A DNA stretch of 64,000 bases from an uncultured Candidatus Saccharibacteria bacterium (GTDB lineage: Bacteria > Patescibacteriota > Minisyncoccia > Phycocordibacterales > JACOZG01), in contig CAYUVV010000001.1 in the NCBI GenBank assembly GCA_964448295.1, positions 23,838 to 87,837 of the forward strand, in the 5' to 3' direction. The position numbers were made by a program, and so were the translations under genes. Below the pieces are notes generated by a model. That model saw only the letters and a list, made by a program, of their open reading frames with translations. It made no database searches and was not told the DNA's origin. This document shows, in pieces, positions 1 to 64,000 of this stretch (position 1 is its first letter; each line of letters opens with the position of its first letter).

Positions 1-98
1 ATCTTTCGTCGGGTGGTTGGGGCCGCCAAAACAGGCGAGCAGACTCTCACCGGGGCCATCAATCAAGCTCACAACGACCTTGAACGCTTGTTGCCAAA

Positions 99-509
99 AT
101 GATTAAAAAACTACCTGTCTTTATTCTGGCCCTGACCGTGTTGAGCGGCGTCGCTTTTTTACCCGCATTAGCGGTTGGCCAAACCAATCCTTTGCCCGAG
201 GGGATTGTGCCTAGATGTACTGATGGCGTGTGCCATTTCAACGACCTGCTTAAACTTATCGGCAATATTTTTACTTTTTTGGTGCGGGTGATTGCTGTGC
301 CGGTGGCTGTTCTTTCTATCACTTACGCCGGCTGGTTGTATATCTCTAAGCCAACGGACTTAAGCGCGCGTAGCAAGGCCCGAGATATTTTGCTCGCCGC
401 CGTCGTTGGTTTGGCCATTACTCTCGCGAGTTGGCTCATCGTCCGGACGATCATCGTCGCCCTCACCGGCGACGAGGCAAGCCCCTACCTCCGCTTTTTC
501 GGGAGTTAG
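99..509 (+). CDS. TrbC/VirB2-type (T4SS-like) pilin-like small membrane protein, paralog 1 of 5
   Basis: 136-aa ORF with an N-terminal signal peptide (MIKKLPVFILALTVLSGVAFLPALAVGQ) followed by two long hydrophobic helices. The same architecture recurs in the next four ORFs. Confidence 0.5.
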   Translation: MIKKLPVFILALTVLSGVAFLPALAVGQTNPLPEGIVPRCTDGVCHFNDLLKLIGNIFTFLVRVIAVPVAVLSITYAGWLYISKPTDLSARSKARDILLAAVVGLAITLASWLIVRTIIVALTGDEASPYLRFFGS

Positions 510-541
510 GTCTATAATGTGGAATGTAGTAAGTATCAAAT

Positions 542-907
542 ATGATTAAATTGGCTCAAAAGACGTTAGCCCAAACTAATTTACCGAGCGTTGTTCCAGA
601 CCGCGGTACCAATTTGCCGACTAACGTCCCGGTAGACAAGCTCAATAATCCGCTAGGCGACGTTGATACTATTTACGAATTTCTGCTGGTTATTCTCAAT
701 CTCGTTGTTCAAATCGGGACGCCGGTGATTGTGCTCGCCGTAATTTATTCCGGCTTTTTGTTTGTGCGCGCGCAAGGTAATCCGTCCAAGCTTGACGAAG
801 CCAAGCAGGCGCTACTCTACACAGCGATCGGCGCGGCGATTGTTTTGGGCGCTTACACCATTACCACCGTGATTGAACGAACAGTCACCGGCCTCGGCGC
901 CGGTTAA
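542..907 (+). CDS. TrbC/VirB2-type pilin-like small membrane protein, paralog 2
   Basis: 121 aa, with a leader followed by two hydrophobic helices (LLVILNLVVQIGTPVIVLAVIYSGFLFV ... LLYTAIGAAIVLGAYTI). Tandem with paralogs 1 and 3-5. Confidence 0.5.
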   Translation: MIKLAQKTLAQTNLPSVVPDRGTNLPTNVPVDKLNNPLGDVDTIYEFLLVILNLVVQIGTPVIVLAVIYSGFLFVRAQGNPSKLDEAKQALLYTAIGAAIVLGAYTITTVIERTVTGLGAG

Positions 908-934
908 GGTTTAAACAATCTAATCAAACAAATT

Positions 935-1330
935 ATGAAACAAAAAAATCGCCTAATTTTAGGATTTATACTTTTTGTCGTTCTGGCTGTTTTTTCCATG
1001 TCAACCGATAATGTTGTCGCTCAATCACGCACGAATAGCTCTGGAGATTTTTCCGCGCTGATTGACCAAATAATAACGGTTGTCGTCGTCCCTTTGATAA
1101 CTTTAATTTGGGCTTTATCCCTGCTTTATTTTTTGTGGAACGCGGTAAAATATTTACAAAGCGGCATGAATGATGGTGATCGGGAAGAAATTAGAAAATC
1201 GTTAGGCTATAGTGTTTTGGCCTTGTTTGTGATGACTGCTGTCTGGGGGTTAGTGAGAGTAATTGACAACACCCTAGATTTAGATTCATCTGTTATCGAA
1301 ACTCCAAAATTGCTCCAATATCAAAGGTAA
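935..1330 (+). CDS. TrbC/VirB2-type pilin-like small membrane protein, paralog 3
   Basis: 131 aa, with a signal peptide (MKQKNRLILGFILFVVLAVFSMS) and two TM helices. It shares a motif with paralog 4 (WNAVKYL / WELVSYL ... VWGLVRV). Confidence 0.5.
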   Translation: MKQKNRLILGFILFVVLAVFSMSTDNVVAQSRTNSSGDFSALIDQIITVVVVPLITLIWALSLLYFLWNAVKYLQSGMNDGDREEIRKSLGYSVLALFVMTAVWGLVRVIDNTLDLDSSVIETPKLLQYQR

Positions 1331-1421
1331 CATTTTCCCCAGTCATAGTTTCGTTCCGACGCTTTCAGCGGTAGAATGAGCGCAATCAGTCGTTTAGATT
1401 AAAAGTTTAGTTTTGTAATTT

Positions 1422-1778
1422 ATGTTCAAAAAATTGTTGTTTCTAACGCCAGTTGGCATTCTGTTCGCGCCGGCAATGGTGGGAGCGCAGGGTGATGTAC
1501 AGGGCATCCTTCGGACTATAATGAATCTACTCAACACCCTGGTGCCGATTATTATGGCGCTGGCGATTATTTACTTTTTGTGGGAGCTCGTCAGCTATTT
1601 GTCTAAACAAGGTGATGAGGGAGAAAGAAAGGAACATCGGCAGAAAATGATTTTTGCCATTATCACTTTGGCGGTGATGGTCGGTGTTTGGGGTTTGGTG
1701 CGCGTGGTGCTTAATACTTTCCAAATTCAGCCAGGTGGTTCACCTCTACCTACACCCGGTTTGCCAGTAGCGCGTTAA
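1422..1778 (+). CDS. TrbC/VirB2-type pilin-like small membrane protein, paralog 4
   Basis: 118 aa, with a signal peptide and two TM helices, and a VWGLVRVV motif shared with paralog 3. Confidence 0.5.
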   Translation: MFKKLLFLTPVGILFAPAMVGAQGDVQGILRTIMNLLNTLVPIIMALAIIYFLWELVSYLSKQGDEGERKEHRQKMIFAIITLAVMVGVWGLVRVVLNTFQIQPGGSPLPTPGLPVAR

Positions 1779-1790
1779 TTTCCCTCTCCG

Positions 1791-2039
1791 GTGCCCATTC
1801 CGCTTCTTGATGCGGTCGTCGCAAAGATTGTAAATCCGGTCATCACCCTTATCGGGGCGCTGGCTGTGGTTTACTTTCTTTGGGGACTCTTCCAGATGAT
1901 CGTGAACGCCGAGAGCGAGGAAGCGCGAGCGACGGGCCGCCGCCACGCCTTTTACGGGTTAATCGGCCTCTTCATTATTGTCGCCGTTTTCGGCATCATC
2001 AACGCCATCCAGGCGACGGTGGATAGTTTGGCCGGTTAA
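1791..2039 (+). CDS. Short two-TM paralog of the pilin-like family, with no signal peptide and a GTG start
   Basis: 82 aa. The two hydrophobic helices (VITLIGALAVVYFLWGLF ... LIGLFIIVAVFGII) resemble the mature part of paralogs 1-4. Confidence 0.4.
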   Translation: MPIPLLDAVVAKIVNPVITLIGALAVVYFLWGLFQMIVNAESEEARATGRRHAFYGLIGLFIIVAVFGIINAIQATVDSLAG

Positions 2040-2130
2040 AGTTTTGATTTTGGCAAAACGAACCCCCATGCGGCCGCGCGGCGACCGAATGGGGGTTTCC
2101 GTTGTTAATTCAAATTAACCTCCTTTCTGG

Positions 2131-2736
2131 CTAATCCTTTCCTACCCAAGTTGTCCCCAAACGAGGATCTTGCCAACGAACCAAAAAGGTCGCCTGGGAG
2201 ATCCCCGCCGGGTTCTGCGGAACTCGACACCGGAGATAGAAATCCTCTCTGGTCGGTTCCGTGCCTGCGGGTAGAGGCACGAGGCCGGTTTTATCCTCCG
2301 GCCACTTGATCCAAGTCCAGGGCTTGGAACGTGCCGTTTGGCACTCGATGGGCCCGCCTTCCGCGAAGAAACCAACAACCGCTCTGGGACTATCGAGGCA
2401 GGAGAGAGCAAATCTCTCACCCCACTCTTTTCCCACAAAAATTTCTTCTTGTTGTGGGGACGAGTTTCGGTTTGGCCGAAATTGAGAGACGGGGCCGTAC
2501 ATGACGGTCTCGGTCGTTTTCTTGCCGCCGATGAATCCCTTAATGGTTTCTAGGTGGTTACTGGCCGCCCAAGCGATTACCACTACCGCTGTTAGACCGA
2601 GGAGCCACCAACCATATCTGCCGACTTTCACTTTCGGCCAGTCGATTTTTTTTTCTCTTTTTCTCAGCGCGAGCGCGAAAACGAACAATACGATAACGCT
2701 CGCGATTAACAGTTGTGTTTCCGGACTCAGAGACAT
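2131..2736 (-). CDS. Hypothetical membrane protein, abutting the SPFH gene (possibly translationally coupled)
   Basis: 201-aa ORF with two N-terminal TM helices. Its start directly abuts the stop of the upstream SPFH-like gene. Confidence 0.5.
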   Translation of the reverse strand: MSLSPETQLLIASVIVLFVFALALRKREKKIDWPKVKVGRYGWWLLGLTAVVVIAWAASNHLETIKGFIGGKKTTETVMYGPVSQFRPNRNSSPQQEEIFVGKEWGERFALSCLDSPRAVVGFFAEGGPIECQTARSKPWTWIKWPEDKTGLVPLPAGTEPTREDFYLRCRVPQNPAGISQATFLVRWQDPRLGTTWVGKD

Positions 2737-4083
2737 TTATTTACCACCTCCTTTCGTTTTGTCTGGGTTAACCAGCACCGCCGGTGCTTCTGAGCGACCG
2801 CCGAATCGGCCTAGAAACAGCGTGGTTGCGGCTGTGTTGTTTTTCATCGCTTCCGGCAAAGCTTGGTTCTCTAGGTAGCACCTTAGAGCCTCAGCTAGTT
2901 GATCATTTGGTATCCCCTCTTCTTTAAACACCCTGATAATCTCTTTCAATCTCTCGCTTTCACCTTGGCCTGTATTCCTTAAGACCTGTCTGTCTCCCTC
3001 CGATTTAGCGACATCCCCTTCAGCCGTTAATATTGCCAGCTGTTTGGCTTGCACCGCTTTTTCAAGATCCTTGGTAGCCTCATCGGCTTGGGATTCGACC
3101 ACTTCGACACTTTCTATCACGACTCCAAAAGTCTCGAGTAGACCTTTTTCGTCAATGAACCTGGTGTCTTTTGATCCGTCAGTGGGCTCCTTGCCTACGA
3201 GCTTACACAGATATTCATAACACTCTCCATTATCTCGTAAGGTTTTGAAATAATTAACGCCGACGTTGATTTTTCGCAGAGCCTTCTCTAGGGGCGAACC
3301 TCTGCCTCGGGCTGTTTCCAGCCATGTTGCCAGAGTTAGGGGTTGGCCGTTTATTCGACATTCCGCAAAGTAGTTAGATACCGCCGCTTGAACTGCTCGA
3401 TCGAGAGAACGAAGAAACTCCTTGCCCTTGAAAGTATAAGCCGCAACCGTCGGCCTAACTACCAGGTAAATCACCTGTAGAAGTAGGTCAATTTTGGAGT
3501 TATCCCTCATCTCGATCGCTTCTACGAGAACAAACCGTACAATCTTTCTCCGGAGCGAGAGAACAACATTATCTCGCTCGTCAGACTTTCTGTAAAGCTT
3601 GTCTCGTATACGAACGTCCTTTTTCTTTTTGTTTGTATCATCCGGCTTTTCTTCGAGATAGAGTTTATCTATCACGATTCGTCGGACTTTCTTCTGAAAC
3701 CAAAGCCAACCGACGAATCGAATTCTCCATAGCCGCCAGATGATTCTTTGTATCCACCTCGTACCCCAAAGTGTCCCTCTAAACCAGCGTTGTGCCCACT
3801 CTCGTTCCGTTTTTCGTTTGTACTTTTCCGGGTCCTCGTTTTCTCCTTTTTTCCGTTGGCTTACAATCCAGTGATGCCCATCAGGATCAACGTCTTTGGA
3901 CACAACGAATCCTGGCGTATTGGGCCAAATTGCCACCGGAGTTTCTCCGGCTTCCACAATGACTATGTGGTCCCGCTCGGGCTCCGAGAAGATAATTGAC
4001 CTTTTGGCCAACATCGTCATCACAACTACAATCAGCACCGGAATCACCACGAGAGACAAAAACCAGAAAATCACCGCATCCAT
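2737..4083 (-). CDS. SPFH/Band-7 (stomatin/flotillin-like) domain membrane protein
   Basis: 448 aa with an N-terminal TM helix. The C-terminal region (VVIESVEVVESQADEATKDLEKAVQAKQLAILTAEGDVAKSEGD) resembles the SPFH C-terminal segment. No homology search was run. Confidence 0.45.
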   Translation of the reverse strand: MDAVIFWFLSLVVIPVLIVVVMTMLAKRSIIFSEPERDHIVIVEAGETPVAIWPNTPGFVVSKDVDPDGHHWIVSQRKKGENEDPEKYKRKTEREWAQRWFRGTLWGTRWIQRIIWRLWRIRFVGWLWFQKKVRRIVIDKLYLEEKPDDTNKKKKDVRIRDKLYRKSDERDNVVLSLRRKIVRFVLVEAIEMRDNSKIDLLLQVIYLVVRPTVAAYTFKGKEFLRSLDRAVQAAVSNYFAECRINGQPLTLATWLETARGRGSPLEKALRKINVGVNYFKTLRDNGECYEYLCKLVGKEPTDGSKDTRFIDEKGLLETFGVVIESVEVVESQADEATKDLEKAVQAKQLAILTAEGDVAKSEGDRQVLRNTGQGESERLKEIIRVFKEEGIPNDQLAEALRCYLENQALPEAMKNNTAATTLFLGRFGGRSEAPAVLVNPDKTKGGGK

Positions 4084-4228
4084 TGTTGCACCCCTTTCTA
4101 ACCGATGTTTGGGTTCTCGAGTTATTTTGAAGTCAAAGACCTACTCGTTGAGGATTATATCATAATATATAAAAAAAGCAACCCCGGGCCGATTAACTCG
4201 GCGCGGGGTTGTTGATGGGTAATGTTTT

Positions 4229-4762
4229 TCATTCCCACCAGGTTCTGATCTCGAAGTTCTTGGGTTGGCCATCGAGAACTTTGATTTCGATCGCGTGGCT
4301 GCCGTCGGCCCTCGTTTGCGACTTTACCCGATAGCCGGTAAGGCCGGGCGGGTTCGTCCTCACTTCGTACCTTGCCCCCGCCGCCACTGTGAAATGGAGG
4401 CGGTTGCCGGGGCTGACTGATTTCTCGTCTGTTCTTGCGCCGTCCGGCTTGATTCCCGGTCCTGGCTTAGGTTGAGAAACGACGACCCCTTCTTTTGGGA
4501 TTTCAGTCAGGCGTAGAATTTGTTCGTTTGCCAGTGGTGTTGGGCTTTTGTCGGCGACGGGGGGCATCGAGGCAACCACCGGAGCCGTGTTCGACTTGCC
4601 CGCATTCCAAATGATCACGGCCAAAAACATCAATACCAACATTCCTGATGCCCCTATCAACACCGCAGACACCGGATATTTTTCGGTCTCAATCGCCAGC
4701 GCCGGGGCTTGATCAGTTTCCGCTTTCTTGCCCGCTTTGTTCTTTCTGCGTTTTTCTTCCAT
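4229..4762 (-). CDS. Hypothetical membrane-anchored protein
   Basis: 177 aa with a lysine-rich N-terminus, one TM helix and a beta-rich C-terminal domain. Confidence 0.45.
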   Translation of the reverse strand: MEEKRRKNKAGKKAETDQAPALAIETEKYPVSAVLIGASGMLVLMFLAVIIWNAGKSNTAPVVASMPPVADKSPTPLANEQILRLTEIPKEGVVVSQPKPGPGIKPDGARTDEKSVSPGNRLHFTVAAGARYEVRTNPPGLTGYRVKSQTRADGSHAIEIKVLDGQPKNFEIRTWWE

Positions 4763-4780
4763 CGTGCATCTTCCTTTCTT

Positions 4781-5131
4781 TTACATTCCTAGAGTGCTTT
4801 TCGTAAAGTAGATTGCCGCGATTGCTCCGGCGGCGGCGCTGGCGGTCACCACGATTGCCCAGAGCGCGCCTCGGCCGAGGAACCTTCCCCACGTCGGTTT
4901 TGGATAATGCTTGTCAATCGTATCTTTGATGATACGGGCAAGAATGGTTTCCAAAGCCAGAGCTAGCCGCATTCCTTCTCCCGCTCCGTTGAGCGCTCCG
5001 GTGAGTTTCGTCAACGTCTCCGCTAGCGCGTTGACCCTGACCTCTAGGCATTCTCCGCTTTTGGGCCTTGCCTGGCGCTTTCTTGGTGTTTTATGAGCGC
5101 CGTCACCTTCTCTTTTTTCGATTTCTGGCAC
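4781..5131 (-). CDS. Hypothetical protein
   Basis: 116-aa ORF co-directional with downstream genes. It has a hydrophobic C-terminus. Confidence 0.35.
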   Translation of the reverse strand: MPEIEKREGDGAHKTPRKRQARPKSGECLEVRVNALAETLTKLTGALNGAGEGMRLALALETILARIIKDTIDKHYPKPTWGRFLGRGALWAIVVTASAAAGAIAAIYFTKSTLGM

Positions 5132-5217
5132 GTTTTTCCTCCGTTTTTGCGGGTTTGGCTGTCAAGATTCTTTCCACTCTAACATCTAACACACAAGTGT
5201 TTTGTTTGCAAGTCCTG

Positions 5218-5299
5218 TGGGCGAGGTGGGATTTGAACCCACAACCCGTGAGGGATACGGTTCTAAGCCGTACGCGTATGCCAATTCCGCCACTCGCCC
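5218..5299 (-). tRNA. tRNA-Leu(TAG)
   Basis: Manually folded on the reverse complement. Acceptor GGGCGAG/CTCGCCC, anticodon loop CTTAGAA, long variable arm, T-loop TTCAAAT. CCA is not encoded. Confidence 0.85.
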
Positions 5300-5314
5300 G
5301 GATATGCTACCGTG

Positions 5315-5387
5315 TGCCCCGTGAGGGATTCGAACCCCCGACCGTCTGCTTAAGAGGCAGCTGCTCTACCAACTGAGCTAACGAGGC
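5315..5387 (-). tRNA. tRNA-Lys(CTT)
   Basis: Reverse complement folds as GCCTCGT TA GCTCAGTTGGTAGAGC, anticodon loop CTCTTAA, T-arm GGGGG-TTCGAAT-CCCTC, acceptor 3' ACGGGGC. Confidence 0.85.
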
Positions 5388-5413
5388 CGGTACCGCCGCA
5401 TTTTAAATTAAAT

Positions 5414-6274
5414 TTGGCAAAAGTAAATCTAAAGAAGAATGACGCCCGACTCATTATGGGGCGGCCAGTGGCCGACCGTCTTTTGCGTTTGGTCGCTCGC
5501 CGCGCGGCGGGGCTGACTCGTCCGCCGTGCTTGGCGGTTTTGCTTATTGGCCGCGATCCGGCCTCCGAGCTTTATGTCCGGCTAAAAAGGCAAGCCGCCA
5601 AGCAGTTGGGATTTGATTTTCGGTTTAAACATTATTTCAAGCCGCCGCGGCTCACCGACCTGCTTAAATTGGTTGCGCGCTGGAATACCGATCCGAAGAT
5701 CGATGGTATTTTGGTCCAATTGCCTCTACCTCGTTCGCTCTTGCGTCATACGGGCGCAATACTTGACGCGGTTGCTCCCGAAAAAGATGTGGATGGTTTT
5801 CATCCGCACAATCAATTTATCGAGCCTGTGTTGCCCCAAGCAATTATGAGACTCTTGCGTCAGGCTCGACCTAGGTCGGGGAGTAGATCTGTCGTCCTGG
5901 CCCGATCAAAAATTTTTGGCGAGATGATGACGCAGCGTTTGCGCCGCGCCGGTTATCAATCGCAAATGATAATTTGCCCGAGCCGCCGGTTGCCGCCCGA
6001 GTTGCTAGCGGCAATTAAGCGCGCCCAAGTAATTGTGACCGCGCTCGGTGTGCCGGGAATTTTGCGGGCCGAATTCATCCAACTCGGCGCGGTGGTCATT
6101 GACGCCGGTATTGCCCGCGTACGAGGAAAAGTGCGCGGCGATGCCGCGCCGGCGGTGGCAGCCAGAGCGGGTTGGCTCACGCCCGTGCCTGGGGGTGTTG
6201 GCCCAGTTACCGTTGCTTGCTTGTTCTACAATTTGGTTTGTCTCGCGCGAAGAAATGCCGGAGGTGGGAGTTGA
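5414..6274 (+). CDS. folD: Bifunctional methylenetetrahydrofolate dehydrogenase/cyclohydrolase
   Basis: 286 aa with FolD hallmarks: LAVLLIGRDPASELYVRLKRQAAKQLG, DVDGFHP, and a C-terminal GGVGPVTVA. The 3' end overlaps tRNA-Leu(TAA) on the opposite strand by about 19 nt. Confidence 0.8.
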   Translation: MAKVNLKKNDARLIMGRPVADRLLRLVARRAAGLTRPPCLAVLLIGRDPASELYVRLKRQAAKQLGFDFRFKHYFKPPRLTDLLKLVARWNTDPKIDGILVQLPLPRSLLRHTGAILDAVAPEKDVDGFHPHNQFIEPVLPQAIMRLLRQARPRSGSRSVVLARSKIFGEMMTQRLRRAGYQSQMIICPSRRLPPELLAAIKRAQVIVTALGVPGILRAEFIQLGAVVIDAGIARVRGKVRGDAAPAVAARAGWLTPVPGGVGPVTVACLFYNLVCLARRNAGGGS

Positions 6275-6337
6275 ACCCACAAGCCTTGCGGCGACCGATC
6301 TTAAGTCGGTTGCGTCTGCCAATTCCGCCACTCCGGC
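6256..6337 (-). tRNA. tRNA-Leu(TAA)
   Basis: Reverse complement has acceptor GCCGGAG/CTCCGGC, D-arm GCGGAATTGGCAGACGC, anticodon loop CTTAAGA and a long variable arm. Confidence 0.85.
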
Positions 6338-6391
6338 GTTCGTTCGATCACAGACTATCATAATTGGCCGTTTTTGTCTTGGGAAAGAAAG

Positions 6392-6463
6392 AGGCGCGGG
6401 CGGGAATTGAACCCGCGTATAAGGGTTTTGCAGACCCTTGCCTTACCACTTGGCTACCGCGCC
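6392..6463 (-). tRNA. tRNA-Cys(GCA)
   Basis: Reverse complement reads GGCGCGG TA GCCAAGTGGTAAGGC, anticodon loop CTGCAAA, T-arm GCGGG-TTCAATT-CCCGC, acceptor 3' CCGCGCC. Confidence 0.85.
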
Positions 6464-6468
6464 ATTTT

Positions 6469-7968
6469 TTATTCTTCCACTACGGCGAAAGTTTGCAGAA
6501 CATCGCCCGGGGCGAGAGTGATTTTTGACTCTACCAGCGAACCGAACTGGTTGTCGTGAGCAACGGCGGTCGCCTTAAGTTTTTGTTGTTCTAGTCCCAT
6601 GATTTTGCCGTAGCCGATCTCGCTCTCGCGGCGAATGATTTTAAAAGATTCCCCCTCGCTGATTGTTCCTTCAAGCACCACGCCACCAACCACCTGCCGG
6701 CCTTTCTCGTTGTTAAAGAGGCGGAGCAGGCGAGCCCGGCCCCGGTTTTCATTGCGGGTAATTTTGGGCTGACGGCGGGCGGCTTCTTTGCTGAGCCAAT
6801 CTGTTAATTCGTGGATTAGAGGAAAAGATTCAATGGTGATGCGGTGTTTGGCTGCGAGTTCGCGCGCGGCCTTTTCCGCCGCTACGCCGAAGCCGATAAT
6901 AATACCACCAGCGCCGAGCGCCTTGACGTCACTTTCGCTCACCGGTCCAACGCCGGTGGCAACGATTTTGAACGTGACTCGTTCTGTGGCGATAGTGCGC
7001 GCCACGCGCGCGGCCGCCTCGCTGGTGCCAGTCGTGTCGCCTTTAACAATTGTTGGTACTACCACTAGATTAGTTGTTGCGGCCTTGGCGGGGGAGCCTC
7101 TTCCTGCATCAGTCATTTTTTCGACCGCGCGTCGCATGGCCAGCGTTTTTTCCATTTCCTTCTTGTTGGCACAGGTGAAAAAAGGCGCACCGGCGGGCGG
7201 CAAATCATCCCAGCCGAGAGTTTCTGCTGGCGCCGAGAACGAGACGGCTTTCGCGGTTTGTCCGTGGCCATCGCGCAGACCGCGAATCTTGCCTCCCGTT
7301 TGCCCGGCGAGTAAAAAGTCGCCCGCGCGCACCGTACCGTCTTTCACAATAATGTTGGCGATTATCCCGCTTTGGCGATCGCGGCGCGACTCGAGAATGA
7401 AGCCGCTACCAGGCGCTTCACGGTCACCGGAAAGTTCTACTAACTCCGCGGAGAGGACGAGTAACTCCAGTAGCTCGTCAATGCCCGCGCCGGTTTTAGC
7501 TGAGACGGCGACACCGGGAATCTTGCCGCCGTAACCCTCGAGAAAGATTTCGTTTTCGGCGAGAGACTGTTTGGTCCGATCGACGTTTGCCTCCGGCCGG
7601 TCAATTTTTGTGATCGCTACCACAAACGGAATATCCGCGCGTTTAATGGCGGCTAGGGCCTCGAGGGTTTGGGGTTTAACTCCTTCTTCCGCTGAAACGA
7701 CGAGGACCGCCAGATCGGCAATGCTCGCGCCGCGTTCGCGCATTTCATTGAAAGCCGCGTGGCCCGGCGTATCAATGAAGGTTAAAATTTTCTGTCGTCC
7801 GTCTTTGAGCTGATGACTGATTTCATAGGCGCCGATGTGTTGGGTGATGCCGCCGACTTCACTCTCGACCAGTTTGGTCTGTCGAAGATAATCGAGCAAA
7901 GTAGATTTGCCGTGGTCGATATGACCCACGACTACAACGACCGGCGGGCGTTCTTCCTTTTTTCCCAT
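6469..7968 (-). CDS. infB: Translation initiation factor IF-2 (short form, ~500 aa)
   Basis: GTPase motifs VVVVGHIDHGKSTLLD and DTPGH, plus the NKID motif in AITKIDRP. The C-terminal beta-barrels read GTISEGESFKII...GKIMGLEQQK. The track ORF extends to 8004 with a TTG start, but the ATG at 7968 (MGKKEE) is preferred. Confidence 0.8.
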   Translation of the reverse strand: MGKKEERPPVVVVVGHIDHGKSTLLDYLRQTKLVESEVGGITQHIGAYEISHQLKDGRQKILTFIDTPGHAAFNEMRERGASIADLAVLVVSAEEGVKPQTLEALAAIKRADIPFVVAITKIDRPEANVDRTKQSLAENEIFLEGYGGKIPGVAVSAKTGAGIDELLELLVLSAELVELSGDREAPGSGFILESRRDRQSGIIANIIVKDGTVRAGDFLLAGQTGGKIRGLRDGHGQTAKAVSFSAPAETLGWDDLPPAGAPFFTCANKKEMEKTLAMRRAVEKMTDAGRGSPAKAATTNLVVVPTIVKGDTTGTSEAAARVARTIATERVTFKIVATGVGPVSESDVKALGAGGIIIGFGVAAEKAARELAAKHRITIESFPLIHELTDWLSKEAARRQPKITRNENRGRARLLRLFNNEKGRQVVGGVVLEGTISEGESFKIIRRESEIGYGKIMGLEQQKLKATAVAHDNQFGSLVESKITLAPGDVLQTFAVVEE

Positions 7969-8028
7969 TATTCTCACTCTACCGGAAAAAATTTGACTTG
8001 GCAAAACAAAAAGTAGTCAATAAGGGGG

Positions 8029-9210
8029 ATGTTTCGACGACTGATCTATCTCGATACCGCCGCCGCCACACCGCTTGACCGCTCGGTGTGGCGAGCGATG
8101 AGCCGGGCGCGGTGGCGGTTTGCCAACCCGGCGAGCTGGCATCGTCAGGGTGTGGCGGCGGCGGCCATGCTCGCCGACGCGCGTCGGCGGGTGGCGCGAC
8201 AATTGATGGCGCGGCCGCAGGAGATTTTGTTTCTACCAAGCGCCACCGCGGCCAATAATCTGGTAGTGCGGGGAATAATTCCGCCCAGCCGCGAGGCCGC
8301 CGAATTTCACTTTGTTAGTACCCAGCTCGAACACTCTTCCGTCCGAGAGCCGCTCTTGCGCTTGGCGTTTGCGGGAGCACGAGTTACTTGGTTGCCGACG
8401 GATGCTTTCGGCCGAGTGGCGCCCGCGGCACTGGCGGACGCGTTAACGTCAAAGACCGTTTTGGTCTCGATCGGTTACGCCAACAGTGAAACGGGAGTAA
8501 TCCAAGACCTATCGTCCTTGGCGCGGGTAATCCGTGAATATCGGGAGACGCATCGGTTGCGTTGGCCCTATTTTCATACCGACGCCGCGCAGGCGACACG
8601 CTTTCTGCCGTTAAACATGGCTGCGCTCGGTGTTGATTTGCTCACCATCTCCGGCCGCAAAATTTATGGGCCGGCGGTTGGCGTGTTATTTGCGCGTCGT
8701 GACGCTCGTTTAACGCCAATTATCGTTGGCGGTGGGCAGGAAGACGGGCGGTGGGCAGGGACGGAAGATTTGCCGGCTATTGCCGGTTTGGCTACCGCGC
8801 TGGAGTTGGTCTCGCGGCGACGGGGAGCAGAAGGCCGGCGTTTAAGCGCGCTCCGCAATTATTTTTTCACGCGCTTGCGCGCGATCTTTCCCGAGCTGGA
8901 GTTAAACGGTTCACTCGAAAATAGCTTGCCGCATTGCTTGAACGTGTCGTTCCCCGGCGCCGATGCGGAATATGTGGTCTTGGCGCTCGATGCCGCCAGC
9001 GTGGCGGTCTCGGCCGGAAGCGCCTGCGCTCTCTCGAGCCGCGACCACTCTTATGTAATCGAACATTTGCGCGGCGCGACGGCGGCGCGGAGCGCCGTGC
9101 GCTTTACGCTCGACCGCCAAACCACTCGCCGCCAATTGGATTATGTTTTGAGGATTTTGCCACCGATTATCCACCGCGCGCGGTTTGACGGTTTGATCAA
9201 CGGGGTGTAA
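8029..9210 (+). CDS. Cysteine desulfurase (class V aminotransferase, IscS/NifS-like)
   Basis: PLP-lysine motif SGRKIYGP and active-site loop SAGSACALSS. 393 aa. Confidence 0.75.
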   Translation: MFRRLIYLDTAAATPLDRSVWRAMSRARWRFANPASWHRQGVAAAAMLADARRRVARQLMARPQEILFLPSATAANNLVVRGIIPPSREAAEFHFVSTQLEHSSVREPLLRLAFAGARVTWLPTDAFGRVAPAALADALTSKTVLVSIGYANSETGVIQDLSSLARVIREYRETHRLRWPYFHTDAAQATRFLPLNMAALGVDLLTISGRKIYGPAVGVLFARRDARLTPIIVGGGQEDGRWAGTEDLPAIAGLATALELVSRRRGAEGRRLSALRNYFFTRLRAIFPELELNGSLENSLPHCLNVSFPGADAEYVVLALDAASVAVSAGSACALSSRDHSYVIEHLRGATAARSAVRFTLDRQTTRRQLDYVLRILPPIIHRARFDGLINGV

Positions 9211-9275
9211 TGTGTCTAACCTAACCCCCTTAATGGATGAGGGGGTGATGTGGTCTTTCAAAAGTGGAGGATGGT

Positions 9276-9518
9276 ATGAGCAAGGGTCCTTTTGCGAAAG
9301 CGGCTACCGGCGAAGTTCTACGGTTTCTTGGCGCTGAGAGATTGTATGGCGCGTTATATGCCCGACTTCAGACGGTGGGTTCCAACGATTCCTATCTCCG
9401 CCCAATTTCCAAGGCAGTTCGGGATTTGGGATCGAAACACCCGAGTTTTGAAGAGGTTCAGTCGTTGGCAGAGGAGTATCGCCGGCAAATGAAAGAGGCG
9501 AATGCTTGCTTGTCCTAG
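9276..9518 (+). CDS. Hypothetical small protein (80 aa)
   Basis: ATG at 9276 preceded by GGAGGA with 5-nt spacing, and followed by a rho-independent terminator. Confidence 0.45.
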   Translation: MSKGPFAKAATGEVLRFLGAERLYGALYARLQTVGSNDSYLRPISKAVRDLGSKHPSFEEVQSLAEEYRRQMKEANACLS

Positions 9519-9532
9519 CTTCACATTACCGA

Positions 9533-9569
9533 CCCCTCGTCTCCAACAGGAGACGCGGGGCGGTTTTTT
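9533..9569 (+). terminator. Rho-independent terminator
   Basis: Stem CCCCTCGTCTCC / GGAGACGCGGGG with a 4-nt loop, then CGG and TTTTTT. Confidence 0.6.
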
Positions 9570-9603
9570 GTGATCGTCGATTGGGTTGTGCTATACTTTT
9601 TTT

Positions 9604-10209
9604 ATGCACCAGTTACCCTCCTTGCCTTACGAATACAACGCCCTCGAGCCGCACATTGATGAAGCGACGATGCGTTTGCATCACGGCAAACATCATCGTG
9701 GTTACGTTGATAAATTGAACGCCGCGCTCGAAAAATATCCTGTTTGGCAAGAGAAAACCCTCGACGAGCTCTTGCTTAACTTGAAAGCGTTACCCGAGGA
9801 GATCAAGGAGACGATAGCGAATAACGGTGGTGGGCATTATAACCACAGTTTGTTCTGGACCTTGCTGGCTCCGGCCGCTGGCTCGATGTCTGGTCCGGGC
9901 GCGCTGATTCTTAAGCTACTTGAAAAAGATTTTACTAGTTTAGAAAATTTTAAAAGAATTTTTACGGAGACCGCGCTAAAAGTTTTTGGTTCTGGCTGGG
10001 TGTGGCTCGTCAAAGACGGAGCGCAGAAATTAGTTGTTATTAGTTTGCCCAACCAAACCACTCCGATAACTTACGGCCAACCAATCTTGGGCTTGGATGT
10101 GTGGGAGCACGCTTATTATCTTAAGTATCAGAACCGGCGAGCGGATTACATAACGGCCTTTTGGTCGGTGGTTAACTGGCGCGAGGTGGAAAAGCGCCTT
10201 ACCTCTTGA
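9604..10209 (+). CDS. Fe/Mn-family superoxide dismutase
   Basis: LPSLPYEYNALEPHIDEATMRLHHGKHH and DVWEHAYYLKYQNRRADYI motifs. Start chosen at MHQLPSLPY. Confidence 0.85.
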   Translation: MHQLPSLPYEYNALEPHIDEATMRLHHGKHHRGYVDKLNAALEKYPVWQEKTLDELLLNLKALPEEIKETIANNGGGHYNHSLFWTLLAPAAGSMSGPGALILKLLEKDFTSLENFKRIFTETALKVFGSGWVWLVKDGAQKLVVISLPNQTTPITYGQPILGLDVWEHAYYLKYQNRRADYITAFWSVVNWREVEKRLTS

Positions 10210-10243
10210 TTTAAGTAAAATAGTGTGTTAGCTTGTAAAAATT

Positions 10244-11194
10244 ATGGAGGATCTCAATAAAAATCAGATAGTTTTGTTGACCTTACTCGTTAGTTTCGTT
10301 ACTTCAATTGCGACGGGCATCGTGACGGTTACGTTGATGGACCAGGCGCCGGCCGGGGTAACGCAAACCATCAACCAAGTGGTGGAGCGAACAATCGAAC
10401 GGGTGGTGCCGGCGGAAACACAGACGACGACCGTGATTCGGGAGGTGCCCGTAGTTGTAACAGAAGAAGAGCAGGTGGTTAAAGCCGTGGCCGCGGCCTC
10501 ACCAGCCCTGGTGCGCTTGGCGCTCGTGCCGGAGAAAGATGATCTGTTGGTAATTGAGGCAGTGGCGATCGGGTTTATCACTGGCGATTCCGGTTTGATC
10601 ATTTCTAGCCAGCCGATTTTTCCCATTTCTGCCGCCGTGCCGGTTGCGGCCACGAAAAAATTAACGACGGAGCCAAACAAATTGCACGCCGTGCTCGCTG
10701 ATGGACGATCTTTGCCGATTAAACCAATTGGGGACAATCTGCTTACCCGTTTGGGCGAGGGTGGGTCGGCGAGCCAAAACGCTCGTGGCGTTAGCGCTTG
10801 GCAAATTGATTTGTCGGCGGAAGAGGTAGCCAAATTGCCGCATGTTGATATGTCTCTTGATCAGCTCGTTGTCGGCCAAAGGGTTTTGGCTTTGGGGTTG
10901 GACGCTTCCGGCCGGCCGTTGGTGGAAGATGGTATTGTTTCAGGCGGGCCGGCCTTATCGGCTATCGGTGGGAGAATGGCCACAACGACCGCTACCACCA
11001 CTCCAACCATTCCTCCAGCGGTTGGAAATTTCTTGATTATCACCGACGCGGTGACGGCCGAAAATGCCGGCGGCCCGCTTTTGAGTTTGAGCGGTCGAGT
11101 GGTGGGTGTTAATTTGTCGGCCGGTCGCGCTCTGCCGAGCGCGACCTTGCTCGCTCTGCTTGCCGAGGCTGTTAACGACGCAACGAGCCGCTAA
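10244..11194 (+). CDS. Membrane protein with a degenerate, probably inactive, trypsin-like (S1C/HtrA-type) domain
   Basis: N-terminal TM helix. The C-terminal ENAGGPLLSLSGRVVGVNLSAG matches the HtrA GNSGGPL...GINTA block, but the catalytic Ser is Ala and the His region reads ...ISSQ. Confidence 0.4.
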   Translation: MEDLNKNQIVLLTLLVSFVTSIATGIVTVTLMDQAPAGVTQTINQVVERTIERVVPAETQTTTVIREVPVVVTEEEQVVKAVAAASPALVRLALVPEKDDLLVIEAVAIGFITGDSGLIISSQPIFPISAAVPVAATKKLTTEPNKLHAVLADGRSLPIKPIGDNLLTRLGEGGSASQNARGVSAWQIDLSAEEVAKLPHVDMSLDQLVVGQRVLALGLDASGRPLVEDGIVSGGPALSAIGGRMATTTATTTPTIPPAVGNFLIITDAVTAENAGGPLLSLSGRVVGVNLSAGRALPSATLLALLAEAVNDATSR

Positions 11195-11204
11195 CCCATT
11201 TTTT

Positions 11205-13910
11205 ATGCCGCCGTTTTCTAATTTTACCGCCAAGGCCAAGGAGATTATCCGTCGGAGTCAGGAATTGGCGGTAGAGCGAGGGCAAAATCAAGTTAATCCG
11301 TTGCACTTGCTGGCCGGTATGCTGGTGCTCGAAGACAGTGGTTTGTTGGCCATTTTAGAACGTCTAGAGATCGACACGATGGCTCTTACTGACTACGTGA
11401 TTGAGGGTTTGGAGGGTGGGACGGGCGGCATGGTGGCCTCGCCCTCTTACCAACTTTATCTTACCCCAGAACTCGTTCGGGTTTTTGATGCCTCGGGCAA
11501 AATTGCCGCTAATTTGCAAGATGATTTTATCGGTCCGGAACATTTGTTGCTTGCTTTGTTTGAGTCGCCTAATCAGGCCCACGAAACCCTGAACCGTTTT
11601 CGCGTCAACCGCGAAGCGGTGGTGCGGGTGGTTCAGGAATTGCGTTCCGGCAAGATTACCGACGCTACCCCGCAGAAGCGTTTCCGCGCGATTGAAAAAT
11701 TTACCAAAAATTTAACGGCGATGGCCCGGCAAGACAAACTTGACCCCGTGATCGGCCGGGAAGAAGAAACCCAACGGGTGATGGAGATTCTTTCCCGCCG
11801 AACAAAAAATAACCCTATCCTCATCGGCGAAGCCGGCACGGGCAAAACGGCGATTGCGGAAGGTTTGGCCTTGCGCATTGCCCGCGGCGATGTGCCGGAG
11901 TCGTTGCGCGGGCGCGAACTCGTTTCTCTTGACCTCGGCTTGCTTGTGGCTGGCACCAAATATCGCGGCGAGTTTGAAGATCGTTTAAAAAATGTTTTGA
12001 AAGAGATTGAACGGGCGGAAGGCAAGATCTTGGTATTTATTGACGAAATTCACACCATTGTTGGCGCGGGCGCGGCCGAGGGGGCGATTGACGCCTCCAA
12101 CATGCTCAAGCCGGCGCTTGCGCGTGGCGAGTTGCGAATGATCGGCGCGACAACGATCAAAGAGTATCAACGCCACATCGAGAAAGATCAAGCCCTGACA
12201 CGGCGTTTCCAACCCGTGCATGTGGAAGAGCCTGGACCGGATGACGCCATCGCCATTTTGCGTGGTCTAAAAGACAAATATGAAGCCCATCACGGTATTC
12301 ATATTACCGACGACGCGCTGGTAGCTGCCGTCAACCTCTCTCGCCGCTACATCACCGATCGTTTTTTGCCAGACAAGGCGATCGATTTGATTGACGAGGC
12401 CGCCTCGTCTCTGCGTTTGCAACTGGAGAACAAGCCCGCCTCGCTTGAGGAAGCCCAGACCAAGATCATTCGCTTGGAGGTGGAACGCGAGGCCCTGCGC
12501 CAAGAACTTAAATCGAAAGATGATAATGAAGGGCTGAAGACGCGCTTAACGGAAGTGGAGAAAAAAATTGCTGATTTGAAAGACGAAACGCGTGATGTGG
12601 AACGTCGGTGGCAGAACGAAAAAGGCGTAATCGGGGAGATCAAGAAACTGAAGGCGGATATTGAAACCGCGCGCCAAGATGCTGACCAGGCCGAGCTCGT
12701 GGTAGATCTAGCGCGAGCGGCGGAAATTCGTTATGGTCGTTTGCCCGAACTGGAGCGCGCTCTGCAACAGAAGAAAACCAGACTGAAGCGTTTGCAAAGC
12801 CGGCGCCAGATTTTAAAAGAAGAAATCACCGAAGAAGAAATTGCGCGGGTGGTGGCGCGCTGGACGCACATTCCGGTAACGCGGATGCTCGAGGAAGAAG
12901 CGACCAAGCTTCAACGTCTAGAGGAAGAGTTGCGCGCTCGTGTTCGCGGTCAGGCCGAGGCCATCCGCAAGGTGGCCGAGGCCATCAAGCGTTCGCGCGC
13001 GGGCATTGCTGACCCCGACCGTCCGATAGGTTCATTTATCTTTCTCGGGCCAACTGGCGTCGGTAAAACCGAGTTGGCCCGCGCGCTCGCTGCTTTTATG
13101 TTTAATGACGAAAAGTCATTGGTGCGGGTGGATATGTCGGAATATATGGAGAAACACTCCGTTTCGAAAATGATCGGTTCACCGCCTGGTTACGTTGGTC
13201 ACGACGAGTCGGGCGCGCTGACGGAGACGATCCGCCACCGTCCCTACTCCGTTCTGCTTTTCGACGAGGTTGAAAAAGCGCATTCTGAGGTGTTTAACGT
13301 TTTGTTGCAGGTGCTTGATAACGGCCGATTAACAGATTCTAAGGGTCGGGTCGTCAATTTCAAAAACACAATTATTTTGCTGACTTCAAATATCGGGAGC
13401 GAATTTATGGAGCGTCTCCAACGGATCGGTTTTTCTGATCATCAGCGCACGCCGGACGAGGAATTCAACGATACCAAGCAGAAAATTATAGAGAGCTTAA
13501 AACGTCATTTTCGGCCTGAGTTTCTGAATCGGTTGGACGACGTGGTAATTTTCAATCCCTTATCGCCGACGGTGATTCGCGAAATTGTGGATCTCCAAAT
13601 CGAAGTCGTCGCTAAGCGTTTGCGCGAGAAGGGGATTGAATTAAAGTTAACACCGGAGACGGTGGAATATTTGGCGCGCGAGGGTTACAGCCGTGAGTAC
13701 GGCGCGCGGCCGCTTAAACGTCTAATCCAAACCAAAATTTTAAATCCGGTGGCCGAGTTTATCATTGGTCGGCAGGTGGAGCATGGTGGAATTGTTAATG
13801 TGGAAATGACTGACGGCGAGCCGAAAGTCGAACTGAAACGGGCTTACAAGAGTGATCGAGCGGGGCGTGGTAGTCGCACCCGGCAGCCTGTGTCTTCCAA
13901 CACCCAGTAG
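11205..13910 (+). CDS. clpB: Chaperone ClpB (Hsp100 AAA+ disaggregase)
   Basis: Two AAA+ modules ([15 protein letters not shown]; [15 protein letters not shown]) with a long coiled-coil M-domain between them. ATG at 11205; the track ORF starts upstream at 11106 in the same frame. Confidence 0.9.
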
Positions 13911-14638
13911 CTGTTTTGACCCAATTTTCTTTGTGTGTTAGATTGCCCGAGGAGGCAGAACACTTTTGAAAGGGTTTAAATTGAAAAGAAATTTGTTGGT
14001 CAAGGTTGATGACGCTGGCGGTCTTCGTTGTCCCGCGTTGTTGGTAACTTATCACCGAGACTGGTTATACAGAGTACCCGAGTCTGCTTGCCGCTGTTTG
14101 CTAAGTAGGCAAGACGTGGCTGATCGTTGGAGTTTTCCAGCATCGTCATTGGACTGGACGCTAGAAAGCAGTTTGCCTGGCCCGTTTTCGTTGGCAGATT
14201 TTCCTGGCGATTTGGAAAGGAGAGGTTATCGTGTGGTGGATGCTTCTTGCCGTGCTGACAAACGTCGCACTATTCTCCGTTTCTTGCTTGCGACCAAGGA
14301 TTTTGCGCCACGTTATCAGGCGGCGACGGGGGAAATTTCTTCTCAATGGTATGTTATTCGTGGTGTCTTGGATCGCGTGTCGCGATCATCGAGAGCAACA
14401 TCGGCAACGCTATATCGCCATCGATCAGTTAGCAAGCCTGCCGCTCTCGATCTGTATTGCGCTGCTCGAGCCCTAACTTCTCGACACAGCGATAGTATTA
14501 ACCGGCGCCCGGCGGCTGTTCCGCGATAATGTTATCGTGCCCGTCGGTCGTCTGTCCTGGCCCGGTATGCAACACTGTTGCGCGCCGGGTCTTTTCTTTT
14601 GCGCGATTTTTTGTAAAGATATCTAATAGTTTTTGAAG

Positions 14639-14725
14639 GCGTCGGTGGCGGAGTGGTCAATCGCACTTGACTGTAAATCAAGCGCCCTTCGGGCTACGTA
14701 GGTTCGAATCCTACCCGGCGCACCA
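14639..14725 (+). tRNA. tRNA-Tyr(GTA), CCA encoded
   Basis: Acceptor GCGTCGG/CCGGCGC, D-arm GCG-GAGTGGTCAAT-CGC, anticodon loop CTGTAAA, long variable arm, T-arm GTAGG-TTCGAAT-CCTAC, A-CCA. Confidence 0.8.
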
Positions 14726-14964
14726 TTTAGAAAAGGTCAATGCCTCGCGCTCGCGTCGCTCGCGCTCGGCTGTCATTTTGTATTCAATTTTGGGCTCAAA
14801 AACAAATTGGCGGTTTCGCATTCGGGGAAAAGAAAAATTTTTCAAACATCCACAAGAGGCAACACTTGCCGCCTCTTGACTTTAACGAGCCCCTTGCGGA
14901 ATACATTTTGCTCTGGGCTCTCACTTTTTATAGATTTTAAATTAAGTTTTCATAAAAGAATTTG

Positions 14965-14989
14965 CCGCCAAAGAAAAATTGGAAATTGT
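14965..14989. repeat. 25-nt exact repeat copy A (CCGCCAAAGAAAAATTGGAAATTGT), preceded by GAATTTG
   Basis: Identical 25-mer at 63181..63205. Both copies are intergenic and preceded by GAATTTG; copy B carries a 4-nt TATT insertion. Confidence 0.6.
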
Positions 14990-15109
14990 TAAAAAAGTTA
15001 ACTTTCTCATTTTAGCCGATTATTTGTGACAAAATTGACGGTCGTCAATTTTGTCACACCGAAGTGCGCATCCTTGGTTTTTAAATTAGTGAGGTTGCTT
15101 TAGTGGCGC

Positions 15110-16366
15110 CTACTTCGATCTGATTGTTGCGTTAAATTCGCCGGTAACGGCTTGTTCGAGTGCGTGGTGCCGCTTGTCTACCTCGGCATTGGTAAGGGTG
15201 CGGTTGAGATGGCGATAGGTAATCCGGAAAGTGTAACTTTTTTTGCCGATCCCAAATTTTTTATCATCGGTGTACTCATCTAGCAACTTGAGCTCCTCGA
15301 TCAATTCGTCGCCGATCACCTCACGGGCGAGCTCGTAATAACGATTAAGATTAAATTTCGTCGTCGTCACGACAAAAGAGATGTCGCGGACGACGGCCGG
15401 ATATTTGCTCACTGGTTGGTAAACGGTATCAATATCTTTGAACTGCTTTAAGACTCGCGGATCATTCGAGCGGAGGAGGCGGATGTCTGGGATTTTCATC
15501 TTAATCATCGCCAAGCGATCGGCGCCGAAGCCGAAAGCCCAGCCGTTATATTTTTCGGGGTCAAGGCCCAGGTTTTTAATCACGGCCGGATGGACGATGC
15601 CGGCGCCCAAAATTTCTACCCAGCGGTTGTCCCAAGCGATTTCCATTTCCAGACTCGGGTCGGTGTAGGGATAGTGTTCGACGTTGAATCTCCCCTCTAT
15701 TTTTTTTCCGAACAAGGCCCGCGCTACTTCCCACAACACGTCCTCCAAATCGGTTTGGGTAATTTTTTGCTGTTCGTGTTTAACGAGATAGAGGCCGTCA
15801 ATATGGTGGAGAACGTTGGTGTGTTGCCAGTCAATTTCATCCCGACGGTAAACTGTGCCATAGCAGAGTACGCCCGCCGCGCCCCCACTCTCTAATTTTT
15901 GGCGCACGGCCGGAATGTCCAAATAGTATTTCCACATCAAACTGGTGTGGGGGCGGAGGATATGTGTTGGCGTGGCGTAGTAGGTATCGCTTCGGCTCCG
16001 GGCCGGATGATCCGCCGGGAAGTTGAACAGATCAAAGACAACGGCGGCCGGAATGATTTCCGGTGTCGTAATCAAATCAAAATCTTGAAAGCGAGGTAGA
16101 CTGATTACGCGTTCGGTGATGGCGGCCACCGGATTGCCCGGTGTTCGTGTCAGATCGGGAAGGGCGAGATAGCGGAGGAGGCGCCTGGCCTCGGTATCAC
16201 CCCGCGTTTTCAGAGTTTGGCGAATCTCGTTCTCTTCTTTAAGAGAAACCTCGTAAATTTGGCGCATAATATCCACGGGTTGCTTTCTGATTCGCTTTAT
16301 ACTACCATTCGTGGGCAATAAATTCCATATGTCCCAAGACCAGCTGATCAAAATTGTTTGCGGCAA
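15110..16366 (-). CDS. Single-chain (mitochondrial-type) phenylalanyl-tRNA synthetase: PheS-like catalytic core fused to a C-terminal FDX-ACB anticodon-binding domain
   Basis: Class II core motifs (FPADHPARSRSDTYY...LRPHTSLMW; FGFGADRLAMIKMKIPDIRLL). The C-terminal KYPAVVRDISFVV...SYTFRITYRHLNRTLTNAEVDKRHHALEQAV resembles the FDX-ACB/B8 fold normally found at the PheT C-terminus. An internal ATG at 16267 (MRQIYEV) is a possible alternative start. Confidence 0.7.
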   Translation of the reverse strand: MPQTILISWSWDIWNLLPTNGSIKRIRKQPVDIMRQIYEVSLKEENEIRQTLKTRGDTEARRLLRYLALPDLTRTPGNPVAAITERVISLPRFQDFDLITTPEIIPAAVVFDLFNFPADHPARSRSDTYYATPTHILRPHTSLMWKYYLDIPAVRQKLESGGAAGVLCYGTVYRRDEIDWQHTNVLHHIDGLYLVKHEQQKITQTDLEDVLWEVARALFGKKIEGRFNVEHYPYTDPSLEMEIAWDNRWVEILGAGIVHPAVIKNLGLDPEKYNGWAFGFGADRLAMIKMKIPDIRLLRSNDPRVLKQFKDIDTVYQPVSKYPAVVRDISFVVTTTKFNLNRYYELAREVIGDELIEELKLLDEYTDDKKFGIGKKSYTFRITYRHLNRTLTNAEVDKRHHALEQAVTGEFNATIRSK

Positions 16367-16492
16367 ATGCCAGCGGATTAACTATTGGAGTCGCAAAAAC
16401 AAAAAACTTGTTACCCGCAAGATTGAGCTCTCGAAGTTTTGCCGCCATTGCCGTTCTCACACGAAACACAAGGAGGGGAAAAAATAGAACAC

Positions 16493-16567
16493 TGGCGGGT
16501 CCGCCGCGACTCGAACGCGGAACCTCGGTTTTGGAGACCGATGTTTTACCATTGAAACTACAGACCC
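16493..16567 (-). tRNA. tRNA-Trp(CCA), CCA encoded
   Basis: Reverse complement reads GGGTCTG TA GTTT-CAATGGTA-AAAC, anticodon loop CTCCAAA, T-arm CCGCG-TTCGAGT-CGCGG, acceptor 3' CGGACCC, G-CCA. Confidence 0.85.
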
Positions 16568-16589
16568 AGACAAGCCAAATATAACTGAT

Positions 16590-17519
16590 TTAGCGCAGAA
16601 AGTCACTGACTAGTTTTTCGGCCTCGCGCGCGCCTTGTACCCAACGCGCGTTTGGTACGCGGCGGAACCAAGTGAGTTGGCGTCGAGCGTAGCGCCAAAT
16701 AGCGGTTTCGAGTTTGTTTCGCAAAGCCAAAATTTTCGAGCGCTTTAACCTAAAGGGCTCCGACGCGTCTCGAAAATTTTGGCTTTGCTCCATTAAAAAC
16801 TGTGAGACCAAACGATATTCAAGCCCCAAATCATTTAACCGCCGCCACGACAAACCGGTTTGTCGCAGACGAACCACCTCGGTGATTAAACCGGCGCGCA
16901 ATCTTTTAGTTAGCCGGCGTTTAATTTTTTGGCGCAAGTTGGCGTCTGGCGGCCGCAAGACCAGATATAAGACGTTGGTGTTTATTTGGAGATTGGGTTT
17001 TGGCGGTACTTGCCCGAGCGTCTCGGCGATCTCAATTGCTCGTATCAAGCGGTGACGATTTTGCCTATCAATCTCCCGCGCTCTCCCGGGATCAAGTTTG
17101 GCCAACCGTTTCCACAGTTCGTCGGTTGGCAGTTTCTCCAGTTGCCGGCGGAGCGCGGGTTTGGGTTTAACGGACGGCAGAGACGTGCCGCTGATCAGGG
17201 TTTGAATGTAAAAGCCGGTGCCGCCGCAGATGATTGGTAGTCGTTTGCGGCGGACGATCCCCCTGAAAGCGCGCCGCGCCAGCTTCTCGTATTGAGCGGC
17301 GGTGAAGACACGTTTAGGGCTGGCCACGTTAAGCAGGTGATGTCGTACGCCTTTTTGCTCGACTGGTGTGATTTTGCCGCTACCGAGATCAAGGCCGCGG
17401 TAAACCTGACGAGAATCGGCCGAGATTATTTCACCGTTAAAGCGGCGGGCTAGACGAACCGCCAGATCGCTTTTGCCGCTGGCAGTCGGCCCGGCGACGA
17501 TCACCATTTTCATCCCCAC
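16590..17519 (-). CDS. miaA: tRNA dimethylallyltransferase
   Basis: N-terminal P-loop MVIVAGPTASGKSDLAVRLARRFNGEIISADSRQVYRGLDLGSGK. 309 aa. Confidence 0.85.
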   Translation of the reverse strand: MGMKMVIVAGPTASGKSDLAVRLARRFNGEIISADSRQVYRGLDLGSGKITPVEQKGVRHHLLNVASPKRVFTAAQYEKLARRAFRGIVRRKRLPIICGGTGFYIQTLISGTSLPSVKPKPALRRQLEKLPTDELWKRLAKLDPGRAREIDRQNRHRLIRAIEIAETLGQVPPKPNLQINTNVLYLVLRPPDANLRQKIKRRLTKRLRAGLITEVVRLRQTGLSWRRLNDLGLEYRLVSQFLMEQSQNFRDASEPFRLKRSKILALRNKLETAIWRYARRQLTWFRRVPNARWVQGAREAEKLVSDFLR

Positions 17520-17590
17520 ATCCTAAGCCGAAATTTTCCCCGTCGACAAGATTTGCGGAACCGGACGGCAAATGATAAACTGCTGACACC

Positions 17591-17791
17591 ATGGTTGTAC
17601 GAATGCGGCATAATCGTTCCCAGACCCGTCAGCGTCGGAGTCACCACGCGCTCTGTTCGCCGGCGTTAACGCGTTGTGCCAATTGCGGGGTCTGGCGGCG
17701 GAAGCATCGGGCCTGTCTTGATTGCGGTTTTTACCGTGGCCGGCAGGTTTTGACTGTTCGAGCAAAAGCGGAGAAGAAGACCAAAAATTAA
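17591..17791 (+). CDS. rpmF: 50S ribosomal protein L32 (zinc-ribbon form)
   Basis: [21 protein letters not shown] followed by CxxC...CxxC. Confidence 0.8.
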
Positions 17792-17805
17792 GTTTTTTAA
17801 AATTT

Positions 17806-18711
17806 ATGGCGAATCGGCATCTATCGCGGAGCATCGCTCTGCAGTCGCTTTTTGAGTGGGATTTCCGCGAGGCGGCGCCCCTAGAGTTGCCAGTGATTTT
17901 GCGACGTAACGCCGCCGAGTTTGCCCCGGGTTTGACCGATCTCTCCTTCTCCGAACAGTTAACGGAAGGAGTTTTGGCCAACCAGAAAGAAATTGACGGT
18001 GTGATTGAAAAAGCGGCCCCGGAGTGGCCGGTTGATCGGATTGCTTTCGTGGATCGGAGTATTCTGCGCTTGGGTTTGTTTGAGCTTATTTTTGGTGACC
18101 GGAGTGCTGTGCCGGCGCGGGTGGCCATTAACGAGGCGATCGAGTTGGCGAAGACTTTTGGCGGCGAGTCGAGCGGCAAGTTTGTGAATGGGGTCTTGGG
18201 CACGGTGTATCGCGAGATGGGTGAGCCAGATCGCGACGAAATTCCGGCCAAGAAACGACGAGTCACTGATCTACCGCCCGAAAGTTGGCCGGTGGAAAAT
18301 TTGGCGGGAGCGGTAGTTTTCACTCATGAGGCGGGGGAGTTATATTTTGCTCTGGTACACGATGTGTTTGGTTACTGGACTCTCTCCAAAGGGCATATTG
18401 AAGATAACGAAACGCCGGAAGTGGGGGTGGCGCGCGAAGTGCGGGAAGAGTTGACGGTGGAGGTTATCGTTCGCGGCCAAATAGGTGGCAATGAATATGT
18501 GGCGAACGATCCGGAACGTGGCCGTGTGCGCAAGCGGGTTACCTATTTTTTGGCCGAAGTCGCTGGGGGGCGCGTTCCGTTGCGTTTGGGCGCCAAGGAG
18601 GGGCTCGATGACGCTCGTTGGTTTGCGGTGGACGAATTGTCTGGTTTGCGTCTGTATAACGATTTGGCGCCAATTATCACGAAAGGGGCGCAGCTTGCGG
18701 CTAAATTGTAA
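17806..18711 (+). CDS. nusB: NusB antitermination factor fused to a C-terminal NUDIX hydrolase domain
   Basis: The N-terminal ~140 aa is NusB-like (LFEWDF...AINEAIELAKTFGGESSGKFVNGVLG). The C-terminus carries a Nudix box GHIEDNETPEVGVAREVREELTV. ATG at 17806; the track ORF starts at 17722 in the same frame. Confidence 0.7.
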   Translation: MANRHLSRSIALQSLFEWDFREAAPLELPVILRRNAAEFAPGLTDLSFSEQLTEGVLANQKEIDGVIEKAAPEWPVDRIAFVDRSILRLGLFELIFGDRSAVPARVAINEAIELAKTFGGESSGKFVNGVLGTVYREMGEPDRDEIPAKKRRVTDLPPESWPVENLAGAVVFTHEAGELYFALVHDVFGYWTLSKGHIEDNETPEVGVAREVREELTVEVIVRGQIGGNEYVANDPERGRVRKRVTYFLAEVAGGRVPLRLGAKEGLDDARWFAVDELSGLRLYNDLAPIITKGAQLAAKL

Positions 18712-18713
18712 TT

Positions 18714-19442
18714 ATGACCGCTGACCACAATCATTACGAGGAACACCTGCTGGCTTGGGCGGCGAAAACTGGTTTGCCAATTCGCAATCGCAACCTGCTC
18801 GTTCAAGCTCTGACTCATCGCTCCTATTTGAATGAAAACCGCGATCAAAATTTGGCTCACAATGAACGTCTTGAGTTTTTGGGCGACGCGGTTTTGGAGT
18901 TGATTGTGACCAAATATCTTTACGAACAATTCCCAATGGAGACAGAGGGTGATCTTACTCGTTATCGCGCCGCGCTCGTCAACGCCGAAACCTTGGCTCT
19001 CGCCGCCGGCGAACTTGGTCTTAACGATTTTCTCCGTTTGTCGCGCGGCGAGGCACAGGCCGATGCCGGTCGCGGGCGGCGGGCAATTCTTGCCAACGCC
19101 TTTGAGGCCGTAGTGGGGGCGCTCTACTTGGATAGTGGTTATCAAGCCGTTGAAAATTTTTTGGCGCAAACCATTTTCCCGCGGGCGGCGGCGATGTTGG
19201 CGGATCGCTCTTGGCAAGACGCCAAGAGCCGTTTGCAGGAAGAGGCCCAAGCCAAACTTGGCATTACGCCGACGTATCAAGTTTTGGAAGCGGTCGGACC
19301 CGACCATGATAAAAGTTTCGCGGTAGGGATTTACTTGGGCGAGCGGTTAATCGCCAAAGGGTTGGGCCGGTCGAAGCAGGAAGCCGAGCAGGCCGCCGCC
19401 GCCGCGGCTTTAGCCAGTAATCATTGGGCGTCTCGTGCCTAA
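18714..19442 (+). CDS. rnc: Ribonuclease III
   Basis: RNase III signature ERLEFLGDAVLELIV plus a C-terminal dsRBD (KSRLQEEAQAKLGITPTYQVLE...GRSKQEAEQAAA). Confidence 0.9.
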   Translation: MTADHNHYEEHLLAWAAKTGLPIRNRNLLVQALTHRSYLNENRDQNLAHNERLEFLGDAVLELIVTKYLYEQFPMETEGDLTRYRAALVNAETLALAAGELGLNDFLRLSRGEAQADAGRGRRAILANAFEAVVGALYLDSGYQAVENFLAQTIFPRAAAMLADRSWQDAKSRLQEEAQAKLGITPTYQVLEAVGPDHDKSFAVGIYLGERLIAKGLGRSKQEAEQAAAAAALASNHWASRA

Positions 19443-21594
19443 TTTACAATCTCTTACTCTCCACGGGTTTAAGTCTTTTGGCCTCAAAACTGAATTCAAG
19501 TTTTCGGCGCCGGTTACGGCCATTGTTGGCCCCAATGGTTCGGGCAAGTCCAATGTGGCCGAGGCCTTCCGTTTCGTCTTGGGCGAACAGTCATTGCGGG
19601 CCCTGCGTGGTCGTCGGGGCGAAGACCTTATCTGGAACGGCTCGTCGCCGCGAGTGGCGCAGGCCGCGGTGACGATAGCGTTGGATAATTCTGACCGGCG
19701 TTTCCCGATCGATTTTTCGGAACTAACCATTGGTCGGGAAGTGGGTCGTGACGGCGTTAATTTTTATTTTTTGAATGGGCATCGTGTGCTCTGGCGAGAA
19801 ATCCATGAATTGTTGTTGACGGCCGCCTTGCCACCTTCCGGCTACCACTTGATTAGTCAGGGAGAGGCCGACCGCCTAATTTCGGCGGATGTGGTTGAGC
19901 GGCGAGCTTTGGTGGAAGAAGCGCTTGGCCTTCGCCTATATCAGTGGAAGCTCAACGAGAGCGAGAAAAAACTGGCGCGAACTCGAGACAACGCCAAACA
20001 GGTTGAGTCTCTTCGCCGTGAACTGGCGCCGCATTTGCGTTTCTTGCGTCGCGAGGTTGAAAAAATGCGTCAAGCTGATGAGTGGCGCGCGACGTTGAAA
20101 CGCCTCTACCTCGATTATTTCAAAGCCGAGACCCATTATTGGCGCGCGCAGGCGGCGAAAATTCGCGATAAGCTTACTGGTTTGGAGCGACGTCTCGAGG
20201 AGGCGAAACAAAAACTAGCTGTCGCGCCGACGACGGAAGGCGAGATCCAAGTAGTTTGGCGAGCCGCTCGGGAAAAATTGGCGCAGGCGCGCGCGGCTTG
20301 GCAGGTGCGCGTCGCGGAATTGGCGCGGCGTCGCGGGCGTCTCGAGGCGGTGGCCGAATTGGAGGCGCGCCGGACGGCAGTGGTTTCAGGCGCAGAAACG
20401 ATTTCGCGCTCGCGTTGGGAGGCTTGGATCGAGGGTTGGAGACTCTGGCTCGGTCGTTTGCGACAGGTCGCCGCTCTCGAGGCCCTGCCCCCACTGCTCG
20501 CCGAAGCGGAAAAATATTTGGCCGCATGGCCGGCCTCGGCTAATTCTTCCGATGCTTCTCTTGCCGTCTTGACGTCGGCGGAAGCCGCTTTGCGCGCCGA
20601 GGATGAGGAGCTGGCCGCAAAAGAGAAGGCGCTGGAGGAAAAGATTGAAACCGAGCGCCGAGCTTGGCAGGCGGCGGAAACCGAGCGTTGGCAAGTGACG
20701 TCCGTTTGCCAAACGATCGAAGCCGAGCTCGTTTTGGAACGGGAGAAATCAGCGGAAGCCGCCGCCGCCCTCGCGCGTTTGGCGCGCGAGGGTGAAGAAG
20801 CAGCCGCCCTGATTGACCGCGAAGTGCTCGATTTCGAATCTCTCGCCGTTATTGACGCGACGGCGGGAGCGGATCGCCAAGCCCAAGAGCGTCGCTGGCG
20901 CGAATTAGAAAAGTTGAAATTGCGTCTGGAAGATTTGTCGGTCGGTGGTGCCGACACCTTGAAAGAGTTTAAAGACACAATTTCTCGCGACGAGTATCTC
21001 GCTACCGAGCTGGACGATCTGACGGCGGCTACCACTGAGCTGGAAAAAGTTCGCCTGGATTTGCTTGAAAAAATCGCCCGCGAATTTAAAGATGGTCTGC
21101 AGAAAATCAATCAAGCATTTCAAGAGTTTTTTCAGTTGATGTTTGGCGGTGGCGAGGCCGCCCTGATTTTAACGGAAAAACCTACGCGTCGCCGACGTTT
21201 AACCGATAGCGACAGCGGCGAGGAAGACGTTGTTGAGACGGGCATTGATATCAAGCTCAATTTGCCACGCAAACGCGTGCGCGGTTTGGAAATGCTGTCG
21301 GGCGGCGAGCGTTCGCTGGTGTCCATAGCGTTGCTGTTTGCTTTATCGCAGGTCAAACCACCGCCTTTTCTCGTGCTCGACGAAACCGACGCCGCTCTCG
21401 ATGAGTCCAACTCGCGGAAATACGGTGAGGTGATTGAGAGCCTGTCGCGCCGGTCGCAGTTAATTTTGATTACTCACAACCGCGAAACTATGAGTCGTGC
21501 TGGTGTGATCTATGGCGTGACGATGAATCAGAGCGGCTGTTCCCAATTGCTCTCGATCAAGTTCGACGACGCCCTTTCTTACGCCAAGGCCTAA
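19435..21594 (+). CDS. smc: SMC-family chromosome segregation ATPase, short form with no recognisable hinge
   Basis: N-terminal Walker A (GPNGSGKSN within the SMC-type N-terminus), C-terminal signature LSGGERSLVSIALLFAL and Walker B LVLDETDAALD. The middle ~450 aa is A/E/R-rich coiled coil only. 719 aa. Confidence 0.65.
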   Translation: MPNLQSLTLHGFKSFGLKTEFKFSAPVTAIVGPNGSGKSNVAEAFRFVLGEQSLRALRGRRGEDLIWNGSSPRVAQAAVTIALDNSDRRFPIDFSELTIGREVGRDGVNFYFLNGHRVLWREIHELLLTAALPPSGYHLISQGEADRLISADVVERRALVEEALGLRLYQWKLNESEKKLARTRDNAKQVESLRRELAPHLRFLRREVEKMRQADEWRATLKRLYLDYFKAETHYWRAQAAKIRDKLTGLERRLEEAKQKLAVAPTTEGEIQVVWRAAREKLAQARAAWQVRVAELARRRGRLEAVAELEARRTAVVSGAETISRSRWEAWIEGWRLWLGRLRQVAALEALPPLLAEAEKYLAAWPASANSSDASLAVLTSAEAALRAEDEELAAKEKALEEKIETERRAWQAAETERWQVTSVCQTIEAELVLEREKSAEAAAALARLAREGEEAAALIDREVLDFESLAVIDATAGADRQAQERRWRELEKLKLRLEDLSVGGADTLKEFKDTISRDEYLATELDDLTAATTELEKVRLDLLEKIAREFKDGLQKINQAFQEFFQLMFGGGEAALILTEKPTRRRRLTDSDSGEEDVVETGIDIKLNLPRKRVRGLEMLSGGERSLVSIALLFALSQVKPPPFLVLDETDAALDESNSRKYGEVIESLSRRSQLILITHNRETMSRAGVIYGVTMNQSGCSQLLSIKFDDALSYAKA

Positions 21595-21606
21595 ATTTTA
21601 AACAAC

Positions 21607-23574
21607 TTATCGGGGTACCAATTCAAAATCGATTTGGCGTTCGGGGAGATTAACGCCAACAACCTTCACGCGGATTTTGTCGCCGAGGCGGAAACGTCGT
21701 CCGTGCCGTTCGCCGACGATAGCGTAATTTTTTTCGTCGAAAACAAAAAAGTCATCACCCAAGGCGCCGATGCGCACCAACCCGTCGGCGAGCGTTTCTT
21801 CCTCTTGCACGAAGAGACCCCACTTCGCGAGTCCGGAAATCACACCGGAAAAAACTTGACCCACGCGTTCGGCCATATATTCCACCTGTTTATATTTTAT
21901 GGAATCACGCTCGGCTTCTGCCGCTTCTTGTTCCTTGAGCGAGGCGTAAATTACCTGCCGATCATACTGCTCGAGTAAATCCGCTGGCGGTTTTTGGTTA
22001 TGCAAATAATAATCGAGCAAGCGGTGGACCATTATGTCTGGATAACGGCGGATCGGAGAGGTGAAGTGCGTATAGTGGGCGAAAGCCAAACCGTAGTGAC
22101 CGATATTTTGCGTTGAGTAAACGGCCTTGGCCATGGTGCGCATTAGGGCGGTGTTGATCAACTGTTCTTCCGGTCGGCCGGCGGCTCGTCGCAAAAAATC
22201 ATTGATTGTTTTCGAATTTACTTGGCCGTTGCGGTGCTCCAATTTGTAGCCGAGCGAGCCGAGAAAATTGGCCAATTGTTCTAGGCGCTCGGCATCGGGC
22301 GCGTCGTGAATGCGGTATACAAACTGGTGTTTGCTGTTTTTAATGTGCCGGGACGCAAACTCAGCCACCAGACGATTGGCGAGCAACATAAAATCTTCGA
22401 TTAAGAGATGAGCATCTTGACGCTTTTTGCGGATAACCCGGAGCGGACGACCGTGTTTATCAAGTTCAAATTTGATCTCGTCTTTCTCGAACGCGATCGC
22501 TCCGTTGGCAAACTTTTCTTGGCGCAAGGTCAAAGCCAGACGGTTGAGGTCAAGCAGGGCTTCGCGATGTTCCGATTTTCCACCCTCCAAAACGGCTTGA
22601 GCCGCTTCGTAACTAAAGCGTTTGATCGAGCGGATAATGGTTCGTCCGATCCAGCGTTCAACGATCTGGTTTCGAGAGTCAAAAATAACGATCACCGAAA
22701 AAGCTAATTTGTCTTCGTCTGGATTCAAACTGCAGAGGTCGTTCGAAAGTATTTCCGGCAACATCGGGATGGTGCGGTCCACGAGATAGATCGAAGTGGC
22801 GCGGCGCGCGGCCTCGGCATCGAGCGCGCCGCCCGGCTTGAGGTAGTGAGCCGGATCGGCGATATGGATGCCCACTTCGGTTTGACCGTTTTCCAACCGG
22901 CGCCAAGAAATGGCATCGTCAAAGTCTTTGGCGTCGTCTGGATCAATAGTAAAGGTGACGACGCCGCGGCAATCGCGGCGGTTTTTGACTTCCGCCGTGA
23001 GGTCAGTGGCGGCGGCAGCCTTGATTTGCTCCGCTTCGGTTTGGGCCGCGGCCGGGAAGGCGAGCGCGAAGCCACGCGCCAAAACGATCGCCCGCATTTC
23101 CGTTTCGTGCTCGCCCGCTTGGCCGATATCTTCCCGCACCTCGGCGATCGGTTCTTTTTTGGAATCGTCCCAAACCCGGAGTCGGGCGAGCGCCTTGTGC
23201 CCGGGTTTGGCGCCGTTCAAGCTTTCTGGCGGCAAAAGGAAATCCCGATAGATCCGCCGATCGTCGGGGCGGAGAAAATAAAAACCGTTTTGTTGTTCAA
23301 TTGTCCCGACGAAATCTATTCGCGCTCGTTCAAGGATGGCGCTAACCTCGCCGCTGTAACGCGTTTCCGCGCGGCCGCGGAAAGTGCGGCGTTCCGGCGG
23401 ATAGAGGAGCACGCGAACACGGTCGCCGGGTAGGGCTGTGTTCAAATTAGCTGTTTCAATCTCGACGGCGGGGGAGTCTGGCCGCCGTTTTTTCCCTTCG
23501 ACCGCTGGTTCGAGATCAACGTAGCCAATACCTTTGCCGGAGATGCGGATTTCACCCTCAATTTGGTTTTTCAC
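21607..23574 (-). CDS. rnr: Ribonuclease R / RNase II-family 3'-5' exoribonuclease
   Basis: N-terminal OB folds, a central RNB catalytic domain and a C-terminal S1 domain (FSGVISGLAKWGLFVQEE...). Confidence 0.8.
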   Translation of the reverse strand: MKNQIEGEIRISGKGIGYVDLEPAVEGKKRRPDSPAVEIETANLNTALPGDRVRVLLYPPERRTFRGRAETRYSGEVSAILERARIDFVGTIEQQNGFYFLRPDDRRIYRDFLLPPESLNGAKPGHKALARLRVWDDSKKEPIAEVREDIGQAGEHETEMRAIVLARGFALAFPAAAQTEAEQIKAAAATDLTAEVKNRRDCRGVVTFTIDPDDAKDFDDAISWRRLENGQTEVGIHIADPAHYLKPGGALDAEAARRATSIYLVDRTIPMLPEILSNDLCSLNPDEDKLAFSVIVIFDSRNQIVERWIGRTIIRSIKRFSYEAAQAVLEGGKSEHREALLDLNRLALTLRQEKFANGAIAFEKDEIKFELDKHGRPLRVIRKKRQDAHLLIEDFMLLANRLVAEFASRHIKNSKHQFVYRIHDAPDAERLEQLANFLGSLGYKLEHRNGQVNSKTINDFLRRAAGRPEEQLINTALMRTMAKAVYSTQNIGHYGLAFAHYTHFTSPIRRYPDIMVHRLLDYYLHNQKPPADLLEQYDRQVIYASLKEQEAAEAERDSIKYKQVEYMAERVGQVFSGVISGLAKWGLFVQEEETLADGLVRIGALGDDFFVFDEKNYAIVGERHGRRFRLGDKIRVKVVGVNLPERQIDFELVPR

Positions 23575-23621
23575 TGAGTGAATATAGCATGGTCAACTTA
23601 TGCTTGACAAAAGTTTTTTAA

Positions 23622-24149
23622 TTGGGAAAATGTAGTGTGGAGATTAAGGACCTTTCATTAACTGGAGGATTCGTGATGCCAATAATGACGAGAGCGGTTC
23701 CCGGGAGGGTGAAAAAGGGACAAGTGAACTGGCCGGCTGTGCGTGTTTTATTGAAAGACGTATATCCAAATGTCGAATTCGTAATAGGAGGAATCGTTGC
23801 CGGTCTACCAATGACGATGGGCTGGAAGTTGATTCCGCCGCAGGACGGAGCTAATGCCGCAATCGAGTTGTATTGCTGGTTCCCGGTTGGTCCGGCGGGC
23901 TCGGGCAGGCGGAAAATCAATTCTGCCGATAGCTGGGCCATGGCAATTCCGGGTCTAGATCGGGCTCGATTTATCGAGCCCACCGAACAGGAATTGGAAG
24001 TTCTGGGCAAAACCGTTTTGCGTCTCGTCAATAATTTTCCCAACCTTAGGATCCGCAAGGCCGGTTGGAAAGGACGGGATAACTTGGTGGAGGCGGGTAT
24101 TTATCTGTATAAAATCCTGCCCAAACCGATGCCCACTTTTCCCTCTTGA
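23622..24149 (+). CDS. Hypothetical protein
   Basis: 175-aa ORF divergent from rnr. No recognisable motif. Confidence 0.35.
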   Translation: MGKCSVEIKDLSLTGGFVMPIMTRAVPGRVKKGQVNWPAVRVLLKDVYPNVEFVIGGIVAGLPMTMGWKLIPPQDGANAAIELYCWFPVGPAGSGRRKINSADSWAMAIPGLDRARFIEPTEQELEVLGKTVLRLVNNFPNLRIRKAGWKGRDNLVEAGIYLYKILPKPMPTFPS

Positions 24150-24174
24150 CAGAATACACGCAGTATGCTACACT
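24146..24174 (+). promoter_or_regulatory. Near-consensus sigma70-type promoter (TTGACA-17-TACACT)
   Basis: TTGACA at 24146-24151, a 17-nt spacer, and TACACT at 24169-24174. It sits upstream of a hairpin leader and a small ORF. Confidence 0.5.
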
Positions 24175-24251
24175 GGATGGTAGCTAGACGGTACCTTGGT
24201 TTTTGAGCTGTGTTGGCTTGAAAAATCAAGGTTTTGACATGGAGGTGTGCG

Positions 24252-24359
24252 ATGGAAGGTCTTACTTTGGGAGAGATCGTATATTTGGCCGGGAACGGAT
24301 TTTCCTGTGCCATTCGTTGGCTTTTGGATCATGGGCTTGGCGACATGATTCCTGACTAA
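24252..24359 (+). CDS. Putative 35-aa small protein (MEGLTLGEIVYLAGNGFSCAIRWLLDHGLGDMIPD)
   Basis: GGAGGTG SD lies 5 nt upstream of the ATG. Preceded by a consensus-like promoter and a leader hairpin (CCTTGGTTTTT...AAAAATCAAGG), and followed by a terminator. Confidence 0.35.
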   Translation: MEGLTLGEIVYLAGNGFSCAIRWLLDHGLGDMIPD

Positions 24360-24382
24360 CGGGGAGTATTTTTCGCCTTTTC

Positions 24383-24426
24383 CCCGCCCGTTTTTTGCCT
24401 TGTTGGCAAACCGGGCGGGTTTTTTC
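24383..24426 (+). terminator. Rho-independent terminator
   Basis: Stem CCCGCCCG / CGGGCGGG with an inner TGCC/GGCA helix, followed by TTTTTT. Confidence 0.6.
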
Positions 24427-24465
24427 TTGCCAAAACAGGGTGGCTGTGCTAACTTTTCGTGAATT

Positions 24466-24795
24466 ATGGTAAAACTGCGTTTGCAGAGAGTTGGTCGCAA
24501 GCGGGAACCGGCGTACCGTGTGGTGGCGATGGATTCGCGCCGCGCCGCGAAGAGTGGTCGCGTGCTTGAGGTGCTTGGCGCGCACGACGCGCGCCGCGGC
24601 CGCCCGGTTTTAAAAGCCGAGCGCGTGCGCTACTGGCTCGGGGTAGGCGCCCAACCGTCGGTGACGGTGCATAATTTTCTCGTGGACGCGAAGATAATTG
24701 ACGGAGCGAAAAAAGACGCTCGTCCGCCGCGCCCGCCGAAAACGGAAACTGTCGTACCGGCTGAGTCTGCGGCCCCCGCGCCGGCCGCCGCCTAG
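24466..24795 (+). CDS. rpsP: 30S ribosomal protein S16
   Basis: MVKLRLQRVGRKREPAYRVVAMDSR. Confidence 0.9.
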   Translation: MVKLRLQRVGRKREPAYRVVAMDSRRAAKSGRVLEVLGAHDARRGRPVLKAERVRYWLGVGAQPSVTVHNFLVDAKIIDGAKKDARPPRPPKTETVVPAESAAPAPAAA

Positions 24796-24895
24796 TTTTT
24801 GACTTTTATCTCTTTCGGTATTACACTAGTAAACTGGTAGTATCAGTCGAGTGACTACACCTTATAAGATTTTAGAACGATAAGTAAACAACACT

Positions 24896-25219
24896 ATGGC
24901 CGAAATTTTTTCCGATCAGGCGTTTTTGGAGCAGGTAGTTAAAGCGCTGGTGGATAATCCCAATGACGTTAAGATCAATCGCAAAGTAGACGAGATGGGA
25001 GTGCTCATTACCCTCGACGTTAATCCGGCGGATATGGGCAAGGTGATTGGCCGTCAAGGCAACACCGCCAAGGCGATCCGGACGCTCCTGCGGGTGGTGG
25101 GGATGAAAAATAATGCCCGCGTTAATTTGAAGATCAATGAACCGGCTGGCGGTTCACGCCCGACGAGCGCTACCGCCTCGATGGACGAGGTGATGGCCGA
25201 CATCAAAAACGAGGAGTAG
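24896..25219 (+). CDS. KH-domain RNA-binding protein (UPF0109/YlqC-like)
   Basis: KH core VIGRQGNTAKAIRTLLRVVG. It occupies the conserved position between rpsP and trmD. Confidence 0.8.
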   Translation: MAEIFSDQAFLEQVVKALVDNPNDVKINRKVDEMGVLITLDVNPADMGKVIGRQGNTAKAIRTLLRVVGMKNNARVNLKINEPAGGSRPTSATASMDEVMADIKNEE

Positions 25220-25224
25220 GCGCC

Positions 25225-25899
25225 TTGTTGACCGTTCACATCGTTACGCTTTTCTACGAGGCCATTGCTCCCTATCTGGAGGCCTCGATTCTTGGCCGCG
25301 CCGTTCGGGCGCGGCTCGTGCGTTTTCAACTCTGGAATTTAAAAGATTTTGCCGAAAAAGCGCCGTCGGGTCGAATTACTCGTCGGGTTGACGACAAGGC
25401 CTATGGCGGTGGGCCAGGGATGGTTTTGCGCGCCGAGCCCATGCTTCGGGCCGCTGAAAAAATTTTCCGGAGTTACAACAACCAAACCAAACCGCGAGTA
25501 ATAATTTTTTCGCCGGCCGGTAAACAGTTTGAGCAAAAACTAGCGGGCCGTTGGGCCAAGCAGAAACGCGACCTTATTCTCATTGCCGGCCGCTATGAGG
25601 GAGTGGATGCGCGGGTTAAAAAAATTTTGCGAGCGGAATTGGTTTCGATTGGCCCTTACGTTTTGGCTGGCGGAGAGTTACCGGCCCTGGTTGTGGCCGA
25701 GGCCGTGGCTCGGCACTTGCCCGGCGTTTTGGGCGACCCCGAGTCGCTTGAAGAAAGGCGCGTGGCTTCGCCCGAGGTTTACACTAGGCCCGAAGTGCTC
25801 GAATACCACGGCCGCCGTTACCGCGTGCCCAAAGTTCTTCTCTCCGGCCACCATCGGGAGATAGAAGAGTGGCGACTTGATAAAAAGGACGAGATTTGA
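25225..25899 (+). CDS. trmD: tRNA (guanine37-N1)-methyltransferase
   Basis: ILIAGRYEGVDARV and SIGPYVLAGGELPALVVAEAVARHLPGVLG (SPOUT knot region). Confidence 0.9.
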   Translation: MLTVHIVTLFYEAIAPYLEASILGRAVRARLVRFQLWNLKDFAEKAPSGRITRRVDDKAYGGGPGMVLRAEPMLRAAEKIFRSYNNQTKPRVIIFSPAGKQFEQKLAGRWAKQKRDLILIAGRYEGVDARVKKILRAELVSIGPYVLAGGELPALVVAEAVARHLPGVLGDPESLEERRVASPEVYTRPEVLEYHGRRYRVPKVLLSGHHREIEEWRLDKKDEI

Positions 25900-25919
25900 C
25901 ATATCACAAAAAGAGAAAA

Positions 25920-25958
25920 GGGGTTACCCACGGTATGTTGTGGATAACCCCAATTTTT
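25920..25958 (+). terminator. Rho-independent terminator after trmD
   Basis: Stem GGGGTTACCCAC / GTGGATAACCCC with 1 mismatch, then AATTTTTG. Confidence 0.55.
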
Positions 25959-26022
25959 GCGACCGCCTTCGGCGGAATTCAAGGAATCAAGAGACCCAAG
26001 AATTCCAGACCTCAAGGGTCGA

Positions 26023-26910
26023 TTACTGCGGAAGGAAGGCCGACACCGAGCCATAGTAGGCGCGGGCATCGTCGAACCAGTCGGCGCTGAACACGACCTC
26101 GCCGTCGTAGAAGTGGAAGAACGGCGCGAACGAGAAGCCGCCATCGGCATCCGGAGCGAACTCGTCGCCGGCGCAGTCGGTGTCCAGCTCCTCCCAGCGG
26201 ACGTACCGCTCGGGGTGAACCAGAGCCATGCATCCGACAGCGAACGCACCGAGACCGAACTCGTTGCCGACGAAGCACTCGCGTGCCCGGCGGGTGGAAC
26301 GTCCACGATGGCGCATTCCGTACTGAGCCGCCACGATCAGGATGTCGCCCTTCTGCGTCTCGGCGAGCTTGCCGAGGGCATTGAGCGTCCTCACGTGCTG
26401 GCGCAGACGGTTCGGCGTGATCTCGCCCTCCCGGTAGTTGTAGAACTTCCGGGACTTGCCGATCCGTTCGAGCACGAGCTCAACGGCACGGCAGTAGTGG
26501 TCAGCCGGGTCGGTCACCTCGGGGAAGTGCTTGGTAGCTACGGCGTCCACCGTCGGAATGGCGAACCACCCTTCGGCGCCCATCGGGAGTTCCGGCAAGG
26601 TCTTGGCGAATTCGAGCGCATGGCTCGAATCGAGACCAAGGATCTCGGCGATGGCCTTGATCTGGTCGTTGATCGGCTTCGGACCCCGGTACTCACGCGG
26701 GTACGTGTAGCCCGTCTCGACCTCCTCGTCGGCGAACTGGTTGGTGATGGAGTGCTTCTCGATGAGCTCTTTCAAGCCCACCTGGAATTCTCCGCCGTTT
26801 TCGATGACGCGCTGAGCACCATCCTTGTCGAGGCGCAGGGCGTCGAGCCCGTCCTCCATGAGCCGAACGACTTGCTTGCGTTGGTTCGACGTGATCGATT
26901 TTGTCGTCAT
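26023..26910 (-). CDS. Hypothetical protein, visibly higher G+C than its surroundings (candidate horizontally acquired gene)
   Basis: 295-aa ORF with strongly G/C-biased third codon positions, unlike its neighbours. No recognisable motif. Confidence 0.5.
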   Translation of the reverse strand: MTTKSITSNQRKQVVRLMEDGLDALRLDKDGAQRVIENGGEFQVGLKELIEKHSITNQFADEEVETGYTYPREYRGPKPINDQIKAIAEILGLDSSHALEFAKTLPELPMGAEGWFAIPTVDAVATKHFPEVTDPADHYCRAVELVLERIGKSRKFYNYREGEITPNRLRQHVRTLNALGKLAETQKGDILIVAAQYGMRHRGRSTRRARECFVGNEFGLGAFAVGCMALVHPERYVRWEELDTDCAGDEFAPDADGGFSFAPFFHFYDGEVVFSADWFDDARAYYGSVSAFLPQ

Positions 26911-26967
26911 CGTCTACCTCCTGTGTTTTGAATTTACCGGAATCGCCCGGCAATCGGCTTTCCTCAA

Positions 26968-27022
26968 CATGAGGCGAGCGTGGTGGCTGTAAATGGCTTA
27001 TAACCACTACGCTTGCCTCATA
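26968..27022 (+). other. Long imperfect hairpin (18-bp stem, 17-nt loop) in a 470-nt non-coding region
   Basis: CATGAGGCGAGCGTGGTGG ... CCACTACGCTTGCCTCATA. The stem includes two G-U pairs that form only in a plus-strand RNA. Confidence 0.5.
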
Positions 27023-27354
27023 ATTAAGCCCTTTTTAAGGTACTAAATAATCGTGTAATCATAGCAAAAAACTGTCTTTCTGTCAAAACCATCACATGAG
27101 TCCCTCTAACGTGCTAAAATAGCATTGAGTATAGGCTAATGTACAGTCGTCTACGGATTACTGTCGCCGAACTCTCTCATCAAGAGAAAACAACCAGAAA
27201 CGGATTCTCCGACAGCTAAGTAAAAAGATTGAGCAACGAGAGAACGGGTTGATAACTGACAAAAATTTTAAGGCTTCTTTTAATTCTCACCTGGGTGTTT
27301 TGTCTCATTGCAATGGCTATTAGTTGGCAGAGAATTTGAAAAATTGGGGATGGG

Positions 27355-27383
27355 TTGACCAATCAAATAGGGTGCGCTAGGAT
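27355..27383 (+). promoter_or_regulatory. Candidate promoter TTGACC-17-TAGGAT directly upstream of rpsS (near-leaderless)
   Basis: The -10 hexamer ends 9 nt before the rpsS ATG at 27393. Confidence 0.4.
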
Positions 27384-27392
27384 GTGCGGGCT

Positions 27393-27746
27393 ATGACTCG
27401 ATCATTGCGCAAGGGGCCGTTTACGGACCCCAAGCTTTTAAAAAAGATTACTGGTCGCAAGCCGGCCGAGGTTGGCGTGGTCAAGACTTGGTCGCGGGCC
27501 TCGCAAATCAGCCCCGAAATGATCGGGTTTACTTTCGGCGTGCACAACGGTCGCGAGCATCGGCCGGTGCTCGTGACGGAGGAAATGGTTGGCCACCGCT
27601 TGGGCGAATTTTCTTTTACTCGAAAATTTGTCCGGCATGGCGGTAAAATGCAGAAAGAACTGGAGCAAAAGAAGCGCGACGCGGAGATTGCCGCCGCCAA
27701 AGCGGCGCGTGAAGCCGGCGCCGATAGCGCTGCCGCCAAGGCTTAG
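27393..27746 (+). CDS. rpsS: 30S ribosomal protein S19, with a K/A-rich C-terminal extension
   Basis: [10 protein letters not shown]... and NGREHRPV. The track ORF starts at a GTG at 27384. No rplB or rplW lies upstream. Confidence 0.9.
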
Positions 27747-27757
27747 TTTGTTGTTTT

Positions 27758-28123
27758 ATGAAAGCCGTTCTCCGCAATTACCGCCAGTCTCCGCGCAAGG
27801 TTCGCTTGCTCGCCGATTTGGTTCGCGGCCAATCTCTGCCGGTGGCTGATCGCACCCTCCAGTTTGCCGTCAAACGGGCGGCCGGACCGTTGCGCAAATT
27901 GCTGAAGTCGGCGGCGGCCAACACAAAAAAGATGGCCGGCGGAAAATCGCCCGCTGGCGACGAGACGCAAGGCGAACTGTTCGTCAAGTCAATTCGCGTT
28001 GATCAGGGCTTGGTGTACAAACGTTTTCGGCCGGGAGCTTTCGGGCGCGCCTATCCCTACCGCAAAAAGACGAGCCACGTAGCGGTGGAACTCGATCGCC
28101 GACCAATTAAAAAAACCAAATGA
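27758..28123 (+). CDS. rplV: 50S ribosomal protein L22
   Basis: MKAVLRNYRQSPRKVRLLADLVRG. Confidence 0.9.
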   Translation: MKAVLRNYRQSPRKVRLLADLVRGQSLPVADRTLQFAVKRAAGPLRKLLKSAAANTKKMAGGKSPAGDETQGELFVKSIRVDQGLVYKRFRPGAFGRAYPYRKKTSHVAVELDRRPIKKTK

Positions 28124-28776
28124 CCCACACCGTTCATCCTTATGCCCATCGTTTGGGTATCATCCGCGACTGGCGCTCGCGCTGGTTTGGGCGGCGCGGC
28201 CAATACCAAGAGTTTTTGCGCGCCGACGTGTTACTGCGCGAATTTTTGCAGAAGCGCCTTCGCGGCTTGTTTGTGGCTGGACTCGAGATCGAGCGTGGCC
28301 AGGATTCTTTGCGGTTGCTTGTTCGTTCCTCTCGGCCGGGGATGATCATTGGCCGGGCGGGTGAGGGTTCAACCAAACTCAAGAACGACATTTTTAGATT
28401 TATGCGCCGGCGGCGATTGCCAATAGCACGCGATTTTAAATTGGATATTGAGGAGGTTAAAAACCCAGAAACCGAGGCGGCGATTCTTGCCCAGATGGTC
28501 GTGGAGGGTTTGGAACGGCGCTTGCCTTTCCGCCGTGTTTTGAAGCAGGTCGCCGACAAAGCGATGGCCCAGAGTCGCGTCGCCGGCGTGCGCTTGGAGG
28601 TCGCCGGGCGTCTTGGTGGAGCGGAGATCGCGCGTACGGAATGGTTGAAACGCGGTCGTTTGCCCCTGCAGACCTTCCGCGCCGACATTGATTTTGCTCG
28701 GGAGGAGGCCTTGCTATCTTACGGTGTGATTGGCGTTAAGGCCTGGGTCTACCGGGTGGAAGAATCTGGAAAATAA
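28120..28776 (+). CDS. rpsC: 30S ribosomal protein S3
   Basis: Conserved S3 N-terminus plus KH and C-terminal domains. Confidence 0.9.
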   Translation: MTHTVHPYAHRLGIIRDWRSRWFGRRGQYQEFLRADVLLREFLQKRLRGLFVAGLEIERGQDSLRLLVRSSRPGMIIGRAGEGSTKLKNDIFRFMRRRRLPIARDFKLDIEEVKNPETEAAILAQMVVEGLERRLPFRRVLKQVADKAMAQSRVAGVRLEVAGRLGGAEIARTEWLKRGRLPLQTFRADIDFAREEALLSYGVIGVKAWVYRVEESGK

Positions 28777-28778
28777 AT

Positions 28779-29198
28779 ATGTTGGTCCCGAAAAAAGTCA
28801 AACATCGCAAGTGGCACACGATGCGTCGCAACCCCAACAAACCTCGCCAAGAGAGTCGCGGTTTAGACGTGTCTTTCGGGTCATTCGGCCTTAAAGCTCA
28901 AACTCCCGGCCGCCTCCGCTCGAATCAGATTGAGGCGGCGCGGAAGGTCATTGTGCGGGCGACGCGGAAAGGTGGCAAGGCCTGGATTCGCGTTTTTCCC
29001 GACAAGCCCTACACGGCTAAGCCAGCCGAGGTTGGTATGGGTAAAGGTAAGGGCGACCCCCAAGGTTATGAGGCCCTGATTTGGCCAGGACGGATCATTT
29101 TTGAGATTGACGGTGTGGTCGAAAACGAAGCCCGATCAATTTTGCGTCAGGCTGGCTCGAAGTTGCCGTTTCGCACCTCGGTGGTGGCTCGGTCATAA
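28779..29198 (+). CDS. rplP: 50S ribosomal protein L16
   Basis: MLVPKKVKHRKWH... Confidence 0.9.
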   Translation: MLVPKKVKHRKWHTMRRNPNKPRQESRGLDVSFGSFGLKAQTPGRLRSNQIEAARKVIVRATRKGGKAWIRVFPDKPYTAKPAEVGMGKGKGDPQGYEALIWPGRIIFEIDGVVENEARSILRQAGSKLPFRTSVVARS

Positions 29199-29210
29199 TT
29201 TTGTATTACC

Positions 29211-29414
29211 ATGGCCCGTAACAAAAGAACCACTAAGCAACCGGAAACTGCCACCGAGCGCTTGACGACTTTGACGGCTAAGCGGGAGGAATTACGCCGC
29301 CTGCGTTTCGGCGGCGCGGGCGCTGGCAAAACCACGAACGTGCGCCGGATTCGCGTCTTGCGGCGCGAGATTGCTCGCCTGCTCGGTGATTGGCCACGGT
29401 CGGAAAATCATTAA
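29211..29414 (+). CDS. rpmC: 50S ribosomal protein L29
   Basis: 67 aa, with the L29 helical pattern LRxLxxEELxxxLxxLRxELFxLRF. Confidence 0.85.
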   Translation: MARNKRTTKQPETATERLTTLTAKREELRRLRFGGAGAGKTTNVRRIRVLRREIARLLGDWPRSENH

Positions 29415-29419
29415 AAGAT

Positions 29420-29677
29420 ATGAACGATAAAATTCAAACATCAAAACCGCCAGCCACCGGCCGAGTGCTCGAGGGCGTGATCGTCTCAGCCAAAACTCCC
29501 CAAACGGTGGTGGTGGAAGTCAGCCGGTTTGTGCTTCACCCTCGTTATGGGAAGTTTATTCGTCGGTCTAAACGTTATCTTGCGCATTATGAAGGCGAGA
29601 CGCCGGCGCTTGGGGCGCGGGTGCGGATGGTGAGCGGTCGTCCGCGCTCACGCCGTAAAACTTTTGTGCTTCTATGA
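29420..29677 (+). CDS. rpsQ: 30S ribosomal protein S17
   Basis: GRVLEGVIVSAKTPQTVVVEV. Confidence 0.85.
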   Translation: MNDKIQTSKPPATGRVLEGVIVSAKTPQTVVVEVSRFVLHPRYGKFIRRSKRYLAHYEGETPALGARVRMVSGRPRSRRKTFVLL

Positions 29678-30045
29678 TCCAACCACGTTCGATCGTTAAA
29701 GTGGCTGATAATACTGGCGCCAAGGTCGGTCGCGTTTTCCATATTCTTGGTGGTACGCGTCGCCGCTACGCTCGTTTAGGCGATCGGTTGGTAATGTCGG
29801 TGCAAGAGGCGGAACCCAAAAAAGCGATCAAAAAGCATCAGGTCGTGCACGCAGTGGTGGTGCGGCAAACACGGCCGTTTCGTCGTCGCGATGGTTCTTA
29901 CGTTAGTTTTGACGAGAACGCCGTGGTGATTATCGAAAAAGGTAAGTTTGACCCGCTTGGCGCCCGGGTTTTCGGCCCGATGCCGCGCGAACTCGTCGAG
30001 CGCGGCTACCAGAAGATTGTCTCGCTGGCGCCCGAAATAGTTTAA
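29674..30045 (+). CDS. rplN: 50S ribosomal protein L14
   Basis: MIQPRSIVKVADNTGAK. Confidence 0.9.
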   Translation: MIQPRSIVKVADNTGAKVGRVFHILGGTRRRYARLGDRLVMSVQEAEPKKAIKKHQVVHAVVVRQTRPFRRRDGSYVSFDENAVVIIEKGKFDPLGARVFGPMPRELVERGYQKIVSLAPEIV

Positions 30046-30049
30046 ATTT

Positions 30050-30355
30050 ATGTGGTTAAAGAAAAATGACAAGGTGGTGGTGCTCACCGGAACGAGTCGC
30101 GGTCAGCAGGCCAAGGTAGAAAGGGTTTTGCGTTCAACAGGGCGCGTAATTGTTGAGGGTGTTAATTTGAAGAATCGTCGTTTGCGCCCGCGTCGCCAAG
30201 GTGAGAAGGGCCAGGTCGTCGCCACGGCCGCCCCGCTCCATATCTCAAACGTCGGCCTCTGGTGCGAGTCCTGCCGCCGGCCGGTGCGTCCGGCGGTGAA
30301 GGTGACGGTTGACGGAAAGAGTCGGATCTGCCGCCGTTGTGAACGCGTTCTCTAA
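30050..30355 (+). CDS. rplX: 50S ribosomal protein L24, with a C-terminal CxxC...CxxC zinc-ribbon extension
   Basis: KOW motif KKNDKVVVLTGTSRGQQAKV. The tail reads CESCRRPV...CRRCERVL. Confidence 0.85.
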   Translation: MWLKKNDKVVVLTGTSRGQQAKVERVLRSTGRVIVEGVNLKNRRLRPRRQGEKGQVVATAAPLHISNVGLWCESCRRPVRPAVKVTVDGKSRICRRCERVL

Positions 30356-30368
30356 CTCAATATATTTT

Positions 30369-30902
30369 ATGGTTTCTCTGAAACAAAAACTAATTGACAT
30401 CCGGCCGGAATTGGCGAAAGCCGTTGGTCGCGAGAATTTTTTATCTTTGCCGAGGATTATTAAAGTGGTGGTCTCGGCTCGGACTGGTCGCCAGCGCGAT
30501 AAAGCCCGCCAAGCCCTGGTGTCTGACCGTTTAGCGAAAATCACGGGGCAGAAACCAGCGGCCGTGGCGGCCAGGCAGTCAATCGCTACTTTCAAACTCC
30601 GCAAGGGAGAAACAATTGGCTGGCGAGTAACGTTGCGGGGCGAGCGCCGGTTTGATTTTTTGGATCGCTTGCTCAATATCGCCGTGCCTCGGATGCGCGA
30701 TTTTCGCGGTTTTGAGGAAAAGAGCGTGTCGGCAACTGGGGTGTTGACTCTTGGGTTGCGTGAACACACCATTTTTCCCGAGACGGCCAACGAAGACCTA
30801 AAAGATGTTTTTGGTTTAGCGGTGAGTGTGGTAACCACCGCTCGTAATCGGGACGAGGCCTTGATTTTTCTGCGCCTGCTTGGTTTTCCGTTTAAACGTT
30901 AA
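30369..30902 (+). CDS. rplE: 50S ribosomal protein L5
   Basis: RDFRGF motif. ATG at 30369. Confidence 0.85.
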   Translation: MVSLKQKLIDIRPELAKAVGRENFLSLPRIIKVVVSARTGRQRDKARQALVSDRLAKITGQKPAAVAARQSIATFKLRKGETIGWRVTLRGERRFDFLDRLLNIAVPRMRDFRGFEEKSVSATGVLTLGLREHTIFPETANEDLKDVFGLAVSVVTTARNRDEALIFLRLLGFPFKR

Positions 30903-30950
30903 GAAAATTGACGATGACTATTTTTTCTGCTAATATCGCCGCACTGTTTC

Positions 30951-31136
30951 ATGGCTAAGAAGTCGGTTATTGCTCGAGCTTTACGGACTCCAAAGTGGAG
31001 TAGTCGCGTGGTGCGACGATGTTTTCGTTGTGGTCGAGGGCGGGCGTTTATGCGCGATTTTGGCCTGTGCCGGATCTGCTTTCGCGAACTGGCTAACGAG
31101 GGTAAGATTCCCGGCGTCAAAAAGTCTTCTTGGTAA
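30951..31136 (+). CDS. rpsN: 30S ribosomal protein S14, zinc-binding type Z (61 aa)
   Basis: [10 protein letters not shown]...CRIC motif. Confidence 0.9.
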
Positions 31137-31148
31137 ACTGTTTATTTT

Positions 31149-31544
31149 ATGACTCACGATCCATTGGCCGATTTCATCACTCGTTTGAAAAACGCCTCAC
31201 TTGTGGGGCGCCGGACGGTTACCGCCCCGCATTCTCGTTTGCGTTTGGCGGTGGCAGAATTGTTGCAACGCGAGGGTTATCTGACGCGGGTCGTTGTTTC
31301 TGGCCAGAAAAACAAAAAGTCGTTGATGGTTGATATTGCCTATAACGCCGAAGGTCGACCGGCTTTTTCTGATGTTCAACGTTGGTCCAAACCGTCGCGC
31401 CGAGTTTATCTCGGTCGGCAGGCGCTCTGGCCGGTGCGCCGTGGTCGTGGACGTCTCATTGTTTCGACCTCGCAAGGAGTGATGACGGGCGAGGCGGCAC
31501 GGCGGGCGCGATTAGGGGGCGAGGCCTTGTTCGCTATTTGGTAA
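31149..31544 (+). CDS. rpsH: 30S ribosomal protein S8
   Basis: MTHDPLADFITRLKNA. Confidence 0.9.
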   Translation: MTHDPLADFITRLKNASLVGRRTVTAPHSRLRLAVAELLQREGYLTRVVVSGQKNKKSLMVDIAYNAEGRPAFSDVQRWSKPSRRVYLGRQALWPVRRGRGRLIVSTSQGVMTGEAARRARLGGEALFAIW

Positions 31545-31546
31545 CC

Positions 31547-32089
31547 ATGTCGAGAATTGGCAAACAAACCATCCTCGTCCCTTCCGCGGTTAAGGTTCGT
31601 ATGGAAGGCGAAACAACGGTCACCATTACCGGACCGCGGGGAGAATTGCGTCGAACTTTTCGGCCAGAAATCAAAATCAATTTTGCGCCGGAGACGGGTT
31701 TGCAGCTCGCGCCTCTCCCAACGGCCGTGGAGGACCGGGCTTTGTGGGGAACCTACGCCGCGCATTTGAAGAACATGGTGTCGGGCGTTGTTAAGGGTTT
31801 TGAGAAAAAATTGATTCTTGAAGGTGTTGGTTACCGAATGGCGGTTGAGGGCGCCAGTCTCAAATTGAACATTGGTTTATCTCATCCAGTGTTGGTGCCG
31901 ATTCCTCAAGGCCTCGCCCTTAAGGTGGATAAGAACCTGCTTGAAGTCAGTGGTTGCGATTGCGAATTGGTCGGGCAATTTGCGGCCCGTCTTCGCGCCT
32001 TGCGGCCGCCGGAGCCCTACAAGGGTAAGGGCTTTCGGTATGAGGGGGAGGTAATCCGTCGCAAGCAGGGTAAGAAAGTGGTGGCGTAA
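31547..32089 (+). CDS. rplF: 50S ribosomal protein L6
   Basis: MSRIGKQTILVPSAVKV. The ATG at 31547 follows the rpsH stop; the track ORF starts at 31382 in the same frame. Confidence 0.9.
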   Translation: MSRIGKQTILVPSAVKVRMEGETTVTITGPRGELRRTFRPEIKINFAPETGLQLAPLPTAVEDRALWGTYAAHLKNMVSGVVKGFEKKLILEGVGYRMAVEGASLKLNIGLSHPVLVPIPQGLALKVDKNLLEVSGCDCELVGQFAARLRALRPPEPYKGKGFRYEGEVIRRKQGKKVVA

Positions 32090-32101
32090 ACAACACACGT
32101 T

Positions 32102-32476
32102 ATGGCCAATCTTCATACAACCAAAACACAAACTCGCGCGGGGCGTCGAGAGGCGCGAGCGCGACGAGTCCGAGCTCGGATCCGGGGGACGGCCGAGCGA
32201 CCGCGGTTGTCGGTCTTCCGCTCCGGCCGGCACATTTATGCTCAACTGATTGATGATGCGCGAGGAGCGACCCTGGCGACAGCCGACGATCGGGCTCTCA
32301 CCGGCGCCAAGAAAAAAAGCAAGCGGGATTCGGCCTTTCGCGTTGGCCAGCTGATAGCCGAGCGGGCGAATGGTTGTCAGATCAAGGCGGTGGTGTTCGA
32401 TCGGGCGGGTTACCGTTACGCTGGTCGGGTCCAGGCGTTGGCCGACGGGGCGCGGGCGGGCGGGCTCAAATTTTAA
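32102..32476 (+). CDS. rplR: 50S ribosomal protein L18
   Basis: [20 protein letters not shown]. Confidence 0.9.
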
Positions 32477-32486
32477 CTAATTTTTT

Positions 32487-32999
32487 ATGTCTGAAGCAAC
32501 GGGAAATCACAGTGGCGGTCGGGGCGAACGAGGGCGTGGTGGTCGTGGCCGCCAAGACCGACCTGACTCGGACCTTGGCCACAAGGTTTTGGCGATTAGA
32601 CGGGTGACTCGGGTGGTGCGCGGTGGCCGACGCTTTAGCTTTTCGATTGTTCTGGTGGCGGGCGATCGTCGCGGGAAAGTGGGGATTGGTGTGGGCAAGG
32701 CCAGCGATATTGCGGTGGCGATTGAGAAGGCGATGAACAACGCCCGCAAGAATTTAATTAGTGTTTATCTCACACCAGAATTTACTCTGCCTCACGAAGT
32801 GTCGGCGAAGTTTAGTTCAGCTTTGGTGTCTATCCGGCCTTCGCCCGGGCGTGGATTAGTGGCGGGTAGCGCCGTTCGGGCCGTGCTCGAGTTGGTCGGC
32901 GCGCGCGATATCAGCGCCAAGATTTATTCCCGAAGCAAAAATCATTTGAATAACGTGCAGGCGGCACTCCGCGCCCTGCAAACGGTTAAGCCCGTCTAA
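32487..32999 (+). CDS. rpsE: 30S ribosomal protein S5
   Basis: dsRBD-like N-terminus and GIGVGKASDIAVAIEKA. rplO follows directly with no rpmD (L30) between them. Confidence 0.9.
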   Translation: MSEATGNHSGGRGERGRGGRGRQDRPDSDLGHKVLAIRRVTRVVRGGRRFSFSIVLVAGDRRGKVGIGVGKASDIAVAIEKAMNNARKNLISVYLTPEFTLPHEVSAKFSSALVSIRPSPGRGLVAGSAVRAVLELVGARDISAKIYSRSKNHLNNVQAALRALQTVKPV

Positions 33000-33011
33000 C
33001 TTTTTCAAAAG

Positions 33012-33440
33012 ATGCAATTACACGAGTTACAACCAAACACCAAACGGCGCGCTGGCAAACGCGTGGGGCGCGGAGGCAAGCGTGGCACCACGGCTGGCCG
33101 CGGCACGAAGGGTCAAAAGGCGCGGGCCGGGCACCGGATTCGTCCGGAGATTAGAGACGTGATTAAGCGTTTGCCAAAACTCCGTGGTCACGATTTTCGC
33201 CTTGGACGTTCGACGCCGCGGGTGGTTGTGCCTTTATCTCGTTTGCTTACGCTAAAAGAGCGGGTGATCACGCCGTTCGTTTTGCGCCGCGCCGGTTTAA
33301 TCCCGTCCGCCGCTCGTCTGCGGGTTAAGATTTTGGCCGACCACAGCGAAGTCAAAATTCCTATCCGGCTTAAGGGTTGTGATGTTTCCACGGCGGTGCG
33401 GGCGATGGTTGAAAAAGCCGGCGGCAAAATTCAAGTTTAA
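33012..33440 (+). CDS. rplO: 50S ribosomal protein L15
   Basis: Gly/Arg-rich N-terminus. Confidence 0.9.
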   Translation: MQLHELQPNTKRRAGKRVGRGGKRGTTAGRGTKGQKARAGHRIRPEIRDVIKRLPKLRGHDFRLGRSTPRVVVPLSRLLTLKERVITPFVLRRAGLIPSAARLRVKILADHSEVKIPIRLKGCDVSTAVRAMVEKAGGKIQV

Positions 33441-33443
33441 AAT

Positions 33444-34718
33444 ATGTGGTCAATTTTTACACAGAAAATTCATTTAGTGTGGCAAGATCCCACCTTGCGC
33501 CGCCGGCTTCTTTTTGCGGTTTTTATCCTCGGGCTGTTTCGTTTAGGAGCGGCGGTGCCGGTGGCTGGCGTTGATCCGGAGGCGTTAGGCCGATTGTTTG
33601 CCTCCAGTCAGTTTTTGGGCCTGCTTAATATTTTTTCCGGCGGCGGGCTTGAGAATCTCTCGATTGTGATGTTGGGTGTTGGTCCGTTTATCACCGCCTC
33701 CATCGTGATGCAGCTTTTAACGGTAATGTTTCCGTCTCTGAAGGAACTCTATCAAGAATCCGGCGAGCTTGGGCGCAAGCGTTTTGCCCAATACTCTCGT
33801 TTGCTGACTGTGCCTTTGGCCGCGGTGCAAGGCCTTGGTTTGCTCGCTTTACTCAAGAGTCAGGGCCTCTTGCTTCACTTAACCCCTTTTCAAGAGATGA
33901 CGAATATTATTGTGATTATTGCCGGCTCTGTTCTCTTGATGTGGCTTGGTGAATTGATCAATGAATATGGGGTGGGTAACGGGGTATCGCTGATTATTTT
34001 TGCTGGTATTGTGGCCGGTTTGCCAACGGCTCTGACTCAAGTCTGGGCTTCTTATGACGTTGCCCAGATTCCGGTTTATCTCGCTTTTCTGGTGATTTCG
34101 ATTTTGACTGTCGCCGGCGTGGTGTTCATCACCGAGGCGGAGCGTCCGATTCCGGTCACGTATGCCAAACAGGTGCGGGGGATGAAAATGTATGGCGGCG
34201 TTTCGACGTATCTGCCCATTCGGTTGAATCAGGCGGGGGTGATGCCGATAATTTTTGCCTTATCGCTTTTGCTTTTCCCTCGTCTCGTCTTTGATTATTT
34301 GAGCCGGATTGATCAAGCGCTGATTAGCCAAACGGCTCTGTGGCTCCGCGACTTGATTGATAATTTGTGGTTTTATTCCTCGGTGTATTTCGTGCTGGTT
34401 TTTGCTTTCACTTATTTTTATTCAGCGATTACCTTTGATCCTCAATCTATTTCGACCAATCTCCAGAAAAATGGCGCGTTTATTCCCGGCATTCGTCCCG
34501 GCCGGCCGACCGCTGATTATTTAACTCGTGTTATCACCCGCCTAACCTTAGTGGGCGGTTTGTTTCTAGGCGTGATCGCGCTTTTGCCTTTAGTGATGCG
34601 AGCGGCTACGGGGGTGTCGGCGTTGGCGATTGGCGGCACCGGTTTGCTGATTGTGGTTTCCGTGTCTCTGGAACTAGTCAAACAAATTGACAGTCAGATC
34701 TCGATGCGCGAATACTAA
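33444..34718 (+). CDS. secY: Preprotein translocase subunit SecY
   Basis: 424 aa with ten TM helices and the conserved GIMPII-like motif GVMPIIFA. In the canonical position after rplO. Confidence 0.9.
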   Translation: MWSIFTQKIHLVWQDPTLRRRLLFAVFILGLFRLGAAVPVAGVDPEALGRLFASSQFLGLLNIFSGGGLENLSIVMLGVGPFITASIVMQLLTVMFPSLKELYQESGELGRKRFAQYSRLLTVPLAAVQGLGLLALLKSQGLLLHLTPFQEMTNIIVIIAGSVLLMWLGELINEYGVGNGVSLIIFAGIVAGLPTALTQVWASYDVAQIPVYLAFLVISILTVAGVVFITEAERPIPVTYAKQVRGMKMYGGVSTYLPIRLNQAGVMPIIFALSLLLFPRLVFDYLSRIDQALISQTALWLRDLIDNLWFYSSVYFVLVFAFTYFYSAITFDPQSISTNLQKNGAFIPGIRPGRPTADYLTRVITRLTLVGGLFLGVIALLPLVMRAATGVSALAIGGTGLLIVVSVSLELVKQIDSQISMREY

Positions 34719-34742
34719 AATTGTGTTAGACTGACGACCGAT

Positions 34743-35336
34743 ATGATGCCCCGCACTTTCATCTTTATGGGACGCTCGGGGGCGGGCAAGGGCGTACAGG
34801 TTAAACTGCTTCAAGATTGGCTCCGACGGGAAGATAAGCTCGGTCGGCCAATTGTTTACATTGAGACCGGTGAGTTACTGCGTCAGTTTGTGCGTGAGAC
34901 CAACCATTTAACTAGTACGCGCGCCGCCGCAGTGATGGGCTCTGGCGGGCGTTTGGCCGATTTTCTCCCAATCTATATTTGGTCGCGAGAATTGATAAAC
35001 CGACTGCAGGCCGCCGAGCATCTGATTTTAGATGGTGTGGCCCGCTCGCTAAACGAGGCGCGAACCTTGCAAACCGCTCTTGCTTTTTACGAACGGGCGA
35101 AGCCAGTGGTTGTTTATTTGAATATTTCTGCCGAAACCGCCGCCACTCGTTTGACGGGACGGGGCCGGGCCGATGATATAAAGTCATCGAGTAATCAAGC
35201 CCGTCAGCGTTGGTTTGATGAAGAGGTGTTGCCGGTGATTGATTATTATCGTCGGGATCCTTTTTATCAATTTGTGGAGATAAACGGCGAACAGGCGGAA
35301 ATGGAGGTGCATCAGAGTATTGTTTCGGTTCTATGA
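34743..35336 (+). CDS. adk: Adenylate kinase-like NMP kinase
   Basis: P-loop FMGRSGAGKG. In the canonical position between secY and map. Divergent. Confidence 0.7.
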   Translation: MMPRTFIFMGRSGAGKGVQVKLLQDWLRREDKLGRPIVYIETGELLRQFVRETNHLTSTRAAAVMGSGGRLADFLPIYIWSRELINRLQAAEHLILDGVARSLNEARTLQTALAFYERAKPVVVYLNISAETAATRLTGRGRADDIKSSSNQARQRWFDEEVLPVIDYYRRDPFYQFVEINGEQAEMEVHQSIVSVL

Positions 35337-36106
35337 CGGCCCGTCCTCGCCCTAAAACACCCGAGGAGGTGGCCAGGCTTCGGGCTGGCGGTAAGCGTCT
35401 GCGGCAAGTGCTTAAAGAATTAGCGGCCATAGCCAAGCCCGGCCTGACCACCGCTAAGTTGGATGAGCGGGCGCGAGATTTGATCGCCGCCAACGGCGAT
35501 CACCCGGCTTTTCTCGGTTATCAACCAAGCGATGCTCGGCGTCCATTTCCGGCCGCTCTTTGCGTGTCGGTGAACGACGAGGTTGTTCACGGGATTCCGG
35601 GCGAGCGAGTGTTGCAAATCGGCGACCTTGTTTCTCTTGATTTAGGCTTGGAACATGATGGCCTGTTTACCGACGCGGCGTTGACGATCTATCTTGGCGA
35701 TCAACCGCCGCGCGCAGTGGCACGTTTGCTTCGCGCTACTCGCGAAGCGCTGGCGGCCGGTATCAAGGCCGCGCGCGCCGAGGCTACAACCGGCGATGTT
35801 GGGGCGGCAGTGGCCGCTGTTGCCCGGCGTTATGGCTTCGGTTTGGTTCGAGAGCTCGGCGGACACGGCGTCGGTTATGCTGTCCATGAGCCACCGCTTA
35901 TTCCCAATTTTGGTCGGCCGGGCGAAGGGCCGCGTCTTGTGCCCGGTCTTGTTGTTGCGATCGAGCCGATGCTTGTCGCCGGCGGCGAAGCCGTGGAGTG
36001 GGGAAGTGATGGCTACACCGTTCGGACTCGTGACGGGGCGCTGGCCGCGCACTTTGAGGAAACCGTTCTTGTTGGCACAGCCGGGCCGGAAATTTTAACC
36101 GCTTAA
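35333..36106 (+). CDS. map: Methionine aminopeptidase type I
   Basis: Metal-ligand pattern D...D...H...E...E; GELGGHGVGYAVHEPPLIPNFG. Confidence 0.85.
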   Translation: MTARPRPKTPEEVARLRAGGKRLRQVLKELAAIAKPGLTTAKLDERARDLIAANGDHPAFLGYQPSDARRPFPAALCVSVNDEVVHGIPGERVLQIGDLVSLDLGLEHDGLFTDAALTIYLGDQPPRAVARLLRATREALAAGIKAARAEATTGDVGAAVAAVARRYGFGLVRELGGHGVGYAVHEPPLIPNFGRPGEGPRLVPGLVVAIEPMLVAGGEAVEWGSDGYTVRTRDGALAAHFEETVLVGTAGPEILTA

Positions 36107-36115
36107 AAATTTTTT

Positions 36116-36727
36116 ATGACCAAATTACACCCAAAAACTGAACGCACGCTTATTCTGATTAAACCCGACGGCATCCAACGTGCGCTCATTGGCGAGATTA
36201 TCGGCCGCTATGAGCGGCTCGGGCTCAAACTGGTCGGTTTGAAAATGCTTGTGCCGACCGAGGCGATGGTGGAAAAACATTACACTCTCGACCCGGACTG
36301 GCGACGCCTTACGGGAGAGAAGCGGGTCAAAGCGGCGCGCGAGCGTGGCGAAAAACTGGCGACGGAGGATCCTTACGAGATTACAGCCGTGATTTTGACC
36401 AAATTGAAAAAGTATTTGACGAGCGGACCGGTGGTGGCGATGGTTTGGCAGGGTGCCAACGCCGTGGCTATCGTCCGCAAGATTACTGGCGGTACCGAAC
36501 CGCTTGCCTCCGATGTGGGAACTATCCGCGGCGATTTCGTTCTTGACTCTTACTCTCTCGCCGATGATGACGAGCGGGCCGTTCGCAACCTCATTCACGC
36601 TTCCGGGTCCGTCAACGAGGCCACGGCCGAGATTAAGCACTGGTTCAAATCAAGCGAACTAATTAACTATCGCCTCGTTCAGGAGCAGATTCTCTACGAC
36701 GTCAATCTCGACGGTATATTGGAATAA
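36116..36727 (+). CDS. ndk: Nucleoside diphosphate kinase with a ~35-aa insertion and C-terminal extension (203 aa)
   Basis: ERTLILIKPDGIQRALIGEIIGRYE, TSGPVVAMVWQG and GTIRGDF. It replaces the expected infA-rpmJ-rpsM after map. Confidence 0.8.
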   Translation: MTKLHPKTERTLILIKPDGIQRALIGEIIGRYERLGLKLVGLKMLVPTEAMVEKHYTLDPDWRRLTGEKRVKAARERGEKLATEDPYEITAVILTKLKKYLTSGPVVAMVWQGANAVAIVRKITGGTEPLASDVGTIRGDFVLDSYSLADDDERAVRNLIHASGSVNEATAEIKHWFKSSELINYRLVQEQILYDVNLDGILE

Positions 36728-36741
36728 AAACCGCCCAACCC

Positions 36742-37938
36742 TTATTTTGTATCCTTAAGTCGCCAAGCGTAAAAAAGGGCGACGAACATTAAGAGACCGA
36801 GGGGGAGAAAGATGTAACGGAGCGGCCAATAGTGTAGGAAGCCGCTTGCCGCCATTGGAGCAATGAGATAGGCGAGCGGTTGCATATTGCGAGAGATGGC
36901 GATGGCCGCGGAATCATTGGGGCCAATCTGCTTGAAAAAATAAGTTTCTTTCATCACCTCAGTACTGGCCGCTCCGATGCGGGTGATAACCAGAATGATC
37001 CCGAGCAAGACGACGCTTGGTCCGGGAAACAGGACGAGGGTGATTGTCGAGAAGCCGATGAGGCCGAAACCGATGGTCATCACTTCTTTTTCTCCCCAGC
37101 GGCGATCAGCGAGAAAGCCGAGTGGCCACTGCAGGAGTAGAAACGGCACGAGCATTATTGAGAAGAGCAAGCCGATCGTTTGCCAGCTGACCCCGAGTGA
37201 TTGTAGGTAAAGAGGAGAATAAATCACCATTGTGGCGTAAAAAATATTGAGCACGAAATCCAGCGCCAGAATTCGACGTAAATTAAGGTCACGGCCGCCT
37301 TGTGCGCGCCACCAAGAAATTAGAGTGGGCCAAAGTTTAGCTCGGGGGTGTGGGTTGTGGTAATCGTCGATGAGTCTAGTTTGGATGAGGAAGGCGAACG
37401 GAGCGAGAACTAGAAGGGCGGCGAAGTAAACAGTGTTTAGAGCGCCACTTCCGGTGACTAGCAGGCCGGCGCTCACTGGCGCGACCACCCAGGCCAAATT
37501 GCCAGCCGTCAAAAATAAGCCGCGGGTGAAGCCGGTGGCGGCGTTAGTCGTTACTGTCTCGAGATAGAGATCGAGATTGAAACGCAAGACGAGGGTTGCT
37601 ACTTGCAAGACAACAAAAGCGGTGAGAATAACCGCGGGTATTTTGAGCCAGATGATGGCCGCCAAGGTTAGGCCGGTTACTGCGACCATCAAGAGATTAA
37701 AACGTCGCAAGCCGAAATATTTGATGAGGTAGGGGGCATTCCACAAAGCGGCCAGACTCAAGACGGAAGCCAAGGCGTATAACCAACCGACGGAATCGGT
37801 AGGCAGAAATTGGGTGAGAAAACTTGATCCGAGATAAACCGGCAGAGCCAAATGGAGCGAAAGAAGAAAAGAAGCAAGGTAACTGTAAGCGCGTCGGATC
37901 TTTTGATTTTCGCCTAAAGTCATAAACACGCGGATCAA
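36742..37938 (-). CDS. Polytopic membrane transporter (MFS-like, ~12 TM)
   Basis: 398 aa with hydrophobic helices throughout. Confidence 0.5.
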   Translation of the reverse strand: MIRVFMTLGENQKIRRAYSYLASFLLSLHLALPVYLGSSFLTQFLPTDSVGWLYALASVLSLAALWNAPYLIKYFGLRRFNLLMVAVTGLTLAAIIWLKIPAVILTAFVVLQVATLVLRFNLDLYLETVTTNAATGFTRGLFLTAGNLAWVVAPVSAGLLVTGSGALNTVYFAALLVLAPFAFLIQTRLIDDYHNPHPRAKLWPTLISWWRAQGGRDLNLRRILALDFVLNIFYATMVIYSPLYLQSLGVSWQTIGLLFSIMLVPFLLLQWPLGFLADRRWGEKEVMTIGFGLIGFSTITLVLFPGPSVVLLGIILVITRIGAASTEVMKETYFFKQIGPNDSAAIAISRNMQPLAYLIAPMAASGFLHYWPLRYIFLPLGLLMFVALFYAWRLKDTK

Positions 37939-39761
37939 ACCTCGATCAAAACGGGCAAGATAATCGGACGATTTTTGGTTTTTTGGAAAAGGAAGCGGCC
38001 AATGTCTTCACGGATGAGATTGCGCACGTAGTCAAAATTAATCGGGTGCATTTTGCTCGTTGCTTCCTCAATTTTTTTCTTGGTCAATAAGCGCACGGAT
38101 CGCAAAAGATCTTGCGATTCTTTCAGGTAGACGAAGCCACGGGAGATAATATCTGGCGATTTAATCACCTTACCGGTCTGAACGTTGACCAGCGCGATAA
38201 TCACAAAAATTCCCTCTTGGGCGAGCATTACGCGATCGCGGACGACAACCTCCTTGACGTTATTTTGACCAAAGCCGTCCACCATCACCATATCTTTTGG
38301 CGCGGTTTCTGGCCGACTGTAAATTTTTTCTCCGTCCGCGCTGATCTCAATCACCATACCGTTGTCGGGAACGACAATGTGGTTTTCGGGTAGCCCCAGC
38401 TCTAGCGCCAAATCGGCGTGAACCCTTAATTTTTGATGCCAGCCATGAATGGGAACGAAAAATTTTGGCCGGATTTTCCGGTGGAGCCACTCGATATCGC
38501 CGCGATTGCCGTGCCCGGAAGAATGGACATAAACTTCCGAAGTGCGATAACTAATGATTTTCGCGCCTTGGCGCGCGATGTTGTCTTTGAGTTTTTGCAC
38601 CATAATCTCGTTGCCTGGGACGATCGAGGATGAGAGCAAAACAGTGTCGCCTTTTTTAAAGCGCAAGTATTTGTGAGTTTTGGTGGCAATCCGCATCAGC
38701 GCGGCAAATTCTTCGCCCTGCGCGCCAGTTGCTAAAACTACCAACCGATTTTCGGGGTAATTGTCGGCTTCTTGAACGGAGATAATCGTCCCTTTTTTGA
38801 CCTTAAGCAAGCCGGCTTGTTCGGCGACCTCAACATTGGTTTTCATGCTTCGGCCCTCGATGACGATTTTGCGCCCGAATTCTTCCACAAAGCCGATGAT
38901 CTTGATCATCCGCTCCAGTTGTGAGGCGAAAGTGCCGATAAACAAACGACCTTGAATATTTTCAATTATTTTCCGAATATTCTTGTGCGTTTCTCGTTCC
39001 GGAATGGAAAAACCAGGGTTTTCAACGTTGGTGGAATCAGCCATGAGGAGCAGGGTTTTTTCTTTGTCGAAAATGCCATACCGGTCTTCCTCTTCTTTTG
39101 TTGGTTGGCCGTCCACCTGATCGAGATCGAGTTTAAAATCTCCAGGGTTAACGATGAGGCCGTGTGGTGTTTCAATCAGGACGCCGAAAGAGTCGGGAAT
39201 AGTGTGGGTGACGCCAAAGAAGCGAACGGCAATTTCGCCCAACCTAATCCGGCTCTCATTTTCCACCACAATCAGATTAATTGGCGGCAAATGTGGAAAT
39301 TCCTCCATCCGTTTTTTAATGAAGAGCGAAGTCAAGTTACGCGTGTAAAGCGGCGGATTACCGATTTTTGGCATAATGTAGGGAATAGCGCCGGTGTGGT
39401 CGAGATGACCGTGAGTGATGATTACGCCCCGCACCCGCTCTCGATTTTTTTCAAGATAAGTGGAATCAGGAATGATGTAATCCACGCCCGGCGCATCATC
39501 GGTGGGAAAGGCGAGACCCATATCGATTACGATGATATCGTGCCCAATTTCGATCGCTGTCATATTTTTGCCAATTTCTTCCACGCCTCCGAGCGGAATA
39601 ACGCGGATTACCCCCGGTTCTACCGCCGGGATGGCCTTAAGCGGTTTGACATCTGACGCTGGGCGATGCGCGCCGTCTGCTAGGCGGCGTGGCGGGCGGC
39701 GGCGTAGTGAACGCCCGGCTCGTTCACGTGACGGGCGGCGGTTATCAGTTGTAGGAGTCAT
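37935..39761 (-). CDS. rnj: Ribonuclease J (beta-CASP metallo-beta-lactamase RNase), with an Arg-rich N-terminal extension
   Basis: VIPLGGVEEIGKNMTAIE and the HxHxDH motif ITHGHLDHTGAIPY. Confidence 0.8.
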   Translation of the reverse strand: MTPTTDNRRPSRERAGRSLRRRPPRRLADGAHRPASDVKPLKAIPAVEPGVIRVIPLGGVEEIGKNMTAIEIGHDIIVIDMGLAFPTDDAPGVDYIIPDSTYLEKNRERVRGVIITHGHLDHTGAIPYIMPKIGNPPLYTRNLTSLFIKKRMEEFPHLPPINLIVVENESRIRLGEIAVRFFGVTHTIPDSFGVLIETPHGLIVNPGDFKLDLDQVDGQPTKEEEDRYGIFDKEKTLLLMADSTNVENPGFSIPERETHKNIRKIIENIQGRLFIGTFASQLERMIKIIGFVEEFGRKIVIEGRSMKTNVEVAEQAGLLKVKKGTIISVQEADNYPENRLVVLATGAQGEEFAALMRIATKTHKYLRFKKGDTVLLSSSIVPGNEIMVQKLKDNIARQGAKIISYRTSEVYVHSSGHGNRGDIEWLHRKIRPKFFVPIHGWHQKLRVHADLALELGLPENHIVVPDNGMVIEISADGEKIYSRPETAPKDMVMVDGFGQNNVKEVVVRDRVMLAQEGIFVIIALVNVQTGKVIKSPDIISRGFVYLKESQDLLRSVRLLTKKKIEEATSKMHPINFDYVRNLIREDIGRFLFQKTKNRPIILPVLIEV

Positions 39762-41430
39762 CTTTAAATTTTGGCCACACCTTTTCCGTTTTTAGATACC
39801 AACGATTGATCGCGCGGAAACGGTCTGACGGTGAATTAATGGTTTGTAAAGTAATGTTTTTAACTTCTGGCGCGGGCAGGTAAATAAACTCGGGAGCATA
39901 AATAAAAATTGCCGGTTTTTCTTCCATGATAATCTTCGCGGCCTCGTCGTAGAGCGCGTGCCGAACAACAACCTCTTGGGTTTGGCGCGCGCGTGTGAGC
40001 AGATCATCGGTTTTCAAATTGGCGTAGATAGCCAAATTGGAGCCCGGATCAAGCCGTTGAGAAGAGTGCCAGAAAGGGTAGAGATCGTTGTCTGGTCCGA
40101 GGGCAAGACCAAACAGCAAAGCATCATACTCCCTTGGTCTAATTACGTTTAAATCCAGATCGCCGCGATCAAAAATTAAAATCTCTACCTCAGCCCCTAA
40201 TTTTTGCCAGTCCGTGCGCAACAGTTCTGCGGTGCGTCGCAATTCCGTCGTATTGCCGGTAGCGAGAGAAAATTTTAATTCCTCTATCTTGCCGTCTTTG
40301 TTTTTCTTTTCGCGGATACCACTTTCCTCATTTATCTTCCAGCCGGCCTCCTCCAAGATGTTTTGCGCGGTTTCTTGAGTTTCGGTTTGATCGCCCTCTC
40401 GCGCCACCTTATCATTCAGAGTATCACTCGGTCGCGGCCCGATTATCGCTACCCCGAAATCGTGTAGGACCGTCTGGATGATTGTGGTTCGGTCAACCCC
40501 CAAATCAAGAGCACGGCGAATTTCTGGCCGAATGAAAAGCGGCATGCGGTTTTGGTTGAAGAACACGCCGAAAATTCTCGATTGGGTGGCCGTAATAATT
40601 GGCCGGCCCGCGGCCGCCCAAGCGGCCGCTTGGGCCGGGTCCGGACCAGCTAGCGCTTCCACCTCACCGTTCTCCAACGCCGCCGCGAGCTCCGTCTCGT
40701 TCGCGAAAAATCGGATCTCCATTTTTTTAATCTTAGGCCGGCCGAGCGCGAAGTTGGCAAAGGACTCCAACTCATAGCTGGTTGGCACTGCCGGAGTTTT
40801 TGTCGTCCAGTTTATTTTTTCTAATCGAAATGGCCCACTGCCTACGGCGAGGAGATTTTTTTCACTAAAAGCAAGGGTTTCTATTGGTTCCGTCGACCAG
40901 AGATGCCAAGGGATAATGCCCAGCGTGGCTTGCTGAAGGAATTGAGGATTTGGCTGACGAAGGATAAAGCGGACAGTTTTTTCATCCAACGCTTCTGCTT
41001 CTATTCCATCCCAAGAACCGAAACGCGGACTTTTTAGATTAGGATTTTGCACGAGCCTAACTGTTTCGACTACGTCTGTCGAGGTGAGGGGTTGCCCGTC
41101 GTGCCAAGTTAATTTTTCTCGCAGAGTAAAAGTGTAGCTTAATCCGTCTTCCGATATTTGGTATTTTTCTGCCAGATGAGGAAGGAGCGCGCCGTTCTCA
41201 TCAAACCCCATCAAGCCGGAAAAAATCAAGACCGAGAGATCTTGGTCCGGTTCGCCGGCGGCGAGCAGGGGGTTAACAAACCGTGGCGTGCCGACCACCC
41301 CCTCAACAAGTGTGCCGCCCAATGCTGGTGTTTCTACAAGATACAGACGATTGACTGACCACAAGATCCCTACCAAACCAACGATTAGACCAAGCAAACT
41401 ACCAACGAGCCACCAACCATGTTTCAGCAT
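39745..41430 (-). CDS. ABC transporter substrate-binding protein, family 5 (oligo/dipeptide-binding, OppA/DppA-like)
   Basis: 561 aa with an N-terminal TM/signal anchor and family-5 SBP-like sequence. Confidence 0.65.
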   Translation of the reverse strand: MLKHGWWLVGSLLGLIVGLVGILWSVNRLYLVETPALGGTLVEGVVGTPRFVNPLLAAGEPDQDLSVLIFSGLMGFDENGALLPHLAEKYQISEDGLSYTFTLREKLTWHDGQPLTSTDVVETVRLVQNPNLKSPRFGSWDGIEAEALDEKTVRFILRQPNPQFLQQATLGIIPWHLWSTEPIETLAFSEKNLLAVGSGPFRLEKINWTTKTPAVPTSYELESFANFALGRPKIKKMEIRFFANETELAAALENGEVEALAGPDPAQAAAWAAAGRPIITATQSRIFGVFFNQNRMPLFIRPEIRRALDLGVDRTTIIQTVLHDFGVAIIGPRPSDTLNDKVAREGDQTETQETAQNILEEAGWKINEESGIREKKNKDGKIEELKFSLATGNTTELRRTAELLRTDWQKLGAEVEILIFDRGDLDLNVIRPREYDALLFGLALGPDNDLYPFWHSSQRLDPGSNLAIYANLKTDDLLTRARQTQEVVVRHALYDEAAKIIMEEKPAIFIYAPEFIYLPAPEVKNITLQTINSPSDRFRAINRWYLKTEKVWPKFKDDSYN

Positions 41431-41474
41431 AAGTACCTGTTTTTAATCAACGGAAGATTGCGGATAAACTCGGG

Positions 41475-41705
41475 TTACAAAAAGAGAGTTGCCAGGGCGG
41501 TGAGTAAGAAGATTGCCGCGAGGACGATGGTGGCCACAAACAAAACTTTTTCCGGGCCTCGCCTTTGGTAATTTATTCCACCGGAGCCAGAACCACCGAA
41601 AGCTCGTCCCAGAGACGCATCACTTTGTTGTATGAGGATGGTGGCGACCAAAATTACTGATACCACAATCTGCACCCAAGGCAGAATAGCATTTAAGATC
41701 GACAT
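41475..41705 (-). CDS. secG: Preprotein translocase subunit SecG
   Basis: MSILNAILPWVQIVVSVILVATILIQQSDASLG. The track ORF extends upstream to 41822. Confidence 0.75.
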   Translation of the reverse strand: MSILNAILPWVQIVVSVILVATILIQQSDASLGRAFGGSGSGGINYQRRGPEKVLFVATIVLAAIFLLTALATLFL

Positions 41706-41800
41706 TTTACCCGCTGAGTATAGCAAAACCGCCTGCCAACGCGCAAGAGGTGGGCTTTTTCCACACCGTCGCGAACGAGTATGAATTATACTAGAAAAGA

Positions 41801-44800
41801 ATGGATAGACAGAGTAGCTCACTTTCTCTCGCCGGCGTCTTTTTGGCTGCCCTTTTGTTTGCTTTAGCGCTATGGGCCGGCACCTACATCCCGATTGATA
41901 GTTTGGTTAGCGGTAGCAATCGTTTGGCGGTTGAGAAACAGTTGGCGCAAGTCGGTGGTGGCCCAACCACGGTTGTCTTGTCGGCCGCCGCGGATGCCGC
42001 CGTCCGCGGCGGCAACTTTCAGACCATAAATTACGGTAGCGGAAACGAGTTGGGAATATATCAAGCGGGTGGCCAGTGGGACATCCAACCCTATCTCCGT
42101 TTTGACCTATCTAATATTTCTGGCAATGTTACTGCCGCTCGTCTGCGTTTTTACATTGTCAATGGCGACGACTCGTCATCGCCCCGTCCGGTGAGCCTTC
42201 TCGCCGTAGACGACAATTCTTGGGATGAGACAAGTTTAAACTGGCAAAATCGGCCCAGCACCGGTTCCGCCCTCGGCTCTTTTGCTTTTGGATCAGAGAC
42301 GAGCACTTTTACCGGCTGGCAGGATGTAACCAATTATGTGTCGGGGAAGGTTGCGGCTGGCGCGGCTTCTTTTGCTCTGCGTCATAGCGCGGGCGGCGAG
42401 TATGCCGGCATTGCTTCTCGTGAGTCTGGGCAGCCGGCCGAACTGGAGGTGACTTATGACTCGACGGTGGTTACGCCGCCCACCACCCGCACGCTTGCCA
42501 CCACGGCTAATCCCAGCGCCGGTGGCACTATCAGCCGCCAACCGAATCAGACGAACTACCCTGACGGGAGCGTCGTCACCCTCACCGCCACTCCCAATCC
42601 GGGCTACCAATTCAATAACTGGTCAGGCGATCTCTCTGGCTCACAAAATCCGGTTTCGGTTCAGCTCACGCAAGACAAAACCGTGACGGCCAATTTTGGA
42701 GTGACGTCGCCGAGCGGTGGGAATAGCGGTTACGATCTAACTTGGTCTACTTATTTTGGCGGTTCAGGCGAAGATACAGTGCGTGACGTGGTTGTCGACG
42801 CTGGCGGTAATGTTTATGTGACCGGGGGTACTGGTTCTAGTAATTTTCCGCTAGTCAACCCTGCCCAACCCGCTTTTGGCGGCAATCATGATGTTTTTGT
42901 CTCCAAATTTGGCGCCAACGGCGCCCTGCTGTGGTCAACCTATCTCGGTGGTCCCGGTTACGATCGAGCTTACGCGGTGGAACTGGACGGCGTCGGTAAC
43001 GTCTATGTGGCCGGCCGGGCGGGTAGCGGTTTTCCGGTGACGTCGGGCGTTTTGCAGGCGACCTTTGCCGGCGATTCCAATGTTAATAATAACTATGGCC
43101 CACAGGATGGCTTTGTTGCTAAGTTTAATTCCAACGGGCAGAAACTGTGGGCAACCTATCTCGGCGGGCCAGACCGCAGTTTTATCCGAGACATTGACGT
43201 GGATTCTTCTGGCAACGTTTACGCTGTTCTTACTGACGTTTCCCAATCAAACGGATACCAAACGACTGGCGCTTATCAAGGAACGGTTGCCGGTGGCGCT
43301 AACGGCTTTATCGCTAAATTGAATTCAGCCGGTACGCAAATCCAGTGGGGAACTTATGTTGGCGGCGCATCGAGTGGTCCCGGGTTTGGCACTCCCTCGA
43401 TCCGGGTGGCAAGCAACGGCGAAGTGGTTGCGATGGGAACAAGCGCTTTTGCTGGTGACCCAGTCAGCAACGGTTTGCGCTCCCATGCCGGCGCTTTGGA
43501 TATGTACGTTTTACGCTTGAGCAGTGATGGCCGGACGCGGCGTTGGTCTACTTATCTTGGCGGGAACGCTGACGAATTTTCGGAAACACATTCATTGGCC
43601 CTTAACAGCGCTGGCGATGTCTATGCTGCTTTTACCACTCGCTCTAGCAATTTGCCCGGGGCGGGCGTTGGTTACCAACTAGCGTTAGGTGGAGTCTCTA
43701 ATACCGGCAATTATAACGGCGACGGTTTTGTCGCTAAATTGTCTGGTAACGGTGGAGTCCTGCTTGCCGCCACTTATCTCGGTGGCAGTTCGGGTGACGG
43801 CCTCGAGGGGGTGGGAGTAGACAGCGCTGGGGGTGTTTATGTAAGTGGGGGAACCTTCTCCGCTGATTTCCCAATTACGAGCGACGCGCGGCAAAATAGC
43901 CGCCGGGGCGAAGCAGATTGGTTTGTCTCTAAACTGACCGGCGATCTATCTTCTCTTGTTTACTCCACTTACCTTGGTGGCACCTCGAACTGTGCGGCAG
44001 CCGGAGACACGGTTTGTGATTATGCCCGTAGCGCCACAGTAAATGCCGGCGGGGATTTTTATGTTGTTGGCCATACTAATTCTAGTAATTTCCCGACGCT
44101 TGGGGCTACGCCAAGTCTTAGTACTAACCCCGCCGGGAGTAATGTCAATACCGGGGCGATTGCCAAATTTTCTACCGGCGGAGTAGTTGTCCCGCCTACG
44201 GATTACACGATTACCGCGTCTGTTAGTGGTGGTAACGGCACAATTAACCCGAGCGGCGTGGTTACTGTTTCGGCTGGCGGCTCGCGCACGTTCACTTTCA
44301 GTCCGGCCACTGGTTTTCAAGTCGGAACAGTGGTGGTTGATGGAGCTACCCTGACGCCCCCGCCTCCCACTTATACCTTTTCCAATGTTTCGAGCGCGCA
44401 CACAATAACAATTAGTTTTTCTCCCGTTGCACCCACCACCCGCACGCTTGCCACCACGGCTAATCCCAGCGCCGGTGGCACTATCAGCCGCCAACCGAAT
44501 CAGACGAACTACCCTGACGGGAGCGTCGTCACCCTCACCGCCACTCCCAATCCGGGCTACCAATTCAATAACTGGTCAGGCGATCTCTCTGGCTCACAAA
44601 ATCCGGTTTCGGTTCAGCTCACGCAAGACAAAACCGTGACGGCCAATTTTGGAGTGGTTCAAGCGGTTCAGCCTCTTTTGTTGCGTTTGGAATTTGATGA
44701 CGATAATGCCGACGGCGTGGCCACCGACTCTTCTTCCTTTGGGAACAACGGGACTTGTGTTGGCGCTGTTTGCCCACGTTACTTGAGTGCGGGGAGCGAG

Positions 44801-47800
44801 GATGGTTCAGGGGCGTACGACTGGGACGGAACGAACGATGTACTTGCTTTGCCGGACAGCCCCAGTCTGCGGCCGACGACCAACCTTTCAATTGCGACCT
44901 GGGTCAGGTTTTCATCTTTGAGCGCCGCGCAAGCAATCGTGAATCGCTGGTCTACCAACGGTTTTGCTTGGAGTTTTGCCACCCACTGGCAGAATCCCCG
45001 AGAGTTTTATTTGGCGCTTGACGGGGACGGCACAGCGCCGGCTGATTATTTTGCCATTTCGGCTGGGGCCAATTTGCAACCCAACACTTGGTACCATTTG
45101 GCCGCAACATTTGACGGTAATTCGGTTATTCTATACAAAAACGGGCAGCCCTTACCGACCACAGTGAGTGGGACGAGGCCCGTTCGGCTCCATACCGGTC
45201 CCTCTACTCCACTTGTTGGTTCGATTGGCGGTACGTCTTTTTTAAACGGTCGCCTTGATCGCACCAGAATTTTTGATAGCGCACTGACGCCGAGCGAGAT
45301 CGCGGTGTTGGCTCAAGTTTCAAACCAAACCGGCGACGTTACGCCGCCGGTGGTGGCCGTTACCGCGCCTGTTTCCGGCGTAACTCTTTCCGGCGTAGTT
45401 AATTTTGCCGCCACCGCCGCTGATGTTGGCGGTAGTATCGCGGGCGTTCGATTTTTGCTTGACGGCATCGCGCTTGGCCAAGAGATTACGACCGCGCCAT
45501 ATGCCACAATTTGGGATAGCGCCACGGTGGCTAACGGCCCCCATCAATTGGTGGCCGAGGCTCGTGATGCGGCGGGTAATTTATCCACTAGCGCTCCCGT
45601 CAATTTCGTCGTTAACAATCAAGCGGTTGGTGCAATCACGATCAATTTAACCGCTTTGCCGGCGAGTGGTGCGGCACCCTTGGCGGTCTTCTTTGATGCC
45701 AGTGGCACGACGTATGGCGGTTCGGCGATTCGGCCTTTTCACGATCTTGACTATCGTTGGGATTTTGGTGATCCGGCGAGCGGTGTTTGGGATACCAACG
45801 GCCAGAGCCGCAATGCTGGTCGGGGCCCACTTAATGCCCACGTCTTTGAACGTCCGGGGACTTATACCGTAACGCTTAGTGTGAGCGACGGCCAAGGGCA
45901 GGTGGCTACCAGACAGTCCATCGTCAACGTTAATGTGCCGACGAGCGGCACTTGTTATTCCACGACTGGTAATTTTAGCGGTTGCCCGACCGGTTTCCAG
46001 CAGGTTACAACGTCGCAGGTTGCGGGCAATGGTTTGTACCGTCGCGGCGAAACGTTTACTCGGGTTGGCAATCTGAGTAATGTCAGCTTGCTTGGTGCAT
46101 TTGGCACTGGTCCGCGGCCACGCCTGGTTTTCACCAGCGCGCCCAGTGCTGTGTCGGCTTCGAATAATGCCCTTATCCACGGCGTGGCGATTGATGGCGG
46201 CGGCTATGCTATCCAGGCTGGTGGGTTGGGCACCGAGCATTTGTTTGTCGTTGATAATGAGATCAAAAATTTCTATAACTACGGTTTGTATAAGGGGCCG
46301 TTCAGTCTGGGGCCGGAGGTTGCTTCACGGTATAACGCGGTGATGGGTAATTGGTTTGACACCGCCAGTTCAAATGAGCACGCTATCAGGACATACATTG
46401 CCAAGTCCTATATAGGCCATAACCGGATTGACGGCAACTATCCCCGCGGGACCAATATCAAATTTGTGGGCACCTTGTGTGCTGATGGCTCCAACGATTA
46501 CAACCTGATCGCGGATAACTATTTCAATCATCGGGAACCGCAGGCCGGCATGTTGGCTATTGGCGCGGGCGACGCTGGTCATATCAACTGCTCCAAGGAT
46601 CTAATAATTGAGCGGAATTATTTTGATAATAAAATTGACGGTTGGCCGAAGGCGGCGATGGGGGCAGGCACCAGGTTCGATAGGGTAACGATTAGGAACA
46701 ATATCGCCCGCGAGATGTCGCACTTTATCAGTAATACCGGCGAGACCGGGGCGTCCTATAGTGATTGGCGCATTTACAACAATCTTTTCTATAACACCAA
46801 CCTATTTCCGAGTGGTTATTATTTCTTGTTGTCTAAGGGCTCGATGCCCGGTTTAGAAGTTAGAAACAACATTGTACAGACCTTTGGCGGTTCCGTGAGG
46901 GCTGGTTTAGAATTGCAAAAGGATGCCCCCGCTACCGTAACCGAGACGAACAATATTTGGTACGGCGATTTTAATCCATTATTTAGGATTGGCGGTACAA
47001 ATTATTCCTTTGCCCAGTGGCAGGCTTTGGGTAAAGGGGCGGGTAGTTTGATACAAAATCCATTTTTAACCAGTCCCGGCAATGGTGATTTTTCCTTGAC
47101 GGCCGCTAGTCCAGCAATTGATCAAGGATTTTCTCTTCGCTCGGTGGCAAACGATTTTCTCGGCAATTACCGCCCGCATGACGGTAATAATTCCGGCACG
47201 GCGGAGTGGGATATCGGACCTTACGAATTTGGCTCGAGTGGTGGCGGCAACCCCAACCCGCCCACCACTACCTACTACACCATTACCGTCAACGCTGGCG
47301 CCAACGGCACAGTTAATCCCGGCACAGCGACGGTGGCCGCCGGCAGTAGTCAAAGTTTTACGATTACGCCGAATGGTGGTTATCAAATAGCCAATGTTTT
47401 AGTTGACGGCCAATCAATGGGGCCAATTACCACCCACACTTTTTCTGGTGTTCAAGCCAACCATAATCTCACTGCCGCTTTCAGTCCGTTTGTTCCGTCT
47501 GATACTACCCCGCCTATTATTTCCAATGTGCGGGCGACGAATATCAGTCAGACCGGCGCGCTTATCACCTGGCAAACCGATGAGCCGGCCCGATCTTTTG
47601 CGGAGTATGGTTTTACCACGGCCTACGGCCAGCAAACAGTAAACACTACGGTTTTGGCCACTAATCATGCCGCCAATTTAAATAATTTGTCTCCCGGGGT
47701 GGTTTATCATTATCGGGCTGTTTCTATCGATGCCTTAGGCAATTTGTCTCGTTCAATCAATTTTGTGTTTCAAACTTTGCCAAGCCCTGTTCCCGATACC

Positions 47801-49081
47801 ACCCCTCCGGGCGCAATTCAGGGTTTGACAGCCGTGATTGGCGGCGCCGGCCTAACATCTTATCTAGTAAGTTGGGCGGCTCCGGCCCAAGACGGTAATG
47901 TTGCAAGCTCTGGCGCGGTTGCTAACTACGACCTTCGTTATTCTCTACAGAATATCACAGAAGCGAATTGGTCTTCTGCTGTTGCGGTAACCGGTGAGCC
48001 GCCACCCGGCATACCGGGCGCCTCACAGGATTACACCTTGGTTGGTTTAACTTCCGGCACGACGTATTATGCCGCTCTTAAATCCACTGATGTGGCCAAC
48101 AATCTCTCGCCGCTATCTAATGTAATCTCTTTTAGAACTTTATCAGATCCGCCGCCTGGTCCCGTCATCCCCGGTGGTGGTCCTGGTGGTCCGCACGACG
48201 CTCGTCCGCCGGTATTTGCCTTGCAGGCGGAAATTACTCCCGGACCAGGACAGGCCGTGCTTACTTGGACTAAGCCGACTGATGCCAATTATGTGCGAAC
48301 GCTTATTGTTCGTAGTGCCAATCCCCTGACAGCTTCTGCTGCCAGCACCCAAAATCCAGAACGTCTCACGGGGACGACGGTGGTGTATGAGGGCGCCGAC
48401 CAGTCATTTACCGATACCGGTTTAACCAACGGGCGTACGTATTATTACGCCATTTATGCCTACGACCAGCGTCGTCAGTTCAATCGTCCACAAATTCTTT
48501 CGACCAAGCCCCTTGCCGGCTCGACGAATCAACAGAATGATCCTACCACCGCGCGCGTGGCGACGACGAATTCTTTTTCGGTGACCGATTCGTGTCGTGT
48601 CGAGTCGGTAGTAACGGCGCCAGTCTCGCTGGTCCGCGGTCCTTTTGGTGTTGGTTTGACTTCGCCAGAAGTGCGTCTTTTGCAGGCGATGCTTGCCACG
48701 GATTCTACGTTATATCCAGAGGGGGTGGTTGATGGTTATTATGGCCCGGCGGTAGTACGCGCCATTCAGCGTTTTCAAGCCCGTGAGGGACTAGTGCGGG
48801 CTGGGACACCAGAGACGACGGGTTATGGACTGGCCGGTCCGCAGACCCGCGCCGCCCTGAATCGGGTTTTGGGCGTTCCCAAAACTGTAACGCGAACGGT
48901 GTGTTCGTCTGGCGCGGTTTCAACAGCTGATGGTATTGGCAACTCCGTTTCCAATCCGACTAACACCGTCGGTGGCGATTTAAATAATTCTAGTAATTTA
49001 GCGGCGTTGCTAATTCGCTTGCGCCTAATTCTGCGTTTATTGCTCGAACGTCTCGGCGCGTTTATCTTCGGTTGGTGGTAA
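41801..49081 (+). CDS. Giant multidomain cell-surface protein (2,426 aa)
   Basis: N-terminal signal/TM, then two identical Listeria-Bacteroides-type repeats, about 10 SBBP beta-propeller repeats, InlB-B-like repeats, a LamG/ConA-like lectin domain, an Ig-like domain, a PKD domain, a right-handed parallel beta-helix, three FN3-like domains and a C-terminal peptidoglycan-binding (PG_binding_1-like) domain. Confidence 0.85.
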   Translation: MDRQSSSLSLAGVFLAALLFALALWAGTYIPIDSLVSGSNRLAVEKQLAQVGGGPTTVVLSAAADAAVRGGNFQTINYGSGNELGIYQAGGQWDIQPYLRFDLSNISGNVTAARLRFYIVNGDDSSSPRPVSLLAVDDNSWDETSLNWQNRPSTGSALGSFAFGSETSTFTGWQDVTNYVSGKVAAGAASFALRHSAGGEYAGIASRESGQPAELEVTYDSTVVTPPTTRTLATTANPSAGGTISRQPNQTNYPDGSVVTLTATPNPGYQFNNWSGDLSGSQNPVSVQLTQDKTVTANFGVTSPSGGNSGYDLTWSTYFGGSGEDTVRDVVVDAGGNVYVTGGTGSSNFPLVNPAQPAFGGNHDVFVSKFGANGALLWSTYLGGPGYDRAYAVELDGVGNVYVAGRAGSGFPVTSGVLQATFAGDSNVNNNYGPQDGFVAKFNSNGQKLWATYLGGPDRSFIRDIDVDSSGNVYAVLTDVSQSNGYQTTGAYQGTVAGGANGFIAKLNSAGTQIQWGTYVGGASSGPGFGTPSIRVASNGEVVAMGTSAFAGDPVSNGLRSHAGALDMYVLRLSSDGRTRRWSTYLGGNADEFSETHSLALNSAGDVYAAFTTRSSNLPGAGVGYQLALGGVSNTGNYNGDGFVAKLSGNGGVLLAATYLGGSSGDGLEGVGVDSAGGVYVSGGTFSADFPITSDARQNSRRGEADWFVSKLTGDLSSLVYSTYLGGTSNCAAAGDTVCDYARSATVNAGGDFYVVGHTNSSNFPTLGATPSLSTNPAGSNVNTGAIAKFSTGGVVVPPTDYTITASVSGGNGTINPSGVVTVSAGGSRTFTFSPATGFQVGTVVVDGATLTPPPPTYTFSNVSSAHTITISFSPVAPTTRTLATTANPSAGGTISRQPNQTNYPDGSVVTLTATPNPGYQFNNWSGDLSGSQNPVSVQLTQDKTVTANFGVVQAVQPLLLRLEFDDDNADGVATDSSSFGNNGTCVGAVCPRYLSAGSEDGSGAYDWDGTNDVLALPDSPSLRPTTNLSIATWVRFSSLSAAQAIVNRWSTNGFAWSFATHWQNPREFYLALDGDGTAPADYFAISAGANLQPNTWYHLAATFDGNSVILYKNGQPLPTTVSGTRPVRLHTGPSTPLVGSIGGTSFLNGRLDRTRIFDSALTPSEIAVLAQVSNQTGDVTPPVVAVTAPVSGVTLSGVVNFAATAADVGGSIAGVRFLLDGIALGQEITTAPYATIWDSATVANGPHQLVAEARDAAGNLSTSAPVNFVVNNQAVGAITINLTALPASGAAPLAVFFDASGTTYGGSAIRPFHDLDYRWDFGDPASGVWDTNGQSRNAGRGPLNAHVFERPGTYTVTLSVSDGQGQVATRQSIVNVNVPTSGTCYSTTGNFSGCPTGFQQVTTSQVAGNGLYRRGETFTRVGNLSNVSLLGAFGTGPRPRLVFTSAPSAVSASNNALIHGVAIDGGGYAIQAGGLGTEHLFVVDNEIKNFYNYGLYKGPFSLGPEVASRYNAVMGNWFDTASSNEHAIRTYIAKSYIGHNRIDGNYPRGTNIKFVGTLCADGSNDYNLIADNYFNHREPQAGMLAIGAGDAGHINCSKDLIIERNYFDNKIDGWPKAAMGAGTRFDRVTIRNNIAREMSHFISNTGETGASYSDWRIYNNLFYNTNLFPSGYYFLLSKGSMPGLEVRNNIVQTFGGSVRAGLELQKDAPATVTETNNIWYGDFNPLFRIGGTNYSFAQWQALGKGAGSLIQNPFLTSPGNGDFSLTAASPAIDQGFSLRSVANDFLGNYRPHDGNNSGTAEWDIGPYEFGSSGGGNPNPPTTTYYTITVNAGANGTVNPGTATVAAGSSQSFTITPNGGYQIANVLVDGQSMGPITTHTFSGVQANHNLTAAFSPFVPSDTTPPIISNVRATNISQTGALITWQTDEPARSFAEYGFTTAYGQQTVNTTVLATNHAANLNNLSPGVVYHYRAVSIDALGNLSRSINFVFQTLPSPVPDTTPPGAIQGLTAVIGGAGLTSYLVSWAAPAQDGNVASSGAVANYDLRYSLQNITEANWSSAVAVTGEPPPGIPGASQDYTLVGLTSGTTYYAALKSTDVANNLSPLSNVISFRTLSDPPPGPVIPGGGPGGPHDARPPVFALQAEITPGPGQAVLTWTKPTDANYVRTLIVRSANPLTASAASTQNPERLTGTTVVYEGADQSFTDTGLTNGRTYYYAIYAYDQRRQFNRPQILSTKPLAGSTNQQNDPTTARVATTNSFSVTDSCRVESVVTAPVSLVRGPFGVGLTSPEVRLLQAMLATDSTLYPEGVVDGYYGPAVVRAIQRFQAREGLVRAGTPETTGYGLAGPQTRAALNRVLGVPKTVTRTVCSSGAVSTADGIGNSVSNPTNTVGGDLNNSSNLAALLIRLRLILRLLLERLGAFIFGWW
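42479..42703 (+). repeat. Exact 225-bp intragenic direct repeat, copy 1
   Basis: Nucleotide-identical to 44432..44656. Flanking bases differ on both sides. Confidence 0.9.
44432..44656 (+). repeat. Exact 225-bp intragenic direct repeat, copy 2
   Basis: Offset of 1953 bp (multiple of 3) from copy 1, so in frame. Antisense spurious ORFs in the track are identical over this span. Confidence 0.9.
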
Positions 49082-49173
49082 GTTTGACCGCCAATAGTGC
49101 CAAGCGGGGTTGACAGCCGCGCGCGTGGCCTTATAATTCACTGCGCCTTAACCGTTATTTTATTAATTTTTAT

Positions 49174-49512
49174 ATGAAAAAACCAGAGAAAACAGCAAAA
49201 AAGACAAGTGGTTTCAAGCTACGACCTTTGGCTGATCGGGTGGTCGTCGAGCCCATCTCCGAGTTTGAACGCGAGGGTCAATCGGCTAGCGGTATTATTA
49301 TTCCCGATACGGTGAATAAGGAAAAATCGGAAGAGGGGAAGGTGGTAGCCGTGGGCGAGGGGCGCCTTGATGACAAGGGCCAACGCTTGCCGATGTCGGT
49401 GGCGGTGGGTGATCGCGTGCTGTTTGCTAAGTATGGACCGGATGAGGTCAAAGTTAACGGGCGTGAATACTACATTATGAGCGAGTCGCATATTTTAGCA
49501 GTAATTGATTAG
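49174..49512 (+). CDS. groES: Co-chaperonin GroES
   Basis: LRPLADRVVVEP and GKVVAVGEG motifs. Confidence 0.9.
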   Translation: MKKPEKTAKKTSGFKLRPLADRVVVEPISEFEREGQSASGIIIPDTVNKEKSEEGKVVAVGEGRLDDKGQRLPMSVAVGDRVLFAKYGPDEVKVNGREYYIMSESHILAVID

Positions 49513-49531
49513 CGTTTTCATTTCTTGAATT

Positions 49532-51199
49532 ATGGCTAAACAAATTGTTTTTGGAGATCAAGCCCGAGCGCGCTTAAAGAACGGGATTGATCGGGTGGCG
49601 AATGCCGTCCGGATCACGATTGGGCCCAAGGGGCGGAACGTGGTGTTTGACAAGGGTTACGGAGCGCCGACGATTACGAATGACGGTGTTTCCATCGCGA
49701 AAGAAATTACTCTGGCTGACAAGGTGGAAAATATGGGAGCCGAGATCGTCAAAGATGTGGCTTCTAAAACTAATGATGCCGCTGGCGATGGTACGACGAC
49801 GGCGGTAGTTTTGACGCAGGCGATCGTCGAAGCCGGTTTTCGTAAAACGACGCTGGGGGTCAATGCGATGGGGGTGCGTTTGGGTATCGAAGCGGCTACC
49901 GCGGCCGTGGTGGAAGCTTTGCGGGCAATGGCCAAACCGATTAAGGGCGAGCAGGAAATTAGGCAGGTGGCGACGATCTCTGCCGAGTCGGCAGAATTTG
50001 GCTCCATTATCGCTGAAGCGATTGATAAGGTTGGCAAGGACGGGGTGGTTACGGTGGAGGAATCGCAGTCATTCGGTGTGGAGTCGGAGCTAGTGGAAGG
50101 GATGCAGTTCGATAAAGGCTACGTTTCGCCCTATATGATCACTGACGCTGATCGGATGGAAGCCGAGTACCACGATCCGCTGATTTTGATTACCGACAAA
50201 AAGATTAGTTCCATTAAAGATATTTTGCCGTTGTTGGAAAAATTGGCCCAAATGGGCAAAAAAGAGTTGGTGATTATCGCCGAGGACGTTGATGGTGAGG
50301 CTTTGGCCACGCTTGTGGTGAACAAGCTCCGCGGTGTTTTCCACGCTTTGGCCGTGAAAGCGCCGGGCTTCGGCGATCGCCGCAAGGAGATGTTGCGGGA
50401 TATTGCTGTGTTGACGGGCGGTCAGGTGGTGAGCGAAGAGGTTGGCAAAAAGCTCGAAAATGTGACGATGTCTGACCTCGGGCAGGCGCGGCGCGTTATC
50501 GCCTCCAAGGAGGCCACAACCATCGTCGGGGGCAAAGGTAAAAAGGCCGACATTGAAGATCGGATTGCCCAGATTAAAAAAGAGATTGAAGTTTCGGACT
50601 CCAGTTACGATAAGGAAAAGTTGCGCGAACGTTTGGGCAAACTCTCGGGTGGAGTCGCTGTGATTCGGGTGGGAGCGGCTACCGAATCGGAGATGAAATA
50701 TAAAAAGTTGAAAATTGAAGACGCGGTGGAAGCGACCAAGGCGGCGATCGAGGAAGGAATTGTCGCCGGCGGCGGCTCGGTTTTGATCCGGGCGGCCGCC
50801 AAGGTGGCGGGCAAAAAACTTACGCCGCCTTCGGCCGATATCGCGCACGAGTTTGCCGTTGGGGTCGAGATTTTACTGAAAGCGCTAGAGGCGCCGTTGC
50901 GCCAAATCGCGATAAATGCTGGCAAAGAGGATGGCGCGGTGATCGTGGAGGCCGTGAAGACGGCCTCGGGCGCGGCCGGTTACGACGCTAACGCCGATAA
51001 AATTATTGATGATATGTTTGCCGCTGGCATCATTGACCCGGTGAAAGTGGCGCGAACCGGCCTGGAGCGCGCCGCTTCGGCCGCCGCGATTTTGCTTACG
51101 ACGGAGGTGGCGATCACTGATGAGCCGGAGGAGAAGAAGGAGCCGGCGGCCGGGCACGGCGCTGGTCCGATGGGCGGGGGGATGGGAATGGACTACTAA
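49532..51199 (+). CDS. groEL: Chaperonin GroEL
   Basis: AAGDGTTTA motif and a GGM C-terminal tail (GGGMGMDY). Confidence 0.95.
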
Positions 51200-51566
51200 A
51201 GACAAGTGAGGCGCCGAGCGCGCCCGCAAGATCAAAAAATAGGTCAAGGCCGGTATCCTCAAGATAACCGGCCTTGCTCGTCCAAGTGAGGCCAAACCCA
51301 AGTTCGTAGAGTTCCCACATCACGCCAACAGCGAGAGTGATGACGAGCAAGCGTGTGAGACCGGTCGGTTGCTCGAGCCGTCGGCCGAGCCAGATGGTTA
51401 CCACGCCGACCCACAGACCGCCGAGTGTGTGTAGAATAATGTCGTACCACCAGAAAATCCAGTAATAATAACGTTCTAAGCCCCAGAAATGCAGAACCGC
51501 CACAATTAAAATCAGGCCGAAAACCTTTTGGATAGTTGGTTTAAACACCGGCCGATTATAGCTCAT
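51114..51566 (-). CDS. Hypothetical small membrane protein
   Basis: Three to four TM helices. Start chosen at MSYNRPVFK. Its 3' end overlaps the groEL 3' end by about 85 nt, so the end is uncertain. Confidence 0.4.
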
Positions 51567-51603
51567 GGTATAATCGGCGCATACTAGACTAACCCCCAAA
51601 TTT

Positions 51604-52212
51604 ATGGACGAAAATTTGAACCAAAGCCACATTTTTTTTAGCACCAAACGCGACCGTTACCTGGCCACTGGTATACTCATTCTTGCTGTGCTCGGCGCTG
51701 GTATTTGGCTCACGGCACGCTATTGGAACGCGTGGAATGGTTCCACTTGGCCGCCCGTCAACACCACCAACACCGAGCCAACCACTTCCCTTCCCGAAGG
51801 AGAGGGAGCTCAAGCTGGTTGGCAAACTTATCGCAACGAGGAGTATGGGTTTGAGTTTGAGTATCCCGAAGATTGGGTTATTAAACTCGACAATCATCTG
51901 CGCCCTGGAGACGACCCTTCCTTTTTGATTGCACAAGTAGAATTTGGGCCGGACACGGAAAGGTCATTTTCCGCGCCAGATTTTAGGGTAACTATTAGCT
52001 ACGAGTTTTCCGAGGAATCTTTAGGTGCTCCTTCTTTTAATTCCATCGGAATATACCCAACCACAGAAGAATTTATCTCAGACTACGGATTATATTATTT
52101 ATACACAAAGAAAGGTGGGCGTGTGTATTCCTTTATGTTTAGAGATCAGGCCGATAGAACGTTATCAGAACAACACAGGCATTCCATCTCCACCTTTCGG
52201 TTTGTTGAGTAA
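51604..52212 (+). CDS. Hypothetical membrane-anchored (secreted) protein
   Basis: 202 aa with an N-terminal TM helix. Confidence 0.5.
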   Translation: MDENLNQSHIFFSTKRDRYLATGILILAVLGAGIWLTARYWNAWNGSTWPPVNTTNTEPTTSLPEGEGAQAGWQTYRNEEYGFEFEYPEDWVIKLDNHLRPGDDPSFLIAQVEFGPDTERSFSAPDFRVTISYEFSEESLGAPSFNSIGIYPTTEEFISDYGLYYLYTKKGGRVYSFMFRDQADRTLSEQHRHSISTFRFVE

Positions 52213-52230
52213 CGCGCTAAACTAGCGGCA

Positions 52231-52545
52231 ATGGCCAAAGCCACTAAATCAAAAGTCAAAAAGAGCCCCATGACGCTAGACAAACTGGCGGTGATGGTGG
52301 CGCGTGGATTTGAGGAAACTCACGAGAAAATCGACCGGCTAGGGGTCCAAGTCGTTTCTCTGGAAGACAGAATAACCAAACTGGAACAAACCGTTAACGA
52401 TATGGCCAACAAGCTGGCTCATTACATTGACTTACACGAAGAGCGCTATCTCGACTTAAAACATCGTTACAAGTTGATTGCCCAATGGGCAGAGAAGGTG
52501 GCTGCCAAGACCGGTGTGCCGTTCCAATTAGACGATTTATTTTAA
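52231..52545 (+). CDS. Hypothetical coiled-coil protein
   Basis: 104 aa, helical. Confidence 0.45.
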   Translation: MAKATKSKVKKSPMTLDKLAVMVARGFEETHEKIDRLGVQVVSLEDRITKLEQTVNDMANKLAHYIDLHEERYLDLKHRYKLIAQWAEKVAAKTGVPFQLDDLF

Positions 52546-52554
52546 TTTTATTTT

Positions 52555-53118
52555 ATGTTTATTTTATATTTGATAATCGGCATCGCGGCGGTGATCACTT
52601 TGTGGTTTATCGCAACTTATAATGGGTTTAATCGCTTAAAAAACCAAACTGATGAAGCTTGGGCCGATATCGACGTTCAGTTGAAGCGCCGTTACGACCT
52701 CATTCCCAATCTCATCAGTACTGTTAAGGGTTATGCCGCTCACGAGCAGGGGACACTTGATAAAATTACCCAAGCTCGGGCGCAGGCAATGCAGGCCGGC
52801 ACAATGGAGGAGAAAAGTGGGGCCGAGAATGTGTTAACCGGCGCTCTTAAATCGCTCTTTGCCGTGGCCGAGAATTATCCGGATTTGAAAGCGAACCAAA
52901 ATTTTCTTGAACTCCAACGCGAGCTCTCGGACACGGAAAACAAAATTCAGGCCGCGCGACGTTTCTACAACACCAACGTTCGTGATTTCAAGATCAAGCT
53001 GGCAAATTTCCCCTCGAATTTAGTTGGCCAAATGTTTAATTTCCAGGCGCCTGGTTTCTTCGAGATCGCCGAAGGTGAGAAAGCGGCCGCCGCCGAACCG
53101 GTGAAGGTGCAGTTTTAG
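52555..53118 (+). CDS. lemA: LemA-family membrane protein
   Basis: N-terminal TM helix followed by ATYNGFNRLKNQTDEAWADIDVQLKRRYDLIPNL. Confidence 0.8.
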   Translation: MFILYLIIGIAAVITLWFIATYNGFNRLKNQTDEAWADIDVQLKRRYDLIPNLISTVKGYAAHEQGTLDKITQARAQAMQAGTMEEKSGAENVLTGALKSLFAVAENYPDLKANQNFLELQRELSDTENKIQAARRFYNTNVRDFKIKLANFPSNLVGQMFNFQAPGFFEIAEGEKAAAAEPVKVQF

Positions 53119-53121
53119 CGG

Positions 53122-53385
53122 ATGGATTTCAAAACCACGGTTTTGTCGGTTGTGGCCAAAATACCTCGGGGAGAGACTCTGACCTATCAGGCAGTTGCAC
53201 GGCTAGCTGGTCGGCCGCGGGCTTATCGTGCTGTTGGGAATATTTTGAACAAAAATTTTAATCCGAATATTCCCTGCCATCGGGTTATCCGGTCTGATAA
53301 CCAAACCGGTGGGTATAATCGTGGGACGCGGTTAAAGGCGCAGATGTTGCGTCGGGAGCGTAATTGTCAGCATTATGACCAGTAA
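53122..53385 (+). CDS. Methylated-DNA-[protein]-cysteine S-methyltransferase DNA-binding/active-site domain only (Ogt C-terminal domain, 87 aa)
   Basis: PCHRVI motif. No N-terminal Ogt domain. Confidence 0.7.
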   Translation: MDFKTTVLSVVAKIPRGETLTYQAVARLAGRPRAYRAVGNILNKNFNPNIPCHRVIRSDNQTGGYNRGTRLKAQMLRRERNCQHYDQ

Positions 53386-54265
53386 TCTCTATACCCATCG
53401 AGAGGCCAACACGCGCAAGACCTGGATCTTGATGGGCACGTTTCTGGTGGTGGTTATCGCCCTCGGCTGGCTTTTTAGCGTTGTTTGGCAGAGTCAAACG
53501 ATTTTATATGTGGCGGTAATTTTTGCCGTTTTAACCAATTTTTTTAGCTACTGGTACTCGGATAAATTGGTGATAACGATGACGGGTGCGCGGCCGGCCC
53601 GCCGCGAAGAGTTTTTTGACCTTTACACGATGGTGGAAAACCTTTCGATTACCGCCGGTCTTCCGATGCCTAAAGTTTATGTGGTCAATGACCCATCTCC
53701 CAACGCTTTTGCCACCGGTCGCGACGAAAAGCACGCGGTGGTGGCTGTAACAACCGGCCTGCTTCGGGTTTTGAATCGGACGGAGTTGGAGGGAGTCATC
53801 GCTCACGAACTTTCACATATTGGTAATCGTGATATGTTGGTAGCCACCGTGGCGGTGGTGCTCGCCGGTTTCGTCGCTATTTTGGGCGATATGTTTATCC
53901 GCTCTCGCTTTTTGCCATCGAGTGATAGAGAGGGGGGTCGTGTTGGTGGCGCCTTGGCCGTGGTTGCCTTGTTAGCCGCCATCCTCGCGCCGCTCGGCGC
54001 CACCTTAATCCGCCTAGCCATCTCGCGGCGGCGCGAATTTCTCGCCGACGCATCTGGCGCTTTGCTAACTCGCTATCCAGAGGGTTTGGCGAGCGCTCTG
54101 CAAAAAATTAGCCAAAACGGCCAACCAATGCGCCGAGTCTCCGGTGCCACGGCCCATCTCTTTATCGCCAATCCTTTTGGTCCACGAGCCAGCGCTCTCT
54201 CTGCTTTGTTTATGACTCACCCCCCGGTGGAGAAACGGATCGCCGCCCTGCTCGGTTTGCGTTAA
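53375..54265 (+). CDS. htpX: M48-family zinc metalloprotease HtpX
   Basis: TM helices and the HExxH motif in VIAHELSHIGNRDM. Confidence 0.85.
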   Translation: MTSNLYTHREANTRKTWILMGTFLVVVIALGWLFSVVWQSQTILYVAVIFAVLTNFFSYWYSDKLVITMTGARPARREEFFDLYTMVENLSITAGLPMPKVYVVNDPSPNAFATGRDEKHAVVAVTTGLLRVLNRTELEGVIAHELSHIGNRDMLVATVAVVLAGFVAILGDMFIRSRFLPSSDREGGRVGGALAVVALLAAILAPLGATLIRLAISRRREFLADASGALLTRYPEGLASALQKISQNGQPMRRVSGATAHLFIANPFGPRASALSALFMTHPPVEKRIAALLGLR

Positions 54266-54275
54266 AATAAAAGCG

Positions 54276-54836
54276 ATGGTTTTGACTGACAAGATTTTGG
54301 CAGAAACTTTTCTGCCGATGTTGCCGCGTTACGTTCTGCCCAATCACGTGACGGTTTTCCGTTTTGTGCTCATCCCGATTGTGCTGGTTTTGCTTTATTT
54401 CGATTATCGCTTGCTCGGACTCCTCTTTTTTGCGCTGGCCGCGTTTTCCGATGCCGTTGATGGCGCTTTGGCCCGCACCCGCCATCAGATTACCGAATGG
54501 GGGACGCTCTATGATCCATTAGCGGACAAATTGCTAGTTAGCTCTGTCGCGGCTCTCGTGGTGACGCGGGTTTTCGGTTGGCGTTTGGCTTTGGCGATTA
54601 TCGGGATGGAATTTTTGATTATTCTGGGCGCGCTCTATTACCGTCGGCGTTCAGGCAAAGTAATTTCGGCTCACCCGGCCGCCAAGTTAAAAATGTTCTG
54701 CCAGTCCTGTGGTTTAATCTGCTTGTTCCTGTACCTCCTCTGGCCAGTGCCGGGGCTCCTCCTTGCGTCTTACTATCTTCTCCTTGCGGCTGTTGTTCTG
54801 GCCGTCATCAGTTTTTTCATTTACCAATCAATTTGA
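54276..54836 (+). CDS. CDP-alcohol phosphatidyltransferase (PgsA-like)
   Basis: Signature DAVDGALARTRHQITEWGTLYDPLADK. Confidence 0.8.
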   Translation: MVLTDKILAETFLPMLPRYVLPNHVTVFRFVLIPIVLVLLYFDYRLLGLLFFALAAFSDAVDGALARTRHQITEWGTLYDPLADKLLVSSVAALVVTRVFGWRLALAIIGMEFLIILGALYYRRRSGKVISAHPAAKLKMFCQSCGLICLFLYLLWPVPGLLLASYYLLLAAVVLAVISFFIYQSI

Positions 54837-54867
54837 TTTGCCTCTGATTTGTGGCAAGATAGCGAGC

Positions 54868-54955
54868 GGAGGGTTCGCATAGTGGTCTAGTGCGCTCGCT
54901 TGGAGAGCGAGTATGCTGCAAGGCATCAAGGGTTCGAATCCCTTACCCTCCGCCA
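54868..54955 (+). tRNA. tRNA-Ser(GGA), CCA encoded
   Basis: 88-nt type II tRNA. Acceptor GGAGGGT/ACCCTCC, anticodon loop TTGGAGA, variable-arm hairpin, T-arm AAGGG-TTCGAAT-CCCTT, G-CCA. Confidence 0.85.
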
Positions 54956-55960
54956 ATTTGCACATTCGCCGATTTGGGGATTGGTTGCCTCGCGGCTTCG
55001 CCGCTCGGCATTGAATTTTGCGGGGATTTTCCAAGCATTTTTCAAATCCAAAACCAACGCCCGATCGGCAATGCGAAAGTTCGAACCAATCTTTTTGAGA
55101 AAATCCCGTCCCGCGACGGGATTTTCTTGCAAGGCGATATTTTCGGCTTGGTCGGCTTCTTTTATGAAATCAATCATGGGTTCGAACCGATTATTGCTCT
55201 TTCGCTCAAAAGCGTTGATTTTTTCTTCCAAATCCTTTTTAGCGAGAATGAGCTTGTGCTTTTTGGCGGCGTACTCCGTTTGTGAAAGCGAGCCGTCCAA
55301 ATGTAAATCTAAAAGTTTGTCTATCTTGCTTTCCATTTCTACAAGCTCATCTCGCGTCTTTTGAGCGAAAGAGCTTTCTGCTTGGGCGGTTTCCAGTTTT
55401 TCTTTTTCCAGTTCGTTTATGCAATTTTCCGCCCAAGCAGAACACAAAGAAACTTTTTGAATTTCATTTTTGATCTGCGAGGTGATGGCGTCCTCCCGTA
55501 CATACCTTTGCTCACAGCGGACTTTTCTTTTGGTGCACCGCAAGTAGTTATGTCTTTTCTGCGTTTCAGTGGTGATAAAACAACCGCACCCGCCACAGCG
55601 GAAAAGTCCGCGATAGATATATGGTTTGAGTTTTGGCGTTTTAGGTTTTGATTTTCTCGCCATCACCTCTTGGCATTTATCAAAAAGTTTCTTTGTGATA
55701 ATCGGTTCGTGCTTTCCGTCATACAATTCGCCATTGTACTCAATTACGCCGTAGTAGATTTTATTTTTGAGTATGTACTGGTAATTGGAGACGGAAAGCA
55801 CCTTGCCTTTCTTGCCAACCAAGCCCAAGGAATTGATAATCTTTCGGATTTGAGCTAGGGGATATTCGCCAGTTGAGTACATTTCAAAAGCCCGCTTGAT
55901 AAACTTTGATTTTTCTTTGTCCACAACTATTTTGCGGCTACAAATTGAAATAATCTCCAA
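54926..55960 (-). pseudogene. Large serine recombinase lacking the N-terminal catalytic resolvase domain (truncated integrase remnant)
   Basis: Starts at the recombinase domain (YPLAQIRKIINSLGLVGKKGKVLSVSNYQYILKNKIYYG). It has a zinc ribbon CGGCGCFITTE...LRC and a coiled-coil tail. The last 10 codons are antisense to the tRNA-Ser 3' end. Confidence 0.6.
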
Positions 55961-56023
55961 AATTTGCTATACTTGTTTTGTAGGTAGAGAAGTAAATCTC
56001 TCATAACTCTATACTATCAAAGT

Positions 56024-56230
56024 TTGGATATTATGGCAACAATAGCACAAAACCTAAAACGAATACGAACAAAACAAGGATTGACGCAGGACGACTTGGC
56101 GAAGAAAGCCAATATCAAATACTCTACCCTTACCAAAATTGAGGGTGGTGTCGTTACCAAGCCAAGTGTTCAAACCATTGCAAAAATCGCCAAGTCGTTA
56201 GATGTTTCGGTTGAAGATCTGCTAAAATAA
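56024..56230 (+). CDS. XRE-family helix-turn-helix transcriptional regulator
   Basis: HTH_3 pattern RIRTKQGLTQDDLAKKANIKYSTLTKIEGG. Confidence 0.8.
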   Translation: MDIMATIAQNLKRIRTKQGLTQDDLAKKANIKYSTLTKIEGGVVTKPSVQTIAKIAKSLDVSVEDLLK

Positions 56231-56288
56231 AGATACCCGATTATTGATAGCCATTGTTAGCAATTTACAAAAGGTGTAATATATAAAT

Positions 56289-56813
56289 ATGGAATTTATC
56301 AAGAAAAATATAACTTTGGTTGTCGGTATATCCATACCGATACTGATGATACTTTTTGTCGCTGGGAGTATTTACTTGCCCGGGCTTTTTATACAACCAA
56401 AGTTCAATTTTCTCTATGCGAGCGGTGATGATTATTACTACTACTACAATCAATACCAATACTCTGTGCAAAATGGGAAACTTGTGAGAAGCGAGCGGCA
56501 AAGACCAGAAGGTCAAACTTATCCCCCAGAGAGAGAAGTTAAATTATATGTCCACGATGTCGCAAAAAATGAGAGCCGCGAAATTTCTTTTGAAGAAACA
56601 CAAAATTTGACCCTTGACTCAAACACAAAATCGCCAGATGAATTTGAGGTTGTACATGGAAGCCGTGGCGATGGCTTTTTTCCATTCTTCTTTTGGTCGG
56701 AAAGGGATTACAATACACGATATCTCAAAGGTCATAATGTGAGTAAAAAATTAAATCTCCAGTTGAGCGGGTCATATTACAATAATTTCCGCTTTATTGG
56801 CTGGATAAAATAA
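56289..56813 (+). CDS. Hypothetical membrane-anchored protein
   Basis: 174 aa with an N-terminal TM helix. Tyr-rich and AT-rich. Confidence 0.5.
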   Translation: MEFIKKNITLVVGISIPILMILFVAGSIYLPGLFIQPKFNFLYASGDDYYYYYNQYQYSVQNGKLVRSERQRPEGQTYPPEREVKLYVHDVAKNESREISFEETQNLTLDSNTKSPDEFEVVHGSRGDGFFPFFFWSERDYNTRYLKGHNVSKKLNLQLSGSYYNNFRFIGWIK

Positions 56814-56818
56814 AATCT

Positions 56819-57805
56819 ATGGCAACCAAAGAAGAAGTTTTGCAATATATCCGTTCACTCGCCGAGCAAAAAATCATCACGAAAGATGAACTTACCGAGG
56901 CGTACGATTCGGGAAGCGGTATAAAGCAAGATGTTGTTTTAACGAAAAAGCTCGGTGTCGCAGAAATTTTGTACTACATTGGCGGCGCGATTGTATTTTT
57001 GGGAATTTCAATTTTGCTTTGGCAAAATTGGTCAACGCTTGGATTTGGAACAAAGGTATTAGCGACACTCGGATCCGGTATCGCGGCGTATTTCGTCGGT
57101 CTGCTGTTCAGCAGAGACGAGCGAACCGAAACTGCTGGCTCTGCTTTCTACCTTATTTCTGCTCTTGTCACGCCGATTGGTCTTTGGGTTGTGTTTGATA
57201 ACGCAGGATTTGACGCCAGTAGTTACGCTTCGCAGAGTCTGATTTCGGGAATACTGTTAGGTACTTATTTGCTTTCATTCCTCGTTTTCCGAAAAAACAT
57301 CTTTACTCTGTTTAGTATTTTATTTGGCACTTGGCTTTTCTTCAGTTTAACGAGTTGGATGGTAGGCGGCGCGCCATACTTCGATGATTGGAAGTTTTAC
57401 ATGTACCGCGTTCTTGTCGCCGGAGTCGCTTATATTCTCATGGGCTACGCCTTCTCGAAAAATGAGCGTGCCCCACTTTCCGGATTTCTGTATGGTTTTG
57501 GGATTTTGGGCGTTCTCGGTTCGGCTCTTGCTCTTGGTGAATGGAAACCGAACCAAAATGTATTTTGGGAATTGATTTATCCGGGGCTTGTTTTTGGGGC
57601 ACTATTCTTGAGTGTCCATATCAAGAGCAAGGCATTTCTGACGTGGGGCACGCTCTTTCTCATGGCCTACATTCTCAAAATTACATCAGAGTATTTCTCA
57701 ACGGGTCTTGGTTGGCCGCTCGCTCTCGTTATTTCTGGCCTCGCCATGATTGGAGTTGGCTATATGTCGCTCTCAATCAAAAAGAAGTACCTCTCTTCTC
57801 AATAG
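56819..57805 (+). CDS. Hypothetical polytopic membrane protein with an N-terminal soluble domain
   Basis: 328 aa with about 8 TM helices. Confidence 0.5.
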   Translation: MATKEEVLQYIRSLAEQKIITKDELTEAYDSGSGIKQDVVLTKKLGVAEILYYIGGAIVFLGISILLWQNWSTLGFGTKVLATLGSGIAAYFVGLLFSRDERTETAGSAFYLISALVTPIGLWVVFDNAGFDASSYASQSLISGILLGTYLLSFLVFRKNIFTLFSILFGTWLFFSLTSWMVGGAPYFDDWKFYMYRVLVAGVAYILMGYAFSKNERAPLSGFLYGFGILGVLGSALALGEWKPNQNVFWELIYPGLVFGALFLSVHIKSKAFLTWGTLFLMAYILKITSEYFSTGLGWPLALVISGLAMIGVGYMSLSIKKKYLSSQ

Positions 57806-57844
57806 TATAGCCGCAAAAATTTTTCGCCGTGGGAGCGAGGGCGC

Positions 57845-57877
57845 GGCGGAAGGGGGGGGTGTGGGGGGAATTCCGCC
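57845..57877. repeat. G-rich hairpin repeat, copy 1 (GGCGGAA-GGGGGGGGTGTGGGGGGAA-TTCCGCC)
   Basis: A palindromic GGCGGAA/TTCCGCC stem encloses a G8-TGT-G6 loop. A similar copy lies at 61954. Confidence 0.6.
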
Positions 57878-57922
57878 GCGCCCGAGCGTAGTCCCGCCGC
57901 CCGCGCGCCAGCGCGGAGCCGA

Positions 57923-58000
57923 GCAGAACATTTTGCCTGTCCTTTTAGAAGAATTTTTTGGTGGCGCGCGCAAAATCAAAATGAAGGGCAAAATGTTATG
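57923..58000. repeat. Imperfect direct repeat, left copy (TCCTTTTAGAAGAA...GCGCGCGCAAAATCA)
   Basis: About 75% similar to 60975..61055 in the same orientation. Both copies lie just outside the 106-bp inverted repeats. Confidence 0.5.
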
Positions 58001-58027
58001 CGAGGCAGGCCGCCGCTTGCGGCGGCT

Positions 58028-58133
58028 GGCGGCGGGGCTGGCTCCGGCTCGCAGGCGAAAAGTTTCCTCCCCCAACCCCCCTCCACTTTTTGCCTGCTCG
58101 CTGGGGAAAAATTACACGTCAGATTGACGAGAT
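58028..58133. repeat. Perfect 106-bp inverted repeat, left copy (IR-L)
   Basis: Exact reverse complement of 60845..60950. It contains a C5AAC7 tract and ends with TTGACGAGAT at its inner edge. Confidence 0.9.
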
Positions 58134-58176
58134 GATGATTTACGAAAACCTTCAACAATTATATTGTAACATTACA

Positions 58177-58881
58177 ATGGAATCTAATAAAGATATAAAA
58201 CGCAAAATTATTCCTATAGGTGGTGGCTTATTGCGTTTGGGCGAAACGATTTTGATAGATAAGTTTATTGTAAAAGAAAGCGGAAAAAAAAATCCGAACG
58301 TTTTATTTATACCCACCGCAAGTAAAGATTTGCCAGCATACTCTGCCGTTTTTCGTCGTGTGTATGAAAAATTAGGGTGCCGAGTAAAAATCTTACGTTT
58401 ATTTAATAAAAGAAAATTCTCTCGAACAACAGTGAAGGAACTCATCACAAATGCCGATATTATTTATGTCGGCGGTGGTGATTATGACACCTTGTTTTCA
58501 GTATGGAAGAAACATAAAATTGTTCCTTTCATACAGTCAGCATACCAACAAGGAACTATCCTCACCGGGTTAAGTGCGGGGTGTGCCATCTGGTATGAGT
58601 ATCTCGTAGACAGGGATAAAAACAAAAAACCCCACCTTAAAATAGGTCTCGGCATACTTAAGGGTGCCGTGATTCCTCACTATAAAAGTGAGAATACATT
58701 TCCTCCTAAAATTGATAAGACAAAAACCCTTATTACTGCCATTGAAGATAGGTGTGCGGTGATATACATTGATGAACACCTAAGAGGTTCTGTGCCAGTA
58801 GCCAAAGAAAAAGCCTTTACAATTCGCCCTCCTTATGTTAAAAAGATAGGGGTAACTTTGTACTTTCACAAATCGCGTTAA
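58177..58881 (+). CDS. S51-family serine peptidase (dipeptidase E / cyanophycinase-like)
   Basis: IIPIGGG ... IYVGGGDYDTLFSVW ... LTGLSAGCAIWYEY, matching the S51 Ser-nucleophile region. Upstream in-frame ATGs at 58132/58135 lie inside IR-L. Confidence 0.65.
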   Translation: MESNKDIKRKIIPIGGGLLRLGETILIDKFIVKESGKKNPNVLFIPTASKDLPAYSAVFRRVYEKLGCRVKILRLFNKRKFSRTTVKELITNADIIYVGGGDYDTLFSVWKKHKIVPFIQSAYQQGTILTGLSAGCAIWYEYLVDRDKNKKPHLKIGLGILKGAVIPHYKSENTFPPKIDKTKTLITAIEDRCAVIYIDEHLRGSVPVAKEKAFTIRPPYVKKIGVTLYFHKSR

Positions 58882-58900
58882 ACCAAAAAGGAGGTGGCAA

Positions 58901-59968
58901 ATGATCTCGAAAATCCCGCGCCCCCTCCAATTCGGAGATGGGGTGGCTTTGGTCAATCCGGCAGGAGTGCTTCCGGAGCGGTTCAAAAACCAACACGGAT
59001 ACGTCAAGGCACATCTTGAGGAACTTGGATTCGCGGTAAAAGACCTCGTAATCGAAAGTGGCTGGGAGGACGCACAAAGACGCAGCGAAACACTAATGTC
59101 GGCTTTCACCGACCCACAAGTGAAAGCGGTACTGCCTCTTTGTGGCGGTATAAGAATTTACGACGTTCTTCCGCTGATTGATTACGAGGTGTTAGCTAAT
59201 CATCCGAAGATCATCTGTGGTTCAAGCGAGCTTTCGGCTCTTGTGGTGACGATTGCTGAGAAGGCGGGCATTGTAACGTTTTTCGGTCCGCACCTGAACT
59301 TTCTGAACCCAAAGGCGTCAAAACTTGAGAACAGATTCACGGTAAGGAGCTTTTGGAATATGCTCCAATGGGATTGGCACGGAAGAAACGGCTTGAGCAA
59401 GAACGAGGCGTATCACTTTTTCGCCGCACCTCGAAAGCCAACGCTTCCGGTAACAGTTCGTAACATTTACCGTGACCCGACGCTCATCATAGACGACCGC
59501 TACAGGGACAATTTCTACTTCACCACTTCTAGTATGGATGTGACTGGAAAGCTCTTGATCGGATCACTTGCGGTCATGGCGAAGCTTTGTGATGAAGGCT
59601 TGTGTCCCGATGTAACGGATAAGATCGTCATGCTCGATTCGCTGGATATGTCATTCGAAACGATTGTCGAATTGATCCAGCGCTTCAATGCTCACTGCGA
59701 TCTTTCCCGCGCCGCAGCTGTTGTCTTTTCCTCGCTCGCCGAGAGGACGGATCGAAAGAATCGCTTGCATCCGGAATTGAGAGATTCTGATCGGGTGAAG
59801 GGTTTTCTTCAGGAAGTCTCGGGACTTCTTAGAGGAAGGCCGCCGCTCTTTCACGGTTTTCCCGTTGGACACTGTACGTACAAACTCACTCTGCCGATTG
59901 GGATTACCGCCTCCATCGTTGTGGAAACGGGCGACTTGCTACTCACGGAGTTCCCGCATCAACAATAA
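58901..59968 (+). CDS. S66-family LD-carboxypeptidase (LdcA / microcin-C7 immunity MccF-like)
   Basis: 355 aa. ICGSSELSALVV matches the S66 nucleophile-Ser block. A GGAGGTG SD lies upstream. Confidence 0.6.
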   Translation: MISKIPRPLQFGDGVALVNPAGVLPERFKNQHGYVKAHLEELGFAVKDLVIESGWEDAQRRSETLMSAFTDPQVKAVLPLCGGIRIYDVLPLIDYEVLANHPKIICGSSELSALVVTIAEKAGIVTFFGPHLNFLNPKASKLENRFTVRSFWNMLQWDWHGRNGLSKNEAYHFFAAPRKPTLPVTVRNIYRDPTLIIDDRYRDNFYFTTSSMDVTGKLLIGSLAVMAKLCDEGLCPDVTDKIVMLDSLDMSFETIVELIQRFNAHCDLSRAAAVVFSSLAERTDRKNRLHPELRDSDRVKGFLQEVSGLLRGRPPLFHGFPVGHCTYKLTLPIGITASIVVETGDLLLTEFPHQQ

Positions 59969-60003
59969 AGGCCGAATAGAATTTGTTCTATTCGGCCTTT
60001 TTA
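59967..60003. terminator. Bidirectional rho-independent terminator between convergent genes
   Basis: Perfect 13-bp stem AGGCCGAATAGAA / TTCTATTCGGCCT with a 4-nt loop, flanked by AAA on one side and TTTT on the other. Confidence 0.8.
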
Positions 60004-60777
60004 CTTTTCCGCAAGGAGGTCATTGATGAACCGATCGTTCTCATAAGCTACGCCGTATTCGAGGTTCAACGCCATGAGTTGAAGGCGTTCCCGAAGCACG
60101 GCATCGTGACTCAGTCGCTCAGCAAGAGTCACCAGCGCCTCTCTCGTTTCTTTCTTGTAGTTTTGGAGTTTGATGTACACCGCATTCCGAAAGAATATAA
60201 CGAGATTAAGATCGGAAGCGTTGAGAGAATCAAACTTTGCTCGGTCAAGTTCGTAAGCTAGTTCGCGACGCATGGCGAGCATGAGTTCAAGATATGCTGA
60301 TGAAGCCTCTTGAACCCGCCGTTTACCTACCAACTCAACGAAGCGTGACGTTGCAGTATCGACCGTGTCGCCGGAAAAGATTTTGCAACCGAACGATACG
60401 GTAACATCCTCATCAGCGAGATGAGCGTTTTCTCTGATGAAGTTGTTAACCTCATCTTCCAACAGTGAGAAAAACTCGTTTACGACCGCCTCGTTAGTTG
60501 CTACTCCGGTAGCGAAGATTTCTTCTCCCGAAGGAATCATGCAAAACACCGGAATTACTTTTGGGTGCTTCTTGATAAACCCATACATGAACGCGCCAAT
60601 GAGGCGATTGTAGATGTCTACAAGATTTTCCGCCAATGGCCGTCCGTATCGCGATACGAAGACTCCAAGATTGTCGAGATCTCCAGTGACCCCAAATAGA
60701 AACAGATCTCGATTGCGGTCATAGGCCTCGACAACTTTCAAAACCTTTCTGCTCCAGATACGCTGGTGCTTTTTCAT
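60001..60777 (-). CDS. Stand-alone GGDEF-like nucleotide cyclase (palm) domain protein with an SGEEI active-site variant and a ~90-aa helical C-terminal extension
   Basis: The GGDEF-fold blocks appear in order: DLDNLGVFVSRYGRPLAENLV (like DIDHFKxINDTFGHxxGDEVL), CMIPSGEEIFATG (like RYGGEEF) and DVTVSFGC (like TISIGV). No sensor domain or I-site RxxD. Strong SD AAAGGAGA. Confidence 0.55.
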   Translation of the reverse strand: MKKHQRIWSRKVLKVVEAYDRNRDLFLFGVTGDLDNLGVFVSRYGRPLAENLVDIYNRLIGAFMYGFIKKHPKVIPVFCMIPSGEEIFATGVATNEAVVNEFFSLLEDEVNNFIRENAHLADEDVTVSFGCKIFSGDTVDTATSRFVELVGKRRVQEASSAYLELMLAMRRELAYELDRAKFDSLNASDLNLVIFFRNAVYIKLQNYKKETREALVTLAERLSHDAVLRERLQLMALNLEYGVAYENDRFINDLLAEK

Positions 60778-60825
60778 AAGTCATCTCCTTTTCTGTTTTG
60801 TGAATGTGCTGTATGAACTTGCCAT

Positions 60826-60854
60826 ATATTACATTATCTTTTTAATCTCGTCAA
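60826..60854 (-). promoter_or_regulatory. Near-consensus promoter TTGACG-17-TAATAT for the GGDEF-like gene, with the -35 inside IR-R
   Basis: On the minus strand the -35 TTGACG is the inner end of IR-R, followed by a 17-nt spacer and TAATAT. The same TTGACG ends IR-L, facing the S51 gene. Confidence 0.45.
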
Positions 60855-60950
60855 TCTGACGTGTAATTTTTCCCCAGCGAGCAGGCAAAAAGTGGAGGGG
60901 GGTTGGGGGAGGAAACTTTTCGCCTGCGAGCCGGAGCCAGCCCCGCCGCC
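60845..60950. repeat. Perfect 106-bp inverted repeat, right copy (IR-R)
   Basis: Exact reverse complement of 58028..58133. Confidence 0.9.
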
Positions 60951-60974
60951 TGCCGAACGTTCTCGGCAGAGACC

Positions 60975-61055
60975 CGCAGAAAAATGTTCTCATCCTTTTA
61001 GAAGAAAAAATCGGGCGCGCGCAAAATCAGAAAAGCGGAGAACATTTTTCTGCGG
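60975..61055. repeat. Imperfect direct repeat, right copy, followed by a second GGCGGCGGGGC motif
   Basis: Same orientation as the copy at 57923-58000. It is followed by GGCGGCGGGGCGG, resembling the outer end of IR-L. Confidence 0.5.
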
Positions 61056-61515
61056 GGCACGCGAGCGAAGCGAGCGGCGGCGGGGCGGTTCAGTCCTCGT
61101 CCGGATGTTCGTCAAAGTAGGTTCGGATTTTAACCAAAAGGTACCGCCAATTAGGAATTTTCAAAGGGTTTTTTGGCGAAAAAGAAATGCTTTTATCAAT
61201 CAAAATATGGTTCGAGCCGATTTATTTTAAAAATGTTGTCATTTCTCCGTTATCCCTAGATTTAAATAAATTTTCCGCTTGATTCAAGGATTTAATCCAC
61301 GCACGAGCCAGTTCGAGCCAAGACACGGTCCATACGCTTACACAGCTCACGATATGGGCTATGGTGGATGGATTCATTGGGATTCGTCGGGGGCGGCTTT
61401 TTACTAGTATCCAACAAATCCGCCATTGTTCACGGTAGATTTTTATACCTGCAAAACTTCTGTTATACTGAAACGTTGTATGAAATTGTGTTTTTTACTT
61501 TTATAATAGTTACCA

Positions 61516-61817
61516 TGGAACAACAAATTAAAGAAATTTTCCAAACAAGAGACAGAGCAGTCGCTGAAAAAAATAAGGACTTGCTTTTATCAACTCAAAT
61601 TAATGAAATTCCAAAATCAGGGAGCGATGGTTACCTAAAAACTGACAAACTTGTTTCTAAAGTATTGTATATCCATCAGGATGATAAAGATTTACAGCTC
61701 TATCTTGCTTTGATACAAGAGGATTATTTTTACAATGGTAAATTTTCCCATAGAGGTTATTTACTTTATAAATTAAGAAACGACGGAAAATTATTAATTA
61801 CCGAAATAATATGGTAA
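61516..61817 (+). CDS. Hypothetical small protein (~100 aa)
   Basis: Start chosen at MEQQIKEIF. AT-rich. The track ORF starts at 61368. Confidence 0.4.
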
Positions 61818-61953
61818 AAACACAACATCACATAACAGCAAACGTTAAAGGAAATAGAATTTACCGCCAAACTGGGCAAAGCCCAGAGTTCCGCTAAAAG
61901 CGGAACAAAAAACTTGAAATCGTCCAATCCGAAAGGGTCGCTTCTGCGGTCGG

Positions 61954-61988
61954 GCGGAAGGGGGGTTTGGGGGGAATTCCGTCCGCCC
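61954..61988. repeat. G-rich hairpin repeat, copy 2 (GGCGGAA-GGGGGGTTTGGGGGGAA-TTCCGTCCGCC)
   Basis: Direct, imperfect copy of 57845..57877. Confidence 0.6.
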
Positions 61989-62191
61989 TACAAATTTAGG
62001 GCGAAATCAGTTCAAATTTTTTCGAAAGCACGCCGCCGGTCGCTAAGGGCAAAAGAAATTTTTTCATACTGAATTTTCTCAATAGTCGGCAAGATTGTCG
62101 ACTATTGACTTTTATTGTGTAATATGCTATCTTTGAATGAAATCTGGGCATGGTGCTTAGATAATTTGAACCTTGAAAACGGAGGTAAAAA

Positions 62192-62464
62192 ATGAGCAGA
62201 AAGAACTGGTACTTGGTGTACACGCACACCAACGAGATGGAAGCCGGAACGTTTCGTGACGGTATCGAAGACATGGAAGTCGCTTTGAAAGCGACCACCG
62301 AAGCCGAAGCTGTCGCGGAAGCGGAATCGAAGTGGGCTGAGATCGTCAAGGAACGCGACGAGTATTGGGAGAAGTGCAAGAAGACATGGGCACATCCTCC
62401 CGCCAGTCCAACCGAGTGGGGCGCTCGCAACCCTCGTGTCATCTACAAAATCTCGCTACAATGA
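62192..62464 (+). CDS. Hypothetical acidic small protein
   Basis: 90 aa with a strong SD (ACGGAGGTAAAAA-ATG). G+C is higher than the adjacent island DNA. Confidence 0.5.
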   Translation: MSRKNWYLVYTHTNEMEAGTFRDGIEDMEVALKATTEAEAVAEAESKWAEIVKERDEYWEKCKKTWAHPPASPTEWGARNPRVIYKISLQ

Positions 62465-62475
62465 GGAGGATGACG

Positions 62476-63096
62476 ATGACACCCGAACAACGCTGGGCGA
62501 CCCTGTGGCAACGCCTCGGTGCGCAAGGGGACGCAAACGCGGTCTACAACGGCCTTGTTGTGCGATACTCCGAACCGCACCGAGCGTACCACACGCTCGA
62601 ACACATCGGACACTGCATCGACGAACTCGAACAAGTCCGGCACCTCGCAGCAAATTCTGATGCTGTGGAGTTGGCTCTCTGGTATCACGACGCAATCTAC
62701 GATACCAAAGCCAAGAACAGCGAGGAGCGGAGTGCGGCGCTCGCGGTGGAAATGGTGAGAAGTGCTTCGTTGCCCGGCAACCTCGGTCAATCGGTAGCGA
62801 GTCTCATCATGGCAACGAGACACACCGCAGTTCCCACCGACCCCGATGTTCAGCTTCTCGTGGACATCGATCTCTCGATCCTCGGGCAAACCGAGGCGAG
62901 ATTCGATGAATACGAGCGGCAAGTTCGCAAGGAGTACGAGTGGGTGCCGGAAGATCAGTTTGTTGCCGGACGGTCGGCGATACTCAAGTCGTTTATCGAC
63001 CGACCGAACATCTACTCGACGCAGTTCTTCCGCAACAAATACGAAGCGCAAGCCAGAGCGAACATCGTTCGATCGCTTGCCCGCCTCCGGGCGTAA
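62476..63096 (+). CDS. HD-superfamily metal-dependent phosphohydrolase-like protein
   Basis: H...H, HD and D motifs (AYHTLEHIGHC ... LALWYHDAIYD). SD AGGAGG lies 6 nt upstream of the ATG at 62476. Confidence 0.55.
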   Translation: MTPEQRWATLWQRLGAQGDANAVYNGLVVRYSEPHRAYHTLEHIGHCIDELEQVRHLAANSDAVELALWYHDAIYDTKAKNSEERSAALAVEMVRSASLPGNLGQSVASLIMATRHTAVPTDPDVQLLVDIDLSILGQTEARFDEYERQVRKEYEWVPEDQFVAGRSAILKSFIDRPNIYSTQFFRNKYEAQARANIVRSLARLRA

Positions 63097-63099
63097 CAT

Positions 63100-63137
63100 G
63101 GGCACTTCTCGCAAGAGGGTGCCCATTCTTCTTTTTG
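63100..63137 (+). terminator. Rho-independent terminator
   Basis: GGGCAC...GTGCCC stem followed by ATTCTTCTTTTTG. Confidence 0.5.
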
Positions 63138-63180
63138 AAAGAACTATTTTGTGCGTGCTTCGCACGCTCGAATTTGTATT

Positions 63181-63205
63181 CCGCCAAAGAAAAATTGGAA
63201 ATTGT
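63181..63205. repeat. 25-nt exact repeat copy B (CCGCCAAAGAAAAATTGGAAATTGT)
   Basis: Identical to 14965..14989. Confidence 0.6.
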
Positions 63206-63315
63206 CAGTGTGCGCGGCGAGGATCAAATTCCGTTCGAGCTATTTTTAAAATACACCGCCAAGAATTACATTTCGAAAAATCAAGGTTGGAAGCCTCGGC
63301 GCAAAGCGCCTCGGC

Positions 63316-63346
63316 ATTGAATTATTACTCGTGATTAGGTTATAAT
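63316..63346 (+). promoter_or_regulatory. Promoter TTGAAT-18-TATAAT, 10 nt upstream of the ATG (near-leaderless)
   Basis: Exact TATAAT at 63341-63346, with the ATG at 63357. Confidence 0.45.
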
Positions 63347-63356
63347 CCTTCTCATC

Positions 63357-64000
63357 ATGTCATTCTTTAAGAGATTGGGTAAGAGCGTTTACGGGCCCGA
63401 TTATTATCAGCAAGAAGTGTTTACAGAGTCGGGCAAACGGGCTTTCGGCTATTATGAAAAGTTAATTTTATTATTGGCATTGATTACCGGCTTGGTAGCG
63501 ATGGTGACGATGGGTTGGCCGATATCAAAATACGGTCCCGACTGGTTGCAAGAGGTCGAGCAAATTTACCCCGATGATCTGGTGATCGAAATGCGAGAGA
63601 GTCGCTTAACGGCCAACGGCGGTGAGCTCTATTCCGTATCGTTCGACCAGATTTTAGGTACTGATTTTCTAACTTGGCTTGAAGATGATGAGCGGTCGGA
63701 GGATTTACCAACCAATCTCGTTGTGTTCAACACCGGTGCGGGCAAAACCGATTTAGAGTCGTTCGAGACGGCCGATACTCTGATGTTGGTTGGCGGCGAA
63801 AGCATGATTTATCGCGAAAATAATGGCAAAGTGGTGATCCAAAGTTTTAGCCGTTGGCCCGACTTTACTCTTGATAAAGCGAAGGTTGTAGCCAAATTCG
63901 ATCGGTTGTCTAATTTAACGCCGTGGGCTGTGCCGGTCTTTTTTGTTTTGGCATTTATCGGCGGCCTGCTGATTGGCAACACTGTTTGGTTGTTGTTTGC
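63357..64000 (+). CDS. Hypothetical membrane protein, 3' partial (runs off the window)
   Basis: Open frame from ATG 63357 to the window end, with TM helices (LILLLALITGLVAMV; WAVPVFFVLAFIGGLLIG). Confidence 0.5.
   Translation, partial: MSFFKRLGKSVYGPDYYQQEVFTESGKRAFGYYEKLILLLALITGLVAMVTMGWPISKYGPDWLQEVEQIYPDDLVIEMRESRLTANGGELYSVSFDQILGTDFLTWLEDDERSEDLPTNLVVFNTGAGKTDLESFETADTLMLVGGESMIYRENNGKVVIQSFSRWPDFTLDKAKVVAKFDRLSNLTPWAVPVFFVLAFIGGLLIGNTVWLLF

What the first reader, a model, noticed from the sequence alone, without database searches (positions are those of the whole stretch)
41801..49081. Giant 2,426-aa mosaic surface protein with at least eight domain types and a peptidoglycan-anchoring C-terminus
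Reading the translation reveals a signal anchor, two Listeria-Bacteroides-type repeats, about 10 SBBP beta-propeller repeats, InlB-B-like repeats, and a LamG/ConA-like lectin domain (TWVRF...WYHLAATFDGNSVILYKNG). There is also an Ig-like domain, a PKD domain (RWDFGDP...GTYTVTLSVSDGQG), a long right-handed beta-helix (NN/NG ladders), and three FN3-like modules. The tail is a PG_binding_1-like domain (GPAVVRAIQRFQAREGLVRAG...GPQTRAALNRV). This is an adhesin or hydrolase-like architecture plausibly used for host-cell or polysaccharide contact. secG is divergently adjacent.
Basis: partly seen in the sequence, partly recalled or inferred. Interest (0 to 1): 0.55.

Follow-up and report, generated by a model that had tools for sequence, protein, structure and literature searches.

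The report
Giant mosaic cell-surface protein, CPR bacterium
This is one intact 2,426-residue gene from an uncultivated ultra-small (Paceibacteria/CPR) bacterium; it encodes an exported, probably wall-tethered protein made of sugar-binding, spacer and beta-helix domains, which is a real but fairly ordinary kind of bacterial surface adhesin or glycan-processing protein.

Summary

- It missed an N-terminal CBM96/DNRLRE carbohydrate-binding module.
- The propeller has 7 SBBP blades, not about 10.
- 'Listeria-Bacteroides' and 'InlB-B-like' repeats are one domain type, present in 4 copies.
- The PG_binding_1 domain is followed by 67 more residues that end in a Leu/Arg helix.

The genome is Patescibacteria (CPR), class Paceibacteria, by GroEL. 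Among 5.8 billion proteins, only one other has the full architecture. It is 64% identical, almost gap-free and syntenic.

Three related genomes have secG directly next to groES, so the gene is a lineage-specific occupant of that divergent spacer. A fourth relative carries a different 4,225-aa giant in front of groES. That protein shares the Big_7-PKD-beta-helix core and the fn3-PG_binding_1 tail.

Best reading: a wall-tethered, glycan-directed adhesin that may also process glycan. It is a new member of a known kind, of modest interest.

The parts
41801..49081 (+). Complete gene, 2,426 codons plus stop
   Evidence: ORF list and translation. Identical protein P0001 and 64%-identical full-length orthologue P0002.
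41822..41890 (+). N-terminal hydrophobic segment (residues 8-30): Sec signal peptide or signal anchor
   Evidence: The only classical hydrophobic stretch of the two termini (Kyte-Doolittle above 1.6). The motif xWAGT(Y/F)IP is conserved in the orthologue. Whether it is cleaved was not tested.
41969..42454 (+). CBM96 / DNRLRE carbohydrate-binding module (residues 57-218)
   Evidence: Pfam CBM96 109 bits (cut-off 26) and NCBIfam DNRLRE 71.1 bits (cut-off 34). PDB 8wab_A at 2.3e-12 and the alginate-lyase CBM 7vbo_A at 6.7e-8.
42479..42703 (+). InlB B-repeat-like domain (Flg_new_2) copy 1 (residues 227-301); first copy of a perfect 225-nt direct repeat
   Evidence: Pfam 65.6 bits as a segment. 100% nucleotide identity to 44432-44656.
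42713..44170 (+). Seven-bladed SBBP beta-propeller (about residues 305-790)
   Evidence: Pfam SBBP 86 bits. Seven [WAY][SAG]T[YF][LFV]GG blade motifs at residues 315, 378, 450, 516, 582, 656 and 721. PDB CylK propeller at 1e-21. 73% identity to the orthologue.
44189..44416 (+). Fourth InlB B-repeat-like Ig domain (residues 797-872), not recognised by Pfam
   Evidence: 48% identical to the Flg_new_2 domain at residues 1826-1897. It also aligns to the Flg_new_2-like region of the L004 giant.
44432..44656 (+). Flg_new_2 copy 2 (residues 878-952); second copy of the perfect 225-nt repeat
44825..45304 (+). Laminin_G_3 / ConA-like lectin domain (residues 1009-1168)
   Evidence: Pfam 86.7 bits vs 27.6. 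PDB 4qvs_A at 3.3e-8.
45347..45553 (+). Big_7 bacterial Ig domain (residues 1183-1251)
   Evidence: Pfam 49.1 bits vs 24.1.
45677..45925 (+). PKD domain (residues 1293-1375)
   Evidence: Pfam PKD_4 43.4 bits and PKD 42.6 bits. 58% identical to the PKD domain of the L004 giant.
45938..47236 (+). Right-handed parallel beta-helix (residues 1380-1812) with a choice-of-anchor-Q-type C-terminal cap (residues 1763-1810)
47276..47485 (+). Flg_new_2 copy of subtype B (residues 1826-1895)
   Evidence: Pfam 32.1 bits vs 23.6.
47510..48520 (+). Three FN3 modules (about residues 1904-1995, 2002-2116, 2135-2240), with a Pro/Gly linker before the third
   Evidence: Pfam fn3 54.5 bits, three stretches, and Pur_ac_phosph_N 59.4 bits. 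Boundaries.
48638..48877 (+). PG_binding_1 domain (residues 2280-2359)
   Evidence: Pfam 37.8 bits vs 23. 80% identical to the orthologue, the best-conserved segment. 46% identical to the L004 giant.
48992..49075 (+). C-terminal Leu/Arg-rich helix ending in GWW (residues 2398-2425); function unknown
   Evidence: The only part of the C-terminal AF2 model with pLDDT 64-75, predicted as a helix. Its character is conserved in the orthologue and partly in L004. It is not a classical TM segment, and its amphipathicity is not above shuffles.
41475..41705 (-). secG, 76 aa, divergent neighbour (context)
   Evidence: Pfam SecG. 76-aa gene calls in relatives. 75% identity to the orthologous SecG.
49110..49137 (+). 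Consensus sigma-70-type promoter of groES-groEL, just downstream of the giant gene (context)
   Evidence: 12 of 12 hexamer matches. A TTGnnn-N16-TATAAT element (TTGACn in five of the seven) lies upstream of groES in all seven genomes compared.

Best explanation
This is a single functional gene of a Paceibacteria (CPR/Patescibacteria) bacterium. It encodes a Sec-exported, cell-envelope-tethered surface protein directed at glycans.

Proposed layout (inferred):
- The N-terminal hydrophobic segment takes the protein across the membrane and is probably cleaved.
- The C-terminal module (three FN3 domains, PG_binding_1, terminal Leu/Arg helix) holds the protein at the cell's own wall.
- The FN3, Ig-like (Big_7, PKD) and four InlB-B-repeat domains act as rigid spacers.
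- The distal N-terminal half presents three carbohydrate-recognition-type modules: CBM96/DNRLRE, a seven-bladed SBBP propeller and a LamG lectin domain.
- A central PKD-beta-helix unit of the pectate-lyase fold is, with the propeller and the PG-binding domain, among the best-conserved parts.

Proposed function: to bind the tiny cell to a polysaccharide-coated surface, such as a host cell envelope or a biofilm matrix. The beta-helix either adds a further binding groove or cuts/modifies the bound polymer, most plausibly an anionic one.

Shown: gene integrity, domain identities, the beta-helix fold, conservation, taxonomy and synteny. Inferred: topology, wall tethering, ligand class and any catalysis.
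For: One real gene:
- The ORF is intact.
- The full-length orthologue is 64% identical and nearly gap-free in the same secG / giant / groES-groEL context.
- That divergence is in the range of neighbouring genes such as L18, L15, SBP5 and MFS at 56-64%, so all 2,426 codons are under purifying selection.

Extracellular:
- There is an N-terminal hydrophobic signal.
- All domains are of extracellular types.
- The ten cysteines lie in five neighbouring pairs. Nine are at conserved positions in the orthologue; the tenth (C2265) is shifted.

Glycan-directed:
- CBM96/DNRLRE scores 109 bits, and its solved relatives include the alginate-binding CBM of an alginate lyase (PMC9971899).
- LamG scores 86.7 bits.
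- The SBBP propeller has seven blades.

Functional core: the propeller (73%), beta-helix (72%) and PG_binding_1 (80%) are the best-conserved segments. Charged residues H1527, R1530, K1554, E1604 (32/33) and R1632 (31/33) are conserved across 33 distant beta-helix homologues.

Wall association:
- PG_binding_1 is above its cut-off.
- The window encodes an LD-carboxypeptidase, and a relative encodes FtsW/RodA. These fit a peptidoglycan wall.

A distant relative in the same genomic slot keeps exactly the Big_7-PKD-beta-helix core and the fn3-PG_binding_1 tail, while its other domains differ.

Organism: GroEL is about 80% identical to Vogelbacteria, Kaiserbacteria, Nomurabacteria and Paceibacterota sequences.

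Literature: parasitic Paceibacteria highly express secreted proteins with PG-binding, Ig-like and PKD domains, proposed to act in host attachment (PMC10936435).
Against: - No binding or activity was tested.
- The beta-helix is below the Pfam Beta_helix cut-off and matches no specific CAZy-type family. Structural matches form an undiscriminating plateau.
- The conserved E1604 and R1632 sit at equivalent positions of adjacent coils next to the Asn ladder. They could be a structural salt bridge rather than an active site.
- Cleavage of the signal peptide is not established. If it stays as an anchor, both ends would be held at the envelope.
- PG_binding_1 could target a host's wall instead of the cell's own.
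- The C-terminal model is poor (pLDDT 34).
- The gene is absent from most related genomes, so it is not essential to the lifestyle.
Confidence: 0.6

Rival explanations
1. The protein is primarily an enzyme: a cell-surface-tethered polysaccharide depolymerase or modifier (lyase, epimerase or glycosidase type). The beta-helix is the catalytic domain. CBM96, the propeller and LamG are substrate-targeting modules. It would be used to scavenge sugars or to breach or remodel a host's surface polymer.
For: - DNRLRE/CBM96 domains are reported in alginate, hyaluronate and pectate lyases and in archaeal disaggregatase (PMC9971899).
- Near-invariant charged residues occur on successive coils.
- The beta-helix is one of the most conserved segments.
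- A stand-alone PKD + beta-helix homologue (P0128) lies in an exopolysaccharide biosynthesis cluster.
- Some weak homologues carry disaggregatase-associated domains.
Against: - No significant sequence match to any characterised catalytic family. The best profile hit to an enzyme is GH110 at E = 7e-4, over about 80-125 of the 359 profile positions.
- The only strong PDB sequence hit is to the non-catalytic C-terminal cap of an uncharacterised protein (9rx2_A).
- The catalytic geometry could not be examined.
Confidence: 0.28
2. It is a structural envelope or S-layer-like protein that builds or decorates the cell's outer layer, without a specific external ligand.
For: - The LamG domain's nearest solved relative is an 'S-layer domain-containing protein' (4qvs_A).
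- DNRLRE domains occur in S-layer proteins (PMC9971899).
- There is a wall-binding domain at the C-terminal end.
Against: - It is absent from four of the five more distant related genomes examined. A main envelope component would be expected to be kept.
- There is a single copy and no self-assembly-type repeats.
- The make-up is dominated by lectin-type modules.
Confidence: 0.07
3. It is an artefact: an assembly chimera or a decaying pseudogene that happens to stay open.
For: - A perfect 225-nt internal direct repeat is the kind of feature that can arise from, or confuse, assembly and polishing.
- The exact-protein look-up in the gene-position index failed.
Against: - An independent genome (GCA_964461325.1) has the same 2,420-aa architecture, collinear and almost gap-free, in the same neighbourhood.
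- The identical protein is on record at NCBI.
- GC content is like the rest of the window.
- The repeat is in frame and coincides exactly with one domain.
Confidence: 0.02

Closest known systems
Secreted PG-binding / Ig-like / PKD proteins of parasitic Ca. Paceibacteria (Yanofskyibacterium, Minisyncoccus; PMC10936435)
   Same: Same bacterial class. Both are exported, carry PG-binding plus Ig-like and PKD domains, and have been proposed to act in host attachment.
   Different: The present protein is far larger and adds CBM96, an SBBP propeller, LamG and a beta-helix. The host of this organism is unknown.
4,225-aa giant protein upstream of groES in GCA_964648765.1 (locus L004)
   Same: Same genomic slot. 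It shares a Big_7-PKD-beta-helix-cap-Flg_new_2 core (26-36% identity) and an fn3-fn3-PG_binding_1-helix tail (35% identity).
   Different: In the 3,225 residues that could be read, it has no CBM96, SBBP propeller or LamG. It has more Big_7 and K319L-like PKD modules, and its C-terminal helix is truncated by overlap with the groES promoter. It is a paralogue-like relative, not an orthologue.
Multimodular polyuronate lyases and archaeal disaggregatase carrying DNRLRE/CBM96 plus a beta-helix (PMC9971899; PMC2447325)
   Same: One extracellular protein combines a DNRLRE/CBM96 module with a right-handed beta-helix. The CBM96 founder binds alginate.
   Different: The beta-helix here has no significant sequence similarity to PL or disaggregatase catalytic domains, and no catalytic residues could be aligned.
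Beta-helix surface adhesins of monoderm bacteria, such as Streptococcus pneumoniae PfbA (PDB 3zpp/4mr0)
   Different: PfbA is anchored by LPXTG and sortase. This protein has no C-terminal LPXTG and uses PG_binding_1 instead. It also has many additional modules.
SBBP-repeat giant surface proteins of Acidobacteriota and other phyla
   Same: The seven-bladed SBBP propeller is 30-48% identical to them, and they too are embedded in long mosaic extracellular proteins.
   Different: Only the propeller (about 19% of the query) matches. Their other domains and anchors differ (DUF7948, SLH, PEP-CTERM-type).

Membership tests
CBM96 / DNRLRE domain | Profile match above the curated cut-off (Pfam PF24517, NCBIfam NF033679) | tested here: met
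   109 bits vs 26 and 71.1 bits vs 34. PDB 8wab_A at 2.3e-12 and 7vbo_A at 6.7e-8.
CBM96 / DNRLRE domain | Binds alginate through a groove of Lys/Arg/Tyr residues, as in the founding member TM6-N4 | not tested
   The residue-by-residue mapping was not done. The alignment to 7vbo_A covers query residues 34-140 only. Binding is not testable here.
SBBP beta-propeller | Repeated SBBP units above the Pfam cut-off that form a closed propeller | tested here: met
   67-86 bits vs 20.5. Seven blade motifs at a spacing of about 63-74 residues. Match to the CylK propeller at 1e-21.
Laminin_G_3 (ConA-like lectin) | Full-length profile match above the cut-off | tested here: met
   86.7 bits vs 27.6, covering profile positions 1-151 of 151.
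Flg_new_2 (divergent InlB B-repeat) | Profile match above the cut-off | tested here: met
   113.5 bits vs 23.6, three stretches. A fourth copy was found by 48% identity to the third.
Pfam Beta_helix (PF13229) | Profile score at or above the gathering cut-off | tested here: not met
   18.6 bits (whole protein) and 23.7 bits (segment) vs 25.9. 10 of 15 family members match at E <= 0.01.
Pectate-lyase-like right-handed parallel beta-helix fold | Three-sheet right-handed coil with an Asn ladder | tested here: met
Characterised beta-helix CAZyme families (PL1/6/9, GH28/87/110/136, AlgE/AlgG epimerases) | Significant sequence similarity and the family's catalytic residues | tested here: not met
   No PDB enzyme sequence scores below E = 7e-4, even with a family profile. 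No Pfam family other than the generic Beta_helix and DUF5123 matches. Catalytic residues could not be aligned.
PG_binding_1 | Profile match above the cut-off | tested here: met
   33.7-37.8 bits vs 23. Three predicted helices (low confidence).
PG_binding_1 | Actually binds peptidoglycan | not testable with these tools
   Needs a pull-down with purified sacculi.
LPXTG sortase-anchored surface proteins | C-terminal LPXTG motif followed by a hydrophobic segment and a basic tail | tested here: not met
   The only two LP.[TSA]G matches are at residues 618 and 1286, far from the C-terminus.
fn3 | Profile match above the cut-off | tested here: met
   54.5 bits vs 25, three stretches.
Choice-of-anchor Q domain (beta-helix C-terminal cap) | NCBIfam NF041518 at or above its cut-off | tested here: met
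   27.4 bits vs 25. This cap is the part matched by most of the 1,602 HMMER hits and by 9rx2_A.

The most novel reading that the evidence does not exclude
The PKD-beta-helix unit would found an uncharacterised family of polysaccharide lyases or epimerases. A Paceibacteria episymbiont would use it, held on a peptidoglycan-tethered stalk, to grip and locally open the anionic surface polymer of its host. The two perfect 225-bp in-frame repeats that flank the propeller would let RecA-type recombination delete or restore that 651-codon 'head' cassette, giving switchable ligand specificity. The secG|groES spacer would then be a recurrent landing site for such giant 'contact' genes in this class.
Probability: 0.1. 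Interest if true: 0.6.

Novelty: new member of a known kind. Interest (0 to 1): 0.3.

Why it matters
CPR/Patescibacteria are abundant, mostly uncultivated bacteria thought to live attached to other cells, and the molecules that make contact are largely unknown. This gene is a concrete, well-delimited candidate: an exported, wall-associated protein with three lectin-type modules and a conserved beta-helix. It has one orthologue and one distant relative for comparison. If the beta-helix proved catalytic, it would define a new carbohydrate-active family. If the protein proved to bind a host polymer, it could help identify the host. As it stands, it is a careful annotation of a typical mosaic surface protein, not a new principle.

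Tried and rejected
- Exact-protein look-up of the window gene in the gene-position index returned nothing, although the identical protein P0001 exists.
- The single genome-contig scan with the whole protein found only an unrelated Bryobacteraceae SBBP protein. The source genome is not among the GTDB representatives searched, and the organism had to be inferred from GroEL.
- The single metagenome-contig scan with the C-terminal module keyed on the fn3 part. It returned 20 loci that share only an fn3 subtype. One short contig (L008) has fn3 + PG-binding. No further family members or groES linkage were found.
- The AF2 model of the C-terminal 296 residues had an alignment of only two sequences and was poor (pLDDT 34).
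- The 'amphipathic membrane helix' idea for the C-terminal tail was rejected as unsupported, because its hydrophobic moment is not above shuffles.
- Co-transcription with groESL as an operon partner was rejected as a necessity. A consensus promoter precedes groES in all seven genomes. No CIRCE element is present.
- No paralogue of any domain is present elsewhere in the window.
- Horizontal transfer judged from composition: GC is 0.539 vs 0.52 for the window, so there is no signal.
- A literature search for PDB 9RX2 found nothing.
Full report
**Observation**

Window 41801-49081 (+) is one open reading frame of 2,426 codons, starting with ATG and without internal stops. By chance this has a probability of about 1e-51. 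The identical protein is on record once (P0001, NCBI, contig of 257,657 bp, unnamed).

**Domain map**

Profile searches on the whole protein and on ten sub-segments give this order:

| Residues | Domain | Evidence |
|---|---|---|
| 8-30 | Hydrophobic signal | |
| 57-218 | CBM96/DNRLRE | 109 bits vs cut-off 26; NCBIfam 71 vs 34 |
| 227-301 | Flg_new_2 (InlB B-repeat) | |
| 305-790 | SBBP propeller | Seven blade motifs |
| 797-872 | Ig-like domain unrecognised by Pfam | 48% identical to the Flg_new_2 at 1826-1897 |
| 878-952 | Flg_new_2 | |
| 1009-1168 | Laminin_G_3 | 86.7 bits |
| 1183-1251 | Big_7 | |
| 1293-1375 | PKD | |
| 1380-1812 | Beta-helix with a choice-of-anchor-Q cap (1763-1810) | See below |
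| 1826-1895 | Flg_new_2 | |
| about 1904-2240 | Three fn3 modules | |
| 2280-2359 | PG_binding_1 | 34-38 bits vs 23 |
| 2360-2426 | 67-residue tail ending in a predicted helix at 2398-2425 | |

- missed the CBM96/DNRLRE module;
- overestimated the SBBP repeats (seven blades, not about 10);
- listed one domain type (Listeria-Bacteroides, which is the InlB-B repeat) under two names;
- placed the PG-binding domain at the very end, when a tail follows it.

There is no C-terminal LPXTG motif. The ten cysteines lie in five neighbouring pairs. Nine are at conserved positions in the orthologue and one is shifted, which fits an extracellular, disulfide-bonded protein (inference).

**Organism and surroundings**

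The window is otherwise housekeeping genes: IF-2, ClpB, PheS, SMC, RNase R, the ribosomal-protein/SecY/Adk/Map cluster, RNase J, SecG, GroES/GroEL, LemA, an M48 peptidase and an LD-carboxypeptidase. Rfam finds only seven tRNAs.

GroEL is about 80% identical to sequences named Patescibacteria group, Ca. Vogelbacteria, Kaiserbacteria, Nomurabacteria and Paceibacterota. In the orthologous contig, S5 is followed directly by L15 with no L30 gene, which from general knowledge is typical of CPR bacteria. The organism is therefore an uncultivated member of the class Paceibacteria.

secG is indeed divergently adjacent. Its true start is the ATG at 41705 (76 aa), which leaves a 95-nt spacer and no overlap.

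**Comparative genomics**

Among 5.8 billion proteins, only one other has the whole architecture. P0002 is 2,420 aa, 64% identical over 100% of the length and almost gap-free. It lies in the same gene order, from ribosomal proteins to CDP-alcohol phosphatidyltransferase, in GCA_964461325.1. All other hits match single domains, chiefly the SBBP propeller.

The 64% identity is within the range of neighbouring genes: L18 64%, L15 64%, SBP5 60%, MFS 56% and GroEL 91%. The whole length is therefore maintained by selection, which also disposes of the 'several genes or frameshift' refutation. Within the protein, PG_binding_1 (80%), the propeller (73%) and the beta-helix (72%) are the best conserved.

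Three related genomes (GroEL 77-81% identical) have secG and groES as direct divergent neighbours with no giant gene. One has a different arrangement, also without a giant. One (GCA_964648765.1) has a different 4,225-aa gene that ends 8 nt before groES. That protein shares two modules with ours:
- a Big_7-PKD-beta-helix-cap-Flg_new_2 core, 26-36% identical, with its PKD domain 58% identical;
- an fn3-fn3-PG_binding_1-helix tail, 35% identical.

No CBM96, propeller or LamG was found in the 3,225 residues that could be read. The conserved unit is thus a 'beta-helix core plus wall-binding tail', with exchangeable N-terminal modules. The secG|groES spacer is occupied only in some lineages.

A near-consensus sigma-70-type promoter precedes groES in all seven genomes (window 49110-49137, 12 of 12 matches). 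groESL therefore does not depend on read-through from the giant gene. No CIRCE operator is present.

**The beta-helix**

By sequence it is only a sub-threshold Beta_helix match. It has few close relatives: an exhaustive HMMER search of 1.84 billion representatives gave 1,602 hits at E <= 1e-3 but only 3 at E <= 1e-30, and many hits cover only the C-terminal cap.

- AlgE4 mannuronan epimerase, GH110A, the RbmB polysaccharide lyase, GH87 glucanases and PL6 lyases;
- NosD and phage tailspikes;
- the adhesins PfbA and Vag8.

Foldseek gives only weak generic matches. A family profile against PDB sequences hits only the cap of an uncharacterised protein (9rx2_A, 9e-11), with GH110 at 7e-4. The fold is certain, but membership of any characterised enzyme family is not supported.

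Across 33 homologues the Asn ladder is invariant, and the charged residues H1527, R1530, K1554, E1604 (32/33) and R1632 (31/33) are conserved. This is compatible with a binding or catalytic groove, but also with an inter-coil salt bridge.

Two pieces of circumstantial evidence lean towards a glycan-processing role:
- DNRLRE/CBM96 domains are reported in alginate, hyaluronate and pectate lyases and in archaeal disaggregatase (PMC9971899).
- One stand-alone PKD + beta-helix homologue sits in an exopolysaccharide biosynthesis cluster.

**The C-terminal end**

PG_binding_1 is solid by profile. The genome encodes an LD-carboxypeptidase and relatives encode FtsW/RodA, so the cell very likely has its own peptidoglycan.

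The terminal helix (...RLRLILRLLLERLGAFIFGWW) keeps its character in the orthologue and partly in L004. It is neither a classical transmembrane segment nor significantly amphipathic. Its role, whether at the membrane interface, in oligomerisation or in sorting, is unexplained.

**An internal curiosity**

Nucleotides 42479-42703 and 44432-44656 are 100% identical over 225 nt, in frame. Each copy encodes a complete Flg_new_2 domain, one on either side of the propeller. In the orthologue the two copies have diverged. The window's copies were therefore homogenised recently, by gene conversion or, less likely, by a polishing artefact. Recombination between them would remove 651 codons in frame.

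**Mechanism**

Most likely (0.6) this is a Sec-exported protein held at the cell's own wall by the FN3-PG_binding_1-helix module. Ig-like, FN3 and InlB-B domains would act as spacers. A distal set of carbohydrate-recognition modules (CBM96, propeller, LamG), plus the beta-helix, would bind a polysaccharide-coated surface such as a host envelope or a biofilm matrix.

Whether the beta-helix also cleaves or modifies the polymer is open. The 'primarily an enzyme' rival is rated 0.28. The S-layer-type structural reading (0.07) and the artefact reading (0.02) are unlikely.

This picture agrees with published work on cultured parasitic Paceibacteria. Their most highly expressed secreted proteins carry PG-binding, Ig-like and PKD domains and were proposed to act in host attachment (PMC10936435).

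**Novelty and verdict**

Mosaic giant surface proteins are common, and each domain here is a known type. The particular combination is rare (two genomes) and the beta-helix subfamily is uncharacterised, but nothing departs from the known kind.

This is a new member of a known kind, and interest is about 0.3.

Noticed in passing
window 42479-42703 and 44432-44656: A perfect 225-nt in-frame direct repeat, spaced 1,953 nt apart. Each copy encodes a whole Flg_new_2 domain, one on either side of the SBBP propeller. The orthologue's two copies are diverged, which implies recent gene conversion (or a polishing artefact) and the potential for an in-frame 651-codon deletion.
   Followed up: partly
window 49110-49137 (+); equivalent sites in L001 and L003-L007: A 12-of-12 consensus TTGACA-N16-TATAAT promoter lies upstream of groES. 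A similar TTGnnn-N16-TATAAT element precedes groES in all seven related genomes. In L004 it lies inside the last codons of the 4,225-aa giant gene. No CIRCE/HrcA operator is found anywhere in the window.
   Followed up: partly
window 41475-41822 (-): The mechanically listed 115-aa GTG ORF for secG overlaps the start of the giant gene. The real secG is 76 aa, from the ATG at 41705, as in the relatives.
   Followed up: yes
L004:1-9678 (GCA_964648765.1): A 4,225-aa gene ends 8 nt before groES. The index records no Pfam hits for it, but it actually contains Big_7, PKD, K319L-like PKD, a beta-helix, Flg_new_2, fn3 and PG_binding_1. It shares its core and its tail with the window protein.
   Followed up: partly
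L007:12373-18338 (GCA_964356885.1): Two large secreted-type genes are inserted downstream of groEL in a relative that lacks the giant upstream: one of 1,121 aa (weak Peptidase_M11) and one of 856 aa (Big_7 + Beta_helix). The groESL neighbourhood seems to collect such genes.
   Followed up: no
window 48992-49075 (residues 2398-2425): A C-terminal Leu/Arg-rich helix ending in GWW, similar in the orthologue. It is not a classical TM segment, not significantly amphipathic and not an LPXTG signal. Its function is unexplained.
   Followed up: partly
window 32487-33440; L001:575-1562: Ribosomal protein S5 is followed directly by L15 with no L30 gene, as is typical of CPR bacteria.
   Followed up: no
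window 58901-59968 (+): An LD-carboxypeptidase (Peptidase_S66), a peptidoglycan-recycling enzyme. It supports the presence of the cell's own peptidoglycan.
   Followed up: no
window 2737-4083 (-): A 448-aa ORF with no Pfam match at E <= 1e-4.
   Followed up: no
window 41801-49081, cysteine residues 731/739, 986/991, 1385/1395, 1560/1597, 2265/2368: All ten cysteines occur as five neighbouring pairs. Nine are at conserved positions in the orthologue and C2265 is shifted. This suggests disulfide bonds in an extracellular protein.
   Followed up: partly

Follow-up and report, generated by a model that had tools for sequence, protein, structure and literature searches.

The locus raises the question of what has entered the 3' end of tRNA-Ser(GGA) in this uncultured Candidatus Saccharibacteria bacterium, a member of the candidate phyla radiation (CPR), how often, and whether the truncated serine recombinase abutting the tRNA can still mobilize it. 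An earlier note, made from the sequence of the window alone (the window being the whole 64,000-nucleotide stretch of DNA analyzed), had described one AT-rich island ending at 62100, with a decapitated integrase, an XRE repressor-like gene, two membrane proteins, and a cassette bounded by inverted repeats, all of which are present (Table 1). The core of that reading, an island at tRNA-Ser with a decapitated integrase, withstood each check that the note had proposed. Its extent and unity did not: the right end lies rather at ~63330, and the ~8.4 kb from 54956 to ~63330 are very probably what is left of at least three small, decayed integrative elements belonging to the same family, inserted successively at the 3' end of the same tRNA gene.

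Right after the tRNA, G+C falls from 0.531 over 1-54867 (1-kb windows; standard deviation, 0.034) to 0.453 over 54956-63330, the drop that the note had seen, and all island-length windows outside the island have a G+C of at least 0.515. The tetranucleotide distance of the island is likewise clearly deviant (0.310, with a maximum of 0.202 outside it). Beyond 63330 follow housekeeping genes of normal G+C. The left-hand synteny LemA-HtpX-CDP-alcohol phosphatidyltransferase-tRNA-Ser(GGA) is kept in three relatives (L003, L004, and L005), and the island genes are absent at the tRNA-Ser(GGA) loci of these and of L008, that is, in all four relatives examined. The right-hand synteny (DUF1189 and an aminoacyl-tRNA synthetase) was found next to tRNA-Ser(GGA) in no relative fetched, so that the empty site of the window's own lineage is not seen directly. 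The region thus adjoins a tRNA 3' end, deviates in composition, and is absent from the same locus in relatives, as befits an island.

Table 1. Features of the tRNA-Ser(GGA) locus, with positions in the window
Position	Strand	Feature	Remarks
54868-54955	+	tRNA-Ser(GGA), intact	ARAGORN; Rfam, 56 bits
54926-55939	-	Integrase remnant 1: recombinase domain, zinc ribbon, coiled coil	Homology to LSR residues ~172-508
55939/55940		Deletion junction	Integrase homology ends at 55936-55939; XRE-upstream homology begins at 55939
55945-55973		Promoter-like site	Upstream of the XRE gene
56024-56230	+	XRE-family HTH gene	First gene of cargo segment; reads inward
56289-56813	+	174-aa membrane protein	Element 1 cargo
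56819-57805	+	328-aa DUF2157-like membrane protein	Element 1 cargo
57806-58006	-	Cargo terminal repeat A, inner ~200 nt only	Closes cargo segment 1; hairpins with GCGCGCGCC loop (57918-58006) and G/C-rich loop (57840-57885)
58007-58133	+	Cargo terminal repeat B, inner part only	
58132-58881	+	S51 peptidase	Cargo segment 2
58901-59968	+	S66 LD-carboxypeptidase	Cargo segment 2
60001-60777	-	258-aa hypothetical protein, CPR-only	Cargo segment 2
60845-61149	-	Cargo terminal repeat C, complete	Core TGGCGG at 61149-61144
61150-61398	-	Integrase remnant 2, residues ~396-501	~30% identity; frameshifted
61518-61817	+	99-aa ORF	No assigned function
61950-61992		Isolated hairpin, G-rich loop	
62192-62464	+	90-aa acidic protein	G+C-rich cargo
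62476-63096	+	206-aa protein	G+C-rich cargo
63190-63330	-	Third attP-like site	Rightmost trace of the element family; P' remnant FNAEALCAEASNLDFSKCNS (63321-63262), core TGGCGG (63261-63256), native-type tail WRCILKIARTEFDPRRAH and stop

The gene next to the tRNA encodes the C-terminal two-thirds of a large serine recombinase (LSR). Its mechanically called ORF (54926-55960, minus strand, 344 aa) extends to a TTG at 55960 and contains a Recombinase domain (PF07508; E, 1.4e-16; residues 16 to 102) and a zinc ribbon (PF13408; E, 2.6e-07; residues 116 to 167); a domain search returned no match to the Resolvase domain (PF00239) in this ORF, confirming the missing catalytic head. Among NCBIfam models, those for the SCCmec recombinases CcrB and CcrC matched best, at 40.2 and 38.5 bits, far under the cutoff of 900. 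Most of the best 120 homologues are 500 to 580 aa long, carry PF00239, PF07508, and PF13408, and are 56 to 84% identical. The window ORF aligns only from residue ~172 of 500- to 550-aa homologues having all three domains, over 337 homologous codons in an open frame (78 to 84% identity). The window and the 9 kb beyond it contain no catalytic-domain remnant, neither the frameshifted one that the note had envisaged upstream of 55960 nor any other. Because the Resolvase domain is absent, the alignment starts at residue ~172, and no catalytic piece lies elsewhere, the ORF is best regarded as a gene remnant and not as a functional member of the LSR family.

From 55939 onward, the sequence is homologous to the XRE-upstream region of two related loci (L092 and L055; 81% nucleotide identity), and the two homologies meet in a clean join without a repeat at the breakpoint. 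A single deletion of ~1 kb took away integrase codons 1 to 171, the inverted 134-bp copy of the integrase 3' end (the P' arm) together with its attP core, and the cargo terminal repeat on the left. The truncation stems neither from a frameshift nor from misassembly, since two independent Logan assemblies from different runs cross the junction (L105, covering 55872-57863 at 100%, and L106, covering 55826-57809 at 99.8%).

At its other end, the final nine codons and the stop of the ORF (54926-54955, 30 nt) run antisense across the tRNA 3' end, as the note had recognized, and encode the tail WRRVRDSNP. The note called this the classic mark of integration into a tRNA gene, but an integrase abutting a tRNA is classically the hallmark of tyrosine integrases. 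Among serine integrases such a placement is uncommon: 14 of 297 were found at tRNA genes, a location called previously unreported (Mageeney 2020, PMC7192596). The attL core, CCGCCA, comprises the final bases of the tRNA (54950-54955), and the window attL reads ...CCTCCGCCAATTTGC. Empty sites in relatives end in ...CCTCCGC followed by A or T (by ATTG in L003, and similarly in L004 and L005), which implies that the encoded CCA of the tRNA was supplied by the element; crossover may have occurred within CCGC. The note had suggested looking for attR as a partial duplicate of the tRNA 3' end, but the last 22 nt recur nowhere else in the window or in L097, even when up to three mismatches are allowed. 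Such a duplicate is not expected, because attB and attP have only CCGC in common.

The design of the family was read from about 80 related loci. Full-length members have Resolvase, Recombinase, and zinc-ribbon domains, a coiled coil, and a YARKSTDE nucleophile motif. Fusion to a tRNA is seen in 56 of 82 integrase copies; in 49 of these the tRNA is tRNA-Ser, with all four sampled anticodons represented. The attP site lies within the integrase 3' end, and 48 of 55 loci have a 134-bp inverted repeat, formed by this 3' end and a second copy upstream of the gene, that is 94 to 100% identical and ends exactly at TGGCGG; these inverted recombination sites are absent beside the window integrase, evidently through deletion. 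Cargo terminal repeats in relatives measure 113 to 294 bp (97.5 to 100% identity), and the XRE gene, a conserved partner gene of the family, adjoins the integrase in ~45 loci. Hybrid attL and attR junctions are both seen, as are attP-form tails, and the overlap with the empty site is CCGC; attR was found in L001, L020, L033, L036, and L080, with cores AGGCGG, TGACGG, GTGCGG, and TTGCGG. The distance from the core to a TTCGAAC motif is 18 nt in the tRNA arm and 23 nt in the P arm, an offset of 5 bp. The integrase segment occurs in both orientations relative to the tRNA (L029 versus L030, from related species; L062), and L017, L058, L075, and L076 have tandem arrays that include older integrases. 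The elements are only ~3 to 7 kb long and show no sign of a directionality factor or of replication or phage genes; IMG/VR holds one distant relative only. The family is abundant, with 1685 database proteins at E ≤ 0.001 and at least 521 confirmed metagenome loci.

Intact relatives show an element of this kind to consist of an integrase segment (~1.75 kb) and a cargo segment that meet at two identical inverted attP sites. The integrase segment holds the LSR gene, with the last 134 bp before the core (the P' arm) repeated in inverted orientation ~110 bp upstream of the gene. The cargo segment starts with the XRE gene, continues with variable genes, and is bounded by inverted terminal repeats of 110 to 300 bp (the P arm), in which the stretch encoding the native integrase tail is found along with GC-rich hairpins. 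In the predicted recombination, one attP would cross over with the tRNA 3' end within the CCGC core, keeping the tRNA intact and swapping the last ~18 integrase codons for antisense tRNA sequence. Newcomers would insert beside the tRNA and shift older elements outward, which would explain why the older integrase remnants have attP-type tails.

The remainder of the island can be read part by part against this design. Repeats A, B, and C match the terminal repeat of L001 collinearly and are confined to the island within the 64 kb. The inverted repeat 58023-58133/60845-60955 (111 nt, 99% identity) has its left arm within repeat B; the cassette that the note saw between these arms is really a cargo segment flanked by the structured terminal repeats of the family, and its three genes also occur together in other CPR genomes at ~80% nucleotide identity. 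Repeat A lacks its outer part and the integrase segment next to it, a second integrase segment having been deleted between repeats A and B. Besides both hairpins and a GC-rich stretch, repeat C contains the core and the native integrase tail coding for WRYLLVKIRTYFDEHPDED and a stop; its folding energy is -116.6 kcal/mol (z = -8.3), and it is joined via the core to integrase remnant 2 in an attP-type junction. The attP-like sites 61144-61149 and 63256-63261 would separate the stacked elements, each being joined to an older integrase remnant, and the isolated hairpin between them is a piece of another cargo terminal repeat. The G+C-rich pair of the note is present, but its HD hydrolase, the 206-aa protein, matched nothing in Pfam, NCBIfam, or the PDB, and that label rests on the names of homologues (HD-superfamily phosphohydrolase) and an H..HD motif. 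Mosaic acquisition, suggested by the note on account of this pair, is directly evident from the two further integrase remnants and the attP-like sites inside the island. Window cargo genes were found in none of the related loci.

In the window, P arms occur only at 61149 and 63261, both joined to integrase P' remnants, and no canonical attR, with the P arm joined to native flank, was recognized at the far end. As the rightmost site is still fused to an integrase fragment, the original right end has presumably been deleted or escapes recognition. The two older integrases are cut down to ~100 and ~22 codons, and with the tRNA-proximal one headless, the island is probably unable to move on its own, in line with the immobilization proposed by the note. 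A point against stacking is that integration would have to use a site in which an old integrase arm takes the place of native flank as the outer half, and canonical LSRs are not known to use such sites. Homologous recombination between related elements could yield the same arrays.

A single acquisition, with the internal repeats and G+C patches already in the donor element, appears improbable to us. Arrays could in principle move as a unit, and the free or unrecombined forms L002 and L025 already have two attP sites and long repeats. However, the three integrase remnants diverge unequally from the same references (~80%, 30%, and 60% identity), each lies in the same orientation at the tRNA-proximal end of its own module, the modules differ sharply in G+C, and similar arrays with intact older integrases exist in L017 and L075.

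The 337-codon remnant, still an open frame, might conceivably retain a function, for instance as a DNA-binding protein that occupies att sites and blocks integration or excision at the tRNA. Its high identity to homologues, the coincidence of the breakpoint with the boundary between catalytic and recombinase domains, the placement of the ORF by the deletion at 63 bp from the XRE promoter region, and the start of several homologues near residue 176-177 all speak for such a role. Still, we consider it unlikely, since N-terminal truncations in the family begin at varied residues (68 to 238), a heterogeneous decay without a single conserved short form. Of three truncated cases inspected, two (P0060 and P0063) turned out to be split genes whose Resolvase domain is encoded by an ORF immediately upstream, and P0010 adjoins an unrelated HTH gene; moreover, the 344-aa product has no identical counterpart recorded elsewhere. 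Finally, although independent contigs break within the integrase remnant and at the terminal repeats, which indicates that these sequences are repeated in the samples, a metagenome assembly artifact through collapse or chimerism at repeated integrase sequences is highly improbable given the repeat-free join and its recovery from different runs.

For annotation, the ~8.4 kb beside tRNA-Ser(GGA) are thus to be treated as foreign, non-autonomous stacked relics and the "integrase" as a remnant. The window relic itself is ordinary; it is the family architecture that appears new, a tRNA-targeting serine integrase between two inverted attP copies being apparently undescribed. The combined reading, to which we give even chances, is that the island is what remains of a class of small, LSR-driven integrative CPR elements, so far undescribed, that are dedicated to tRNA 3' ends, chiefly of all tRNA-Ser isoacceptors, and read mainly the tRNA half of attB, so that elements pile up. 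Their attP would lie inside the integrase 3' end, the native tail WRCFLxxVRTFFxxNP becoming the tRNA-encoded WRRxRDSNP, and a second, identical, inverted attP upstream would divide the element into integrase and cargo segments with near-perfect inverted repeats ending at the crossover core. If so, the second attP could allow the integrase segment to flip, or integration either way, restoring the native tail, and could permit modular exchange of segments between elements. Serine integrases are mainstays of genome engineering with large DNA and are generally believed to avoid tRNA genes. The target of this family is a near-universal sequence, the acceptor and T-arm of tRNA-Ser, and the family offers a testable system for how an LSR reads a tRNA gene. 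It also lets one ask whether C-terminus rewriting or gene inversion controls direction where a directionality factor is apparently absent, and it bears on the trade in cargo genes among tiny, streamlined CPR genomes.

Several known systems share parts of this design. The SSV1-type archaeal integrase is a tyrosine recombinase whose attP lies within the int gene, and integration splits that gene in two. Likewise, the attachment site here is inside the integrase ORF and integration alters the product, but only the last ~18 codons are exchanged; as the window gene misses its N terminus, the SSV1-type mechanism does not explain the decapitation. Islander and P4-type tyrosine islands similarly place the integrase gene at the tRNA-proximal edge, restore the tRNA 3' end, accrete in tandem at one tRNA, and deviate in composition. 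They use another enzyme family, however, and here there is no displaced tRNA 3' fragment, the core being only CCGC. Tycheposons are also small cargo elements that form island arrays at tRNA genes, but they are overwhelmingly driven by tyrosine recombinases (an LSR in 27 of 937), belong to marine cyanobacteria, and often carry replication genes; a dual inverted attP is not described there (Hackl et al., bioRxiv 10.1101/2020.12.28.424599). SCCmec Ccr and composite SCC elements have in common with this family LSRs inserting at the 3' end of a conserved, RNA-related housekeeping gene and stacked, partly decayed arrays, whereas target, host group, architecture, and Ccr model scores all set them apart. 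The relatives of the window element resemble Hin/Gin and the R64 shufflon in having segments bounded by inverted recombination sites and seen in both orientations. Those systems, in contrast, rely on small invertases of the serine or tyrosine type and on short sites, not full LSR attP sites, and the opposite orientations of L029 and L030 fit in-place inversion and integration via either site alike.

The large serine integrases of temperate phages and integrative elements (phiC31, Bxb1, and A118/LI type) have the same domains, a short common core, and hybrid attL and attR sites. Rutherford and colleagues reportedly put forward in 2013 a half-site model in which attB and attP differ by a 5-bp offset, and the TTCGAAC offset of the family agrees with it. 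The window copy departs from these enzymes in lacking the catalytic domain. The family itself departs from them in targeting tRNA 3' ends, which is rare for serine integrases (PMC7192596), in carrying attP in the integrase's own 3' coding end, so that integration rewrites the C terminus, and in having a second, inverted attP upstream of the gene.

The DNA that follows the tRNA-Ser(GGA) gene of the window is likely a stack of decayed elements of one large serine recombinase (LSR) family that can no longer move autonomously. The tRNA gene occupies 54868-54955 on the forward strand (ARAGORN; Rfam agrees, 56 bits), and behind it the G+C content drops, as the earlier note had claimed, from 0.531 over 1-54867 (1-kb windows, sd 0.034) to 0.453 over 54956-63330. 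Outside the island, windows of island length never fall below 0.515, and in tetranucleotide composition the island lies at a distance of 0.310 from the rest of the window, whereas outside windows reach 0.202 at most. The first ORF (54926-55960, minus strand, 344 aa) carries a Recombinase domain (PF07508) and a recombinase zinc ribbon (PF13408). The tRNA 3' end, read on the opposite strand, supplies the last nine codons of this ORF and its stop (WRRVRDSNP), with TGG complementary to the encoded CCA; this confirms the antisense overlap described previously. Likewise, the reported decapitation holds: no Resolvase catalytic domain (PF00239 type) was found in this ORF, which aligns to residues ~172-508 of full-length homologues. 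A search of 5.8 billion proteins returned 1685 relatives, of which most of the best 120 measure 500-580 aa, are 56-84% identical, and combine a Resolvase domain with Recombinase and zinc-ribbon domains; the few that carry a name are from candidate-phyla-radiation (CPR) bacteria (Uhrbacteria, Wolfebacteria). Judged by the catalytic domain that defines a functional LSR, the window ORF is classed as a remnant.

Homologue C termini read WRR(G/D/E)RDSNP..., which is antisense tRNA sequence, and L001, a 1.06-Mb CPR contig, has two family integrases, one extending into tRNA-Ser(TGA) and the other into tRNA-Ser(GCT). Among 82 integrase copies in 80 metagenome loci, the tail was fused to tRNA-Ser in 49 (GCT, 16; GGA, 15; CGA, 10; TGA, 8), to tRNA-Asp in 4, and to tRNA-Trp, tRNA-Gln, and tRNA-Glu in 1 each; 4 copies had a native tail, 14 lay on contigs that stop before the crossover core, and 8 were unclear. 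The native tail reads WRCFL(D/I)(D/E)VRTFF(E/D)(Q/E)NP..., as in the integrase P0002 on locus L002. Empty tRNA-Ser(GGA) sites of relatives read ...CCTCCGC followed directly by ATTG, ATTT, or TTGA, the window reads ...CCTCCGCCAATTTGC at the same tRNA end, and right-end junctions in other loci have AGGCGG, TGACGG, GTGCGG, or TTGCGG preceding the conserved arm. Together, these ends define CCGC as the attB/attP overlap, within which the crossover presumably takes place. The encoded CCA is supplied by the element, with no duplication of the tRNA end upon integration. The partial attR copy that the earlier note envisaged beyond the window is absent, in that no attR-type direct repeat of the tRNA 3' end occurs in the window or downstream. 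In three related contigs (L003 11018-11026, L004, and L005), the tRNA-Ser(GGA) gene lacks an encoded CCA (...CCTCCGC, then A or T), and that of the window, at 54950-54955, comes from the inserted element. A TTCGAAC motif is present on both sides of the core, at a distance of 18 nt in the tRNA and 23 nt in the element, a difference that may fit the 5-bp offset between attB and attP half-sites that is reportedly part of a structural model of serine integrases. In two loci (L050 2040-2284 and L051 1990-2236), the integrase tail runs into TGGCGGAGAGGGTGGG, a stretch that resembles a tRNA-Ser acceptor 3' strand and is separated by ~110 nt of other sequence from an ARAGORN-called tRNA-Ser(GGA) body.

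In intact elements, the last ~134 bp of the integrase before the core (O, TGGCGG), which form the attP arm P', recur inverted ~110 bp upstream of the start codon in 48 of the 55 loci with enough upstream sequence. Examples are seen in L001 (9753-9886 and 11370-11503), L017, L019, L022, L024, L029, L034, L036, L058, and others. The copies within a locus are 94-100% identical, whereas identity to the query integrase P0003 is only 53-95% across loci; the two copies thus evolve in concert. Their identity ends exactly at TGGCGG; beyond it, the gene copy continues into the tRNA and the upstream copy into the other attP arm (P), with native tail coding. The P arm is the end of a longer inverted repeat (113-294 bp, 97.5-100% identity) that bounds the cargo; in L001, where this repeat is 293 bp long (98.3% identity), the far copy borders native flank. 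The layout implies an integrated element in the order tRNA, O, integrase segment with P' repeats, O, cargo segment with P repeats, O, flank, and the excised circle would hold two identical attP sites, inverted relative to each other. Homology between loci is bounded by both cores of the 1751-bp integrase segment; for instance, L030 and L017 (both 9753-11503) match at 93% with different cargo. An inward-reading XRE gene is the first cargo gene in ~45 loci, none of which contains the window's other cargo genes. The elements, ~3 to 7 kb in size, show no evident genes for replication, transfer, or directionality.

The second attP could serve inversion or tail switching, integration either way round, or module exchange. 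L029 and L030 have a chromosomal flank in common at 80% nt identity, with oppositely oriented integrase segments. In L030 (9671-11503) and L062 (6012-7516), the configuration is reversed: it is the upstream repeat copy that adjoins tRNA-Ser(GGA), and the integrase has a native tail. The 9.2-kb contig L018 (6-9167) has the same integrase segment at both ends, inverted, around a 5.6-kb cargo bounded by 195-bp perfect terminal repeats; the contig may reflect a true head-to-head arrangement, or else an invertible structure through which the assembler walked. Two other models were rejected. Integrase and cargo segments moving as independent circles with palindromic att sites would give direct junctions of tRNA and cargo terminal repeat, and none was found among ~56 P-arm sites. 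The only arrangement of this kind, L101 (13382-13620), has tRNA-Ser(TGA), ~20 nt of integrase arm, and then P-arm tail coding and hairpins; since it keeps these ~20 nt, it is a deletion derivative rather than such a junction, its entire integrase segment deleted as at window 58006/58007. Integration of a folded single-stranded form, its repeats pairing into one double-stranded attP, was rejected on paper because double-strand exchange would give hairpin-capped chromosome ends and would place tRNA sequence to either side of the integrase segment, contrary to observation.

Features of the island at tRNA-Ser(GGA), in window coordinates
Feature	Position	Strand	Remarks
attL core, tRNA 3' end	54950-54955		
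Integrase remnant 1	54926-55939	-	
Deletion junction	55939/55940		~1 kb lost: codons 1-171, upstream P' copy and core, left cargo repeat
Cargo segment 1	56024-57805		XRE gene, two membrane proteins
Cargo terminal repeat A, inner 200 nt	57806-58006	-	
Terminal repeat B, inner part	58007-58133	+	Abuts A
Cargo segment 2	58132-60777		S51 peptidase, S66 LD-carboxypeptidase, 258-aa unknown protein
Terminal repeat C, complete	60845-61149	-	Collinear with L001 over ~300 nt
Core	61144-61149		
Integrase remnant 2	61150-61398	-	Native-type tail WRYLLVKIRTYFDEHPDED, then stop
99-aa ORF	61518-61817		
Terminal-repeat hairpin fragment	61950-61992		
G+C-rich gene pair	62192-63096		
Third P'-O-P site	63190-63330	-	FNAEALCAEASNLDFSKCNS-WR-CILKIARTEFDP

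Applied to the window, this family key resolves the island into the features listed in the table. The XRE gene, two membrane proteins, inverted repeat (111 nt, 99%), and G+C-rich gene pair of the earlier note were all recovered, and its cassette bounded by inverted repeats corresponds to cargo segment 2 with family-specific terminal repeats. Between repeats A and B, a whole integrase segment and the outer repeat parts have been deleted. Repeat C folds at -116.6 kcal/mol (z = -8.3); within the 64 kb, the GC-rich terminal repeats are confined to the island, and these hairpin repeats match no known RNA family in Rfam. Older integrases with attP-type tails lie beyond a cargo segment in L017, L058, L075, and L076, indicating that stacking at one tRNA is common. 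For stacking by successive insertion, which we infer here, the integrase would need mainly the tRNA half of attB, consistent with the other half not being conserved among targets. The same arrays would also arise by homologous recombination between related elements. That the island was instead acquired once, as a single composite, we consider unlikely.

The stacked elements have presumably lost their mobility. Integrase homology stops at 55936-55939, and from 55939 onward there is 81% nt homology to the XRE-upstream region of two related elements (L092 and L055), which identifies a clean deletion junction. In tblastn with six full-length homologues, integrase residues 1-170 left no trace in the 64 kb or the next 9 kb, and the gap between the integrase ORF and the divergent XRE gene is only 63 bp; this leaves no place for a frameshifted catalytic domain upstream of 55960. 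Nor was the integrase split by its own integration in the manner of SSV, as the att site is C-terminal whereas the N terminus is missing. The headless protein might still retain an att-binding function, but this is doubtful: N-terminally short homologues begin at many different positions, and the cases inspected proved to be genes that are split or have decayed in other ways, evidence against a conserved, functional short form. An assembly artefact is very unlikely, since the junction is covered in two Logan assemblies made independently from different runs (L105, window 55872-57863 at 100%; L106, window 55826-57809 at 99.8%). No copy of the exact 344-aa product is on record, and two other island proteins matched only short Logan contigs.

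The island ends at about 63330 rather than at 62100 as first proposed, given the third P'-O-P site and the normal G+C without remnants beyond 63920. The Logan contig L097 is identical to window 61920-64000 and reaches 9 kb further, with genes for DUF1189, a class-Ib aminoacyl-tRNA synthetase, DUF218, M3 peptidase, PGI, ROK, and ribonucleotide reductase; in 1-kb windows, G+C is 0.49 to 0.55 past 63920 and 0.47 in 62920-63919, which still includes island sequence. The contig contains no further integrase remnant or tRNA. The order LemA-HtpX-phosphatidyltransferase-tRNA-Ser(GGA) is kept in L003 (neighbouring gene, 75% identity), L004, and L005, and L008 keeps only the phosphatidyltransferase gene and tRNA. 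None of these four relatives has island genes at this tRNA. Downstream, they share no synteny with the right flank of the window, and the empty site of the exact lineage was therefore not seen. A tRNA cluster, Leu(TAG)-Lys(CTT)...Leu(TAA)-Cys(GCA), lies at window 5217-6463, ~48 kb from tRNA-Ser(GGA), versus 3.5 kb downstream of it in L004 (14135-14552), indicating that the region is rearranged. Elsewhere in the window, two stretches of a 2426-aa ORF (41801-49081, plus strand) are repeated: one of 225 nt, perfectly and in direct orientation (42479-42703 and 44432-44656), and another that has diverged (42800-42850 and 44045-44095).

The cargo gave no PADLOC hits to defence systems. The 258-aa, 90-aa, 99-aa, and HD-like proteins have no match in Pfam or NCBIfam, and the 258-aa and HD-like proteins none among PDB sequences. 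The pair described as a small acidic protein plus HD hydrolase is present, but the HD identity finds no match in these databases. The S51/S66/258-aa trio is a conserved CPR module (~80% nt identity; L099 7880-10655, L101 7843-10711) found in unrelated chromosomal contexts with inner terminal-repeat parts retained; in L101, it adjoins the 3' end of tRNA-Gly(GCC). By eye, the 258-aa protein, itself without a PADLOC match, has GGDEF-like motifs (TGDLDNLG, SGEEIF). For the HD-like protein (62476-63096), the database contains 4051 relatives at E <= 0.001; among the best 120, with identities of 63-86%, those with a named source come from several CPR lineages (Lloyd-, Azam-, Nealson-, Sung-, and Liptonbacteria). 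Such conservation is unusually high for CPR and suggests horizontal spread. Some records are named 'NMDA receptor NMDAR2C subunit', evidently a propagated misnomer.

In conclusion, the earlier note correctly described a dead island at a tRNA, an ordinary find when taken by itself. It is valuable for having led to a clade of serine integrases that target tRNA-Ser, with attP within their own 3' end, a second, inverted attP upstream, and modular, repeat-bounded segments. A phage origin was rejected, as IMG/VR holds only a single distant relative. Literature searches on serine recombinases and integrases, tRNA genes, and CPR/Patescibacteria yielded nothing specific to such elements. In Mageeney et al. 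2020 (PMC7192596), 44.5% of tyrosine integrases but only 14 of 297 serine integrases used tRNA or tmRNA genes, and the authors termed such use by the latter previously unreported and in need of proof. Tycheposons (bioRxiv 10.1101/2020.12.28.424599) likewise target tRNA genes, with an LSR in only 27 of 937.

What the first reader, a model, noticed from the sequence alone, without database searches (positions are those of the whole stretch)
57845..61988. 2.7-kb cassette bounded by perfect 106-bp inverted repeats, encoding S51 peptidase + S66 LD-carboxypeptidase + a stand-alone GGDEF-like cyclase
Seen directly in the sequence: 58028-58133 and 60845-60950 are exact reverse complements over 106 bp. 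They enclose three genes, two co-directional peptidases and a convergent GGDEF-like gene separated by a perfect 13-bp bidirectional terminator. Just outside the IRs lie about 80-bp imperfect direct repeats, and outside those lie G-rich hairpins with a GGCGGAA/TTCCGCC stem around a G-tract loop. The inner end of each IR is TTGACGAG; at the right end this forms a near-consensus TTGACG-17-TAATAT promoter facing into the cassette. The IRs therefore appear to give the two outermost genes symmetric -35 elements. No transposase is present, and the only nearby recombinase has lost its catalytic domain. The gene content is unusual: S66 (LdcA/MccF) and S51 (PepE/cyanophycinase) both cleave after or at Asp/L-D peptide bonds, and they are paired with a sensor-less nucleotide cyclase. 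Two hypotheses follow, both inference. One is a peptidoglycan-stem-peptide or aspartyl-nucleotide (microcin-C-like) processing or immunity module. The other is a cyclase-plus-effector signalling module of the kind found in defence islands. Perfect identity of 106-bp IRs implies recent formation or ongoing homogenisation or inversion.
Basis: partly seen in the sequence, partly recalled or inferred. Interest (0 to 1): 0.8.

Follow-up and report, generated by a model that had tools for sequence, protein, structure and literature searches.

The report
Swappable inverted-repeat gene cassette in Patescibacteria
The perfect inverted repeats are real and belong to a widespread family of hairpin-bearing boundary modules that bracket interchangeable accessory-gene cassettes in uncultivated Patescibacteria; the cassette here carries a conserved, previously undescribed trio of a GGDEF/Cas10-like nucleotide enzyme and two serine peptidases.

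Summary
Arms 58023-58133 and 60845-60955 are 110/111 complementary. They enclose S51 and S66 peptidase genes, a convergent third gene (G3) and a 15-bp bidirectional terminator.

G3, S66 and S51 form a functional unit. The linkage persists down to about 30% identity, in four gene orders, with overlapping genes and G3-S51 fusions.

The repeat is not private to this locus. A metagenome scan found its hairpin core as inward-facing pairs in 15 further loci. These pairs flank about 11 unrelated cargo sets (TIR+MORC, CYTH+radical SAM, tRNA-synthetase paralogues and others). None has a transposase. They often lie beside tRNA genes and a large serine recombinase, as here, where the recombinase is degraded.

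I read this as an exchangeable, invertible cargo cassette of recombinase-borne islands. Its cargo is probably a nucleotide-centred conflict module.

The biochemical function and the recombination mechanism are inferred, not shown.

The parts
54868..54955 (+). tRNA-Ser(GGA). It marks the probable integration end of the island.
   Evidence: ARAGORN and Rfam tRNA, 56.3 bits. The 3' end of the recombinase gene overlaps it on the opposite strand.
54926..55960 (-). Truncated large serine recombinase; the catalytic resolvase domain is missing.
   Evidence: Only Pfam Recombinase and Zn_ribbon_recom match. It aligns to residues 171-489 of the full-length L116 recombinase at 40% identity.
57840..57882 (+). 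Outer G-loop hairpin 'A' (left): GGCGCGGCGGAA, then a G8TGTG6 loop, then TTCCGCCGCGCC.
   Evidence: Folds at -25.4 kcal/mol. Homologous copies with compensatory stem changes occur in L035, L122, L065 and L105.
57918..58006 (+). Hairpin 'B' (left), with its loop in the opposite orientation to the canonical C-B module.
   Evidence: 29-nt arms. The fold gives z -4.2 with 22 outer pairs. Loop orientation was compared.
58023..58133 (+). Left arm of the inverted repeat ('C' element). The hairpin stem is 58051-58063 / 58085-58097 around a C-rich loop, and the arm ends at GATTGACGAG.
   Evidence: The same element occurs in 57 copies across 45 loci.
58177..58881 (+). S51-family serine peptidase.
   Evidence: PF03575 at 4.7e-37. 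Ser133 and His168 are conserved in 12 cassette homologues. It scores below the NCBIfam cut-offs for cyanophycinase and PepE.
58901..59968 (+). S66-family serine peptidase, closest to MccF-like proteins.
   Evidence: PF02016 and PF17676 match. The best solved relatives are MccF-like 4e5s and 3tla. Ser109, His324 and Trp152 are conserved in 20 homologues.
59967..60000 (.). Bidirectional intrinsic-terminator-like hairpin between the convergent genes.
   Evidence: 15-bp perfect stem, z -8.3. It is conserved in related loci.
60001..60777 (-). G3: stand-alone GGDEF/Cas10-like palm nucleotidyltransferase with a C-terminal helical domain. It belongs to a new small family.
60826..60854 (-). Promoter-like site TTGACG-17-TAATAT for G3. 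Its -35 hexamer lies in the inner end of the right repeat arm.
   Evidence: It is conserved upstream of G3 in other loci.
60845..60955 (-). Right arm of the inverted repeat ('C' element).
60973..61056 (+). Hairpin 'B' (right), part of the canonical C-B module. The module continues to about 61165.
   Evidence: z -3.8 and -6.4. The region is at least 95% similar to the outward modules of L054, L087, L118 and L143, which carry other cargo.
61171..61326 (-). Remnant of a second large serine recombinase gene, residues 424-475.
   Evidence: tblastn, 58% identity over 52 aa, E 7e-12.
61952..61988 (+). Outer G-loop hairpin 'A' (right), a direct repeat of the left A.
63177..63308 (+). Weak remnant of a recombinase N-terminal (catalytic) coding region, pointing outward.
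   Evidence: tblastn E 5.4 alone is not significant. It does contain a perfect 25-mer shared with a second such remnant at 14965-14989.

Best explanation
The 2.7-kb segment is one cargo cassette of a genomic island borne by a large serine recombinase. The island sits next to tRNA-Ser in a Patescibacteria (CPR) genome.

The 111-bp inverted repeat is a pair of copies of a conserved non-coding boundary module. The module consists of a 'C' hairpin with a C/G-rich loop, usually followed outward by a long 'B' hairpin and a GC-rich stretch. In many related organisms it brackets cargo segments of unrelated content, always as an inward-facing pair.

Inferred mechanism of the vehicle:
- The two inverted copies serve as recombination substrates. 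These could be sites for the associated serine recombinase, or simply stretches of long homology.
- Recombination between the two copies of one cassette inverts the segment and keeps the arms identical.
- Recombination with another cassette that carries the same modules exchanges the cargo without deleting it.

The cargo here is a conserved three-enzyme module. G3 is a catalytically intact GGDEF/Cas10-type palm nucleotidyltransferase. It works together with an MccF-like S66 hydrolase and an S51 hydrolase.

Inferred mechanism of the cargo (about 35% likely): G3 makes or modifies a small nucleotide product, and the two serine hydrolases cleave an amide bond between an acidic amino acid or peptide and a nucleotide. 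That is the reaction of MccF and MccG on processed microcin C. The module would then detoxify or turn over an aminoacyl-nucleotide in inter-microbial or phage conflict.
For: Shown:
- The repeat is real and independently assembled at its inner junctions.
- Its hairpin core occurs in 57 copies in 45 loci. Sixteen full pairs (15 new loci plus this window), together with a partial pair in L003, are all ordered + then -. They flank about 11 different cargo sets, none with a transposase.
- The arms within a pair are 90-375 nt long and near-identical. The 17-38 nt just inside the hairpin are specific to each cassette type.
- L044 and L056 share a 92%-identical recombinase and outer module, yet their cargo differs from the hairpin inward.
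- The outward module on the right side of the window is at least 95% like those of L054, L087, L118 and L143, which carry other cargo.
- Recombinase genes lie 0.3-3 kb outward of one arm in L044, L047, L056, L060, L085, L116, L125 and L143. Remnants lie on both sides of the cassette in the window.
- That recombinase family is very large in CPR bacteria.
- The cassette occurs in both orientations next to tRNA-Ser(tga) (L055 versus L069) and relative to one flank (L050 versus L056).
- The cassette is about 80-88% identical in DNA between genomes whose SecY proteins are at most 69% identical to the window's. It sits in unrelated housekeeping contexts.
- The module is a unit. G3 and S66 are adjacent in 22 of 25 genome loci and S51 in 13. 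There are four gene orders, overlapping stop and start codons, and G3-S51 fusion proteins.
- G3 has the palm fold, and its catalytic residues are invariant down to about 20% identity.
- The nucleophile Ser and the His are conserved in both peptidases.

From the literature: both the S66 (MccF) and S51 (MccG) families hydrolyse aspartyl-nucleotides (PMC9239234).
Against: - No recombination event was observed directly. The orientation differences could come from independent insertions, or from assembler choices at long repeats.
- No target-site duplication or empty site was found.
- The hairpin does not resemble known serine-recombinase att sites, which have no 21-nt spacer.
- The recombinase in this window is dead, so any activity would have to come from elsewhere in the cell or be in the past.
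- Several G3 cassettes have the module on one side only, or on neither (L157, L012, L001, L006).
- Palm enzymes are not known to form aminoacyl-nucleotide bonds.
- The S51 protein falls below the equivalog cut-offs of characterised subfamilies. It was not placed in the MccG clade.
- No mcc biosynthesis or export genes are linked to the module.
Confidence: 0.55

Rival explanations
1. Second-messenger defence system. G3 constitutively or inducibly makes a cyclic di- or oligonucleotide. The S66 and S51 peptidases are the nucleotide-controlled effectors, following Panoptes, CBASS or type III CRISPR logic. They would be unleashed when a phage triggers or depletes the signal.
For: - 5 of 26 family members weakly hit the Cas10-Cmr2 palm2 model.
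- Sister cassettes carry defence-type cargo, namely ThsB-TIR + MORC-like ATPase + 8xMP and CYTH + radical SAM + kinase.
- The third gene is swapped between variants (S51, an alpha/beta serine hydrolase, or none, plus a methyltransferase in some), as effectors often are.
- MccF-type S66 enzymes have a nucleotide-binding pocket, and Trp152 is conserved here (the pocket is inference).
Against: - Neither peptidase has a recognisable signal-sensing domain (CARF, SAVED, STING or similar) or a membrane segment.
- PADLOC finds nothing for any of the three proteins.
- Peptidases of these families are not known effectors.
- Fusion of a cyclase to its effector is unusual in such systems.
Confidence: 0.25
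2. The repeats are terminal inverted repeats of a non-autonomous transposon (a mobile insertion cassette). A DDE transposase encoded elsewhere would move it, and the serine recombinase would only be a neighbour.
For: - The arms always face inward, the cargo varies, and no transposase lies inside.
- Many contigs break exactly at the arms, as expected for multicopy ends.
- MIC231 elements of Bacillus cereus are a precedent (my own knowledge).
Against: - No target-site duplication is seen at any pair with both flanks available.
- No autonomous copy with a transposase was found among 45 loci.
- Arms of 100-375 nt that include internal hairpins and a promoter-like site are far longer than transposase-binding ends.
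- The outer edge of homology differs from locus to locus.
Confidence: 0.1
3. The hairpin modules are regulatory or insulating elements, such as transcription barriers, RNA-stability hairpins or small-RNA genes, selected at both edges of horizontally acquired operons. The repeat symmetry would then be a by-product, not a recombination device.
For: - The B and A hairpins keep their structure through compensatory changes while their loops stay constant.
- The inner end of C supplies the -35 hexamer of the G3 promoter.
- The outer part of the module in L056, L047 and L012 carries an outward promoter-like site.
Against: - Independent regulatory elements would not be identical over 100-375 nt within each locus while differing between loci.
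- The hairpins lie upstream of the cassette promoters and lack U-tracts.
- No Rfam family matches.
- Cargo replacement exactly at the hairpin edge and the linkage to recombinases would be left unexplained.
Confidence: 0.07
4. The three genes are ordinary housekeeping for peptidoglycan or peptide recycling: an LD-carboxypeptidase and an aspartyl dipeptidase, regulated by a c-di-NMP cyclase.
For: S66 includes LdcA and S51 includes PepE. A weak hit to muramoyltetrapeptide carboxypeptidase scores 63.8 bits.
Against: - That score is far below the 378-bit cut-off, and the closest solved relatives are MccF-like rather than LdcA.
- The module is rare (85 clusters), patchy and horizontally moved. It sits among accessory cargo.
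Confidence: 0.05

Closest known systems
Invertible segments served by a neighbouring serine recombinase (Mu G / Gin, P1 C / Cin)
   Same: A segment of a few kb is bracketed by inverted repeats, which are 0.6 kb long in P1. A serine recombinase gene lies just outside it. Both orientations are found (Gin and Cin are from my own knowledge).
   Different: The recombinase here is of the large type, with Recombinase and Zn-ribbon domains, not a small invertase. The cargo is not a pair of alternative gene ends but a whole, self-promoted operon set that differs between loci. No switching has been demonstrated.
Cassette chromosome and tRNA-targeting islands moved by large serine recombinases (SCC elements, tycheposon-like elements)
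   Same: A large serine recombinase lies at an island end that overlaps a conserved gene or tRNA. The accessory cargo is modular and variable, and degraded copies remain.
   Different: Those elements are bounded by short direct repeats. An internal cargo unit bracketed by long, hairpin-rich inverted repeats is not part of their description (my own knowledge; none was found).
Integron gene cassettes / mobile insertion cassettes (MIC231)
   Same: Small promoter-carrying or promoter-less cargo units of very varied content are delimited by structured, hairpin-forming repeats. They contain no mobility gene of their own.
   Different: There is no tyrosine integrase IntI, no single attC per cassette, and no array in a single orientation. 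Compared with MICs, there are no transposase-type ends and no target duplication.
MccF (S66) and MccG (S51) immunity peptidases against microcin C-like peptidyl-nucleotides
   Same: The two peptidase families are the same, and the catalytic Ser and His are retained. The closest solved S66 relatives are MccF-like (PMC9239234).
   Different: The module is not in an mcc cluster. It is always tied to a palm nucleotidyltransferase that mcc clusters lack. S51 was not placed in the MccG clade, and no activity has been tested.
Minimal Cas10-like cyclases (mCpol, Panoptes OptS) and GGDEF diguanylate cyclases
   Same: The palm fold and the acidic catalytic residues are shared. The protein is small, stand-alone and sensor-less.
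   Different: There is no sequence-model match. A 120-residue helical C-terminal domain carries invariant Arg and Lys. The motif is SGEE rather than GGDEF or GGDD, and there is no I-site. The partners are soluble peptidases, not 2TM-beta or CARF effectors.

Membership tests
GGDEF diguanylate cyclase (PF00990) | Match to the family's sequence model | tested here: not met
   No Pfam hit for the window protein at E up to 10. None of 26 family members hits GGDEF.
GGDEF diguanylate cyclase (PF00990) | Palm fold (beta-alpha-alpha-beta-beta-alpha-beta) superimposable on solved cyclases | tested here: met
GGDEF diguanylate cyclase (PF00990) | Metal-binding Asp in strand 1 and the GG(D/E)EF signature | tested here: inconclusive
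   D33 is invariant, and so are G84 and E85. E86 is at least 90% conserved. The first Gly of the signature is Ser, giving IPSGEEIF.
GGDEF diguanylate cyclase (PF00990) | Synthesis of c-di-GMP from GTP | not testable with these tools
   This needs an enzyme assay.
mCpol / Cas10 palm (Panoptes OptS) | Sequence or fold relationship to Cas10 palm domains | tested here: inconclusive
mCpol / Cas10 palm (Panoptes OptS) | Adjacent 2TM-beta or CARF-TM effector gene | tested here: not met
   The conserved neighbours are S66, S51, an alpha/beta serine hydrolase and a methyltransferase. PADLOC gives no hit.
MccF-type S66 peptidase | S66 N- and C-terminal domains with the catalytic Ser and His | tested here: met
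   PF02016 and PF17676 match. Ser109 and His324 are conserved in 20 homologues. The best solved relatives are MccF-like. The third triad residue is not conserved at 90%.
MccF-type S66 peptidase | Hydrolysis of aminoacyl-nucleotide amide bonds; location in an mcc cluster | tested here: not met
   Only the location part was tested and it is not met: no mccA, B, C, D or E-like neighbours were found among 25 loci. The hydrolytic activity cannot be tested with these tools.
S51 peptidases (PepE, cyanophycinase, MccG) | Family model and catalytic Ser/His | tested here: met
   PF03575 at 4.7e-37. Ser133 and His168 are invariant in 12 homologues.
S51 peptidases (PepE, cyanophycinase, MccG) | Orthology to a characterised subfamily | tested here: not met
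   Cyanophycinase scores 57.2 bits against a cut-off of 126.6. PepE scores 37 bits against 156. Placement in MccG clade V was not tested.
Integron gene cassette | One attC per cassette, arrays in a single orientation, and an IntI tyrosine integrase | tested here: not met
   The sites come as inverted pairs. The associated recombinase is of the serine type.
Transposon / mobile insertion cassette | Terminal inverted repeats with a flanking target-site duplication and a cognate transposase | tested here: not met
   The repeats are present. The flanks show no direct duplication, and no transposase was found in or near 45 loci.
Invertible segment served by a serine recombinase | Inverted sites, an adjacent recombinase, and both orientations in nature | tested here: inconclusive
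   Inverted sites and recombinase adjacency are met. Opposite orientations are seen in L055 versus L069 and in L050 versus L056. Independent insertion or an assembly choice is not excluded, and the recombinase in the window is truncated.

The most novel reading that the evidence does not exclude
Patescibacteria may possess a previously unrecognised cassette-exchange platform. Conserved multi-hairpin modules (A, B and C) would be the sites at which their ubiquitous large serine recombinase inverts and swaps whole accessory-gene cassettes between genomes. This would be a natural equivalent of recombinase-mediated cassette exchange and a serine-recombinase counterpart of the integron. One of the circulating cassettes, G3-S66-S51, would be a new kind of nucleotide-based immune or immunity system whose output enzymes are peptidases acting on amino-acid-nucleotide conjugates.
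Probability: 0.25. Interest if true: 0.9.

Novelty: new variant of a known kind. Interest (0 to 1): 0.72.

Why it matters
Patescibacteria make up a large share of bacterial diversity. They have tiny genomes and are mostly uncultivated, and how they acquire and shuffle accessory functions is poorly understood.

A conserved boundary module that brackets interchangeable cargo next to their commonest recombinase would give a concrete, searchable handle on that gene flow. The cargo seen so far includes defence-like genes, resistance-like genes and nucleotide-metabolism genes. The same handle would provide a ready catalogue of candidate conflict systems.

The G3-S66-S51 trio joins a new branch of the GGDEF/Cas10 palm enzymes to two peptidase families whose only shared known substrate is an aspartyl-nucleotide. 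That yields a specific biochemical hypothesis that can be tested with recombinant proteins.

If the recombinase does act on these hairpin modules, the pair could also be of interest as a tool for cassette exchange.

Tried and rejected
- Rfam at E up to 1 over 54.5-64 kb found only the tRNA plus chance matches. None of hairpins A, B or C matches a described RNA family.
- PADLOC and NCBIfam gave no system-level or equivalog match for any of the three proteins.
- The single-sequence structure model of G3 was too poor to use (pLDDT 58.5). It was replaced by the alignment-based model.
- A profile search of solved structures by sequence returned only a spurious ribosomal protein.
- The afdb50 fold library was not available. 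The viral library gave only phage GGDEF proteins.
- G3 is absent from the phage and plasmid collections.
- RNAalifold on a MAFFT alignment of B elements returned no structure, because indels misaligned the arms. I used per-sequence folds instead.
- For the C hairpin I saw only one covarying position (A-T versus G-C). It tracks two subfamilies, so I do not count it as strong evidence.
- I looked for a downstream repeat of the tRNA-Ser 3' end that would mark the other island end and found none.
- I looked for target-site duplications next to the arms and found none.
- A motif G(G/A/T)CGG inside the arms is enriched (14 of 38 unique sequences against 2.0 +/- 1.4 in shuffles) but not universal. 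I do not call it the crossover site.
- I considered that the C loop is a relic of a tRNA 3' end, because a real tRNA-Gly CCA end abuts the 3' arm in L003 and L091. This stays a lead only.
- I considered a composite origin from two inverted recombinase elements. It fits the remnants in the window but not most other loci.
- Literature searches found no description of the module or of such cassettes.

Full report
**1. The observation**

The repeat finder reports arms 58023-58133 and 60845-60955, 111 nt and 99% complementary, 2711 nt apart. Across the whole window the next-longest inverted repeat is 35 nt at 77%, so chance is not an issue.

Between the arms lie three ORFs:
- 58177-58881 (+), which matches Peptidase_S51 at 4.7e-37;
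- 58901-59968 (+), which matches both S66 domains;
- 60001-60777 (-), which has no Pfam match.

The convergent genes are separated by a 15-bp perfect hairpin, z -8.3 against shuffles, which scores as a terminator on both strands.

Outside the arms lie two ~85-nt elements at 57918-58006 and 60973-61056. Each is a long hairpin, and their loops are in direct orientation. Further out lie two G-loop hairpins at 57840-57882 and 61952-61988. I call these three kinds of element C (the repeat arms), B and A.

The TTGACG-17-TAATAT site before the third gene is found by the promoter scan. Nothing comparable is found before S51.

An independent k=31 assembly of another sequencing run contains a contig 100% identical to 58104-60874. 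It stops 30 nt into each arm. The inner junctions are therefore not an artefact of this assembly. The outer junctions remain unchecked.

**2. The host and the island**

SecY in the window is 62-69% identical to proteins named Patescibacteria, Paceibacterota, Vogelbacteria and Nomurabacteria. The genome is therefore a member of the Candidate Phyla Radiation.

The region from about 55 to 62 kb has 35-48% G+C against 50-60% around it, apart from the GC-rich hairpins. It starts at tRNA-Ser (54868-54955).

The 3' end of a large serine recombinase gene (54926-55960, -) overlaps the tRNA. This gene keeps the Recombinase and zinc-ribbon domains. It aligns only to residues 171-489 of a full-length relative, so the catalytic domain is gone.

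Further recombinase debris lies at 61171-61326 (-). A weaker trace lies at 63177-63308 (+), and more lies beside tRNA-Tyr near 14.7-15.0 kb.

**3. The third protein**

G3 has no match in Pfam, NCBIfam or PADLOC.

Its relatives are few. A search of 5.8 billion proteins found 49 clusters. A profile search of 1.84 billion representatives found 85, nearly all stand-alone proteins of about 250-270 residues.

A model built on 26 homologues has mean pLDDT 91.6.
- Foldseek adds Cas10/Csm1 palm domains.
- Five family members weakly hit the Cas10-Cmr2 second palm model.

Across 42 members, down to about 20% identity, D33, R46, V53, G84, E85, R170 and K181 are invariant. D35, E86, F129, G130, D178, R197, N198 and K208 are nearly so. 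These include the strand-1 acidic residue and the SGEE counterpart of GGDEF. They also include basic residues in a C-terminal helical domain that has no structural match.

I conclude that G3 is an active palm nucleotidyltransferase of a new family. 'GGDEF-like' is right for fold and chemistry. Membership of the GGDEF or mCpol families is not established.

**4. The three genes are one functional module**

In 25 loci fetched from species-representative genomes, S66 is adjacent to G3 in 22 and S51 in 13. Four arrangements occur:
- G3 convergent with S66-S51, as in this window;
- the same arrangement with a PF06821 serine hydrolase in place of S51;
- G3-S66 with overlapping stop and start codons;
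- G3-S51-S66, followed by a methyltransferase or a second S66.

Two representatives are G3-S51 fusion proteins (P0068 and P0116).

The nucleophile Ser and the catalytic His are conserved in both peptidases. A Trp (W152) in the S66 insertion is also conserved.

The best solved relatives of the S66 protein are MccF-like enzymes rather than LdcA. The S51 protein scores below the cut-offs for cyanophycinase and PepE.

The literature shows that MccF (S66) and MccG (S51) both destroy the aspartyl-nucleotide warhead of microcin C-type antibiotics (PMC9239234). That is the only substrate class I know of that the two families share.

**5. The cassette moves between genomes**

The segment 58138-60857 is 78-88% identical in DNA to segments in other Patescibacteria contigs. 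There it sits between unrelated housekeeping genes: infB/rbfA/ksgA, enolase/RNase Y/sigma factor, dnaB/recR/rmuC, and the dnaK operon.

G3 is 80-86% identical to proteins from MAGs named Roizmanbacteria, Tagabacteria and Paceibacterota. Apart from one 84% relative, SecY is at most 69% identical to anything else. The cassette is therefore younger than the genomes that carry it.

**6. The repeat belongs to a family**

About half of the hits are unrelated. The rest carry a conserved hairpin:
- 5' arm GCTCGC(A/G)GGCAAAAAGT;
- a C-rich loop, TTCCTCCCCCCAACCCCCTCC or a close variant;
- 3' arm ACTTTTTGCC(T/C)GCTCGC.

There are 57 copies in 45 loci.

Fifteen loci have two copies, always + then -, spaced 1.5-5.8 kb apart. 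With the window that makes 16 of 16 full pairs facing inward, plus a partial pair in L003 with the same orientation.

Only a few pairs enclose G3-S66-S51 (L050, L056, L069). The others enclose unrelated cargo:
- two TrpRS/TyrRS-like paralogues with two unknown genes;
- a Kelch protein with a VanY/S11 carboxypeptidase;
- GNAT + methyltransferase + radical SAM;
- radical SAM-SPASM + a metallopeptidase;
- a NUDIX / deoxynucleoside kinase / glycosyltransferase / HAD set;
- GNAT-ASCH proteins;
- ThsB-TIR + MORC-like ATPase + 8xMP;
- CYTH + radical SAM + thymidylate kinase;
- two sets of unknown genes.

None contains a transposase.

Within a locus the two arms are near-identical over 90-375 nt. L130 has 114 of 114 identical, and L056 has about 375 nt. 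The 17-38 nt just inside the hairpin are identical within a pair but differ between cargo types.

Many contigs begin or end inside an arm. This is expected when a repeat is longer than the assembler's word size.

**7. The module outside the hairpin**

Reading outward from C, many loci share the same series of elements:
- a GC-rich stretch (CCCCGCCGCC);
- a short variable hairpin;
- the B hairpin;
- GGCGGCGGGGC;
- then 100-150 nt that in several loci holds an outward promoter-like site.

The right side of the window is at least 95% like the corresponding stretch of L054, L087, L118 and L143, whose cargo differs.

B folds with 16-24 closing pairs in 10 of 12 loci (z at most -2.4). Its distal stem sequences differ between loci but stay complementary, and a loop motif stays constant.

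The B unit occurs in both orientations relative to C. This explains why the two B copies in the window are direct while the C copies are inverted.

A has the same stem base (GCGAGC) and the same G6-TT-G6 loop as C read on the other strand. Its stems show compensatory changes between the window, L035 and L122. I regard A and C as one hairpin superfamily.

No Rfam family matches any of them.

**8. Link to the recombinase and to tRNA genes**

Full-length large serine recombinase genes lie 0.3-3 kb outward of one arm in L044, L047, L056, L060, L085, L116, L125 and L143. Remnants occur in L073, L137 and the window. Most loci are short contigs, so this count is a lower bound.

The recombinase family is very large and well conserved in CPR bacteria. 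At least 7787 clusters fall below 1e-20, and the best 120 are 72-100% identical. Names include Brenner-, Giovannoni-, Kuenen-, Adler-, Moran- and Jorgensenbacteria.

In L116 and in the window, the 3' end of the gene overlaps a tRNA gene on the other strand.

C elements sit about 100 nt after tRNA-Ser(tga) in L055 and L069. In L003 and L091 the 3' arm directly follows the CCA end of a tRNA-Gly.

**9. Evidence for exchange and inversion**

L044 and L056 share a 92%-identical recombinase and outer module up to the hairpin, and differ from there inward. Because the shared part is 8% diverged, this is not one genome assembled twice.

L055 and L069 have a homologous tRNA-Ser neighbour. In L055 the G3 end of the cassette faces the tRNA, and in L069 the S51 end does.

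L050 and L056 carry a 99.97%-identical cassette, yet a 3.4-kb flank is joined to opposite ends. In that case an assembler could have taken the wrong exit from a 375-nt repeat, so I count it only as suggestive.

No empty site and no target duplication were found.

Some G3 cassettes carry the module on the S51 side only (L012, L157). Another carries it partly on the G3 side (L001), and another not at all (L006).

**10. Interpretation**

Shown:
- The repeat is real.
- It is a copy pair of a conserved, structured boundary module.
- Such pairs bracket many different cargo sets in Patescibacteria.
- The module is linked to a large serine recombinase and to tRNA genes.
- G3-S66-S51 is a conserved functional unit with intact active sites, and it has spread horizontally.

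Inferred:
- The module pairs are recombination substrates. Recombination within a cassette would invert the segment and homogenise the arms, and recombination between cassettes would exchange cargo.
- I cannot say whether the recombinase or general homologous recombination does this.
- The hairpin does not look like a classical serine-recombinase att site.
- In this window the recombinase is dead, so the cassette is probably now fixed.

For the cargo, I favour chemistry centred on an amino-acid-nucleotide conjugate. Three observations point that way: the substrate shared by the two peptidase families, the obligate partnership with a nucleotidyltransferase, and the fusions. I put this at roughly 35%.

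A Panoptes- or CBASS-like signalling system with peptidase effectors is the main rival (about 25%). It is favoured by the defence-type cargo of sister cassettes.

Ordinary muropeptide recycling is unlikely.

**11. Novelty**

I found no description of the G3 family, of the three-gene module, or of inverted-repeat-bracketed cassettes in these bacteria.

The parts have precedents: invertible segments next to serine recombinases, recombinase-borne islands at tRNA genes, gene cassettes with structured boundaries, and MccF/MccG immunity enzymes. The combination does not match any of them on their defining features. I therefore rate it a new variant of known kinds rather than a new category.

Noticed in passing
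window 42479-42703 and 44432-44656: A 225-nt perfect direct repeat lies 1953 nt apart, in a region with other weaker repeats (42800-42850 / 44045-44095). It may be a repetitive surface-protein gene.
   Followed up: no
window 14699-14845 (-), 14946-14990 (+), 63177-63308 (+): Fragments of large serine recombinase genes lie beside tRNA-Tyr (14639-14725) and at the far right of the island. A perfect 25-mer (14965-14989 = 63181-63205) lies in the N-terminal coding remnant of both. This suggests repeated integration and decay, or rearrangement between two elements.
   Followed up: partly
L035:10800-11079 (IMG/VR UViG_3300032070_000632, 77 kb): A contig classified as viral ends in an A hairpin followed by a B hairpin, without a C element. 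Its last ~3.6 kb has almost no convincing ORFs.
   Followed up: partly
L046:59-4372, L066:3068-7381, L126:8976-13289: One sister cassette carries two divergent class-I TrpRS/TyrRS-like paralogues plus two genes with no family match, all between the same hairpin repeats. It could be an antibiotic-resistant synthetase or a new conflict system.
   Followed up: partly
L130:78-2794 and L134:36-2924: Two sister cassettes carry defence-like sets. L130 has an 8xMP membrane protein, a ThsB-type TIR and a MORC-like GHKL ATPase. L134 has CYTH, radical SAM, a thymidylate kinase and a GreA-like protein.
   Followed up: partly
proteins P0068, P0116, P0117: P0068 and P0116 are natural fusions of G3 with an S51 peptidase. 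P0117 joins a YebC/TACO1 N-terminal domain to the C-terminal half of G3.
   Followed up: partly
L003:8686-8776, L091:3627-3715: The CCA end of a tRNA-Gly gene runs straight into the 3' arm of the C hairpin (CTTTTTGCC.GCTCGC). The C loop (..AACCCCCTCCA) resembles a tRNA 3' end, so the element may derive from a tRNA attachment site.
   Followed up: partly
window 57905-58020 versus 60960-61070; L060, L134, L157, L056: The ~150-nt B unit is bracketed by CCCCGCCGCC...GGCGGCGGGGC and occurs in both orientations relative to the C hairpin in different loci. It behaves like a small invertible or MITE-like unit nested in the larger repeat.
   Followed up: partly
window 61515-61817 (+), 62192-62464 (+), 62365-63096 (+): ORFs to the right of the cassette have no match in Pfam, NCBIfam or PADLOC, and no homologue in any fetched locus.
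   Followed up: partly
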